In this document: positions 1-39,398 of the stretch, piece by piece
Layout of the letters: each line of letters begins with the position of its first letter
Numbering within the stretch: the stretch's first letter is position 1
Assembly (NCBI GenBank): GCA_002415345.1
Contig: DHXV01000002.1
Coordinates: 1-39,398, forward strand
Source: Patescibacteria group bacterium UBA5147
GTDB taxonomy: Bacteria > Patescibacteriota > Saccharimonadia > UBA4664
Direction of reading: 5' to 3'
DNA length: 39,398 bases
The notes under the pieces: model-generated
Told to the model about the DNA's origin: nothing
What the model saw: the letters and a program-made list of their open reading frames with translations, nothing else
Databases searched by the model: none
Made by a program: the position numbers and the translations under genes

Positions 1-1
1 T

Positions 2-77
2 GCGGGTGTAGCTCAGTTGATAGAGCGCTTCCTTGCCAAGGAAGAGGCCCAGGGTTTGAGTCCCTGTACCCGCACCA
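2..77 (+). tRNA. tRNA-Gly (anticodon GCC), CCA encoded
   Basis: Cloverleaf read by eye. Acceptor GCGGGTG/TACCCGC, D-arm GCTC-AGTTGATA-GAGC, anticodon stem CTTCC/GGAAG with loop TTGCCAA, T-arm CAGGG-TTTGAGT-CCCTG, then A + CCA. Confidence 0.9.
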
Positions 78-94
78 ATTGAACCTAAACAAAA

Positions 95-118
95 AGCGAC
101 CGAAAGGTCTCTTTTTGT
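95..118 (+). terminator. Weak hairpin (GACC-GAAA-GGTC core) followed by a T-tract after tRNA-Gly
   Basis: AAAAAGCGACCGAAAGGTCTCTTTTTG: short imperfect stem followed by TTTTT. Confidence 0.4.
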
Positions 119-157
119 TATTATGAACTTAAGATGTAATAAAACTATGGGCAAACC

Positions 158-640
158 ATGGCCAAACTAAGGTTAGTGAAATCTGATTTAGATCAGCCGA
201 TCGCGGAGCTAGCGGGAAAAGCTGACCATAAGACGCTTGCGGTGTGGGCTTGTGACTGCGCTGAGCGTGTTTTGCCGTATTTTGAGGAAAAATACCCAAC
301 TGATGACCGCCCAAGAGCCGCTATTGAAGCCGGCCGAGCGTGGGCGCGTACGGGGGTGTTTCGGATGGTCGATATTCGTCAGACTTCACTTGCTTCCCAC
401 GCAGCGGCTCGTGATGCGGAGGACGGCAGTGCGGCACTCTCGGCCGCCCGCGCTGCCGGGCAAGCCGTCGCGAGCGCCCATGCGGCCGGCCATGCCATCG
501 TCGCGGCCATTTACGCTACTACGGCCGTAAGGGACGGAGCCCGAGCTGCCGATGTCGTCGCCGCTGTCACGAAGGAACGCGAGTGGCAATACCAACATTT
601 GCGTAATTTATGCCGCTCCGCTAGAAGCGCCCCGCATTAG
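158..640 (+). CDS. Hypothetical Ala-rich helical protein; resembles, from memory, the actinobacterial 'putative immunity protein' family often mislabelled SbcC
   Basis: 160-aa ORF. Motifs LAVWACDCAERVLPYFE...DDRPRAAIEAGRAWARTG...AHAAGHA match my recollection of that family. No search was run. Confidence 0.6.
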   Translation: MAKLRLVKSDLDQPIAELAGKADHKTLAVWACDCAERVLPYFEEKYPTDDRPRAAIEAGRAWARTGVFRMVDIRQTSLASHAAARDAEDGSAALSAARAAGQAVASAHAAGHAIVAAIYATTAVRDGARAADVVAAVTKEREWQYQHLRNLCRSARSAPH

Positions 641-722
641 AGAGGCGTGTTCTTGGTATTTTGATACATAAATCTAAGAATTTACGGTTCTACAATGGAT
701 TGGCGATTTAAGGAGGTTCATC

Positions 723-1061
723 ATGGCAAAATACATGATTTTGTATAATTCGAGCGCGAATGCGACTGAGTTGATGGCTAACGCCACCCCCGAGGAGATG
801 CAAGCCAGTATGGAAGAATGGATTGCGTGGAGAGCGGAAGCGGATAAAGTCGCCAAAATCGAGTTTGGCCTGCCGCTGCAAGCGAGGAGTCGAATTACTC
901 CTGACGGGGCAAGCAAGAGCGATAGTCAAGTTTCCGGATACTCCATCGTTGAAGGGGAATCAATGGAAGCACTAATCGGGGTACTGCAAAAACATCCTCA
1001 TTTGCAACGTCCGGGTGCTTCGATTGATGTCTTGGAAATGCTATCGATGCCAGGGCTCTAA
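723..1061 (+). CDS. Small YCII/Dabb-like (ferredoxin-like fold) protein, function unknown
   Basis: 112-aa ORF with strong SD AAGGAGG 6 nt upstream of the ATG. The MAKYMILY... N-terminus and size are typical of YCII-related proteins. Confidence 0.65.
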   Translation: MAKYMILYNSSANATELMANATPEEMQASMEEWIAWRAEADKVAKIEFGLPLQARSRITPDGASKSDSQVSGYSIVEGESMEALIGVLQKHPHLQRPGASIDVLEMLSMPGL

Positions 1062-1148
1062 GCGGGCTGGCTGGTGCCTGTTCAGGGCTACAAAAAACCA
1101 TTATCATAAGCATAAGTCAAACCAAACATAATACTAATCGAAATACTT

Positions 1149-3668
1149 ATGAAATCGTACCTCTCGCCTTACCTCAACCAAACTGATGAGCAGGTACTAG
1201 GCGCTCTTGAAGTCGGCTTGGAAGGCCTGACTTCAGCTCAAGCGGCCGCTCGCAACTCACTGCATGGCCTCAACACCATCCCGGTCCGCAAGAGCGGTCC
1301 CTGGCCGATTTTGTGGCGTCAGATAACAGGTAACCCGCTGATCATCATATTGGCGGTGGCCACGCTCGTCTCGTATTTCTTAGGGCAACAAATCAGCGCG
1401 TACTACATATTTGTCATGATCCTGGTCAGCATTCTGCTGGGATTCTGGAATGAATATGCGGCTGAGCGGACGGTACAAGCACTGCTGCGCCGGGTTTCGC
1501 TGTCGGCCATCGTGGTACGGGGCGGTGAAAAGATGGAGGTGCCGGTTCTCCATTTGACGCTTGGTGACATCGTGCTCCTGGCACCCGGTTCCATTGTGCC
1601 GGCCGACCTGAGACTGCTTGAAGTCGGTAATCTTGAGCTTGATCAATCTTCGCTCACCGGCGAGTCCAAAACCGTTTTTAAGACCGGCAACCCCCTGACC
1701 GCGGACCCGGTTGGGATAGGTGATTTCGCCAACGTCGCCTTCATGAGCACCGTGGTGACGAGCGGTTGGGGCAGAGGAGTGGTGGTTGGCATTGGCCAAG
1801 GTACCGAATTCGGCAAGATAGCTCAAACCGTTTCGTTTGTAAAACCGGAGACTGAGTTCCAGCGTGGGCTCCGGGAATTCGGCAACTTAATCGTTGGCGT
1901 CATCATCGCGCTGACGGTGGTTATCTTCAGCGTCAACGCCATGCTGGGCCATCCCGTTATCGACTCGCTGTTGTTCGCGCTGGCCATTGCGGTGGGTTTG
2001 ACGCCGGAGCTGCTGCCCATAATCGTTACTATCAGCTTGTCGCACGGCGCCGGTAAGTTGGCCAAAAAGCACGTCATCGCCAAACAGCTCATCTCCATTG
2101 AGAACCTCGGTAACATGGACATCCTGTGTACCGATAAAACCGGCACGCTCACCGAGGGCTCCATAGAGGTGGCCGGGGCGGTGAACGCTCATGGCGAGCC
2201 GACTCCGGAGCTGTTTATGCTCGGTATTGCCGCCAACAGCGCGGTTCATCATCACAAAATCATCGGTAACGCCATCGACGTGGCTCTATGGACCCACGCC
2301 CACTCGGTCAAGCTGAAGCTGCCTCAAGACTTCGCCAAAATCGTCGAGCAACCGTTTGATTATGACCGCCAGGCGATGTTTGCGGTTGCCGATTTTAACG
2401 GCCGCCGCCGGCTCATCGCCAAGGGCTCGCCGGAGGCAATCTTGGCTCGTTGTGACCTCACGCCGCACGAGGCCGGACTGGCCCGTGAGCTCTATATTGC
2501 ACTCAGTCAGCAGGGGCTGCGGGTTATCGCCTTGGCCACCAAAACCGTCGGTCATCAAGCGGATTACGACTGGGATGATTTCAAGGCGCTCAAATTTGCC
2601 GGCTTCATCAGTTTGGTCGACCTGCCTAAAAAGTCGGCTAAGGAATCACTTCTGAAGTTGGAACGACTTGGCGTGGCCGTAAAAATTATCACCGGTGACA
2701 GCGAAATCATTACCCGTCACATCTGCGACGAAGTCGGTGTGCCGGTAACGCGCGTGGTACTGGGCAGTGAGCTTGAGACGCTTCGCGGCGCCGACTTGGC
2801 TCGGGTTGTCCTGGAAGCCAACGTGTTTGCCCGGGTTACACCCAGCCAAAAATTGCAGATCATCGAGGAGCTGCAAAAGCAGGGCCATACCGTGGGCTTT
2901 TTGGGCGACGGTATCAACGACATCCCCTCGCTGCACAACGCCGATGTCGGCATCTCGGTTAATACCGCCGTTGACGTTGCCAAGGACGCCGCTCCGTTGG
3001 TGCTGCTCCGCAAAGGCCTCGACACCATCGCTGACGGCGTCATCGAAGGCCGCCGCACCTTTAACAACACCATCAAATATATCCTGATGGGTACCAGCTC
3101 CAACTTCGGCAACATGTTTTCGGCGGCCGGCGCATCGTTTTTCTTGCCCTTCTTGCCCATGCTGCCAATCCAGATCCTGCTGACTAACAGCCTCTACGAT
3201 ATCTCCCAAATCACTATCCCGTCCGATAATGTTGACGAAGAATCGCTCCTCAAGCCCCGCCATTGGAACATCAACTTCATCAAGTACTACATGATGTTCT
3301 TTGGGCCTATCAGCTCGCTATATGACTTCCTGACTTTCGGCATAATGTTGCTCGTTTTCCATGCCAGCGGGCCGCTTTTCCAGACCGGCTGGTTCGTTGA
3401 GTCTCTGGCCACCGAGATTCTGGTGGTGTTCGTCATCCGCACTTCACGCACGCCGTTCTATAAGAGCCGACCCGGTAAGTGGCTGGCTATCACCTGTGTC
3501 GGTATGGTGGCCATCGGTCTTGCCCTGCCAATCTCGCCGCTGGCGTCCAGCCTGGGATTCGTACCGCTCCCGCCGTTGTTCTTCGCCTTCCTGATCTTCC
3601 TCGTTGGAACCTATTTGTTCCTGGTTGCCCGGCTCAAGGATATCTTTTTGAAGCGTTTCAGCCTGTAA
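1149..3668 (+). CDS. mgtA: Magnesium-translocating P-type ATPase (MgtA/MgtB type)
   Basis: 839 aa. Phosphorylation motif DKTGTLT, TGES, TGDS, GDGINDIPSL hinge. The TM segment PFLPMLPIQILLTNSLYDISQITIPSDNVDEE matches the MgtA signature. Confidence 0.9.
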   Translation: MKSYLSPYLNQTDEQVLGALEVGLEGLTSAQAAARNSLHGLNTIPVRKSGPWPILWRQITGNPLIIILAVATLVSYFLGQQISAYYIFVMILVSILLGFWNEYAAERTVQALLRRVSLSAIVVRGGEKMEVPVLHLTLGDIVLLAPGSIVPADLRLLEVGNLELDQSSLTGESKTVFKTGNPLTADPVGIGDFANVAFMSTVVTSGWGRGVVVGIGQGTEFGKIAQTVSFVKPETEFQRGLREFGNLIVGVIIALTVVIFSVNAMLGHPVIDSLLFALAIAVGLTPELLPIIVTISLSHGAGKLAKKHVIAKQLISIENLGNMDILCTDKTGTLTEGSIEVAGAVNAHGEPTPELFMLGIAANSAVHHHKIIGNAIDVALWTHAHSVKLKLPQDFAKIVEQPFDYDRQAMFAVADFNGRRRLIAKGSPEAILARCDLTPHEAGLARELYIALSQQGLRVIALATKTVGHQADYDWDDFKALKFAGFISLVDLPKKSAKESLLKLERLGVAVKIITGDSEIITRHICDEVGVPVTRVVLGSELETLRGADLARVVLEANVFARVTPSQKLQIIEELQKQGHTVGFLGDGINDIPSLHNADVGISVNTAVDVAKDAAPLVLLRKGLDTIADGVIEGRRTFNNTIKYILMGTSSNFGNMFSAAGASFFLPFLPMLPIQILLTNSLYDISQITIPSDNVDEESLLKPRHWNINFIKYYMMFFGPISSLYDFLTFGIMLLVFHASGPLFQTGWFVESLATEILVVFVIRTSRTPFYKSRPGKWLAITCVGMVAIGLALPISPLASSLGFVPLPPLFFAFLIFLVGTYLFLVARLKDIFLKRFSL

Positions 3669-3732
3669 TAACCATAACTATGGTTTTCTTCATGGCGCTA
3701 CCACGGTATAATCAAGCGGTTACCCCACGCAC

Positions 3733-3806
3733 GGCACCTTGGCGGAGTGGTTACGTAGCGGTCTGCAAAACCGTGTACACGGGTTCGAATCCCGTAGGTG
3801 CCTCCA
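3733..3806 (+). tRNA. tRNA-Cys (anticodon GCA), CCA encoded
   Basis: Acceptor GGCACCT/AGGTGCC, anticodon loop CTGCAAA, T-arm CGGGTTCGAATCCCG, then T + CCA. Confidence 0.88.
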
Positions 3807-3816
3807 GTTATAATTT

Positions 3817-3902
3817 GGGCGGGTGGTGGAATGGTATACACGGGGGACTTAAAATCCCCTGGCCTAACGGTCTTGCGGGTTCGATCCCCGCCCCGCCTAC
3901 CA
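3817..3902 (+). tRNA. tRNA-Leu (anticodon TAA), class II with long variable arm, CCA encoded
   Basis: Acceptor GGGCGGG/CCCGCCT, anticodon stem GGGGA/TCCCC with loop CTTAAAA, long variable arm TGGCCTAACGGTCTTGC, T-arm GCGGG-TTCGATC-CCCGC, then A + CCA. Confidence 0.88.
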
Positions 3903-3938
3903 AAGAAAAGGCCCCGACAATGTCGGGGCCTTTTCTTT
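3902..3938. terminator. Bidirectional rho-independent terminator (18-nt perfect palindrome arms)
   Basis: AAAGAAAAGGCCCCGACA-A-TGTCGGGGCCTTTTCTTT: GC-rich stem flanked by an A-tract and a T-tract. Confidence 0.8.
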
Positions 3939-4095
3939 GCGGATACGAACTGGATCGAACCCACGTTATGAGCGTTCGGGGAAGCGTAACAAGACGTTTT
4001 TAGGGCGATAAAACCCGGAGCGACCGTGGCGAAGCCACATCCCCGCCCCGCCTGTTCCTAAGGCTACGGATAGCTCGGTCCCAAGTGAGGAACGA

Positions 4096-5001
4096 TTAGC
4101 TACTGCGCCTGAATCGCCGCCATAACAACCACCCGTACAACGCTATCACAAGCCCGACAGTAAGCAGCAGGATCACCAGCGTCAACGTAGGTATCTGAAT
4201 CACCCAGTGCGACAGCGTGGGCCCGTTGGCCTCCAAGTAGTGAGGCGTGACAGAGACCTTGTAAATCCCGATGGGCCCGGCTACTCCCAGTTCTAAATTA
4301 AAGCGGCGCGTGGTGCCGGGAAGCACCTCACCCTTGAAGGCTGTCTTGGCCTTGTGACTGCCGAACAAGTCGGTGGCAACAATTTCGCCGGAGGCGGCAA
4401 AGTGGACGTTGCCGCTGTTCTTCATCCGCAGTGTCGCCGTCAGCGGTGAGCTGCTCTGAAGCCACGGTGCCGTGAACGAGGCGATGCTGCCGTCGCGCGA
4501 GACCGCCCCGGTGACGTTGAGGTAAAACAAGGAGCCCAGTTTCTGCACGCGGGCAATAGAGTTGCCGCTGCCCACCTTGGGTACGGTCTCGGCGAACACC
4601 GCCACATAATGACCGCCGATGGCCGCCGTGACGGGCACGCGGATGGTGTAGGGAACTTTGAACTCTTCGCCGGTCTTAATGGTGGCGGAGGTCTGCGGCA
4701 AGTTAAACCAGGTTACCGCGGAGACGTCGTGGCTCGAACTAACGGAGTTAAAATCGGCCTGATACGATTCGTCGGTGACGTGATAATCGGAAATCGAAAT
4801 CTTATATACAATATCGGAAGTGCCGTCGTTGATGACGGTAACGCTGCCGGTGGTCGAACCGCCCGGGGCGATTTCCAGCTCCTGGCTGGTGGGGGAGACG
4901 CCGATGCCCTGAACGGCCGCATGAGCTGAGGCAGCGGCATAAAAAATAGCTATAACAATAATAAGGGCGGCCGAGCCACCAAGTTTAAAGCGTTGTCCCA
5001 T
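4096..5001 (-). CDS. Cell-surface protein, DUF916/DUF3324-like (Ig-like, chaperone/anchor partner of WxL-type clusters), with C-terminal TM anchor
   Basis: 301 aa. N-terminal signal/TM (AASAHAAVQG), then VSPTSQELEIAPGGSTTGSVTVINDG, C-terminal TM followed by RRFRRSS. This pattern recalls DUF916 proteins. Confidence 0.65.
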   Translation of the reverse strand: MGQRFKLGGSAALIIVIAIFYAAASAHAAVQGIGVSPTSQELEIAPGGSTTGSVTVINDGTSDIVYKISISDYHVTDESYQADFNSVSSSHDVSAVTWFNLPQTSATIKTGEEFKVPYTIRVPVTAAIGGHYVAVFAETVPKVGSGNSIARVQKLGSLFYLNVTGAVSRDGSIASFTAPWLQSSSPLTATLRMKNSGNVHFAASGEIVATDLFGSHKAKTAFKGEVLPGTTRRFNLELGVAGPIGIYKVSVTPHYLEANGPTLSHWVIQIPTLTLVILLLTVGLVIALYGWLLWRRFRRSS

Positions 5002-5020
5002 AATGGGCGGCCTCTGTCGG

Positions 5021-5632
5021 TTAGTTGGTGGTGATAGTATACGTCACTGTGGCGGTATACGCACCAATCGCCTGGGCGTTGTTGACGCGTGAGCTGTACC
5101 AAACCGTATTGGTCGATGATCCGGTCGTGGCGGTGGTTTTGATGGTGTAGGGCGAGCCCGTGGCCGGCATGGCGGCGAAGGTGCCGGCGTTCGGGGCGGC
5201 GTTGGATATGACCGACGTCGGGCCGGCGCCAAAGGTGGCCAGGCTGTCGATGCGCCAGCCCCAGGTTCCGTTGGTCAGTGCGACGGGCGCGGCCGGGGAG
5301 CCGCCGATGGCCGCGATGGTGTTGGCGCCGCTCGCCATGGTTGTAGCAGCCGAGCTTGAAGCCATGGTAATAGTGAGGCCGGCGGTGTCGTTGGTGTTGG
5401 CCGTCACGGTGTCAGAGGCGATGGACTGTTTACCAGTCGTGTCAGGGGTAATGGCGCCGAGCGTTACGGTCGGCCCAGAGCTCCATGAGCTGATGACGGG
5501 GTTAACCGTTAAATCCACGTTAGTGTTGGTGGTCTGAGTGTCGGCCACGGCTGCAAACGGCAACGTCATCGCGGCCAGCGCCGTACCAGCTAAAGCGAAC
5601 CCGACGATGTGTTTGTTTTTAAGCGTAAGCAT
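5021..5632 (-). CDS. Secreted Thr/Ala-rich beta-type surface protein (possible fibre/adhesin subunit, WxL-cluster-like partner)
   Basis: 203 aa. Signal peptide ...LPFAAVADTQ. Low-complexity T/A/S-rich body ending TATVTYTITTN. Lies 19 nt upstream of the DUF916-like gene on the same strand. Confidence 0.6.
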   Translation of the reverse strand: MLTLKNKHIVGFALAGTALAAMTLPFAAVADTQTTNTNVDLTVNPVISSWSSGPTVTLGAITPDTTGKQSIASDTVTANTNDTAGLTITMASSSAATTMASGANTIAAIGGSPAAPVALTNGTWGWRIDSLATFGAGPTSVISNAAPNAGTFAAMPATGSPYTIKTTATTGSSTNTVWYSSRVNNAQAIGAYTATVTYTITTN

Positions 5633-5643
5633 AATATGGGTTA

Positions 5644-5672
5644 ACTATATGAAAAATCGTGCCCAATGTCAA
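5644..5672 (-). promoter_or_regulatory. sigma70-type promoter TTGACA-17-TATAGT for the surface-protein operon; near-leaderless
   Basis: Minus strand reads TTGACA ttgggcacgatttttca TATAGT. The ATG at 5632 lies 11 nt after the -10 and no SD is present. Confidence 0.6.
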
Positions 5673-5718
5673 ACCAATCGTTCATTCAAAGTGTAAGATG
5701 CAAATGAACGCTAAAATT

Positions 5719-5727
5719 TGCTATAAT
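5719..5727 (+). promoter_or_regulatory. Extended -10 element TGcTATAAT upstream of lemA
   Basis: TGCTATAAT lies 26 nt before the lemA ATG. SD GAAGGA lies between them. Confidence 0.5.
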
Positions 5728-5752
5728 AAGGGATAAGAAAGAAGGACACCCC

Positions 5753-6307
5753 ATGATTCCATATATTATTATCGCCGTAATCATCGTGCTAGGTTTTGCC
5801 ATCGTGGCGGTCTACAACGGACTGGTCACCTCGCGCGTTCGGGTCGATGAAGCCTGGAGCGATATCAACGTCCAGCTCAAGCGTCGTTATGACCTGATCC
5901 CTAACCTGGTGAACATCGTCAAAGGCTACGCCACGCACGAGAAGACCGTGTTCGAGGAAGTCACCAATGCCCGGACCGCGGCCATGAACGCTCCGACCAT
6001 CGCCGACAAGGCCGTGGCCGAGAACCAGCTGGCTGGCACCCTTAAAAGCCTGTTCGCCGTCGCCGAAGCCTACCCCGACCTTAAGGCCAGCGAGAACTTC
6101 AAGCAGCTCCAGGGTGAGCTCGTCGATACCGAAGACAAGATCCAGGCCTCACGCCGGTTCTACAACGGCAACGTCCGCGATTTCAATATCAAGCTGTCGG
6201 TTTTCCCGACCAACCTGTTTGCCAGCATGCTCGGCTTCACCGCTCGCGACTTCTTTGAAGCCGAGAACCAGGCCGAAGTCGAGAAGCCGGTCGACGTTAA
6301 GTTTTAG
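5753..6307 (+). CDS. lemA: LemA family membrane protein
   Basis: 184 aa. N-terminal TM, then [33 protein letters not shown], typical of LemA. Adjacent to htpX, a common pairing. Confidence 0.88.
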
Positions 6308-6316
6308 GAGCCTGTT

Positions 6317-6820
6317 ATGTCCCAAGCCGAATTCCGTAACAGCTACAGCTGGCAGGGCGCTCTAGCCCTGGGGCCCAAGTTGGTCAGCCTGGCCGAAGAC
6401 CTGCCGGCCCACGAGCAGACCGGGCTGGTAATGCAAATCTCCGGATTAATGATTGATCTCCCGGCTATGGTAGCCCATGACTTAGTGGACGGCACGGCTT
6501 TGCGGTTTGCCCCTTACTACCGCCTTACCGCCGCCTTGGAACTGATTGAGCGCGTCTACCCGGCCCTCGATGCCGGTGAAGCCAAGTCTGACCTCGAAAC
6601 ACTGGGCGTCCGCCTGGCATCCCCCTCATTTACGGAGCTGGTCCCGGCTCCCGTAGTCGCCCCGGTCGACGAGGACGAAACCTCGACCGAACCGGAATCA
6701 ACCGACCCGGCGGCCACCACCCTGGTGCCGCAACCAACCCCCGTCCCATCATATGAACCCTCAGCCACACCTCAGTCCGAACAGGTAACCTCAGTCCATG
6801 TACAGCCAGATAGCCTCTAA
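6317..6820 (+). CDS. Hypothetical protein; N-terminal part is faintly four-helix-bundle (23S rRNA IVS protein)-like, with a Pro/Thr-rich tail
   Basis: 167 aa. SD AGGAG 6 nt upstream. The pattern SWQGALALGPKLVSLAEDLPAHEQTGLVMQ resembles W-Q-A...P..E..L..Q of four-helix-bundle proteins. Overlaps the htpX start by 23 nt. Confidence 0.5.
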   Translation: MSQAEFRNSYSWQGALALGPKLVSLAEDLPAHEQTGLVMQISGLMIDLPAMVAHDLVDGTALRFAPYYRLTAALELIERVYPALDAGEAKSDLETLGVRLASPSFTELVPAPVVAPVDEDETSTEPESTDPAATTLVPQPTPVPSYEPSATPQSEQVTSVHVQPDSL

Positions 6821-7696
6821 CAAACGCCGGAGCGTCATCTACGCTCTGGGTTTTGTGGTGCTTGTGGGCGCCTTCGGCTACGTGATCACCCTCGCGCTGG
6901 GCCGACCCGGTTTCTTTTATCCCATCCTGATTTTTGCGATCGCTTATGCGCTGTTCTCTTATTTCGGCTCGGCTAAACTGGCCATTATGACCAGCGGCGC
7001 CAGGGAAATTGCCAAGGCCGACGCGCCGGAGCTCTATCGCATCGTCGAGAACCTGTCCATCACGGCCGGGCTGCCCATGCCCAAGGTCTACATCATCGAC
7101 GACCCCTCGCCCAACGCCTTTGCCACCGGCCGCGACCCCCAGCACGCCGTCGTCGCCGTCACCACCGGCATCCTGCCGTTACTGGAGAAGACCGAGCTGG
7201 AGGGCGTGTTAGCCCATGAGCTCAGCCACGTCGGCAATTACGACATCCGCTTCATGGCCGTCATTATCGCTCTAGTCTCTATTATCTCGCTCTTGGCCGA
7301 CCTGTTCCTGCGCCTGAGCTTCTGGGGCGGCATGGGCGACGACGACGAGGGGGGCGGGATGAACCCCGTCATGATCGGCATCGGCATCGCCGGAGCCATT
7401 CTGGCGCCCATCGCCGCCGCCCTATTACAGATGGCTATCTCGCGCCGCCGCGAATTCCTGGCCGACGCCTCCGGCGCCCTGCTGACCCGCTACCCCGAAG
7501 GCTTGGCCGGCGCCCTCGAAAAAATCGAGGCCTACCCGCAAGGCATGCAGCGCGCCAGCTCCGCCACGGCCCCGCTCTACATTTCCAATACCCTCAAGGG
7601 CCGCAAGGGTTTTGCTCAGGGTATCTCCAAGTTGTTCAGTACCCATCCGCCTACTAGTGAACGCATCAAACGATTACGTGAAATGGAATCCCAACA

Positions 7697-7700
<4 letters not shown>
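6798..7700 (+). CDS. htpX: Zinc metalloprotease HtpX (peptidase M48)
   Basis: 300 aa. HELSHVGNYD (HExxH) motif, 4 TM segments, C-terminal FSTHPPTSERIKRL. Confidence 0.92.
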
Positions 7701-10524
<2,824 letters not shown>

Positions 10525-10650
10525 ATCAATCTCGACAAACCACGGAATAATGGACTAATATGAGCAGGTTCTTTCACAACCACCAGTGATGAGCCTTGGG
10601 CCGCCGATTACGGCGGTGAGAGGCAAGTCCTTAGTCTCCTTGGAGGAGAT

Positions 10651-11271
10651 ATGTCCCGCAGGCGCACCAAAAGCGACATCCTGTCAGGCCTCAGTATCGC
10701 GTCCAAGGTGTTCAGTAAGTTTCATAAAATGGGCGTTACCGACGCCGATTGGCAGCGTATCTTGTCTGATGATGTTTATGCCGCCCGAGTGGCTGCCATC
10801 ATCCGGAGCGCTGACCCCGAACTGGACGAAAACTCCTTCCCGGAGCTCCTGAAAACGCTCATGGCCGTCGGCACCATCGATACCTTCGACTCGTACTTCA
10901 AGCCGGCGTACGGCTTCATGTGGACCAACAAGGGGGACCACCACTCCGGTGAGTTTTATGTCTACAGTCCGGAGCGGTCCGACCGAAACGCCTTGACCTA
11001 TTCCGTAGGCAATGTAGCTATCTGGTTGGAGGATGAGGCCCAGCGAGTCGGCAAAGGGCTTCGCCACGCCACAGCCTACGACCTGGCCTACTTTGCCGGA
11101 CATGGTTGGGATCTTGCCGTAGGTGAAATCGTCGCCTTCGGTTCCTCTTTAGAGGACACGAACGGCAAGCGACAGGTGGCCTGCCTAAGGGGTGGCGTAG
11201 TTCGCCAGCTGACCCTGGAACCGGCCGATAAAACCTGGGGCAGGCGCGTTAACGTGCTCTGCGTCTGGTAG
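10651..11271 (+). CDS. Hypothetical protein
   Basis: 206-aa ORF with SD GGAGGAG just upstream of the ATG. No motif recognised. Confidence 0.55.
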   Translation: MSRRRTKSDILSGLSIASKVFSKFHKMGVTDADWQRILSDDVYAARVAAIIRSADPELDENSFPELLKTLMAVGTIDTFDSYFKPAYGFMWTNKGDHHSGEFYVYSPERSDRNALTYSVGNVAIWLEDEAQRVGKGLRHATAYDLAYFAGHGWDLAVGEIVAFGSSLEDTNGKRQVACLRGGVVRQLTLEPADKTWGRRVNVLCVW

Positions 11272-11395
11272 CAGTCAATTCTCGGTCGCCCACCAAGCGA
11301 CCACCACACCCTCACGGGGTGGGCAAGCCGCCCTCCTTGTGGGGGTGCTTTGCGTATTGACCATAGCCGTAAGTATGGCTTAGCTATTGTCAGGG

Positions 11396-11424
11396 TTGAC
11401 AATTATCATAAGAAAGTATAAGCT
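11396..11424 (+). promoter_or_regulatory. Candidate promoter for the TasA-like gene (TTGACA plus TATAAG/TAAGCT)
   Basis: Perfect -35 TTGACA at 11396-11401. The -10 is ambiguous: TATAAG at 15-nt spacing or TAAGCT at 17-nt spacing. Confidence 0.45.
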
Positions 11425-11478
11425 TATTTTTGTGTCTTCCACCAGTGAAGATTGTGCGCAACCCTGCGCTTGAGAGAA

Positions 11479-12150
11479 ATGAGCATCATGCGAAGCATCA
11501 AGAAGAAGCGGTATGCAGCGCTGGCCATCACGGCAGCCGCCGCACTCGTTCTGAGCCTCACCGCCGCAGGTGTTACTGGCGCGTACTTCAGCGATACCAA
11601 ATCGGGCGCTATCACCGGTACCACCGGCTCCGTCAAGGTGGCCACCTCGGGTGGCAGCGGCACCGACGGGCTGAACTTCGCCTTCGACAACCTGATGCCC
11701 GGCGAGCCCCAGACCGTGACGGTGAACTACCAGAACACCGGCAGTGGCGCGCAGGACATCTTCCTGACCTTCAAGGACGTGGCCGCGCTGCACGCGCTCA
11801 ACAACATGGGCAGCTACGGCGAGGTCACCGTGACCGACAGTTCCACCGGATTGCTGTTCCACTCGGTCAACCTGAACGACAACCGGCCGGATGCCTCCGC
11901 AACCTGCGGCGCGTTCGTTGAGACCGGCTGCTGGCCGTTGCCTGACAAGTTGCTCGTTCGCTCCGGATTGGCCAAGAACGCCACCGGCTCGGTGAGCTTC
12001 ACCTTCTCCTACCCGTCCAAGAAGACTGGCGGACAGGGCCTGGCCTGGAACATCTACCCGTCTCCCGGGGCGATTGCGTCTGACTCCCTCACCTCCGGTA
12101 ACGGCTTGCCGTTCAACGTGGTTGCCACTCAGGTCGGCCAGACTCCGTAG
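11479..12150 (+). CDS. TasA/CalY (camelysin, M73)-like secreted protein with SipW-dependent-type signal peptide
   Basis: The signal peptide is followed by GVTGAYFSDTKSG, the hallmark (T/A)-x-A-Y-F-S-D of SipW-cognate signal peptides. The body is beta-rich. A SipW-type peptidase is encoded immediately downstream. The start could be 11479 or 11488. Confidence 0.75.
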   Translation: MSIMRSIKKKRYAALAITAAAALVLSLTAAGVTGAYFSDTKSGAITGTTGSVKVATSGGSGTDGLNFAFDNLMPGEPQTVTVNYQNTGSGAQDIFLTFKDVAALHALNNMGSYGEVTVTDSSTGLLFHSVNLNDNRPDASATCGAFVETGCWPLPDKLLVRSGLAKNATGSVSFTFSYPSKKTGGQGLAWNIYPSPGAIASDSLTSGNGLPFNVVATQVGQTP

Positions 12151-12159
12151 GTTCGGGTC

Positions 12160-12227
12160 GTCGGGTGCCGTACGCTTTGTGCGGCACCCGACTCTCACCC
12201 TTGGCCCGGCGGTTTCACCGCCGGGCC
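12160..12227 (+). promoter_or_regulatory. Two perfect GC-rich hairpins between the TasA-like gene and sipW (attenuator / mRNA-stabiliser candidates)
   Basis: Hairpin 1: GTCGGGTGCCG (12160-12170) pairs with CGGCACCCGAC (12182-12192). Hairpin 2: GGCCCGGCGG (12203-12212) pairs with CCGCCGGGCC (12218-12227). Neither has a clear T-tract. Confidence 0.6.
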
Positions 12228-12267
12228 ATCACCATTTCCAGCCCCAAGCAGCCCGGAAAGGTTTCCG

Positions 12268-12759
12268 TTGAAAACTCGCATCAAGCTCGTTGTCTGGGTA
12301 CTGCTGGGGGTGACATCCGTTTCCCTGGTGGTGCTTGCAGCCGTCGGCCTCCGCACCCAGCGTTACTACGCCGTCCAAACCGGCTCCATGACCCCAACCA
12401 TCCCATCGAAGAGTTTGGTGGTAGTGGAGCCAGGCCGGTACCAACTGGGACAGCCGATTTCGTTCCATCAGCATGGCGGCATCGTGACCCATCGATTTGT
12501 GGGCCTCAACGCCGACGGCACGCTCGTCACCAAAGGCGATGCCAACCGCACGCCTGACCCGTCAAGCGTCAGCCCGGCTGACGTTATCGGCGGCGTCATT
12601 GCCGCCCCCAAATATCTCGGCTACTGGCTGATGTATTTCAAGAGCCCGCTCGGTTTCGCCTCGTTCGTCGTGGACGTCCTGCTGATCTACCAGATCTCAG
12701 CCCTGTTCTCCAGCGAGGACACCAAGCCCGTACTCAAGACCGCTTTACAACCTGCCTAA
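12268..12759 (+). CDS. sipW: Signal peptidase I, SipW/archaeal type (S26B)
   Basis: 163 aa with TTG start and SD GAAAGG. N-terminal TM, catalytic-Ser box QTGSMTPTI, VTHRF, KGDAN, C-terminal TM. Typical SipW architecture. Confidence 0.8.
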   Translation: MKTRIKLVVWVLLGVTSVSLVVLAAVGLRTQRYYAVQTGSMTPTIPSKSLVVVEPGRYQLGQPISFHQHGGIVTHRFVGLNADGTLVTKGDANRTPDPSSVSPADVIGGVIAAPKYLGYWLMYFKSPLGFASFVVDVLLIYQISALFSSEDTKPVLKTALQPA

Positions 12760-12768
12760 CGGCCAAAA

Positions 12769-12806
12769 CCCCATTCGTGAATTTCGCGAGTGGGGTTCGT
12801 TATTTT
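12769..12806 (+). terminator. Rho-independent terminator after sipW
   Basis: CCCCATTCG (12769-12777) pairs with CGAGTGGGG (12787-12795), followed by TTCGTTATTTT. Confidence 0.7.
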
Positions 12807-12884
12807 AAAAAGAAGCCCCCCTCCGCACGAGGCGAAGAAGGGCTCCTTAACAAGATTGATCCGGGGAAAGTGGGAGGTTGGAGG

Positions 12885-13166
12885 TCAGCTGCGGAATGCG
12901 GCGGCCAGACCCAGAATCACAGATATGAGGCCGGCAACGGAGATCACGGACACCAGAGTGTGGTACTGGTCTGACGTCATGGCTGATGAGAACATCGGCG
13001 CGATGTAGACCAGCGCCAAAGCGAGCAGGATTCCTACGGCAATGCATACCGCGGAGATGAGACCTTGCTTCACCTCTTTGACTTGTTGGGCCTGGCGGGC
13101 CCTGAAGGGTGCAAGGTCGAGGTTGGCTTGGGCAAAGCGGTCGACTGGGACCTGGGAGTCAGGCAC
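12885..13166 (-). CDS. Small membrane protein (2 TM), unknown function
   Basis: The ORF track begins at TTG 13241, but that codon lies inside a perfect promoter. The most plausible start is the in-frame GTG at 13166 after GGAGGA. Two hydrophobic helices. Confidence 0.45.
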   Translation of the reverse strand: MPDSQVPVDRFAQANLDLAPFRARQAQQVKEVKQGLISAVCIAVGILLALALVYIAPMFSSAMTSDQYHTLVSVISVAGLISVILGLAAAFRS

Positions 13167-13212
13167 GGTTCCTCCATAGGCGAAAGGGATCAAGTTGTTA
13201 AGGATGCCTACT

Positions 13213-13241
13213 ATTGTATACCACTTGCGCTTATATGTCAA
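13213..13241 (-). promoter_or_regulatory. sigma70-type promoter TTGACA-17-TACAAT
   Basis: Minus strand reads TTGACA tataagcgcaagtggta TACAAT. It overlaps the nominal 5' end of the 12885..13241 ORF. Confidence 0.65.
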
Positions 13242-13337
13242 TAGGAAAGCTAGTAACTATGAGTTGGCTGCAAAATTGATTATTATCTTTCGCCAGCTAT
13301 AATTTAAGCAGAACCGTAATCACCTAGGAGAATTGCC

Positions 13338-13871
13338 ATGCCCGAAGGACAACCAGAAGGCCCCCGCGGAGGGGAAGAAAAATTTGAGGCAAACAGTAAT
13401 CGAGCTGAGGCCATGGCTTACGAGATGAACGCGGATACGACCCTAGCCAACAACGCCGATAAAATGCCAGGACTTGAGGCGCTAGCCGCGGAATTGCTCC
13501 AAACGGCAGATCAGCTGGGAAAAGAGGCTGGGCAGATTTTCGATAGGGACGAACTAGCCGCCAACCAATGGGTCGCCCAACAAGCCATAGCGACCTCGGT
13601 CTTCATTAACGACGGCAGCCGGGACACACTCAAAATGTTAGGTGGCAAAAATGTCTCACCGGCGCTTGAACTGGCGATATACAAATTTTACGGCCTGGTT
13701 GGCGCCAAGCCACCAACGCATGAAGCACGTCAGCTTGCAGCCAGCGATCAGACGGCATTGATTAATCCCGCCCAGCTGGGTCTTTACGTATCAGAGCGAT
13801 GGCAAAAGGACGAGAGCGGAACAGTAGCTCTCACGATGGAGCTGTCAAAACAGGAACCGCAAGAGCAATAA
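13338..13871 (+). CDS. Hypothetical protein
   Basis: 177-aa ORF. SD AGGAGA 7 nt upstream of the ATG. No motif recognised. Confidence 0.55.
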   Translation: MPEGQPEGPRGGEEKFEANSNRAEAMAYEMNADTTLANNADKMPGLEALAAELLQTADQLGKEAGQIFDRDELAANQWVAQQAIATSVFINDGSRDTLKMLGGKNVSPALELAIYKFYGLVGAKPPTHEARQLAASDQTALINPAQLGLYVSERWQKDESGTVALTMELSKQEPQEQ

Positions 13872-14016
13872 CCCTGACTCGGTTCTTGCGGGGTTTTCAC
13901 TTTGTGAATTCTCAACTCCCTAAAAACACTCTTTAGAATGTACTTGGGGAGTGCCGGGAAAGGACAGGGGACATTGCGTCACCTTTTCCTTTCCCGGAAA
14001 CTCTCTGTTGCTGGCC

Positions 14017-14511
14017 CTAGACCACGAACCACGAACCTCGCGTTTCCGGGTCGGCATTGTGTCGGCGAAGCGCCTCGGTTTCTGCACATGTGCAGGCGTG
14101 GGCCGGTTGGCCGCAAATGCCTTGGCAGATGTCGTCATCATCAGTCCTGCAGATGCACTGGCTTTTCAGCTGTTCGCATTCGTTGCAGTATTCAAAATGA
14201 TCACCGACAACATGGGAGAAGCTACGAATTTCGTAGCAGCCCGGAACGATGCAGAAGCTGTCCATGAGCTCGTCAAGGTGGTGCTTATCGGCTTCAAGCC
14301 GGTGCGCTTCCTCTGCGAGTTGGTATTCCGCTTCGATTTGGGCGTAAAAAGCGGCATCTTCGGCAGCCTCCCTCGCCATCTCTTCGGACCATGCGAGTTG
14401 ATCTTGCACGACGCAGCGCTTGTGGATGGTGGCCTTCAGAACCGGTTTACCGCACCACCAGCACATTGAAAAGCCGAGCTTACTAAGGAAGTTAAGGATG
14501 ACGATGCGCAT
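14017..14511 (-). CDS. Cys-rich hypothetical protein (N-terminal CxxC...HxxC zinc-ribbon-like, acidic coiled middle, C-terminal Cys cluster)
   Basis: 164 aa. Strong SD AAGGAG 7 nt upstream of the ATG at 14511. Preferred over the antisense 13951..14469 ORF, which has no SD and poor composition. Confidence 0.55.
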   Translation of the reverse strand: MRIVILNFLSKLGFSMCWWCGKPVLKATIHKRCVVQDQLAWSEEMAREAAEDAAFYAQIEAEYQLAEEAHRLEADKHHLDELMDSFCIVPGCYEIRSFSHVVGDHFEYCNECEQLKSQCICRTDDDDICQGICGQPAHACTCAETEALRRHNADPETRGSWFVV

Positions 14512-14673
14512 AGTGCTGCTCCTTCGGGTCGAGTCCGTGAGAATGGGGGATGGGGCAAATCAGAGAGTTTGTGAATGAACCTCGGAGGCGGGTTATCGCC
14601 TCAGCGAAGTGAGAATATGTTAGCATAAACGTAATGCTTTGTCAATCTTTCAAACAGCGTACAATGGCCGTAT

Positions 14674-15096
14674 ATGCTCAACCTTCTCATCCTCGAAGAC
14701 AACCTAGCCGTGCTTTCGGCGCTCATGACCGAGCTCGCCCTGCTTGAGCAAAAATTCAGGAATGGCCCCCAGCCTGGCCAAAATATCGCCGTGACCGTCT
14801 ACTCAACCTACACCGACGTCGAGCGCATCGTGAACTCCCAAGCCGCCAACCACTATGACGTAATCTTACTCGACCGGGACTGCAAGCTGGGCGGTTCGTT
14901 CCACGCCCTCGACATCGAGAAATTCGGCGCCGACAAGGTAATCGCCATTTCCATGGTTCCCGAATACAACCAAGAGGCCGCGGCCCGCGGAGTTACCCGC
15001 GTGGTTGATAAGGACTATCTCGATCTGCCCGGGTTCGCGTGGCAGGTAGGACAGCATATACGGGAAATGGTTCATGAATATCCAGCAGAAGTATAA
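14674..15096 (+). CDS. Stand-alone CheY-like receiver domain protein
   Basis: 140 aa. LLILEDN acidic pocket, VILLDRD candidate phospho-acceptor, later AIS and DK positions. No output domain and no kinase nearby. TACAAT lies 8 nt before the ATG, so the gene is likely leaderless. Confidence 0.6.
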   Translation: MLNLLILEDNLAVLSALMTELALLEQKFRNGPQPGQNIAVTVYSTYTDVERIVNSQAANHYDVILLDRDCKLGGSFHALDIEKFGADKVIAISMVPEYNQEAAARGVTRVVDKDYLDLPGFAWQVGQHIREMVHEYPAEV

Positions 15097-15116
15097 GTAT
15101 TGTCTCATCCAAACTG

Positions 15117-15146
15117 TTGCGGGAAGAAATATTTTTGGCGTACAAT
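15117..15146 (+). promoter_or_regulatory. Candidate promoter TTGCGG-18-TACAAT driving the riboswitch
   Basis: -35-like TTGCGG at 15117-15122 and -10 TACAAT at 15141-15146. The aptamer starts about 15-20 nt downstream. Confidence 0.5.
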
Positions 15147-15160
15147 GTAATTGTTAACAA

Positions 15161-15298
15161 CTTAGTATCAAGAGTGCAGCGAGAGTACTAGCTCAATGAC
15201 CTGCCGGCAACCTACCGCAAGATAAGGTGCTAAGCCTAGCCCGCAAGGGAAGGATGCAGACGTATAAATCCTTTCCTAAGCAGAAGGGATATTTTTAT
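15161..15298 (+). promoter_or_regulatory. SAM-I-type riboswitch: aptamer (15161-15260) plus antiterminator/terminator expression platform (15247-15298)
   Basis: Core read by eye: GTATC-AAGAG-TGCAGCGAGAG...AATGACCTGCC-GGCAACC...AAGGTGCTAA...CCC-GCAA-GGG...GATGC. Pseudoknot TAGC/GCTA. GGGAAGGAT (15247-55) is complementary to ATCCTTTCC (15268-76). Terminator stem 15268-75/15283-90 followed by ATTTTTAT. Confidence 0.8.
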
Positions 15299-15355
15299 GC
15301 AAAAATGATTGATTCCGAACAAAAACCGTACTAAGATAATTCCGTAAGTCGGTTC

Positions 15356-15384
15356 TTGAAACAAATAAACATAACAGGTATATT
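15356..15384 (+). promoter_or_regulatory. Candidate internal promoter TTGAAA-17-TATATT between the riboswitch terminator and dcm
   Basis: TTGAAA (15356-61), a 17-nt spacer, then TATATT (15379-84), 22 nt upstream of the dcm ATG. Confidence 0.45.
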
Positions 15385-15406
15385 ATATCTAACAAGTGGG
15401 GGCGAT

Positions 15407-16459
15407 ATGGGTTCAATAGCTGCAACATTGGTTGCCGATAATTTTAAAACAATGCTGGATGGCATTCAAAGACCGGAGGTTGGCTATAAGCCTCTGACCG
15501 CCGTCTCGCTTTTTAGTGGAGGGGGCGGTCTCGACCTTGGACTAGAAGCAGCAGGCTTTCATGTTGCGTACGCTTCAGATATAGAGCCTCCACATTGTTT
15601 AACACTTAGTGCCAACTTTCCTTCATGCTATGTAGAAGTTGCGGATGTAAATCAGCAAAAAGGAAGTGATATTATAGAGAAAGCCAATGTCGGTGAAATT
15701 GATCTACTTGCAGGCGGCCCACCCTGCCAATCCTTTAGTATCCTTGGAAAGCGCATGGCCTTAGATGATCCTCGAGGAAAACTGGTTTACGAGTATGCTC
15801 GCATCGTCAAAGAGCTTCGGCCTCGGGCATTCGTGTTCGAGAATGTTCCCGGCATACTAACTGTGAACAAGGGTATGGAGTGGAGGGCTCTGTTGGATTT
15901 TATGGCCGAGAGTACTGGGTACAAAATATACTATCAAGTTTTGAACTCCGTAAACTATGGAGCACCCCAAATTCGCAAACGAGTTTTTATGGTTGGATTC
16001 AGAGATCAGAATGAGTTTACGTTTCCTATGCCGACTCATGGACCGACTCAACTAGGGACTTTAAACAGCCTCATTCCCTGGGCAACCGCCAAAGAGGGTC
16101 TCGAAGGAGTTGAGGCCCTACATAATCATAGAATCCGCCCTCACGGTGAAAGAGTAAAGAGTCGATACATGACAGTAGAACCAGGAGGCCGCGATAAAAT
16201 AGATCACACTGATAGGCTGCATCCCGATCGGCCCTCGGGGACAGTTATTGTAGGGTCAAGAGGCGGTGGAGGGAGACCGTTTATCCATTTTTCCGCACCA
16301 AGACACCTCACTGTACGCGAAGCCGCTCGCCTTCAAACTTTTCCTGATTGGTTCAAATTCGAAAGTACAGAAACCTGGCAGTATAGAGCCGTTGGGAATG
16401 CTGTTCCTGTCTTTATGGCACGTGCAGTTGGCAAACAGATAGCTCTTGCCTTACAATAG
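15407..16459 (+). CDS. dcm: DNA (cytosine-5)-methyltransferase
   Basis: Motif I FSGGGGLDLG, motif IV GGPPCQSFS, motif VI ENV, motif VIII QIRKRVF, motif X GNAVPV. ATG at 15407 with SD-like GTGGGGG. The ORF-track TTG at 15356 lies inside a promoter-like element. Confidence 0.92.
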   Translation: MGSIAATLVADNFKTMLDGIQRPEVGYKPLTAVSLFSGGGGLDLGLEAAGFHVAYASDIEPPHCLTLSANFPSCYVEVADVNQQKGSDIIEKANVGEIDLLAGGPPCQSFSILGKRMALDDPRGKLVYEYARIVKELRPRAFVFENVPGILTVNKGMEWRALLDFMAESTGYKIYYQVLNSVNYGAPQIRKRVFMVGFRDQNEFTFPMPTHGPTQLGTLNSLIPWATAKEGLEGVEALHNHRIRPHGERVKSRYMTVEPGGRDKIDHTDRLHPDRPSGTVIVGSRGGGGRPFIHFSAPRHLTVREAARLQTFPDWFKFESTETWQYRAVGNAVPVFMARAVGKQIALALQ

Positions 16460-16464
16460 GACAA

Positions 16465-17949
16465 ATGCAACCTAATTACCCTTACGAAGGCTATTCGTGG
16501 TCGATGAATCAGCACATAGGACCAGCGACCGATAAATTAGTTATGCTCTCACTCCTGGAAGCCGCTCAGGAATTCGGTAGATCTAATAATCCTGGCGATA
16601 ACATCACAAAAGCGCTAGGTGAGCGCGGTATATTGACACCGAATATACGGGCAGATGCTGGAAAGGCGCAAACTTGGCGAGATTATCAGCAGGTGCTTTC
16701 TGAGCTAGGTCTAATATTCTCGACCAGGTTCACAGAGAATGTAGTCGTAACGCCCATGGGTCTAATGTGGCTAGATGGCATTCTGGGATTTTCAGAGTTG
16801 ATGGCCACTCAGGCATTTCGGTACCAGTATCCTAACGGACATAAACTCACAATCCCGCCTCGAACGCGAGGGGATCTGTCCTTAACGACGAGTATCCCAG
16901 AAACCCGAACTGAACTTGATGATATATCTGGCGTCGCAATTAAGCCTGCTGTACTTATTCTGAGGCTACTCCTAGAGGGCATGAAAGACTCTCTGTCATT
17001 GACAGTAGACCAATGTGTAGGAGCATTAATGCCATTGAAAAAAAATTCTGATTGGAGAGTAGCTCAATCAAATCTCGATGTAGTATTCGGTAAGTTGGAT
17101 CAAAACCGGCGCAGACATGTTCAAGAGTGGTATCGGCTACTTGCTCGGACTGGCATTTTTATTGCTACTTCGAGAGGAATTACATTAACTGAAAACGCTA
17201 AAGAGCTTAAGCTGGAGCTGGAGAGTCTTTGCGAATATCACGAAAATGTAGCAAATTTCTGGAAGCCTCAGTCCTATACCAGGCAGGATATGGCAGGCTC
17301 CTGGAGCAAATTTTATAGTAACCCAAATATTGACACACAATGGGCTGCCCCAGTTTCTGCGCTGACTCAAGAGTTCGTTGCTCAGAACTATCCTATGGGA
17401 ATCGATCTAGCCGACCAAACTGCACTACCAAACCAGGTTCGTAAATGGAGCGAAAATATCAGTCTCCGAGAAGTAAGAAGTAGCCCGATCGAGGTAACAG
17501 AATATGAACCAGGCCAAATAAACTTAGGAAATTTGGCGCTAGGCTATGAGAGACGACGGGAGATGACGTTGCTACACGACGTCGTTGTTTTGTCCGTTGC
17601 AAATAGGCTTAAAGATCAAGGATATGTAGTTCAGGAAGATCCATCATCGGTCGATATACTGGCAATAAAAAATGGTCATGAAATTATATTCGAGATAAAG
17701 ACCGTAAATATACGCTCATTGCCCGGGAGAATAAGACTAGGGGTAGGTCAGCTAAGCGAATATAGATATCGAAGAGAGCTGTCAACACATAACCGACCCA
17801 AAACGGGCTTAATTATCAGTGGAGTTGCTTCAATTCCCGAATGGGTAATTAGCTATTTTAATGATGAGCTAAACATGAGTCTCGTAGCCTATAACGGTGA
17901 TGGGGAGTTTGTAAAATATACTAGTATTGGCCTAGAATCATTATTTTAA
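16465..17949 (+). CDS. Putative type II restriction endonuclease (C-terminal PD-(D/E)XK core), cognate to the Dcm
   Basis: 494 aa, starting 5 nt after the dcm stop. C-terminal VDILAIKNGHEIIFEIKT fits a D...E-x-K nuclease motif. The N-terminal region vaguely recalls AlwI-family enzymes (unverified). Confidence 0.65.
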   Translation: MQPNYPYEGYSWSMNQHIGPATDKLVMLSLLEAAQEFGRSNNPGDNITKALGERGILTPNIRADAGKAQTWRDYQQVLSELGLIFSTRFTENVVVTPMGLMWLDGILGFSELMATQAFRYQYPNGHKLTIPPRTRGDLSLTTSIPETRTELDDISGVAIKPAVLILRLLLEGMKDSLSLTVDQCVGALMPLKKNSDWRVAQSNLDVVFGKLDQNRRRHVQEWYRLLARTGIFIATSRGITLTENAKELKLELESLCEYHENVANFWKPQSYTRQDMAGSWSKFYSNPNIDTQWAAPVSALTQEFVAQNYPMGIDLADQTALPNQVRKWSENISLREVRSSPIEVTEYEPGQINLGNLALGYERRREMTLLHDVVVLSVANRLKDQGYVVQEDPSSVDILAIKNGHEIIFEIKTVNIRSLPGRIRLGVGQLSEYRYRRELSTHNRPKTGLIISGVASIPEWVISYFNDELNMSLVAYNGDGEFVKYTSIGLESLF

Positions 17950-18014
17950 GAGACCAACACCCTCCCTTGAGGTAGAAAAAAACTATAGCAACACATCTCT
18001 CCAAATCCGACTAT

Positions 18015-19162
18015 ATGCTTGACCTCCGCCATCCAGCCTGGCTCTGGTTAAAGAAACACGACAAGACAAAACACCCGCCTGTTGATGACCGCACCCAGGC
18101 CATGTTCGATGCCGGCCACGATTTTGAGCCGTATGCGGAAACCCTCTTTCCCGGAGGAGAAACGCTTGGTTTTGCCGACTACAAAGAATACCTGAGCCTA
18201 CCGAAGCGAACTCAAGAGGCTCTGGACTCCGGCGTAATCACGATCTTTCAAGGCCGATTCGAATACGGGCAACTCACGTTTATCTGCGATGTTATAACCG
18301 TCGTTGGCGACAAAGAAATCGACCTGTACGAAATCAAATCTAGCACCAAAGCCAAGCCGGACCATGAGTTTGATTTGGCGTTTCAAATGGTGGTTCTTGA
18401 GGGCTGCGGATTCACGGTTCGTAATATTGCTGTCGTGCACGTCAATAATCAATATGTCCGCCATGGCGCCATTGATCCGGCCGAACTCACCACTATTACC
18501 GATATCACCGAGACAGTTAAGGCCTTGCGTGAGCAGACTTTGCAGCATGTGGAGGCTGCCCTGAAAGTGGCCGGCTCCCGAACCATTCCCGATATCTCGC
18601 CCTCTCTGGCGCGGCTTGGTTCGTTTAGTGATTGGGTAGGTATTTATCGCGGGCTTACAACCGTCGAACCGGAGAGTATTTATGACTTATGCTCGATCGG
18701 CGCGGAGGATACCGGCCAGTTGGAGGCGCTTGGCATTACCAGACTGGCTGATATTCCTGATGATTTTCCGCTCTCCTCCAAGCAGCAGCTTCAAGTTCAG
18801 GCCACCAAGCAGAACAAGGTTTTGATTCAGGCCGACAAGATTGCCAAGTACCTGGGCAGTTTTACCTATCCGCTGTATTTCTTTGACTACGAAACCATGT
18901 CGAGCCTGGTGCCGTACTTTGATGGCATGCGGCCGTATCAGCAGGTGCCGTTTCAGTACTCGCTGCATATCCTGGACGCCCCCGGCGCCGAGCTCAGACA
19001 CGTCGAATATCTCCACCGCGACAACTCCAACCCCGCCGAGCCATTGAGCCGGGCTTTGAAGTCCCACATTGGCGAGACGGGTTCGGTCATCACTTGGAAC
19101 ATGAGCTTTGAGATGGGCTGCAATACTACCCTAGGGCAGCTGGTTCCGGAATACGCCGAGTT
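18015..19162 (+). pseudogene. DUF2779-family (PD-(D/E)XK + RNase H-like exonuclease) gene, 5' part, interrupted by an IS
   Basis: LYEIKSSTK nuclease-like motif, YFFDYET and TWNMSFE exonuclease-like motifs. The native frame continues exactly at 21802 once the IS and one TSD copy are removed. The upstream in-frame LSKSDY lacks a canonical start. Confidence 0.8.
19155..19162. repeat. Target-site duplication GCCGAGTT (left copy)
   Basis: An identical 8-mer occurs at 21802-21809, immediately outside the two inverted repeats. Confidence 0.85.
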
Positions 19163-19174
19163 GGGACTTATCCC

Positions 19175-19203
19175 TTGACAACAAGTAGTTTATTTGATAC
19201 ACT
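19175..19203 (+). promoter_or_regulatory. Transposase promoter inside the left IR: TTGACA-17-TACACT, with the ATG 6 nt downstream (leaderless)
   Basis: TTGACA (19175-80), a 17-nt spacer, TACACT (19198-203), ATG at 19210. Confidence 0.6.
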
Positions 19204-19209
19204 TAGAGC

Positions 19210-20058
19210 ATGAAGTTCACCATGAAGCAGTTTAATGACCGTTTTCCTACCTCAGACGCTTGTCTAGAGGAGCTGAAGCAACTACGGTTCGCTGACTTCG
19301 CGTGTCCCAACTGTGACAGCTCGAAACTCTACAAAGTTAAAGGCCGTTCCATGTACGCCTCACCCTGCGGTTTCCAAGTGGCTCCCTTGTCTGGAACAAT
19401 CTTCCACAAGTCCTCAACCGATCTCCGCACTTGGTTTTTGACTATCTTCCTCATGACCACTACCCGTTCAGGCGTATCCGCTAAGACTGTGGAACGTATG
19501 ACAGGCGTGACTTATAAGACCGCTTGGCGCATGTGTAACCAAATCCGTACTCTCATGCAAGACGGTGGCGACCTCCTTACGGGCGTTGTAGAGGTCGATG
19601 AGACCTATTTCCAAGCTAACCCACGCAAGGACAGCCGATTGCCCAAGGGCAAGCGTACAGGCGAGGCTGGTATCGTTCTGGGAATGGCTGAAGTGGGCGG
19701 TCGGGTTCGGGTGCGCCGAGTACCTAATTCGGGGCTTGGTATGCTCGACCACGTTTACGAGAACGTCAGCAAGTCAGCTATTATCCACACGGACGGTTGG
19801 TTGGCTTACAAGAAGTTACCCAAAATGGGCTACACTCACGCAGTGGTTGACCACTCTATCGGCCAGCACGTTGTAGATGGTGTTGGGACGCAGAACATTG
19901 ACGGGTTTTGGAATAATCTGAAGCGTGGCGTTTATGGGGTGTACCGTCACTGTGAGCCGAAGTATCTTGAGAGCTATGCTAATGAGTATGCTTGGCGGTA
20001 TTCAAACTGTAATAGTGGAGTTCCGATGTTCGAGTTATTGCTGAGTAAAGTTGCTTAA
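19210..20058 (+). CDS. IS1595-family (ISXO2-like) DDE transposase with N-terminal zinc ribbon
   Basis: 282 aa. CPNC...C zinc-ribbon, then VEVDETYF and IHTDGWLAYK DDE-type motifs and ...NIDGFWNNLKRG...Y..EY.WRY, typical of IS1595 transposases. Confidence 0.88.
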   Translation: MKFTMKQFNDRFPTSDACLEELKQLRFADFACPNCDSSKLYKVKGRSMYASPCGFQVAPLSGTIFHKSSTDLRTWFLTIFLMTTTRSGVSAKTVERMTGVTYKTAWRMCNQIRTLMQDGGDLLTGVVEVDETYFQANPRKDSRLPKGKRTGEAGIVLGMAEVGGRVRVRRVPNSGLGMLDHVYENVSKSAIIHTDGWLAYKKLPKMGYTHAVVDHSIGQHVVDGVGTQNIDGFWNNLKRGVYGVYRHCEPKYLESYANEYAWRYSNCNSGVPMFELLLSKVA

Positions 20059-20242
20059 TCTGTTAAATGAGAGTACAAAGTAGTTATGAATAAGTTACTA
20101 CAGACCTAACTTCTGCAGGAACCTCTTTTGTGTTGCAATTGTTATACGTTTGTACTACAATTTAGTTACAAATGACTCGCTTTCCGAATTGTCACCGTAT
20201 GGTGTGCGTGTCTGGGACAACCAGACTAGGAGGCGGGTTTTT

Positions 20243-20863
20243 TTATTTGAAGTACCAAATATCTTCAATACGATCAGGGATTACTCCGAGATAATCACGT
20301 GAATCTGTCTTAGTCTGCGTAGTTCTGAAAATCGCTCCAGCTACCATGTCAGCCAATTGAATAAGATTATCGCTTTTAGAGTCAACAAACTTCATGTCTT
20401 TTATAACGCCGCCGCGGGGATTAGCTTGCTGACGGAAATAAGCAGCAGCAGTCTTTTTATACAACTTGTCACCATGTCCATCTAATCGAATACTAGCGTT
20501 TTTGATTTTTCCTGCATTGTTTGAAAGTACTTGTTTAATCATGTAATTATAAAACTTGTCTTGCTTACTTTGTAGCTCTGGACTCCTGATTATGGCTTTG
20601 TTTGCCACAATTGCTCGCACACGAAAATTGGAGGTTTTAACCACCTCAAGGAAATCTAGCCGAATTTTCTTAGTTGCTTTATTAAATTTGAATTCGTGTT
20701 CGTCACGCCAATTCAACGAGCGACGTAATCGTTTTATTTTGAGTGCCGTTTCTTCCGCATCTAAATTATCATCGAAAATTACGCAGGCGATTACAAAATG
20801 CGCACTCGATCCTTTATCCAATTTAAAACCAGCGTCTCCGGAATCATCTATAAAAACCAGCAT
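20243..20863 (-). CDS. DUF3800 domain protein (passenger gene)
   Basis: 206 aa. N-terminal MLVFIDDSGD, HEFKF, C-terminal LIQLADMVAGAI. These are the conserved blocks of DUF3800 as I recall them. Confidence 0.8.
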   Translation of the reverse strand: MLVFIDDSGDAGFKLDKGSSAHFVIACVIFDDNLDAEETALKIKRLRRSLNWRDEHEFKFNKATKKIRLDFLEVVKTSNFRVRAIVANKAIIRSPELQSKQDKFYNYMIKQVLSNNAGKIKNASIRLDGHGDKLYKKTAAAYFRQQANPRGGVIKDMKFVDSKSDNLIQLADMVAGAIFRTTQTKTDSRDYLGVIPDRIEDIWYFK

Positions 20864-21054
20864 TACCTTTTCGGCTGCGCCGCTCGCTTCAAAATCTCAT
20901 CAAACCGCTCTTGTCCTTGTGGGTGAGCCTCAAGCTGTGCTAGCTCCGCTTGTTCTTCTGGCGTAGGGTTACGCAACGCCTTCAAGTTAAGAATACGGTT
21001 AGCCGTCTTCTCTTCGGGGGTTTGCTCGCGTTTGGCATGATCGTGTTTATGCAT
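20863..21054 (-). CDS. Small charged hypothetical protein (63 aa), start-stop coupled to DUF3800
   Basis: ATG at 21054 is preceded by TATAAT 6 nt upstream on the minus strand. Its stop overlaps the DUF3800 ATG (ATGA at 20863). Lys/Glu/Pro-rich. Confidence 0.45.
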   Translation of the reverse strand: MHKHDHAKREQTPEEKTANRILNLKALRNPTPEEQAELAQLEAHPQGQERFDEILKRAAQPKR

Positions 21055-21061
21055 AGGACAA

Positions 21062-21475
21062 TTATACGCCCCAACTGATAAACAGCCACAGCTGGCTGGG
21101 GTGGGTTGCCCACCAGAAGCATTCCATCGAAAAGAGAAAGAAGAAAATACAAAGAACAAATGCCGCCGACTTATAATCGCGGTAATCCTTTGACCTAATA
21201 ATGTTATTAAGCGTTAGCACAAACAACATAAGTGAAGATATAAAGAACGTGCTGATACCTAAGATAAGCGAGAATTTAGTCACTTCTTGAAATATTTTTA
21301 CTTCTACGGACGTAAAAATAAGAAGCGCAGCAAACAGGCCAAAAATTCCTATAAATTCTTCCTTCACATGCTCTAACTTATCAACTTTATCGAGGAGATC
21401 ATCAATCTTGGCGGTGTCCTTAGGATCTCCGCCAAGATTGGGTTTATCGGTTGCCGTTATACCTTTTTGGCCCAT
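21062..21475 (-). CDS. Membrane protein (3-4 TM) with charged N-terminal cytoplasmic segment (passenger gene)
   Basis: 137 aa. The start overlaps the stop of the upstream 105-aa ORF (ATGA at 21475). Confidence 0.55.
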   Translation of the reverse strand: MGQKGITATDKPNLGGDPKDTAKIDDLLDKVDKLEHVKEEFIGIFGLFAALLIFTSVEVKIFQEVTKFSLILGISTFFISSLMLFVLTLNNIIRSKDYRDYKSAAFVLCIFFFLFSMECFWWATHPSQLWLFISWGV

Positions 21476-21789
21476 TATTCAAACTTCACTTTCGGCAGCA
21501 GGAAGATAACGTTAAAGTAAAAAACCTGACCAGAGGAATTGCCAACTATTGCAACTATGGGCATCATTGAACCCGACAGTGCTACACCCACACCAGGTCC
21601 AGTAGTATCTTGAAGAAACTGGTGGGTAAAACCCTGCATGAGGGTATAGCCAGCAGGGTCAACCGGAAAACCCTCCTTTGTAATCACGGCGTCGATAGCA
21701 GTTTTTATATCAGGCTCTAAGGACTTAAATGTATGCGTTGCCACTAGTCGTTTCCTTAACCAGTTGAGTATATCACAACTTGTCGTCAT
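21475..21789 (-). CDS. Hypothetical 105-aa protein (passenger gene), start inside the right IR
   Basis: The ORF-track version (to 21960) crosses the IS boundary into the DUF2779 antisense strand. The ATG at 21789 (MTTSCDIL...) is the first start inside the element. Confidence 0.45.
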   Translation of the reverse strand: MTTSCDILNWLRKRLVATHTFKSLEPDIKTAIDAVITKEGFPVDPAGYTLMQGFTHQFLQDTTGPGVGVALSGSMMPIVAIVGNSSGQVFYFNVIFLLPKVKFE

Positions 21790-21801
21790 GGTATAAGTCC
21801 C

Positions 21802-22137
21802 GCCGAGTTCTACGAACAACTCAATTCCCGCATTGTTGATTTGATGGTGCCGTTTGCCAGCGACTGGTACGTTGATAAAGACTTTGGCGGCAGCGCGTCC
21901 ATTAAGCATGTCCTGCCTGTGCTGGTGCCTGAGCTGTCCTACAAGGCGTTGGGCATTCAAGAGGGGACCGCCGCTTCAAGACTGTGGATGGAGGCCGTAC
22001 TGGACGGCAAGCGGGATGGTGAGCGGGAGCAGATTTTGAGTGATCTGGTTGAGTATTGCGGGTTGGATACGTTGGCGATGGTGGAGATATTTCGGGTATT
22101 ATCCCAGCTGGATACAAACAATGAAATTAGAAGCTAG
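21802..22137 (+). pseudogene. DUF2779-family gene, 3' part (resumes after the IS)
   Basis: Reads AEFYEQLNSRIVDLMVPFASDWYVDKDFGGSASIKHVLPVLVPE...YCGLDTLAMVEIF, in frame with 18015..19160. Restored length is about 491 aa. Confidence 0.8.
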
Positions 22138-22457
22138 GTTTCACCAAGCCCATCGAGAGAGTTCCGAATAAACCTTTCCGCGAACGGTGAAAACTGGTCG
22201 ACGCTGTATGGAATCTGAGTGGTTGCCAATAGAAGTGCGACGTTGGCTTCTTCTAACGTACCAATGTATTCCATATCTTTGCGGATAGTGTATTCCGCGG
22301 CAATCTTTGCTGCCAGCAATAAGTGGCCTTCCGCGAGTTCAAGTTGGGCAATACTATCATCCAGGTGTGCGCGAGCCATCAATTCTCTCTCGTAGGCTTC
22401 CGGAAGTGGGGCCATCTGCCTGACGTGCAAGATGTAGGCCTGAATTTGCGGTTGCAT
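22134..22457 (-). CDS. Small protein resembling sigma-70 region 1.2/2 only
   Basis: 107 aa. SD GAGG. The pattern ...ELMARAHLDDSIAQLELAEGHLLLAAKIAAEY...LEEANVALLLATTQ...FSPFAERFIRNSL parallels the sigma70_r2 consensus. No region 4 is present. Confidence 0.5.
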   Translation of the reverse strand: MQPQIQAYILHVRQMAPLPEAYERELMARAHLDDSIAQLELAEGHLLLAAKIAAEYTIRKDMEYIGTLEEANVALLLATTQIPYSVDQFSPFAERFIRNSLDGLGET

Positions 22458-22690
22458 AATTAGCCTCGTTTGAGCGGACTAGCATTACTAAGGCAACAAT
22501 AATTCCGGGAGTAAGGCCTTACAATAGGCATTACTTCAATATTGGGAAAGGCTACTCGTCAATTCATTGTGCGATATGTACTGCAATCCATGGACTGATC
22601 AAGGAACATCTTGCTACGTGACCAAAAGAGAACGCCTCAGGTTGGATTACCTAAGGCGTGATAGGGGAATGGGCGGGGGTTGATGCGGTG

Positions 22691-23119
22691 TCAGGCGGCT
22701 TGGCCGGCGGAGGTGTAGGTTTCGATGCCCTCGGGCAGATGCTTGTCCGGCGACCAGATGATGACCTTGCGGTAGCGGCCTTGAATGAAGAGCCTGACAG
22801 TGATGCTGTCACTCGACTCGTCTCCGGTGGCTAGAGACCGTTCGGTCAGAATGCCCTCGAGGGCGAGACGGAGACCGGCCACGGTACTGATGCCGAAGAT
22901 GCCGATGTTGTCGCCCTTGCCGGACTCGATGCTCTGACGGATGAGGTCTTCCAGCACCTTGAGGATTGACAGCGGGGGACTTTCATACCGCGCAGTTGTT
23001 CCTTTACAGGATGGGAGTATCCAGTTGCCGTTGACCCACTGTTCACCATAAAGGTTGAACAGTGTTATTCGCTGGCCCTCCACGGACCAGTTCAAGCCTG
23101 TGGTTGCCAAGCTGGTCAT
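22691..23119 (-). CDS. Hypothetical protein (142 aa)
   Basis: ATG at 23119 is preceded by a perfect SD, AGGAGG. Hairpin ACGCCT/AGGCGT plus a T-rich tail lies downstream (22630-22660, minus strand). Confidence 0.55.
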   Translation of the reverse strand: MTSLATTGLNWSVEGQRITLFNLYGEQWVNGNWILPSCKGTTARYESPPLSILKVLEDLIRQSIESGKGDNIGIFGISTVAGLRLALEGILTERSLATGDESSDSITVRLFIQGRYRKVIIWSPDKHLPEGIETYTSAGQAA

Positions 23120-23235
23120 GATGATCCTCCTGGATTTAGGTCTTGGAAGGTCCGCGAGCGGGGGATATCCCACACGTAAAGAGGAGAATAACATGACGGA
23201 AGCGTTATGTCAATGAGTAGCGCTTGCGCTTAGAC

Positions 23236-23297
23236 ATAAGAAACCCCCTCCAGGGTCTCTTGTTCTCGGAATGAGAAGGTGAGGTTCTGAGGGGGCG
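23236..23297. repeat. Palindromic terminator-like repeat, copy A
   Basis: ATAAGAAACCCCCTCCAGGGTcTCTtGTTCTCGgaaTGAGAAG...GAGGGGGCG. The first 21 nt are identical to copy B at 25713. Lies just 3' of a minus-strand gene. Confidence 0.75.
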
Positions 23298-23304
23298 CGG
23301 AGTA

Positions 23305-23532
23305 TCAGCTAGCTGAACGTCGTTTTACCAACTTCAGCTTCTGCCATTCGATGTAGCGAAAATCGTTGTTCGGGTAAGCCTTTTGAAAGGCCTTTTTGAC
23401 TTGAATGCAGATATTGTTGCGGTAGTTATTGTCGCTGGAAGCACGCTCCACGGTTTGATCCGCAATCCGGATTTCTGCTTCCCATCCGCCGGAATATTCT
23501 GCGTTGTAAATCGACGACTGCAATCTTGCCAA
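23305..23532 (-). CDS. Hypothetical small protein (75 aa, TTG start)
   Basis: Balanced composition. Only a TTG start is available. An alternative-frame ORF (23334..23633) looks less protein-like. Confidence 0.3.
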   Translation of the reverse strand: MARLQSSIYNAEYSGGWEAEIRIADQTVERASSDNNYRNNICIQVKKAFQKAYPNNDFRYIEWQKLKLVKRRSAS

Positions 23533-23700
23533 GTTGCATCACGGCCTTTGATTGTGGCGAAGGTACGATTAACAAAACTAATTCTGCAGTAATTTAGCAA
23601 CAAAGTCAAGATTAAATTATGCCTTGGTACCATGGAGCGGAAATATATTAGGTGCTAAGCTAATGCTAGATACAGAAAAAACGCAACTGACAGGAGATTT

Positions 23701-24405
23701 ATGGCAGCACCCACGGCCCTTCGCGCGAGCGAAGTCGTTAAGACATATGGCAAAGGCGAGAGTTTATTTACGGCGCTCGGGGGCGTTTCCATCGACATCC
23801 GCAGCGGCGAGTCCGTCGCTATTATCGGCAAGAGCGGTTCCGGCAAGAGCACGCTGATGCACCTGTTGGCGCTGCTGGATGAGCCGAGTTCCGGCAGTAT
23901 CGCGATAGACGGGCAGGAGGCGGCGGGCCTGAAGAACAAGGAGCTCAATGCTCTGCGCAACCATAAATTCGGTTTTGTCTTTCAGCAATTCTTTCTGAAC
24001 GGCAATGCCACCGTGTTGGAAAACGTCATTCTGCCGCTCAAAATCGCCGGCATCGGCCGGGCCGAGCGCCATCGTCGGGCCCATGAGGCTTTGGCTAAAG
24101 TGGAGCTTGACGATAAGTCGGGGAGCAAGGCCAAGGACTTGAGCGGCGGGCAGAAGCAGCGCGTGGTCATCGCGCGCGCCCTGGTCGGCGAGCCGGCCAT
24201 TATCTTTGCCGACGAGCCCACCGGTAACCTGGATTCCTCGACTGGCGCCCTCATTGAGAGGCTGCTGTTTGACCTCAACAAGCAACATGGCATCACCTTG
24301 ATTGTCGTGACCCACGACCCGGATCTGGCTGAGCGTTGCGACCGTCAGATTCATCTTAAAGACGGCCTAATCGTGCCCGCCACCCCCGGAAAGGTCCGCG
24401 TTTAA
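23701..24405 (+). CDS. ABC transporter ATP-binding protein (MacB/LolD/FtsE-like)
   Basis: Walker A GKSGSGKST, signature LSGGQKQRVVIARAL, Walker B IIFADEPTGNLD, H-loop VTHD. Confidence 0.92.
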   Translation: MAAPTALRASEVVKTYGKGESLFTALGGVSIDIRSGESVAIIGKSGSGKSTLMHLLALLDEPSSGSIAIDGQEAAGLKNKELNALRNHKFGFVFQQFFLNGNATVLENVILPLKIAGIGRAERHRRAHEALAKVELDDKSGSKAKDLSGGQKQRVVIARALVGEPAIIFADEPTGNLDSSTGALIERLLFDLNKQHGITLIVVTHDPDLAERCDRQIHLKDGLIVPATPGKVRV

Positions 24406-25700
24406 TGAAACTCATCGATATCATCTCAACCGCCAACTCCAACATGTTCCGCAGTAAACTTCGCACCTCACTCACCATCGTCGCCATTTTCATCGGGTCC
24501 TTCACCCTAACGCTGACTAACGGCCTTGGTTCGGGTATTTCCAAGTACATCGATAAAGAGGTCGGCAACCTGGGCGCCAAAGACGTTTTGATCGTGCAGG
24601 CGACAGGGGAGACGACCGGTCTGTCGAGCGACGGCGTGAAAAAATATGATCCAGCTAAACGCACCCAATCGTTATCCAGCCAGGGTAACCGCACGGTTAC
24701 AGTGCTGACCGATCAGGACATTGTAAAGATTGGCAAAATCGACGGAATTAAATCGGTCGAGCCGATACGGAGCGCCCAGATTGACTATATCTCGGGCAAA
24801 ACTTCGGATAAATATATCGGTTCTGCCGACTCCTATATCAGCGGGGCCAATTACGCGCTCGAAGCCGGTAAGTTGACGTCCAACGCCTCGTCCACTATGG
24901 AAGTGATGCTGCCCGTGACCTATCTCCAGCCGCTGGGTTTTGCGGATGCCAAGAGCGCTATCGGTCAAACCGTTCGGCTTGGGGTCACCAACGCGCTGGG
25001 CGAGCAGTCGGAAGTCGCCGCCACCGTCGTCGGGGTCAAACAAAAAAGCCTGGCCGGAGGATCGGCTTTGAGTATCAACGCGGCCCTGGTTACCCAGCTT
25101 CTCAAGACTCAAGACGTTGGTCTGCCACCCGCCGCTACCACGAACTTCCAGGTCGCCACCGCTCGCTTTGACAGCACGTTGCCGGCCGCCAAACTGACTG
25201 AGCTCAAAGGCCGCCTCACTAAAGCCGGCTACTCGGGCATGACGGTCGAAGATCAAATCGGCTCCTTTAAGGCCGTCATCAGTGGTATTGTGACGGTCTT
25301 AGACGGCTTCGCCGTCATCGCCCTGCTGGCCGCCAGTTTCGGCATCATCAACACCCTGCTGATGAGCGTGCAGGAGCGCACCAAAGAGATCGGCCTGATG
25401 AAAGCCATGGGCATGAGCGCCAGCCGGATCTTCCTGCTCTTTAGCGGTGAGGCCGTGATGCTGGGCTTCTGGGGCAGCCTGCTCGGTTCGGTCGTAGCCA
25501 TCGGCGCCGGTACGATCATTAATAAGATCGTTCTCACCACCTTCCTGAAGGACTTGGTGGGGCTGCAGCTCCTGGCCTTCTCGCCCGGTTCGGTCGCGGC
25601 CATTATCGGCATCGTCATGGGAATCGCCTTTTTTGCGGGCAGCCTCCCGGCCATCCGCGCCGCGCGGCAGAATCCGATTGATTCGTTGCGGTACGAGTAG
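24405..25700 (+). CDS. ABC transporter permease, MacB-type (FtsX domain with large extracytoplasmic domain)
   Basis: 431 aa. N-terminal TM, roughly 250-aa periplasmic domain, three C-terminal TMs with the FtsX-type ERTKEIGLMKAMG motif. TAATG overlap with the ATPase gene. Confidence 0.88.
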   Translation: MKLIDIISTANSNMFRSKLRTSLTIVAIFIGSFTLTLTNGLGSGISKYIDKEVGNLGAKDVLIVQATGETTGLSSDGVKKYDPAKRTQSLSSQGNRTVTVLTDQDIVKIGKIDGIKSVEPIRSAQIDYISGKTSDKYIGSADSYISGANYALEAGKLTSNASSTMEVMLPVTYLQPLGFADAKSAIGQTVRLGVTNALGEQSEVAATVVGVKQKSLAGGSALSINAALVTQLLKTQDVGLPPAATTNFQVATARFDSTLPAAKLTELKGRLTKAGYSGMTVEDQIGSFKAVISGIVTVLDGFAVIALLAASFGIINTLLMSVQERTKEIGLMKAMGMSASRIFLLFSGEAVMLGFWGSLLGSVVAIGAGTIINKIVLTTFLKDLVGLQLLAFSPGSVAAIIGIVMGIAFFAGSLPAIRAARQNPIDSLRYE

Positions 25701-25712
25701 GCAACTCAAGAA

Positions 25713-25774
25713 ATAAGAAACCCCCTCCAGGGTTTCTGGTTCTCGCAGTGAGAAGCAAAAACCCTGGAGGGGGC
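25713..25774. repeat. Palindromic terminator-like repeat, copy B
   Basis: ATAAGAAACCCCCTCCAGGGTtTCTgGTTCTCGcagTGAGAAG...CCCTGGAGGGGGCG. 12-bp stem CCCCCTCCAGGG/CCCTGGAGGGGG. On the minus strand it is followed by TTTCTTATTTCTT. Confidence 0.75.
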
Positions 25775-25788
25775 GTGGTCGGTCGGCG

Positions 25789-26175
25789 CTAGATGACGAT
25801 CGGTGGCGTGATATTGGCGTAGTAGTAGACCATCAGGTTCTCGAGCTCGTCTTGGTCCAACCTGGCATCAGCGTGGAAGAAGCTGTTGAGGTAAGTGACG
25901 GATGGGGCGGCGTCAATGAACATGCCCAAACTGAAAGCCGGGACCTCGTCGCCGTACGCCCGTCCGTAACCTTGGTTGGGGCCGATGACGTCGTTTAGAG
26001 CCGCGTCAAAGATGTGCTGCAGGGTGGCAAAGTCGTGGTCGCCGACGGTGGTCGTTACCAGCTTGCGAAACAGGAAGTGCTGATAGGAAACATTCGTCAG
26101 CAGGGCATACATCTGTTTGAGCGCCTCGACGGTTTCCTCACTGATGGGCTTAGCATTCTGAGGGACGGTGGTCAT
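25789..26175 (-). CDS. Hypothetical protein (128 aa)
   Basis: ATG at 26175 with SD GAAAGG. No motif recognised. Confidence 0.5.
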   Translation of the reverse strand: MTTVPQNAKPISEETVEALKQMYALLTNVSYQHFLFRKLVTTTVGDHDFATLQHIFDAALNDVIGPNQGYGRAYGDEVPAFSLGMFIDAAPSVTYLNSFFHADARLDQDELENLMVYYYANITPPIVI

Positions 26176-26311
26176 GGTCGACCTTTCGAATCGAGAAAAA
26201 AGTGAAAGTGCTTGGTACTGTATAGCATAAAACACACAAAAAGGCAATCGCATGCTAGGTGTTAGATTGAGGCAGGGTTGGCGGTATTAACCGCCAACCC
26301 TGCTTGGGTGG

Positions 26312-26557
26312 CTACGAAGCCGGGTGGGCCCGTACTGCCTGGGCGAAGATTTCGGCGATCTCGTCGTAGGCGTCGGCCGGCCGGCAGTCTTCGCAGGCGT
26401 TGGTCGGGCAGCCGTCGCCGAAGTCGACGAGGACGAAGGCCGGTTTGAGCCGGCAGACTTCGCAGGGGCGGTTGGGATCGCGCTCCAGGTGCCAGCCGAC
26501 AATGCGGGGCGGGGGAGGCTGGGGAATCTCGAAACCATCGGTCGGTTGAGGGGACAT
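26312..26557 (-). CDS. Small Cys-rich hypothetical protein (81 aa)
   Basis: ATG at 26557 with SD GGAGG. CEVC...C..NACEDC pattern. The other two overlapping frames in this GC-rich stretch have Arg/Pro-rich junk-like composition. Confidence 0.45.
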   Translation of the reverse strand: MSPQPTDGFEIPQPPPPRIVGWHLERDPNRPCEVCRLKPAFVLVDFGDGCPTNACEDCRPADAYDEIAEIFAQAVRAHPAS

Positions 26558-26682
26558 GTTGACCTCCGTCGGACGGGGAGAGGCGGTTTGGCGCCTTCCG
26601 GCTCGTTTGAGCAAGAGGAATAATATAGCATAACTGGTTGATACAGTCAACTGCTGACCATGGTGCCGCTATTTTGCCCAAA

Positions 26683-26982
26683 CTAGACTGCGGCGCCTTC
26701 GCCCCAATGGCGCATGGTATCGAGAATGCCGTGCAGGCTGTGGCCGCGCTCGGTCAGCGAATACACGGGATGTCCCGTGGCGCAGTTACGGGTGATGATG
26801 TTGTCGCCCTCGAGCTCCTTGAGGCGCAGCGCGAGGGTGCGGGGTGAGATGCCGACCAGCGAATGCTCGAGTTCGCTGAACCGGCGCTCGCCTTCCAGAA
26901 GGTCGCGGATAATGAGGATGGTCCATTTGCCACCCAGGGTTTCCATGGTTTTGGCGATGCCGCAACTGGTGTTATCTTTCAT
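26683..26982 (-). CDS. HxlR-family winged-helix transcriptional regulator
   Basis: 99 aa. CGIAKTMETLGGKWTILIIRDLLEGERRFSELEHSLVGISPRTLALRLKELE is the canonical HxlR signature. Divergent from an FMN reductase gene. Confidence 0.9.
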   Translation of the reverse strand: MKDNTSCGIAKTMETLGGKWTILIIRDLLEGERRFSELEHSLVGISPRTLALRLKELEGDNIITRNCATGHPVYSLTERGHSLHGILDTMRHWGEGAAV

Positions 26983-27055
26983 GACGGAATTATACCACTT
27001 TACAATGTATAGTGTCTAGTGCTATACTTTTTATAGTAACTAGGAGCACGAACAT

Positions 27056-27655
27056 ATGAAGATTCAAGTAGTAATCGGTAGCACCCGCGCCGGCCGCGTC
27101 GGACCCCGCATCGGCAAGTGGGTAGAGTCAGCCGTTAACCAGATTGACGGCCTTGAGGGAGAAATTATTGATTTGGCGGATTTTAATATTCCGTTTTTTG
27201 ATGAACCGATCAGCCCCCGGTATAATCCGGCCCGCGAAATTGACAGCGAGGCCAAGCGTTTCATGGACAAGCTCGCCGTTGCTGACGGATACGTCTTTGT
27301 GACGCCGGAGTACAACCACTCGATAACCGGCGCCCTCAAGAACGCCTTGGACTACGTGGACACGCAACTGGGCCGCAAGGTCTCGGCAATCGTAAGCTAT
27401 GGCAGTGTGGGCGGAGCCCGGGCCGCCGAACACCTCAAAGGCATTCTGCTTGAAAGCGGTTCGGGGGTGGTTCCTCAGGCCGTCGCCATCCTGGGTTCGC
27501 CGACCGAACTCTTTAGCGAAGGCGGCGTCCTGGACGCGGAAATCGCCGCCAATCCCTATGGTCCGGCCGGGGCGTTGCACAAGACGCTGACAGAGCTAGC
27601 CTGGTGGACCGGAGCCACCGTTGATGCCCGGGCCAAGGAATTGGCCGCCGTCTAA
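27056..27655 (+). CDS. NAD(P)H-dependent FMN reductase family oxidoreductase
   Basis: 199 aa. MKIQVVIGSTRAGR... and TPEYNHSITGALKNALD motifs. SD AGGAG. Confidence 0.85.
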   Translation: MKIQVVIGSTRAGRVGPRIGKWVESAVNQIDGLEGEIIDLADFNIPFFDEPISPRYNPAREIDSEAKRFMDKLAVADGYVFVTPEYNHSITGALKNALDYVDTQLGRKVSAIVSYGSVGGARAAEHLKGILLESGSGVVPQAVAILGSPTELFSEGGVLDAEIAANPYGPAGALHKTLTELAWWTGATVDARAKELAAV

Positions 27656-27751
27656 CAGATATAGCGAGCAAACAGAGCCGCCTTAGGGCGGTTCTTTGCT
27701 TTACAAAGGTATTGGTTAGTAATACAACTAAGTTGTAATAAGGAATTGGTT

Positions 27752-28147
27752 ATGGTATTCGATACTGATATCTGGAAAGTCGTTTTGGCCGCGGTCGTGT
27801 ATTTTGCAGTCGGTTGGCTGTGGTATTCGCCCGTATTGTTTGCAAAACCGTGGATGAGAGCGTTGGGCAAGCATCCCACTGAGGTGAGTATGGAAGTTTC
27901 AAGCATGGTAACGACTTTTGTCGCCATTCTGGTGCTGGTGTTGGCCGAAGCTTACGTCTTGTCTCTGGCGGTCGTTGTCGGTTCCTTGAACGGGGCTTAT
28001 CTTGGAGCGATTCTGGCCCTTGGTTTCGTGACGATGACGGCATTGATCAACAGTGTCTTCCAGGGCCACAACCGTAATTTGTTCCTCATTGATCAGGGTT
28101 ACCACGTAGTGGGAATCATCCTGGCCGGCGCAATCCTGGCTATGTAA
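27752..28147 (+). CDS. DUF1761-family membrane protein
   Basis: The N-terminal pattern ...VVYFAVGWLWYSPVLFAKPWM and 4 TM segments fit DUF1761. ATG at 27752 with SD AAGGA is preferred over the TTG at 27746. Confidence 0.7.
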   Translation: MVFDTDIWKVVLAAVVYFAVGWLWYSPVLFAKPWMRALGKHPTEVSMEVSSMVTTFVAILVLVLAEAYVLSLAVVVGSLNGAYLGAILALGFVTMTALINSVFQGHNRNLFLIDQGYHVVGIILAGAILAM

Positions 28148-28167
28148 CTGGTTTTAACGCCGCGGTC

Positions 28168-28197
28168 GAAGCCTCCGAGTACCAACTCGGAGGCTTC
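28168..28197 (+). terminator. Strong hairpin (12-bp perfect stem) after the DUF1761 gene
   Basis: GAAGCCTCCGAG-TACCAA-CTCGGAGGCTTC. The downstream T-tract is weak. Confidence 0.55.
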
Positions 28198-28202
28198 TGT
28201 GC

Positions 28203-28231
28203 TTGGCGGGACACGTACAAATCCGTATACT
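28203..28231 (+). promoter_or_regulatory. Promoter TTGGCG-17-TATACT for the gat operon, with the ATG 6 nt after the -10 (leaderless)
   Basis: TTGGCG 28203-08, TATACT 28226-31, gatC ATG at 28238. No SD. Confidence 0.55.
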
Positions 28232-28237
28232 AGGCCT

Positions 28238-28531
28238 ATGTCAAAGATCGATATTACCGAAGTTGAACGCATCGCCAAATTGGCGCGGCTGGGGCTGAGC
28301 GCCGAAGAATCCGCGCAGATGGCCGTGGAGCTGAGCCGGATCGTCGGCTTCGTGGAGCAATTGGCGACGGTGGACGTCGAGGGCGTTCCGCCGACCGACC
28401 AGGTGACGGGGCTGGTGGACGTGTGGCGCGCGGACGTGGTGACGCCGAGCATGCCGCGAGCCGAACTGCTGGCGAACGTTCCGGAGCAGAAAGACGGTTA
28501 TATCGTGGTGAAGCGGGTGCTGAATGGTTAA
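28238..28531 (+). CDS. gatC: Asp-tRNA(Asn)/Glu-tRNA(Gln) amidotransferase subunit C
   Basis: 97 aa. The motifs MSKIDITEVERIAKLARLGLSAEE...FVEQL...VD are canonical GatC. Confidence 0.92.
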   Translation: MSKIDITEVERIAKLARLGLSAEESAQMAVELSRIVGFVEQLATVDVEGVPPTDQVTGLVDVWRADVVTPSMPRAELLANVPEQKDGYIVVKRVLNG

Positions 28532-29966
28532 TCTGAAACGACCAATAAGCGAGCTGGCCGCCGAAGTGGCTGAGGGGAAACTTACCGCTGTTGAGTTGGT
28601 GACTGCGAGCCTGGAGCGGATTGCGGCGACCGAGGAATTTCATACCGTTCTTGAGGTTAGTGAGCTGGCGCAAGGTCGCGCCCGCGAGATTGATGCGCGG
28701 ATTGCCGCCGGGGAAACGGTCGGGGTGCTCGCGGGTATTCCGTTTATCGCCAAGGACAACTTCCTGACGCGCGGCACCCATACCACGGCCGGCAGTAATA
28801 TCCTGGCGCCGTTTAATGCGCCGTATCAGAGCGTGGCCGTTGACCGGCTGGAGGCGGCGGGCGCCGTCATGGTGGCCAAAGCCAACCTGGACGCCTTTGC
28901 CCACGGCAGTTCCACCGAGAACTCCGATTTCGGCCCGACCAAGAACCCGGTTAATCCGGAGTACGTGCCGGGCGGCAGTTCCGGTGGCAGCGCCGCCAGT
29001 GTGGCGCTGGGGCAGGCCTGTTTTGCCGTGGGCACCGATACGGGCGGCTCGATCCGCCTGCCGGCCAGCTACTGCGGCGTCGTCGGGCTCAAACCGACCT
29101 ACGGCCTGGTGCCGCGCACCGGCGTGGTCGCGATGGGCAGCTCCACCGACGTGATCGGACCATTAACCAACTCCGTGGTCGACGCCGCTCTGGTGCTCGA
29201 CGTCATGGCCGGCCGCGACGGCAGCGACGCGACTTCCATTGAACGCGACAGTGTCAGCTACGTGGTCGACGCCCAAAGCTTTAAAGGCAAGAAAATTGGT
29301 CTTATCAAGGAATATACGGGTGAGGGCGTCGATCCGGCTATCGCCGCGGCGATGGCCGCGACGGTCAAACGGCTGGAGGCGGCCGGGGCCACGGTCGAGA
29401 CGGTGAGCCTCCCGGCCACCGAGCTGGCACTGGCGTCCTACTACATTCTGGTGCCCGCCGAAGTCTCCAGCAATCTGGCCCGCTATGACGGCGTCAAGTT
29501 CGGTCATTCTTCACCCAAGGCCCGCGACCTGGAAGAAACCTATCGCCTCAGCCGCGAGGAAGGCTTTGGCGCCGAGGCCAAACGCCGCATCATGATCGGC
29601 ACCTACGTGCTGTCGAGCGGGTACTACGACGCCTACTACAAACGCGCCCAAAAAGTGCGCACCAAACTGGTCGACGAATTCAACCAGGCCTTTGCAACCT
29701 ATGATTTCCTGCTGGGGCCGACCGCCCCGACCGCTGCCTTTAAGCTGGGCCAGAACACCCATGACCCGCTCGCCATGTACCTAAACGACGTCATGACCGC
29801 GGCGGTCAACCTGGTGGGCTGCGCGGCGATCTCGCTGCCGCTGGGCGCAACGGCCGCATCTCTCCCGTTCGGTATCCAACTTATCGCTCCGCAGCGCGGT
29901 GAAGGCGCCTTGTTGGGGGCAGCCCAGGCTCTTGAGTCGCTGGTAGCTGGAGGGACGGCGGTATGA
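28524..29966 (+). CDS. gatA: Asp-tRNA(Asn)/Glu-tRNA(Gln) amidotransferase subunit A
   Basis: 480 aa. Amidase signature GGSSGGSAASVA...GTDTGGSIRLPA. Overlaps the gatC stop. Confidence 0.95.
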   Translation: MVNLKRPISELAAEVAEGKLTAVELVTASLERIAATEEFHTVLEVSELAQGRAREIDARIAAGETVGVLAGIPFIAKDNFLTRGTHTTAGSNILAPFNAPYQSVAVDRLEAAGAVMVAKANLDAFAHGSSTENSDFGPTKNPVNPEYVPGGSSGGSAASVALGQACFAVGTDTGGSIRLPASYCGVVGLKPTYGLVPRTGVVAMGSSTDVIGPLTNSVVDAALVLDVMAGRDGSDATSIERDSVSYVVDAQSFKGKKIGLIKEYTGEGVDPAIAAAMAATVKRLEAAGATVETVSLPATELALASYYILVPAEVSSNLARYDGVKFGHSSPKARDLEETYRLSREEGFGAEAKRRIMIGTYVLSSGYYDAYYKRAQKVRTKLVDEFNQAFATYDFLLGPTAPTAAFKLGQNTHDPLAMYLNDVMTAAVNLVGCAAISLPLGATAASLPFGIQLIAPQRGEGALLGAAQALESLVAGGTAV

Positions 29967-30415
29967 TCGGCTTCCTGGTAATTATCTTGATCGGCGGTTT
30001 GCTGCTGTTTGCCGTTATTGGTGGGGTGGGCCAGGGTTCGGGCGGTAAGAAGCGCGGGAGCCGGCGCGGCGGTAGTTCAAGCGGCGGCGCCAAGGTGAAT
30101 GTCGCGGATAAATGGGCGACGATCCAGACGATCTCCGCCGGTGGTCCCGCCGGCCTTAAGAACGCCGTCTCCGAGGCCGATAAGTTGTTCGACCACGCGT
30201 TAAGACAGCAGGGCTTCCCCGGCGAAACCATGGCCGACCGCCTCAAAGCCGCCAGATCCAGCTTTTCCAGCTACAGCTTTTATGACGGCATCTGGCGGGC
30301 CCATAAATTACGTAACGCCCTGGCCCACGAGGTGGGTTTTGACTTGGTCCCCAGCCAGGCCCGCGAGGCCCTGGGTGACTTTGAGCGCGGGCTTAAGGAC
30401 CTGGGCGCCCTATGA
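29963..30415 (+). CDS. Membrane-anchored protein with HEPN/DUF4145-like C-terminal helical domain (R-x4-H motif)
   Basis: 150 aa. N-terminal TM, a Gly/Ser/Arg linker (positive-inside), then a helical domain containing WRAHKLRNALAHE (R-N-x-x-x-H). ATGA overlap with the gatA stop. Confidence 0.6.
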   Translation: MIGFLVIILIGGLLLFAVIGGVGQGSGGKKRGSRRGGSSSGGAKVNVADKWATIQTISAGGPAGLKNAVSEADKLFDHALRQQGFPGETMADRLKAARSSFSSYSFYDGIWRAHKLRNALAHEVGFDLVPSQAREALGDFERGLKDLGAL

Positions 30416-30452
30416 TTAACCATTCCCCAGTAAGTTTAACGACGGAGGTTTT

Positions 30453-30884
30453 ATGACAGCATTCAAATCGTTCATCTCATACCGGCACAAAGGTGAAGAT
30501 CCGGCCAAGCTGCTTAAACTGCTGACGGCCGTGCGCGACGGCCTCAGCGAAGCCGGAGTCTCGGCCTACTGCACTTTCTTTGACGAGGACGCGTTTCAGG
30601 AGAAAGCCTTCGGTGCGCGCGACATTATGGACCACGCCTTCAAGAAAATAAACACCGTCGACGTGCTGTTCGTCATCCTGACTTCGGATGAGAAAAGCGA
30701 AGGCATGCTGATGGAAATCGGTTACGCCCTGGCTAAGAAGATTCCCATCGTCGTGGCCAGCAAAGATACGGTCAAAGCGTCCTCCGTTCCGCAAATGGGC
30801 ACCTATTCCATAGTTTGGTCCGATATCGCCGAGCTGACTCGCAAGATCGGTGAACTGCCGTTGGAAGTAGGCCAGCTTCGATGA
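30453..30884 (+). CDS. TIR-like / nucleoside 2-deoxyribosyltransferase-like (flavodoxin-fold) protein
   Basis: 143 aa. N-terminal FISYRH strand (TIR-like) and VDVLFVILTSDEKSEGMLMEIGYALAKKIPIVV (NDT-like D...S.G...E.GYA..K.P block). SD GGAGG. ATGA overlap with the gatB start. Confidence 0.6.
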   Translation: MTAFKSFISYRHKGEDPAKLLKLLTAVRDGLSEAGVSAYCTFFDEDAFQEKAFGARDIMDHAFKKINTVDVLFVILTSDEKSEGMLMEIGYALAKKIPIVVASKDTVKASSVPQMGTYSIVWSDIAELTRKIGELPLEVGQLR

Positions 30885-32380
30885 ATTCAGCCCTCCGCGA
30901 CAAATATGAAGTCGTTATCGGTATCGAATGCCACGTGCAGCTGGCCACCAAGACCAAGCTGTTCTGCGGCTGCGATAACGATTCCCGCGATTCTGAGCCC
31001 AACATTCATGTTTGTCAGGTGTGCCTGGGCTTGCCCGGAACCTTGCCGGTCTTGAACCAGCGGGCCGTGGAGCTGGCGCTGCGGCTGGGGCAGGTGCTCA
31101 ACGCCACTTATCCCGAGAATTATCACACTAAATTCGACCGTAAGAATTACTTTTATCCCGATTTGCCCAAGGGCTACCAGATTACGCAGTTCGACGAGCC
31201 GGTCGTGGGCCCGGGTTGGGTGGAATTTCCGCTGGACGGCGAGACCGTGCGCATCGGAATTACTCGCGCGCATTTGGAAGAGGATGCCGGTAAACTGACC
31301 CACCCTGAAGGCGCCGCGTACTCCCTGGTCGACCTCAACCGGGCCGGCACGCCGCTGCTGGAAATCGTCAGCGAACCGGACATCCGCAGTGCGGCGCAGG
31401 CTAAGGCCTACGCGCAGGAGCTCCACAATCTGGTGCGCTATGCCGGCGTGAGCGATGCCAACCTGTACTACGGGAACATGCGGTTCGACGTCAACGTCAG
31501 CGTGCGGCTGGTGGGGGCGACGGAGCTGGGGATTCGCTCGGAAACCAAGAATCTCAACAGCTTCAAGGCCATCGAACGCGTGGTCGAGTATGAAACCCGT
31601 CGGCAGATCGTTTTGGTGGACGGCGGCGAGCGCGTCAAGCAGGAAACCCGGGGCTGGAACGACGACAAGCAGGAAACCTACAGCATGCGCAGCAAGGAAG
31701 ACGCCGACGAGTACCGCTACTTCCCGGAGCCCGACCTGCCGCCCATGGTGATTACCCGTGCCATGGTGGCGCAGCAGAACGATGGTATGAAAGAGACACC
31801 GAATAGCCTTCGGATCAAGCTTAACGAGGCGGGCATGCCGTCTAATGAATCTGAGGTTTTAATCTCAGACCCTTCGGCTGCCCGTATCTGGGAAGAAGTA
31901 TTCAAACTCGAACCCAAATACGCCCGCTTTGCTTTTACCTGGCTAATAGGTGACGCCCTTAAACTTGCAGAGACATCGAAAATGTCATTGTCTGAATCTG
32001 GCATATCAGAGTCATCGTTGGCCTACGTGTCCACAATGGTTGGTGAGGGTAAACTTAGTTCGACAAACGGCAAGAATTTGTTGGCGGTACTATGGCAAGA
32101 GGGCATAGGCCTTGGAGCAAACAAACCAAGTTTAGAAGAGGGGTTAAAGAGAATTGAAGCCATCGCTGAAAAGCATGGACTATTGCAGCAGTCGGACGAA
32201 GGCGAACTGGCCAAAATCGTCGATGAGGTCATTGCCGCCAACACCCAGGCCGTGAAAGACTACAAAGCTGGCAACCAACGCGCCTTTGGCGCCCTGGTGG
32301 GCCAAGCCATGAAAGCTACGGCCGGCAAAGGCAACCCGCCAGTCATCAACAAACTGCTGCGCGAGCGACTGGACAGCTAG
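30881..32380 (+). CDS. gatB: Asp-tRNA(Asn)/Glu-tRNA(Gln) amidotransferase subunit B
   Basis: 499 aa. KYEVVIGIECHVQLATKTKLFC, RFDVNVS and the C-terminal YqeY-like tail are canonical GatB. Confidence 0.95.
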   Translation: MNSALRDKYEVVIGIECHVQLATKTKLFCGCDNDSRDSEPNIHVCQVCLGLPGTLPVLNQRAVELALRLGQVLNATYPENYHTKFDRKNYFYPDLPKGYQITQFDEPVVGPGWVEFPLDGETVRIGITRAHLEEDAGKLTHPEGAAYSLVDLNRAGTPLLEIVSEPDIRSAAQAKAYAQELHNLVRYAGVSDANLYYGNMRFDVNVSVRLVGATELGIRSETKNLNSFKAIERVVEYETRRQIVLVDGGERVKQETRGWNDDKQETYSMRSKEDADEYRYFPEPDLPPMVITRAMVAQQNDGMKETPNSLRIKLNEAGMPSNESEVLISDPSAARIWEEVFKLEPKYARFAFTWLIGDALKLAETSKMSLSESGISESSLAYVSTMVGEGKLSSTNGKNLLAVLWQEGIGLGANKPSLEEGLKRIEAIAEKHGLLQQSDEGELAKIVDEVIAANTQAVKDYKAGNQRAFGALVGQAMKATAGKGNPPVINKLLRERLDS

Positions 32381-32452
32381 CGGCTCCAGCGCGATTTTAT
32401 GTATCGCCGATGAATTCCGTAGGCGGATAGTATAGACTAAGTAGTAAGCATT

Positions 32453-33112
32453 ATGGCATCCCTTACCCTAGACCCCACTCAATATACCGACCCGATCATC
32501 ACCGTGGTCAATCAAATCCTCCCGAAGATCCCCGGATTGCTCTTTGGGCTGATTTTTGGCGTGCTGATTATTCGCCTGCTGGTTCGGCTGACGCGGCTGT
32601 TGCTGGCCTTCACCAGCATGCAACAAGGGCTCAAGGGCATTATCACGTCGGTGGTGGAGATCCTGTTATGGGTGCTTCTGTCGATTTCGACACTCCAGCA
32701 GCTGGGTTTCTCCGGCATGATCACCTTTTTCTCGAGCTCCGCGTTGGCAATCGGCATCATGCTGGCAGCCGGCGGATCAACGCTGTTGGCCGACATTGTC
32801 GCCGGAATCTTTCTGGCCCAGGATAACGACTTCGGCGTGGGCGACGAGGTGACGGCAGGAGAAAACGCCACCCACGGCATCGTCGAAAGCATGGACGCCC
32901 GCCGGACCCGTATCCGTGACGAGGCCGGCATACTGCACGTGCTGCCGAATTCGGTCGTTGAGCGCAAGGAATGGACTCTGATTCACAAGAGCGTAGCGCC
33001 CAACTCGCTGGTCAAAGCCGTGAAGACCGCCCGGAGGCTGCGGACGGCGTCATTTCCGAAGAAGCCGGGACGAGAGAAACGCGTCGTCACTTTTCGTGAT
33101 AATGAACTATAG
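32453..33112 (+). CDS. Small-conductance mechanosensitive channel (MscS family)
   Basis: 219 aa. 3 TM segments, then the beta domain GIFLAQDNDFGVGDEV...GIVESMDARRTRIRDEAGILHVLPNSVV. Confidence 0.8.
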   Translation: MASLTLDPTQYTDPIITVVNQILPKIPGLLFGLIFGVLIIRLLVRLTRLLLAFTSMQQGLKGIITSVVEILLWVLLSISTLQQLGFSGMITFFSSSALAIGIMLAAGGSTLLADIVAGIFLAQDNDFGVGDEVTAGENATHGIVESMDARRTRIRDEAGILHVLPNSVVERKEWTLIHKSVAPNSLVKAVKTARRLRTASFPKKPGREKRVVTFRDNEL

Positions 33113-33170
33113 CGCCAGTTGATTTTTGAGCGTATTAACTGTAATTTAGAAGAATAAACGAAAGATCAAA

Positions 33171-33419
33171 ATGACTACCGTTGAATCCGTTCTAGTAATT
33201 ATTCTGGCCGTGGCACTGCTCCTGTTGCTCGTCCTAGGAATCGTCATGGCTGCCTTAGCCGTGGGTATCCTTAAGAACGTCAAACACATCTCCCAGAAGG
33301 CCGAGGAAACCACCGCCAGCTTTGCCGATATCGCCTCGATGGTCGGTAAAAAAGTTGCGCCCGTCGCCTTGTCGGCTGCCATTGCCGCCGCCTTGCGCCG
33401 TTTTAAGAGTAAGAAATAA
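33171..33419 (+). CDS. DUF948-like small membrane protein
   Basis: 82 aa. N-terminal TM followed by a helical region. Positioned before a YtxH-like gene, as in the DUF948/YtxH pairs of Firmicutes. Weak SD. Confidence 0.5.
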   Translation: MTTVESVLVIILAVALLLLLVLGIVMAALAVGILKNVKHISQKAEETTASFADIASMVGKKVAPVALSAAIAAALRRFKSKK

Positions 33420-33430
33420 GGAGAATCGTT

Positions 33431-33907
33431 ATGAAAAAGAACTTTTTGAAAGGTACCATTGTCGGTATCCTCGCCGGTGCCGTCGCCGGTGTGCTCATGG
33501 CCCCGAAAAGCGGCAAGGAAACTCAGGAAGACATCAAGCGTAAGGTAAAAGCCACCGCTGATGACGTTCAGGCCCGCCTGTTGAGCTTAACCGACGAAGT
33601 CACCGGGCACGTCGACCACTTAAAAGAAGCCGCCAAGGACCTTAAGGGGGAAGCCCGCGTTGAGAGCCAGGAGCTCATTAAGCGCGCCGAAGTCCTTAAG
33701 CAGGACCTGCGGATTTCGTCCGCAAATCTGGCCAAGAACGGCGCCCGCACCAAGGACGACGCCATGAAGAACGTCAAACACCTGATGGCCGAAGGCGCCG
33801 AGGTTATGAAGGAATTGGAACGGGTTACCAAGAACCTGGCCGTTTCGGCCAAGAACAAGGTCACCGAAGACCCCAAGACCGATGACACCGAGTCTGGCAA
33901 GCGCTAA
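33431..33907 (+). CDS. YtxH-domain protein
   Basis: N-terminal GILAGAVAGVLMAPKSGKETQEDIK is the YtxH signature. Long charged helical tail. SD AAGGAG. Confidence 0.8.
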   Translation: MKKNFLKGTIVGILAGAVAGVLMAPKSGKETQEDIKRKVKATADDVQARLLSLTDEVTGHVDHLKEAAKDLKGEARVESQELIKRAEVLKQDLRISSANLAKNGARTKDDAMKNVKHLMAEGAEVMKELERVTKNLAVSAKNKVTEDPKTDDTESGKR

Positions 33908-34188
33908 TGTTCGCCAGAAACAAAGAGGCCGAAAAACTCGATAAGGCCGACTACGAAAAGCTCGGCAAGGCCGTGGAAGCCGCCCTGGTCAAGAATTATA
34001 TCCAGCTACTGCGCTCAACGAGCAGCCAGATTTGGAGTTCGTTCGTTCGCGGCATCTTTACCGGCCTGGGCACCGTCATTGGTGCGACATTGGTGGTAGC
34101 CCTGCTGCTGTGGATTTTAAGCTTCTTCGGCACCTTCCCCGTAATCGGAGATTTCTTCCGCTCGCTCGGCGACGCGTTGAAGCATTAG
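33907..34188 (+). CDS. DUF5665-like small membrane protein
   Basis: 93 aa. The pattern ...NYIQLLRSTSSQIWSSFVRGIFTGLGTVIGATLVVALLLWIL matches my recollection of DUF5665. TAATG overlap with the YtxH-like gene. Confidence 0.6.
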   Translation: MFARNKEAEKLDKADYEKLGKAVEAALVKNYIQLLRSTSSQIWSSFVRGIFTGLGTVIGATLVVALLLWILSFFGTFPVIGDFFRSLGDALKH

Positions 34189-34211
34189 TCAGATCCGTTA
34201 AAAGGGCATAG

Positions 34212-34242
34212 AAAAAGCCGGGTATTACCCGGCTTTTTTTTT
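34212..34242. terminator. Bidirectional rho-independent terminator
   Basis: AAAAAGCCGGGT-ATT-ACCCGGCTTTTTTTTT lies between convergent genes. Confidence 0.85.
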
Positions 34243-34251
34243 GATGAGTCA

Positions 34252-34575
34252 CTAACGGAACAAGTAGTGGCCGTCGACGACTTTACTGTTGTTGAAATAT
34301 TGTCCTGTCACGGCGTCCCGGTTGCACAAGGATTCCGAAAATACGACCCGACCGGCTTGGGACATCGGCAAATTGGCCACGTTCCAGGCGTAGTCCCGGT
34401 TGCAGCTGTTATTTATGGCATGGGAAATGAGGGCCAAATCAGCTTGTCGCGAATTGAGCATGACAACGAATGATATGGCGATAGCGTTGAGAAGCAGTGA
34501 GATTCCCAGCACGACATATAAACCACGAATCCGCCATGGCCAGGATATGGACTTCTTTTTCTTGGATTTGAACAT
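34252..34575 (-). CDS. Hypothetical membrane-anchored protein (107 aa)
   Basis: ATG at 34575 with SD GGAG. Begins MFKSKKKKSISWPWRIRGLYVVLGISLLL (signal anchor). The extracytoplasmic domain has 2 Cys. Confidence 0.5.
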   Translation of the reverse strand: MFKSKKKKSISWPWRIRGLYVVLGISLLLNAIAISFVVMLNSRQADLALISHAINNSCNRDYAWNVANLPMSQAGRVVFSESLCNRDAVTGQYFNNSKVVDGHYLFR

Positions 34576-34675
34576 GCAAATTCTCCAATAATGAATGACT
34601 GATATAAGCATAACCCTTATAAATGTAACTGAATAGCATAACCACAAGAATTATCAAGTCTGTTGCCGGGGCGGA

Positions 34676-37600
34676 ATGACGCATATAATTAACAAACGAA
34701 ACGGGGGAGTGAACGTGGCTGCATCTACGACGCCGGCGAAAGCCAGCGAGCCGCAGACGGACACGCCGAAGGCGCAGTTCGTCCATCTACATAACCATAG
34801 CCACTACAGCCTGCTTGACGGGCTGCAAAAAGTGCCTGGCATGCTCGACCGCATCCAGGAACTGGGGATGGACGCCGTCGCTCTCACCGACCATGGCACG
34901 CTCAGCGGTACCGTCGAGTTTTACAAAGAGTGCAAAAAGCGCGGTATTAATCCCATCATCGGTATCGAAGCGTATGTGGCACCGCGCGGGCACCTGGACA
35001 AGTCCGGCCGCCAGGACCTCAATCCGTACCACCTGGTGCTGCTGGCCTACTCCACCAAGGGCTACCACAACCTGATGAAACTCGTGACTATCGCCAACCT
35101 TCAGGGTTTTTACGGCAAGCCCCGTATCGACCGCCAGCTGATGGAGCAGTATCACGAGGGCCTGATCGCGCTGAGCGGGTGCGCCGGTGGTGAGGTGGCG
35201 GGACACATCATCGACGGCAACATGGCTGAAGCGGCCAACGTCGCTCAGTGGTATGAAACGACTTTTGGCAAAGGCAATTATTTCCTGGAACTGCAGGCGC
35301 ACGAGCACCAGTGGGCGACGCAGAAGACCATTAACGCGGGCAAGATCGAACTGTCCAAACAGACTGGCATCCCCGTGGTGGTGACGGCCGACTCGCACTA
35401 CTCCGAGCACAAGAACCGCGATGCGCACGAGACGCTGCTGTGCGTTCAGACCGGCAAGACGCTGGACGACCCGACCCGCATGTCCATGGACATGGATTTG
35501 TTCCTGTCGAGCCAGGAGGAAATCATGGAGCGCTTCGCCCATATTCCCGAGGCCTACGAGAACACGGTCAAGATTGCCGAGCGCTGCAAGGTCAAGCTGG
35601 ACCTCGGCGGGATTTTGATCCCAACCTTCCCGGTACCGGAGGAGGGCATCAGCGAGCTGGATTATCTCCACAAGCTCTGCTGGCAGGGGCTTACTTTCCG
35701 CTACGGCGGCATCCCCAAGGAGGATGTCGGCACCATTACCGAGGCGCGGGCCCGCGAGCTGGTCGAACCTGAGGTCTGCGCGCGGCTCGATTACGAGCTG
35801 GGCGTGATTTCCAAAATGGGCTACGACGGATATTTCCTGATAACCGCTGACTTCATGAACTGGGGCAAGAACCAGGGGATTGTTTTTGGACCGGGCCGCG
35901 GCAGCGCCGCCGGCTCCATCGTGGCTTATGTCTTGAATATCACCGACCTTGACCCGCTCAAGTACGACCTGCTGTTTGAGCGCTTTTTGAACCCCGACCG
36001 CATCAGCATGCCTGACATCGACATCGACATCCAGGCCGGCCGGCGTGGCGAGGTGATTGATTACGTGACCGAAAAATACGGCACGGAGCGGGTCTCCCAG
36101 ATTATCACCTTCGGGACCATGGCCGCCCGCAACGCCGTCCGCGACACGGGCCGGGTACTGGGCTACAGCTACGCCGAGGTAGACGCCATCGCCAAACTTA
36201 TCCCGCAGCCGGTCCAGGGACGTCACACGCCGCTGGCGGTCTCAGTGGGGCTCAAGGAAGGCAAGCAGCCGGCCGATCCCATCCTGACCAACGAGTACAA
36301 AACCAACGCGCGGGCCAAGAAACTCATCGATCTGGCTATCCAGCTGGAAGGTACCATCCGTAACAACGGCGTGCACGCGGCCGGAGTCGTGATCGCCCCC
36401 GCCCCGCTGGTGAATTACCTGCCCATCCAACGGGCGCAAAAAGGCGGCTTTGCCACCCAGTATTCCATGAGCTACGTGGAAGAGCTGGGCCTGCTCAAGA
36501 TGGACTTCCTAGGCCTGCTCAACCTGGACGTCATCAACCAGGCCCAGCGCATCATCCGCAAGGTTTACGGCCGCGACATCGACCTGCCCAACCTGCCCTT
36601 GGACGACCCCGAAACCTACGCTCTGCTCAGCCGCGGCGATACCACCGGGGTGTTCCAGCTGGAATCGGCCGGAATGAAAAAGTACCTGCGCCAGCTCAAA
36701 CCCAGCGCCTTTGACGACATCGTCGCCATGGTCGCGCTCTACCGTCCGGGCCCGATGCAATTCATCGACGACTTCATCGACCGCAAGCATGGCCGCAAAG
36801 AGGTAACCTATGAGCACCCGGGGCTGGAAGCCGCCCTCGGCAGCACCTACGGCATCCTGGTGTACCAGGAACAGTTCATGCAGATATCCAAGGACATGTG
36901 CGGGTTTACCGGCGGCCAGGCCGACACGCTCCGCAAAGCCATCGGCAAGAAGCAGCTCGATACCATGCGCAAGATGAAGCAGCTGTTCATCGCGGGCATG
37001 ATTGAGAAATCCGGTGTCACCAAGAAGTTCGCCGAAGAATTCTGGCAGCAGCTGGAAGCCTTTGCTGACTACTGCTTCAACAAGAGCCACTCGGCCTGCT
37101 ACGGACTTATTGCTTATCAGACGGCTTATCTGAAGGCCCATTACCCGTCAGCCTTCATGGCGGCGCTGCTGACCCAGGATTACGGCAATATCGACCGCAT
37201 CGCCATTGAAATCGCGGAGTGTCAGCGCATGGGCGTCAAGGTGCTGCCGCCGGACGTCAACGAAAGCTTCCGCGAGTTCGCCGTCGTAAAAGACAGCGGC
37301 AATATCCGCTTCGGCCTCTCGGCCATCAAGAACGTCGGGGCGGGGGCCATTGAAGCCATTCTGCGCACCCGGGAGGATGCCGGCAATTTTACCGGCATCG
37401 AGGATTTTGCCAAACGGGTCAATTCGCGGGAGTGCAATAAAAAAGCCTGGGAATCGTTCGCCAAATGCGGCGCCTTCGATCAGCTCGTGGGAGGGGATCG
37501 CAACAAGCTGCTCCAGAATCTGGAGCTGATTACGGCTTACGGCAGTAAGGCCCAAAAGAATGCCCTGAGCGGCCAGATCGATATTTTTGGTTCACTGGGA

Positions 37601-39398: not shown

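Follow-up and report, generated by a model that had tools for sequence, protein, structure and literature searches.

A complete SAM-I riboswitch ahead of a predicted Type II restriction-modification operon on a strain-variable bacterial island

The window analysed here, a stretch of 39,398 nucleotides from Patescibacteria group bacterium UBA5147 (contig DHXV01000002.1), contains a SAM-I (S-box) aptamer and, downstream on the same strand, a dcm-type DNA methyltransferase gene and the gene of its candidate partner nuclease (Table 1); the host is an uncultured permafrost bacterium, whose genome is present in samples JGI 3300012005, 3300014820 and 3300001534 (runs SRR1586257 and SRR1586270), and one homologue of the upstream gene, 'ACD_37C', hints at membership of the candidate phyla radiation. 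The methylase, for which SAM is the cofactor, has its nearest homologues in diverse phyla, at no more than 62% identity, and its motif positions FxGxG, PCQ and ENV are invariant in the alignment. The candidate nuclease reading frame begins 5 nt past the dcm stop and encodes a triad (D397, E410, K412) that is invariant in 29 homologues; some nuclease homologues match RE_AlwI or BpuJI_N, weakly, and for the window protein itself neither a Pfam or family match nor a solved relative was found. The order dcm then nuclease recurs in 136 of 145 fetched homologous loci, and also on the Nostoc plasmid pCENA543e. Judged by these sequence features, the pair is a Type II restriction-modification (R-M) operon and a widespread mobile module; a co-oriented R-M pair had been noticed here in an earlier note, written from the sequence alone. 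No gene for a C protein was found in the window by the list of open reading frames and Pfam.

Table 1. Features of the riboswitch, the R-M operon and the surrounding island, in window coordinates
Feature	Position	Strand	Basis
Left junction of strain-variable island	15069..15070		comparison with contig L011
Putative riboswitch promoter TTGCGG-18-TACAAT, weak -35	15117..15146	+	read from the sequence
SAM-I (S-box) aptamer	15162..15260	+	RF00162 full-length match
Aptamer helices	P1 15162-69/15253-60; P2 15174-15205; P3 15206-15231; P4 15235-15252	+	
Pseudoknot, P2-loop arm CUAG	15188..15191	+	pairs with CUAG 15236-39
Pseudoknot, 3' arm CUAG between J3/4 and P4	15236..15239	+	pairs with CUAG 15188-91
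Predicted antiterminator helix, AGGGAAGGAU (15246-55) with AUCCUUUCCU (15268-77)	15246..15277	+	unliganded fold
Predicted intrinsic terminator, 8-bp stem ATCCTTTC/GAAGGGAT, 7-nt loop, then ATTTTTAT	15268..15298	+	terminator scan
Promoter-like TTGAAA-17-TATATT, 22 nt ahead of dcm start	15356..15384	+	pattern match, 10/12 consensus
C5 cytosine DNA methyltransferase, dcm type	15407..16459	+	PF00145 E 1e-70; TIGR00675
Candidate cognate restriction endonuclease, 494 aa, PD-(D/E)xK C-terminal domain	16465..17949	+	conserved dcm partner
DUF2779/Cas4-like nuclease gene, island cargo	18015..19178	+	Pfam
IS1595-family transposase gene, island cargo	19210..20058	+	Pfam

Over 12267-15069 the window matches contig L011 of a co-occurring strain with 99.4% identity, and beyond that stretch the two have nothing in common, so that the putative promoter, the riboswitch and the R-M operon all fall inside one island. 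The riboswitch had been placed exactly at a GC break opening this island. The drop is confirmed (0.587 at 14700-14999 to 0.450 at 15000-15299), as is a position at the island edge; the strain comparison sets the break at 15069/70, with the riboswitch on the island side. Within the 215 nt available past the break, the riboswitch is not resident at this site in the sister strain. It has a similar low GC to the R-M operon and lies on the same side of the breakpoint. The segments of the island are uneven in GC (0.41-0.49 in the R-M segment versus 0.50-0.56 in the 18015-20058 cargo), and the island is thus a mosaic. Over 15000-20100, no difference separates contigs from several independent samples (100% identity), and population copies therefore carry no evidence of selection since riboswitch and operon were fused; the same identity rules out a nuclease pseudogene in some samples, which differing gene calls had led us to suspect. 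Two Logan contigs begin at 15226. A split or duplicated riboswitch at the far island end was also considered and rejected: the 14-nt repeat concerned (ATAAGGTGCTAAGC at 15222-35, ATTAGGTGCTAAGC at 23647-60) is a chance match, its second copy lying upstream of an ABC transporter gene, with no Rfam match around it even at E 10 and with local alignments of the repeat regions equalled by 22 and 70 of 500 shuffles.

A search with all of Rfam under clan competition placed RF00162 on the forward strand at 15162-15260 with 50.4 bits (E 8e-9; gathering score 44.4 bits), as the top family within clan CL00012 and over model positions 1-108, uncut. P1, the J1/2 AAGAG, P2 with its GA/UGA internal loop, GGCAACC, P3 with a GCAA loop, GGUGCUAA and a P4 of the form CCC-GCAA-GGG are in place, and 28 of the 30 model pairs of the four-way junction are standard. 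P3 and P4 are shortened, and mismatches occur in P1 (A-A) and in P3 (C-A), the mismatched P1 position being common to the two metK leaders described below. Alignment to the consensus finds every ligand-pocket residue present, namely the P1 A-U/U-A pairs, J1/2 AAGAG, and the P3 A and U of GCAAC/GGUGC, whose roles we take to be those known from the T. tengcongensis structure. Where pairs of P2 and of the pseudoknot leave the consensus, both strands have changed in compensation, A15190-U15237 of the pseudoknot standing for a consensus G-C pair. Across six SAM-I sequences including that of the window, 93.8% of cells in helices P1-P4 are paired, with two-sided changes at 16 pairs, a level matched by none of 500 shuffles; the pseudoknot helix is 91.7% paired, with two-sided changes in three of its four pairs. 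The element is, by its sequence, a genuine and complete SAM-I aptamer that would be expected to bind SAM. A complete core at 15161-15260, with helices and junctions as found here, had already been read in the earlier note, and the covariance-model search that it proposed bears this out with a significant match above the gathering score. Its P2-loop pseudoknot with a compensated substitution stands as well, but with another partner, since the RF00162 model puts the GCUA proposed for that role (15228-31) in P3, the true partner being CUAG at 15236-39.

A terminator scan and folding of the leader predict mutually exclusive terminator and antiterminator helices downstream of the aptamer. The antiterminator, of 10 bp including one G-U, forms when the unliganded leader is folded, in the minimum-energy structure as well as in the centroid. 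The fold of 15240-15300 reaches -17.3 kcal/mol (z -2.6), the antiterminator helix by itself -13.3 kcal/mol, and the terminator hairpin (15268-15290) with its flanks -10.0 kcal/mol. Since the 5' arm of the antiterminator shares nucleotides with the P4 and P1 3' strands, P1/P4 stabilised by SAM would exclude it. On these predictions the riboswitch carries a classical OFF expression platform, at which bound SAM would lead to termination; this layout had been recognised before, with one base pair fewer (9 bp) in the antiterminator. The promoter proposed ahead of the riboswitch (15117-46) fell below the promoter-scan threshold. Between the terminator and dcm, neither a same-strand ORF of at least 60 aa nor a terminator-like site was found (ORF list, scan), and a promoter-like site lies there, so that dcm may not depend on read-through. 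Four promoter-like sites occur in the region, against 1.2 expected from shuffles. The one at 15356-84, which the earlier note had also singled out, stands as a pattern match and no further, and as such may be an independent promoter for dcm.

Association of SAM-I elements with this R-M family was surveyed in about 145 fetched homologous loci (~0.8 Mb in all, 120 of them with at least 300 nt upstream of dcm), using two covariance models and a relaxed motif search. SAM-I was absent from 144 of the 145 loci, the sole exception (L033) being stored twice; weak matches in L130, L044 and L051 were dismissed as noise. No SAM-I was found with the three closest homologues, checked separately with the second covariance model, nor at any of 80 phage C5-methylase loci, and the spacer at 15261-15420 has no homology to regions upstream of other dcm genes. 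Inheritance of the riboswitch with the R-M family was rejected on its absence from the fetched loci apart from L033 and from the three closest homologues. This exception, on CALCDZ010000001.1 from an unrelated, high-GC genome bin of an uncultured bacterium, has an RF00162 match at 838-988 (42.0 bits, E 5e-8 in that search, under the 44.4 cut-off), a 10-bp terminator with a T-run at 995-1018, and then dcm and a homologous nuclease, 50% and about 36% identical to those of the window, respectively. Order, orientation, R-M family and OFF-switch layout are the same, whereas in the L033 aptamer P3 and P4 are extended by long GC-rich insertions and the AA of J3/4 is missing, and the L033 spacer ahead of dcm is 415 nt long; no sigma-70-like site was found between the L033 terminator and dcm. 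The match sits in leader position, which makes up about 5% of the strand-space searched (approximately p = 0.05 given one match). The two R-M-linked aptamers score lowest of the SAM-I elements seen, at 50.4 and 42.0 versus 56-71 bits. Comparison with related genomes, a course the earlier note had recommended, thus yields a riboswitch absent from most related R-M loci, and one locus sharing the layout which, as an independent second case by its sequence, keeps the regulatory reading alive.

The closest relatives of the aptamer were found elsewhere. Best non-self matches of a model derived from the window were metK leaders on two IMG/VR contigs, IMGVR_UViG_3300000230_000014 (L244, 79.8 bits) and IMGVR_UViG_3300009692_000052 (L285, 69.8 bits), others reaching 31-50 bits. 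Both leaders share with the window 79-81% aptamer identity, a bulged U in P2 and the antiterminator/terminator design, and, in further likeness to the window, their metK stands amid defence and R-M genes, adjoining an integrase. The short metK genes are confirmed by Pfam S-AdoMet_synt N, M and C domains, L285 being a mobile R-M island with its own riboswitch-controlled metK. They differ in that the leaders control metK and that no genes are common to the window beyond generic C5-methylase similarity. In global alignments the similarity to metK leaders ends after the U-run, and direct descent from either leader was rejected, as flank similarity is not significant and control leaders score equally. 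A metK remnant past the terminator was likewise sought, and the L244 MetK, compared with the window by tblastn, gave nothing at E 10. By sequence these leaders are the most similar aptamers found, and no more is claimed for them. On viral contigs, what follows a SAM-I element is metK, metN or an unknown small protein, and in no case a DNA methylase. The R-M family is normally without a riboswitch, and metK is the gene controlled by the closest riboswitches found; on this comparative evidence, the riboswitch-R-M fusion is secondary and lineage-specific.

The best explanation of the locus, in which we place about as much belief as doubt, is an intact SAM-OFF attenuator that was recruited secondarily and gates read-through into the R-M operon, together with a possible internal promoter. 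The segment 15117-15298 is probably, from its sequence, an intact and ligand-responsive riboswitch. Transcripts would begin near 15150 or enter from the upstream gene. With SAM abundant, P1/P4 would be locked and AUCCUUUCC free to form the terminator, and transcription would stop near 15298; with SAM scarce, the GGGAAGGAU/AUCCUUUCC antiterminator would form and polymerase would continue for 108 nt into dcm and then into the nuclease gene. The possible promoter at 15356-84 would add a SAM-independent basal level. An attenuator of this kind accords with a full-model match over the cut-off, in which core residues are kept and the pseudoknot and non-consensus pairs compensated, and with a favoured unliganded fold that overlaps the P1/P4 3' strands and is followed by a terminator with a U-run. 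The path from this terminator to dcm is clear of other same-strand reading frames of at least 60 aa and of terminator-like sites, but it does hold a good promoter-like site. Riboswitch and operon lie on one side of the breakpoint, with similar GC and identical across samples, yet in an island of mosaic make-up that carries an IS1595 transposase a chance juxtaposition is credible, and the identical copies give no sign of selection since the fusion. Similarly, L033 provides a second case, the only SAM-I match in ~0.8 Mb and in leader position, whereas the association is absent at the other loci, the three closest homologues and the 80 phage loci, and the two R-M-linked aptamers have the lowest SAM-I scores. 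The biology is plausible, as SAM is the methylase cofactor and the L285 island carries a riboswitch-controlled metK, although at low SAM a nuclease that rises alongside the methylase would offer no obvious protection, whatever benefit the cell might draw. The latter point weakens the rationale offered in the earlier note, namely that more methylase at low SAM would avoid self-restriction, because the co-transcribed nuclease would rise too. Its broader proposal of a riboswitch regulating an R-M system retains the complete SAM-I element, the OFF platform and the shared orientation, with rarity and the internal promoter-like site counting against it.

A quite possible, if rather doubtful, alternative is that the riboswitch is an orphan, an intact leader from a metK-type or other Met/SAM gene put beside the R-M cassette by island rearrangement or deletion, in which case the operon would run from the 15356-84 promoter, and SAM-dependent read-through would be incidental and unselected. 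An R-M family normally without riboswitches, a promoter-like site ahead of dcm, a mosaic island with a transposase and uneven GC, and the low Rfam scores of both R-M-linked aptamers would all be in keeping with such an origin, but aptamer, pseudoknot, antiterminator and terminator are without decay, and L033 provides an independent instance of the layout, in which the search for internal promoter-like sites found none. Deletion of metK from a locus like those of the closest aptamers, amid defence and R-M genes by an integrase, would yield the present arrangement; on the other hand, beyond the aptamer the likeness to the metK leaders falls short of significance, control leaders doing equally well, and the window shows no detectable remnant of metK. 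The suggestion that the element is a remnant of a displaced locus, made when it was first noticed, therefore gains from its nearest relatives being metK leaders and loses from the lack of such a remnant.

That the aptamer is a non-functional look-alike or decayed, passing the covariance model and no longer binding SAM, is highly improbable: it lies just 6 bits over the cut-off, with short P3 and P4, an A-A mismatch in P1 and a C-A mismatch in P3, but every conserved junction and core residue is there, P2 and the pseudoknot compensate for their departures, the L244 and L285 metK leaders have a mismatch at the same P1 position, and the expression platform is coherent. Barely credible is a trans-acting or stand-alone SAM-sensing small RNA, whose terminated transcript of ~140 nt would, like Listeria SreA/SreB, be the product and the R-M operon irrelevant, for although the unit is apparently self-contained, with putative promoter and terminator within ~180 nt, and PMC5399841 cites a description of Listeria SAM riboswitch transcripts that act in trans once terminated, no target is predicted, the element is indistinguishable from an ordinary cis-acting leader, and it resides on a recently acquired island.

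If the attenuator of the R-M operon is taken as the working explanation, a bolder extension can be formulated, which we consider unlikely. SAM-I would have been recruited at least twice, independently, as a sensor through which a Type II nuclease, itself SAM-independent, and its methylase respond to the methyl-donor pool, with derepression when SAM falls, through starvation or SAM-destroying phage enzymes, and would serve as a metabolic guard of defence rather than in biosynthetic feedback. The pairing is very rare, and may link DNA defence to the methyl-donor level or be an accident of island shuffling. A true riboswitch-led R-M operon would add genome defence and mobile elements to what riboswitches control, and would directly link methyl-donor availability with the methylation/restriction balance, which bears on self-restriction, R-M addiction and SAM-depleting phage strategies, whereas an orphan would be a clean example of intact regulatory RNAs shuffled within defence islands. 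Riboswitch-controlled metK on R-M/defence islands points to such elements managing their own SAM supply.

Feedback control of methionine and SAM supply is the textbook role of SAM riboswitches, and SAM-I examples include the Bacillus subtilis yitJ, metE and metK leaders and the Thermoanaerobacter tengcongensis metF aptamer. The window element resembles the SAM-I family (RF00162) in its P1-P4 four-way junction, P2 internal loop and pseudoknot between the P2 loop and J3/4-P4, in the conserved AUCAAGAG, GGCAACC and GGUGCUAA, and in its terminator/antiterminator OFF platform. It differs in its unusually short P3 and P4, in the A-U pair replacing a consensus G-C in the pseudoknot, and in its location on a strain-specific mobile island. 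Usual SAM-I leaders are followed by genes of methionine, cysteine or SAM synthesis or transport, and membership of the S-box regulon entails a gene for sulfur amino-acid or SAM synthesis or uptake downstream; here, that place is taken by the Type II R-M operon, with dcm and the candidate restriction nuclease. In a regulon study of 255 genomes the SAM riboswitch is described as controlling methionine metabolism, and the words methyltransferase, methylase and restriction do not occur in its main text (PMC3766115). A search of the full-text literature, including one combined with candidate-phyla bacteria, returned no report of SAM riboswitches tied to R-M systems or DNA methyltransferases.

Dedicated regulators at the 5' end of R-M operons are familiar in the form of Type II C proteins (C.PvuII, C.AhdI, C.Esp1396I), which determine when and how strongly methylase and nuclease are expressed, and a candidate riboswitch in this position is similar in that respect. 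The C proteins, however, are helix-turn-helix DNA-binding proteins that sense their own concentration, whereas the candidate regulator in the window is an RNA sensing the methyl donor. The SAM pool is likewise linked to the outcome of restriction-modification by the T3 SAM hydrolase/lyase, a phage SAM-degrading anti-restriction enzyme. Enzymes of this type are relevant just to the speculative 'guard' reading. The T3 activity resides in a protein enzyme on the side of the phage, whereas the window element would be a sensor on the side of the defence.

Directly 5' of a restriction-modification (R-M) operon, and in the same orientation, lies a SAM-I aptamer that is intact in structure and is followed by a coherent OFF platform; the operon comprises a cytosine methyltransferase gene (dcm) and the gene for its predicted partner nuclease. 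A whole-window Rfam 15 scan placed RF00162 (SAM-I, S-box) at 15162–15260 (+), where it is the top family of its clan, at 50.4 bits (gathering score 44.4; E 8e-9) and uncut over model positions 1–108. The SAM-I parts listed in an earlier note were all found in place (P1, AAGAG, P2 with its GA/UGA internal loop, GGCAACC, P3 with a GCAA loop, GGUGCUAA, and P4 CCC-GCAA-GGG), and off-consensus positions in P2 are altered on both strands (C16-G42, A17-U41 and A23-U32, aptamer numbering). The pseudoknot partner proposed there, GCUA at 15228–31, proved to belong to P3; homology with the model and other SAM-I sequences pairs P2-loop CUAG 15188–91 with CUAG 15236–39, an interaction having A-U in place of consensus G-C in the window and 91.7% paired across six SAM-I sequences, with three of four pairs changed on both sides. 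Over six SAM-I sequences the complete fold is 93.8% paired, 16 pairs being altered on both sides, a level reached by none of 500 shuffles. The aptamer thus adds to the known members of SAM-I. Logan contigs L005 and L010, which come from separate sequencing runs, both start exactly at 15226, inside the aptamer, which could reflect a de Bruijn-graph branch, a second sequence in the samples sharing the riboswitch 3' half.

Downstream of the aptamer a terminator was found by scan, and an alternative helix, AGGGAAGGAU (15246–55) with AUCCUUUCCU (15268–77), appears in both minimum-energy and centroid folds predicted for the unliganded leader, bearing out the classical S-box OFF layout read earlier. 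The 61-nt segment 15240–15300 folds at −17.3 kcal/mol (z −2.6), the antiterminator alone at −13.3 and the terminator at −10.0 kcal/mol. Both P4 and P1 contribute their 3' strands to the antiterminator 5' arm, and stabilisation of P1/P4 by the ligand would thus release the terminator. Binding of SAM, transcription termination and read-through to dcm are inferences, as is any selective benefit; we give about even chances to an intact SAM-OFF attenuator gating read-through into the R-M operon. That the leader is intact but orphaned, the operon being driven by its own promoter, is a possibility to which we attach lesser, though appreciable, weight: a TTGAAA-17-TATATT element (15356–84) exceeds the promoter-scan threshold, although the AT-richness of this DNA makes matches of this kind common (4 vs 1.2 expected). 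The promoter proposed for the leader, TTGCGG-18-TACAAT (15117–46), fell under that threshold.

Coordinates of features in the window and on comparison contigs
Feature	Location	Strand	Remarks
Conserved hypothetical gene upstream of riboswitch	window 14674–15096; L011 2413–2817; L286 1255–1659; L012		140 aa in window, 134 aa in relatives
Terminator	window 15268–15290, then ATTTTTAT	+	ATCCTTTC-CTAAGCA-GAAGGGAT; terminator scan
C5 cytosine methyltransferase gene (dcm)	window 15407–16459		PF00145 E 1e-70, TIGR00675
Partner gene, 494-aa protein	window 16465–17949		Predicted nuclease
DUF2779/Cas4-like gene	window 18015–19178		
DUF3800-IX RNA	window 20174–20243	+	RF02968, 69 bits; abuts stop codon of DUF3800 gene
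DUF3800 gene	window 20243–20863	-	
HhH-GPD glycosylase gene	L367 5027–5758; L368 5039–5767; L369 2658–3392		After nuclease gene
SAM-I before ~91–106 aa protein	L240 2434–2557; L213 4200–4286; L265 574–690; L377 3554–3641		56–61 Rfam bits across these four
SAM-I before ~91–106 aa protein	L269; L276		

Together, dcm and the gene for its 494-aa partner make up a conserved and mobile Type II module, a methylase followed by a predicted nuclease. Homologues of the 494-aa protein, for which neither a family match of its own nor a solved relative was found, share contigs with methylase homologues; on Nostoc plasmid pCENA543e a 41%-identical homologue follows a 'DNA cytosine methyltransferase' gene. 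A profile of the 494-aa protein retrieved 145 loci, and in 136 of them dcm lies directly upstream on the same strand. D397, E410 and K412 of the putative nuclease are invariant across aligned homologues, and some homologues match RE_AlwI or BpuJI_N. At the three closest R-M homologues an HhH-GPD glycosylase gene comes after the nuclease gene; it is likely a repair partner for 5-methylcytosine deamination, and its position is held in the window by the DUF2779/Cas4-like gene.

Riboswitch and R-M operon lie in one acquired block. The locus belongs to an uncultured bacterium present in several permafrost metagenomes (exact-protein look-ups), whose contigs are 100% identical across 15000–20100. A co-occurring strain (contigs L011 and L012) is 99.4% identical to window 12267–15069 and shares nothing beyond, its remaining 215 nt holding no SAM match. 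This breakpoint is 47 nt 5' of the putative −35, and promoter, riboswitch, terminator and R-M operon all fall on the variable side, where GC is 0.41–0.49 as against ~0.59 in the flanking chromosome; the uneven GC points to a mosaic island. The island also carries the DUF2779/Cas4-like nuclease gene and an IS1595 transposase gene and, 3' of the transposase gene, the DUF3800 gene and DUF3800-IX RNA. More distant relatives have, after the upstream 134-aa gene, an overlapping gene missing in the window; this context, with the strain breakpoint and the 215 nt beyond it, indicates that the riboswitch is not a resident of the chromosome left by insertion downstream. The upstream gene is longer in the window because its last codons were replaced by the island junction, and since three related-strain contigs (L011, L012, L286) stop within ~215 nt past it, strain variation appears to be concentrated at this site. 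The J3/4 motif ATAAGGTGCTAAGC (15222–15235) recurs in 13 of 14 positions at 23647–23660, just 5' of the first post-island gene (ABC transporter ATPase, 23701); the alignment is not significant, Rfam has no match there, and the repeat is probably chance.

The pairing has one independent recurrence. The 145 homologous R-M loci (~0.8 Mb) were searched with a relaxed SAM-I motif, a covariance model from the window aptamer and a second model from six SAM-I sequences, and only L033 (CALCDZ010000001.1, stored again as L101), which comes from the binned genome of an unrelated bacterium of high GC, was positive. Here RF00162 scores 42.0 bits, just below cut-off (E 5e-8, Rfam E-value mode), at 838–988, followed by a 10-bp terminator plus T-run (995–1018) whose 5' arm can pair with aptamer GGAAGA, a 415-nt spacer where a search for sigma-70-like sites found none, a dcm sharing 50% identity with that of the window, and the nuclease homologue. 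An apparent frameshifted gene fragment and then a perfect palindrome, CGCCCACCCTCACGGGTGGGCG (619–640), occupy L033 1–640, 5' of the riboswitch, which suggests that this neighbourhood is also degraded or mosaic. Leader position and correct strand would befall a lone SAM-I match with ~5% chance (120 loci x ~600 nt / ~1.6 million strand-positions), a placement suggestive of association, not decisive. No riboswitch was found at the three closest homologues of the window pair, fetched separately, or at 80 phage C5-methylase loci; with one positive in 145, the fusion is lineage-specific and rare. Caution is advised, since, of the SAM-I elements seen here, the two aptamers linked to R-M genes score lowest in Rfam (50.4 and 42.0) and the population carries no sequence variation able to reveal selection.

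In IMG/VR, several contigs were found to carry genuine SAM-I elements (56–71 Rfam bits) by pattern scanning and then covariance models. Closest to the window aptamer under the window-derived model are those of L244 (79.8 bits) and L285 (69.8; others 31–50), both upstream of a short metK (311–332 aa). In L285 (IMGVR_UViG_3300009692_000052, 191–11597) riboswitch and metK close a defence-gene run beside an integrase (helicase/RE_AlwI-like gene, N6/N4 methylase, C5 methylase, NOV_C, DUF3644, PDDEXK_1, T5orf172), and in L244 (695–3952) the neighbours are PDDEXK_1 and SLATT_4. Mobile defence islands thus carry a regulated SAM synthetase of their own, and are a plausible source of the window leader; similarity to the window beyond the aptamer is not significant, the islands have no other genes in common, and no metK remnant was found in the window. 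On at least six IMG/VR contigs a bona fide SAM-I element with terminator precedes an unannotated protein of ~91–106 aa (one begins MRTIRQLINLEKKVYIFLKN...IRIDYEKYI), without Pfam match in the two members tested, which may represent an uncharacterised SAM-related phage function.

Were the attenuator to gate the operon, the rationale offered in the earlier note, more methylase at low SAM, would be incomplete, since the nuclease would rise along with it. A more speculative alternative is that a drop in SAM, e.g., through phage SAM-degrading enzymes, would derepress a SAM-independent nuclease. Full-text literature searches of incomplete coverage turned up nothing that connects SAM riboswitches with R-M systems or with DNA methyltransferases, which is an absence of evidence only. 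In a riboswitch-regulon study of 255 genomes (PMC3766115), whose main text lacks the words methyltransferase, methylase and restriction, the SAM riboswitch is presented as a regulator of methionine metabolism; the gene association described here, if functional, would be a new variant of riboswitch use.

Follow-up and report, generated by a model that had tools for sequence, protein, structure and literature searches.

To our knowledge, HEPN domains in prokaryotes belong almost only to toxin-antitoxin, abortive-infection, CRISPR and restriction-linked systems. Further genes also occur inside gatCAB clusters, as in Mycobacterium tuberculosis, where pfkA lies between gatA and gatB. By the published definition, the third helix of a HEPN domain ends in an Rx4-6H motif whose arginine is directly followed by a polar residue (N, D or H), and helix 2 contributes a conserved acidic residue close to this motif (PMC3710099). 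In some members of the DUF4145 family a single transmembrane (TM) helix is joined to the HEPN domain, which is predicted to face the cytoplasm (PMC3710099, section 15), and the eukaryotic proteins Ire1 and C6orf70 have a HEPN-type active site (PMC3710099).

Here we describe a gatCAB locus in the window (the whole stretch of 39,398 nucleotides that was analysed) in which two genes, ORF150 and ORF143, lie between gatA and gatB (Table 1). An earlier note on this DNA had read them as an insert of two genes, a membrane-anchored protein with a HEPN motif and a TIR/NDT-like protein, and had proposed either a toxin-regulator pair linked to translation or a lineage-specific accessory to the transamidosome, with a nucleoside-salvage enzyme beside an unrelated membrane protein as the mundane alternative. 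The explanation that we favour, with a probability of about 0.6 for the whole of it, is that the two genes are unrelated and ORF143 is no partner of ORF150; that ORF150 belongs to a small, vertically inherited family specific to Patescibacteria (CPR) and is most likely a housekeeping, membrane-tethered RNase or RNA-binding protein; and that ORF143 is most likely an enzyme that would hydrolyse or transfer bases.

Organisation of the gatCAB locus

Both ATGA overlaps described in the earlier note, between gatA and ORF150 and between ORF143 and gatB, were confirmed in the sequence, and the peptide motifs that it quoted (WRAHKLRNALAHE, FISYRH and SEGMLMEIGYALAKKIPIVV) were all found, as were the hydrophobic N-terminal helix and the basic Gly/Ser linker of ORF150. 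Homologues of ORF150 number at least 560 in a 90%-identity database and form 2732 clusters at 50% identity, and ORF143 has 25; both reading frames are real genes rather than chance ORFs. The window gatA is 45–77% identical to gatA of the surveyed loci, and the MscS-like gene is kept after gatB in most of them. As a composition test for recent transfer of ORF143, GC content was compared across the operon; it was 0.54 for ORF143, 0.62–0.64 for gatA and ORF150 and 0.565 for gatB, with GC3 similar in all. With Rfam, no RNA element was found within the operon or close to it, and scans for promoters and terminators gave no excess over the shuffled expectation.

Table 1. Positions of genes, domains and motifs of the gatCAB locus, numbered from the first letter of the window.
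Feature	Position	Strand	Description	Basis
gatC	28239..28531	+	97 aa from ATG at 28239; mechanical ORF from GTG at 28199	ORF list; syntenic genes of L083 and L093 are 97 aa with PF02686 (GatC)
gatA	28524..29966	+	480 aa amidase; stop overlaps ORF150 start (ATGA, 29963-29966)	PF01425 in L083 syntenic gene
ORF150	29963..30415	+	150 aa, membrane-anchored HEPN-fold family (predicted)	Homologues, synteny, AlphaFold2, Foldseek
ORF150 N-terminal TM helix	29966..30028	+	About residues 2-22	AlphaFold2 helix 2-20; Kyte-Doolittle
ORF150 linker	30029..30100	+	Basic, Gly/Ser/Arg/Lys-rich, disordered; about residues 23-46	pLDDT <50 for 23-42
ORF150 HEPN-fold domain	30101..30412	+	Residues 47-150, predicted cytoplasmic	pLDDT, Foldseek
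ORF150 Rx4H motif	30311..30328	+	R117-N118-A-L-A-H122, end of helix 3	Invariant columns
ORF150-ORF143 spacer	30416..30452	+	37 nt; GGAGG Shine-Dalgarno 8 nt before ORF143 start	
ORF143	30453..30884	+	143 aa, NDT/DNPH1 superfamily (predicted); stop overlaps gatB start (ATGA, 30881-30884)	
ORF143 E88 codon	30714..30716	+	Predicted catalytic nucleophile	Aligns to Chroococcidiopsis NDT E88
gatB	30881..32380	+	499 aa	Syntenic genes with PF02934 and PF02637
MscS-like channel gene	32453..33112	+	3' of gatB, extended conserved synteny	PF00924

ORF150 is predicted to be a membrane-anchored HEPN-fold protein

The N-terminal helix of ORF150 has a 19-residue Kyte-Doolittle mean of 3.05, and a strong N-terminal TM segment was present in 43 of 53 members of the family. 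The net charge is 0 ahead of this helix and +5 over the 20 residues that follow, from which the C-terminus is predicted to be cytoplasmic; in members from the Saccharimonadia the corresponding values are +3 to +8 after the TM segment, with no net charge before it. In alignments A1 and A3 the linker region varies in sequence and is positively charged.

In the AlphaFold2 model the C-terminal domain is built of four helices at residues 47–58, 62–83, 104–122 and 130–147, with a short insert helix at 90–96, and pLDDT exceeds 93 across most of it. When the model was compared with the PDB by Foldseek, the top 18 matches were all HEPN proteins (probability 0.82–1.0, with modest E-values of 0.02–0.6), among them HepT toxins and entries 1wty, 2hsb, 2q00 and 1ufb. 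The motif R-N-x3-H closes the third helix (104–122), the position given in the definition of the domain, and R117, N118 and H122 are invariant in alignments A1, A3 and A4; the more than 50 diverse sequences, even those at about 30% identity, show no exception. Helix 2 (62–83) holds the invariant D73 and the nearly invariant E71 and D77, and the insert between helices 2 and 3 also fits the published definition (PMC3710099). Further residues invariant in the family are W51, W111, H114, G87, R93 and L94.

Sequence profiles were also searched. Among 30 family members, no match to the HEPN/KNTase_C clan of Pfam (HEPN, DUF86, DUF4145 and others) was obtained at E<=10, the sole possibly HEPN-related match being that of one member to Hypoth_Ymh (E 0.15), and a profile of the ORF150 family found no HEPN protein among PDB sequences. 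The window ORF150 gave nothing usable against Pfam, NCBIfam and PADLOC, and Foldseek against viral structures (BFVD) gave no informative match. The single PADLOC match of ORF150 was to MTase_II (E 0.009, residues 86–129).

Fold, motif position and invariant residues are all consistent with the HEPN call made in the earlier note, and ORF150 is, as judged from the predicted structure, a real HEPN-fold protein in which the RNase-type motif is intact.

ORF143 is a predicted member of the NDT/DNPH1 superfamily

ORF143 matched PF05014 in Pfam at 37.2 bits (cutoff 28.8), and every one of its 25 homologues carries the same domain. Its model (pLDDT 90) gave Foldseek matches to NDT, DNPH1 and BcmB at E-values of 3e-5 to 1e-3, with query-normalised TM-scores of 0.6–0.7, and a profile search of the PDB gave a match to Chroococcidiopsis NDT (CtNDT, 8pqp). 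E88 of ORF143, nearly invariant in alignment A2 (Gln in one member), falls on E88 of CtNDT, which is the position that carries a mutation in PDB entries 8pqs and 8pqq, and S82, six residues upstream, is invariant. In DNPH1, S98 binds the 5'-phosphate and the pair in the human protein is S98/E104 (PMC10603095); S82/E88 of ORF143 has the same six-residue gap, a match by spacing only. A second Ser of the DNPH1 site comes from the partner subunit. The PF05014 match, the NDT/DNPH1 matches in Foldseek (E about 3e-5) and the position of E88 on the catalytic Glu bear out the NDT-like call, and by profile and modelled fold ORF143 is assigned to the NDT/DNPH1 superfamily.

In a comparison with Lactobacillus leichmannii NDT (Ll), Chroococcidiopsis NDT (8pqp), DNPH1/Rcl and BcmB/MilB, ORF143 shares the flavodoxin-like fold of NDT and the predicted Glu nucleophile in M-E-[IL]-G. 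The general-acid Asp of NDT and DNPH1 (Ll D72, CtNDT D62, DNPH1 D80), however, aligns to a nearly invariant Ala62; position 62 of CtNDT is N in entry 8pqp and D in other entries. The N-terminal strand reads F-I-S-Y-R in ORF143, whereas NDT/DNPH1 have Y-F-A-G or Y-F-C-G-S-I-R, and the candidates for the position of the N-terminal catalytic Tyr of NDT are F7 or Y10. Because of Ala62 and the uncertain catalytic Tyr, the chemistry of ORF143 may differ from that of known members.

The TIR reading of ORF143 did not survive, as no TIR family of Pfam matched it at E<=10 and none was among the top 50 Foldseek matches in the PDB. Assignment to TIR/ThsB was likewise rejected, the ThsB/TIR matches in PADLOC being weak (E 0.007–0.04).

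A homologue of ORF143 occupies the same slot in L083 and L093, which are close relatives. Elsewhere, homologues at 39–53% identity adjoin MazG, PNPOx and adenine glycosylase genes, and no ORF150 relative was found near them. In sister lineages the slot between the HEPN gene and gatB holds NUDIX, HAD, HD, His-phosphatase, PNPOx or RibD_C genes. Among the loci examined, ORF143 is cargo of one narrow clade in a variable slot. Taken alone it is ordinary, and the mundane alternative of a nucleoside/nucleotide enzyme suits it: the protein would most likely hydrolyse or transfer the base of a nucleoside or nucleotide, for salvage or pool sanitation.

ORF150 is an ancestral neighbour of gatA

An ORF150 homologue was present 3' of gatA in all 80 genome loci with gatA in view, and this synteny holds for members at only 25–40% identity; distant members lay behind gatA in seven of seven cases, either next to it or separated from it by a cyclophilin gene. 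The gatA stop and the start of the homologue overlap in 49 of 82 loci, the two are within 30 nt in 62 of the 82, and a membrane-anchored cyclophilin gene lies between them in 13. In a control survey taken from gatA as the starting point and not from ORF150, the homologue was found in all 22 loci whose gatA reached 54% identity or more and in just 3 of 40 more distant ones; in 22 of the 37 control loci without it, gatB directly adjoins gatA.

Measured against the window, the identity of the ORF150 homologue is correlated with the identities of gatA (rho 0.79) and gatB (rho 0.74), with means of 52% for ORF150, 57% for gatA and 52% for gatB; ORF150 evolves about as slowly as GatA and GatB. The homologue is single-copy in each locus, and no relatives were found on plasmids or phages. 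Its neighbours are gatA, cyclophilin, gatB, lgt or small hydrolase genes and never an NTase gene, and no MNT or antitoxin gene stands beside it in any annotated locus. The wider synteny block is ligA-gatCA-...-mscS-htrA, or lgt-trxB-dsbA.

These observations make ORF150 an ancestral member of the operon in its lineage, not an insert. The proposal of a two-gene insert does not fit the loci surveyed, since ORF150 is ancestral and lineage-wide and an ORF143 homologue is absent from all 80 ORF150 loci.

A recurrent cargo family of about 185 aa, with two HxT/S-like motifs, adjoins the HEPN gene in four loci (L002, L009, L011 and L012). It is an unconfirmed candidate for a 2H phosphoesterase, with no support from Pfam (E<=10) or from a PDB profile search; if true, such an enzyme beside a HEPN gene would fit the 2',3'-cyclic phosphate ends from a HEPN RNase.

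The apparent counterpart in Southlakia is SEML1_0535, which lies between gatA and gatB; its pairing with ORF150 relies only on position, size and annotation. Published tables mark SEML1_0535 as a core, Patescibacteria-enriched family (PMC10633639, Tables S1 and S2) and give it Tn-seq calls of GD/GD/ES (growth defect, growth defect, essential), and it is assigned to DUF4145 by ProtNLM and to ECOD e1wtyA1 by DPAM (PMC10633639). The Tn-seq depletion may reflect a polar effect on the essential gatB. In the literature, no paper text was found that links HEPN with GatCAB or Patescibacteria, and the gene appears only in the supplementary tables of PMC10633639.

Possible roles of ORF150

We suggest that ORF150 would act as a housekeeping, membrane-tethered and metal-independent endoribonuclease, or as an RNA-binding module, at the inner face of the membrane, in a layout analogous to that of RNase Y, or of Ire1 and C6orf70. 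The gene lies directly behind gatA, usually with a stop/start overlap, and is therefore expected to share its mRNA with gatC and gatA. The analysis shows the modelled fold and the motif, the predicted topology, the phyletic pattern and the synteny; the RNase activity itself, and its substrate (tRNA, mRNA or other), we only infer.

It could instead be argued that ORF150 is a dedicated fourth component of the patescibacterial GatCAB pathway, which would bind or cleave tRNA, for example to monitor Glu-tRNAGln or Asp-tRNAAsn, or would hold the transamidosome at the membrane, and which translational coupling would keep in a fixed ratio to GatA. Over very deep divergence the homologue stands behind gatA at all surveyed loci, including those in which gatB lies elsewhere, overlap with the gatA stop is the rule, and ORF150 co-diverges with gatA and gatB; moreover, the Tn-seq profile of SEML1_0535 is similar to those of gatA and gatB (PMC10633639), and the HEPN nucleases PrrC and RloC are tRNA anticodon nucleases (PMC3710099). 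However, the cyclophilin gene intervenes after gatA in the 13 loci mentioned above, and adjacency to gatA is no proof of a functional link because the block also holds the unrelated ligA, cyclophilin, mscS, htrA and lgt genes, so that the synteny may be historical. GatCAB, as far as we know, also functions without such a partner in all studied bacteria. For ORF150 alone, a role as a lineage-specific accessory of the transamidosome is conceivable, but we consider it unlikely. Its boldest form would make ORF150 the first housekeeping, essential bacterial HEPN ribonuclease, an obligatory, membrane-tethered fourth partner of GatCAB across the Patescibacteria superphylum that acts on tRNA, for instance by monitoring or processing mischarged Glu-tRNAGln or Asp-tRNAAsn, or by coupling transamidation to the membrane. 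This appears quite unlikely to us; if it were true, a domain that prokaryotes otherwise employ almost exclusively in conflict would have been co-opted into core translation.

Alternatively, the HEPN fold of ORF150 might be without catalytic activity and serve as an adaptor, the protein being a small scaffold or regulator at the membrane; its conserved residues would then contact a ligand or a protein and would not cleave RNA. Non-catalytic binding domains are known from several HEPN families, such as the substrate-binding domains of NTases and sacsin (PMC3710099), ORF150 is very small, and the further invariant residues listed above are not at classic HEPN catalytic positions. Non-catalytic HEPN domains, however, typically lose Rx4-6H (PMC3710099), whereas R, N and H are 100% invariant in the more than 50 sequences of this family, and an inert adaptor seems to us quite unlikely. 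Almost no weight can be given to the proposal of a toxin-regulator or defence pair, made up of ORF150 and ORF143 and inserted in gatCAB. Conflict systems do repeatedly combine HEPN, TIR and NDT domains (PMC3710099), and ORF143 has the weak ThsB-like PADLOC matches described above, but the two genes occur together only in one narrow clade, distant ORF143 homologues lie in unrelated contexts with no ORF150 relative nearby, and neither Pfam nor the fold search makes ORF143 a TIR domain. ORF150, for its part, is vertical, single-copy, slow-evolving and off phages and plasmids, with an apparent Southlakia counterpart flagged as a core family. It is on the phyletic pattern and the absence of plasmid or phage relatives that the toxin or defence reading is rejected.

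As a predicted housekeeping protein, ORF150 departs from HEPN proteins of the conflict type in combining an intact motif with vertical inheritance and, at the Southlakia position, core and lineage-enriched flags with an essential-like Tn-seq result. It offers a concrete, testable candidate among the 'Patescibacteria-enriched essential unknowns', and raises the possibility of a membrane-linked step in RNA processing or tRNA handling that is peculiar to ultrasmall bacteria. Southlakia is the one genetically tractable Saccharibacterium, and tools for it exist, so the role of ORF150 is directly testable.

Comparison with known systems

The best structural matches of ORF150 are the HepT/DUF86 toxins of MNT-HEPN (type VII) toxin-antitoxin systems (Foldseek probability 1.0, target-normalised TM-score 0.54–0.58), for example Shewanella SO_3166 (PDB 7bxo/6m6u) and the Aphanizomenon HEPN protein (7ae6). 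In both HepT and ORF150, L-R-N-x3-H-[D/E] ends the third core helix and one last helix follows. Unlike HepT, ORF150 has an N-terminal membrane anchor, no adjoining MNT nucleotidyltransferase and no Pfam DUF86 match. Two positions past H122 it has Val (KLRNALAHEV) in place of Tyr (GLRNIAVHDY), so that the Tyr of RX4HXY, the AMPylation site of HepT, is absent; and it is vertical and lineage-wide, whereas HepT is sporadic and mobile. Membership of the MNT-HEPN (HepT) systems was rejected for want of an adjacent NTase gene and of the Tyr after the His.

DUF4145 proteins (PF13643) resemble ORF150 in having a small HEPN domain with an RN...H motif. However, none of the 30 members searched matched PF13643 at E<=10, the TM segment of ORF150 (MIGFLVIILIGGLLLFAVIGG) carries no 'WP' signature, unlike that of TM-DUF4145, and DUF4145 proteins are tied to restriction-modification, Abi and defence whereas ORF150 lies in a core translation operon. 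With no model match and a TM segment without WP, ORF150 was not accepted as a TM-linked DUF4145 protein.

Ire1 (KEN/HEPN), C6orf70 and RNase Y share with ORF150 the layout of an anchor, a flexible linker and a cytoplasmic domain, a likeness that is one of functional analogy only: ORF150 has neither a sensor/lumenal nor a kinase domain, and RNase Y works through KH and HD domains. As to gene order, the gatCAB cluster of M. tuberculosis and the locus described here both hold a non-Gat gene, but in contrast to pfkA, ORF150 is lineage-defining, conserved throughout the Patescibacteria superphylum and translationally coupled to gatA.

ORF150 and ORF143 are genuine genes

The gene arrangement described in the earlier note, with its ATGA overlaps and quoted peptide motifs, was found intact in the window (see Table). 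Both the 150-aa ORF directly behind gatA (ORF150) and the 143-aa ORF between it and gatB (ORF143) are genuine genes, since the 90%-identity protein database holds at least 560 homologues of the former and 25 of the latter, all 25 with a PF05014 domain. A sigma-70-like promoter match, by consensus only and from a scan in which the number of sites was not above that in shuffled sequence, ends 7 nt 5' of the likely gatC ATG, in which case the gatC mRNA would have no leader or a very short one.

Table. Positions of genes, RNA elements and protein segments in the window and at homologous loci (residue numbers for ORF150 segments, from the AlphaFold2 model)
Feature	Source	Position	Strand	Remarks
gatC	window	28239-28531	+	mechanical ORF start at 28199
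gatA	window	28524-29966	+	TGA stop inside ATGA that begins ORF150
ORF150	window	29963-30415	+	150 aa
Spacer ORF150/ORF143	window			37 nt; GGAGG Shine-Dalgarno sequence
ORF143	window	30453-30884	+	143 aa; stop inside ATGA that begins gatB
gatB	window	30881-32380	+	start overlaps ORF143 stop
Promoter match	window	28203-28239		TTGGCG, 17-nt spacer, TATACT
SAM-I aptamer	window	15162-15260	+	RF00162
C-5 cytosine DNA methyltransferase gene	window	15356-16459	+	PF00145, E 1e-70
Low-GC island	window	~15000-22000		GC 0.40-0.48 vs ~0.55-0.60 elsewhere
DUF3800-IX RNA motif	window	20174-20243	+	RF02968, 69 bits
DUF3800 gene	window	20243-20863	-
N-terminal helix	ORF150	2-20
Basic disordered linker	ORF150	23-42
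Helices	ORF150	47-58; 62-83
Short insert helix	ORF150	90-96
Helices	ORF150	104-122; 130-147
Cyclophilin-type PPIase gene	L028, L036, L037, L038, L044, L072, L075, L086, L087, L090, L092			between gatA and HEPN gene; ~210-275 aa
23S rRNA-intervening-sequence protein	L038	3511-3870		PF05635, E 1e-33
~185-aa slot domain	L012	5444-6010
~185-aa slot domain	L011	5846-6484
~185-aa slot domain	L009	5444-6460
~185-aa slot domain	L002	5605-6765
~135-165-aa slot family	L074	1072-1569
~135-165-aa slot family	L075	5479-5949; 6041-6526		tandem
~135-165-aa slot family	L038	5482-5889

ORF150 is a lineage-specific gene inherited with gatA

An exhaustive HMMER search for the ORF150 family gave 2732 clusters (50% identity) at E<=1e-3 and 1781 at E<=1e-10, the matches listed being 83-194 aa long. 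When GTDB species-representative genomes were scanned with the family alignment, at least 478 relatives were recovered and, among the matches listed, nearly all had Saccharimonadia, Saccharibacteria or other Patescibacteria labels; none was found among 72,556 plasmids or 50,697 phage records. In every one of 80 fetched loci with gatA in view the homologue (hereafter the HEPN gene) lay 3' of gatA on the same strand, and gatB followed wherever downstream sequence sufficed. The linkage is tight and often translationally coupled: the gatA stop overlapped the HEPN gene start in 49 of 82 loci and the two were at most 30 nt apart in 62, a gene for a membrane-anchored cyclophilin lay between them in 13, and gatB came within 30 nt after the HEPN gene in 40/63. 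Annotated loci had no nucleotidyltransferase or other antitoxin-like gene beside it.

Seven distant members, 25-40% identical and taken from long 'Patescibacteria group' contigs, were all located behind gatC-gatA; in four the HEPN gene followed the cyclophilin gene, and gatB came either next or one or two genes later, and in three it came straight after gatA and was followed by lgt-trxB-dsbA in place of gatB. Because the first survey was conditioned on ORF150, a control anchored on gatA was run on metagenome loci with sufficient downstream sequence. The HEPN gene was directly behind gatA in all 22 loci in which gatA was at least 54% identical to that of the window, but in only 3 of the 40 with a more distant gatA; among the 37 loci lacking it, 22 showed ordinary gatA-gatB adjacency. 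Identity of the family to the window copy tracked that of gatA (Spearman 0.79) and gatB (0.74), the means being 52% for both the ORF150 family and gatB and 57% for gatA. Thus ORF150, which had been read as an insert in the operon, is a vertically inherited gene that stands behind gatA in the related loci surveyed.

The cyclophilin-type PPIase, which occurs at this position in several Patescibacteria lineages, has a basic N-terminal segment and a TM helix, and so is predicted to face outward. At L088, L089 and L091, lgt, a thioredoxin-reductase-like gene and dsbA genes stand in the place of gatB after the HEPN gene, and the recurrent neighbours are genes for envelope-protein maturation. At L038, a Howlettbacteria locus, a gene for a 23S rRNA-intervening-sequence protein separates gatA from the cyclophilin gene.

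ORF150 has a HEPN fold and an RNase-type motif

Pfam, NCBIfam and PADLOC models gave no identifying match to ORF150, 30 diverse family members had no match to HEPN-clan Pfam models at E<=10, and the family profile found no relevant match among PDB sequences. An AlphaFold2 model was built from a 30-sequence alignment (C-terminal domain pLDDT >93), and all 18 of its top Foldseek matches in the PDB were HEPN proteins (probability 0.82-1.0; target-normalised TM-score mostly 0.5-0.6; E 0.02-0.6), including the HepT toxins 7bxo, 6m6w and 7ae6 as well as 1wty, 2hsb, 2q00 and 1ufb. The HEPN domain is defined by an Rx4-6H motif, with a polar residue after the Arg, ending helix 3, a conserved acidic residue in helix 2 and an insert between these helices (PMC3710099). 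In ORF150, R117-N118-x3-H122 closes the helix ending at residue 122, D73 is invariant in helix 62-83 and residues 84-103 form the insert; R117, N118, H122 and D73, together with W51, G87, R93, L94, W111 and H114, are invariant down to members about 30% identical.

In PADLOC, residues 86-129 of ORF150 (window 29963-30412), a region that includes the RNxxxH motif, weakly match PDLC03260, a model for a Type II methyltransferase (E 0.009); a HEPN/DUF4145-like domain within that model may be the cause.

A strongly hydrophobic N-terminal segment is present in 43 of 53 family members, the remainder having a weaker amphipathic one rich in Trp and Arg/Lys. Saccharimonadia members carry a net charge of +3 to +8 over the 20 residues that follow the TM helix and none before it, a bias from which an N-out, C-in topology and a cytoplasmic HEPN domain are predicted.

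ORF143 is a slot enzyme of the NDT/DNPH1 superfamily

ORF143 matches Pfam PF05014 (Nuc_deoxyrib_tr) with 37.2 bits against a cutoff of 28.8, and Foldseek related its structure model (pLDDT 90) to NDTs, DNPH1/Rcl and the CMP N-glycosidase BcmB (E ~3e-5 to 1e-3), with no TIR protein among the top 50 matches. The domain calls of the earlier note therefore stand in part: HEPN for ORF150 is backed by fold and motif, although by no sequence model, and NDT-like for ORF143 by PF05014 and fold, but the TIR component falls away. In the family profile E88 aligns with the nucleophile E88 of Chroococcidiopsis NDT, and the position of its general-acid Asp (D62) is a nearly invariant Ala62. An invariant S82 lies six residues ahead of E88, the same spacing as between the phosphate-binding S98 and nucleophile E104 of human DNPH1 (PMC10603095), a lead that hints at a possible nucleotide substrate. 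We place ORF143 in the NDT/DNPH1 superfamily as a new and divergent member.

ORF143 was absent from all 80 genome loci of the HEPN gene survey; it occupies the same slot, the variable position between the HEPN gene and gatB, in the close relatives L083 and L093, whose HEPN proteins are 78-81% identical. Homologues 39-53% identical have other contexts, one beside PNPOx and adenine glycosylase genes, a second adjoining MazG and a third among unannotated genes. In sister lineages the slot holds NUDIX, HAD, HD, histidine phosphatase, PNPOx-like and RibD_C/DHFR-like genes, and the stops and starts of these small genes frequently overlap. Given this varied content and the distribution of ORF143, it is one of many small nucleotide/metabolite enzymes settled in a permissive, co-transcribed slot, and not a partner of ORF150.

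Two unannotated families also recur in the slot. The ~185-aa domain, which is sometimes fused to NUDIX and has no Pfam match, carries two HxT/S-like motifs, HC[TS][IL] and H[VI][TAS]L. These recall the 2H phosphoesterases, enzymes whose substrates are the 2',3'-cyclic phosphates that HEPN RNases produce; neither Pfam (E<=10) nor a PDB profile search supported this assignment. The ~135-165-aa family has a SHOCT-like C-terminal tail and no significant Pfam match.

Other features of the window

The SAM-I riboswitch aptamer scores 50.4 bits (gathering score 44.4, E 8e-9). Its position, about 95 nt 5' of the C-5 cytosine DNA methyltransferase gene, is unusual because SAM riboswitches usually control genes for Met/SAM synthesis or transport. 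The surrounding low-GC stretch resembles a mobile or restriction-modification island. Besides the C5 methylase it encodes a DUF2779/Cas4-like protein, an IS1595-family transposase, a DUF3800 protein and a protein of 494 aa without a Pfam match, which is possibly the nuclease cognate to the methylase. On the opposite strand, the DUF3800-IX RNA motif adjoins the DUF3800 gene at its 3' end.

Possible function of ORF150

The whole is best explained, at a probability of about 0.6, if ORF150 is a housekeeping, membrane-tethered RNase or RNA-binding HEPN protein and ORF143 an unrelated NDT/DNPH1 slot enzyme. Retention of Rx4-6H predicts RNase activity, non-catalytic HEPN domains usually losing the motif (PMC3710099), and because ORF150 retains it, the protein would be an active metal-independent endoribonuclease or an RNA-binding module at the membrane. 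The same retention speaks against an inert scaffold, which we consider improbable. Somewhat less doubtful, though still unlikely, is a putative dedicated partner of GatCAB or tRNA, for which co-expression provides the tie; however, ligA, mscS, htrA, lgt, dsbA and a gene for a secreted-type cyclophilin belong to the conserved block too, and with so mixed a content historical synteny is still a live explanation for the adjacency to gatA. The idea of an inserted pair was wrong, as ORF143 is missing from all the HEPN gene loci of the genome survey and ORF150 is lineage-wide, and there is very little likelihood that the two form a toxin pair. The interest of the locus does lie in ORF150, but for another reason than the one first proposed.

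Published data on Southlakia epibionticum bear on the housekeeping reading of ORF150. SEML1_0535, a 420-bp 'hypothetical protein' gene, sits between gatA (SEML1_0536, 4-nt overlap) and gatB (SEML1_0534) (Wang et al. 2023, Cell; PMC10633639); its pairing with ORF150 here uses position, size and annotation rather than sequence. In Table S1 of that study it is flagged 'core family' and 'Patescibacteria enriched' and has Tn-seq calls GD/GD/ES (growth defect, growth defect, essential), with 8 insertions in input DNA, 5, 3 and then 1 from T0 to T2, and normalised reads falling from 127 to 5.9 and 2.8. This depletion may be a polar effect on the essential gatB. The main text does not mention the gene, and our literature search found no paper discussing the ORF150 HEPN family or its gatCAB link, only supplementary tables.

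Comparison with known systems

HepT/DUF86 toxins are the closest structures to ORF150, and the motifs run parallel (KLRNALAHEV in ORF150, GLRNIAVHDY in Shewanella HepT), but ORF150 has neither the Tyr that MNT antitoxins AMPylate nor an MNT partner. Among described architectures the nearest is that of the single-TM DUF4145 subgroup (PMC3710099, section 15), from which ORF150 differs in having no WP-type TM signature. As no Pfam HEPN family model matches, and MNT partner, AMPylated Tyr and WP signature are all missing, we file ORF150 as a new HEPN family in an unusual housekeeping, operon-locked context. By analogy, its closest functional counterparts may be Ire1, C6orf70 and RNase Y.
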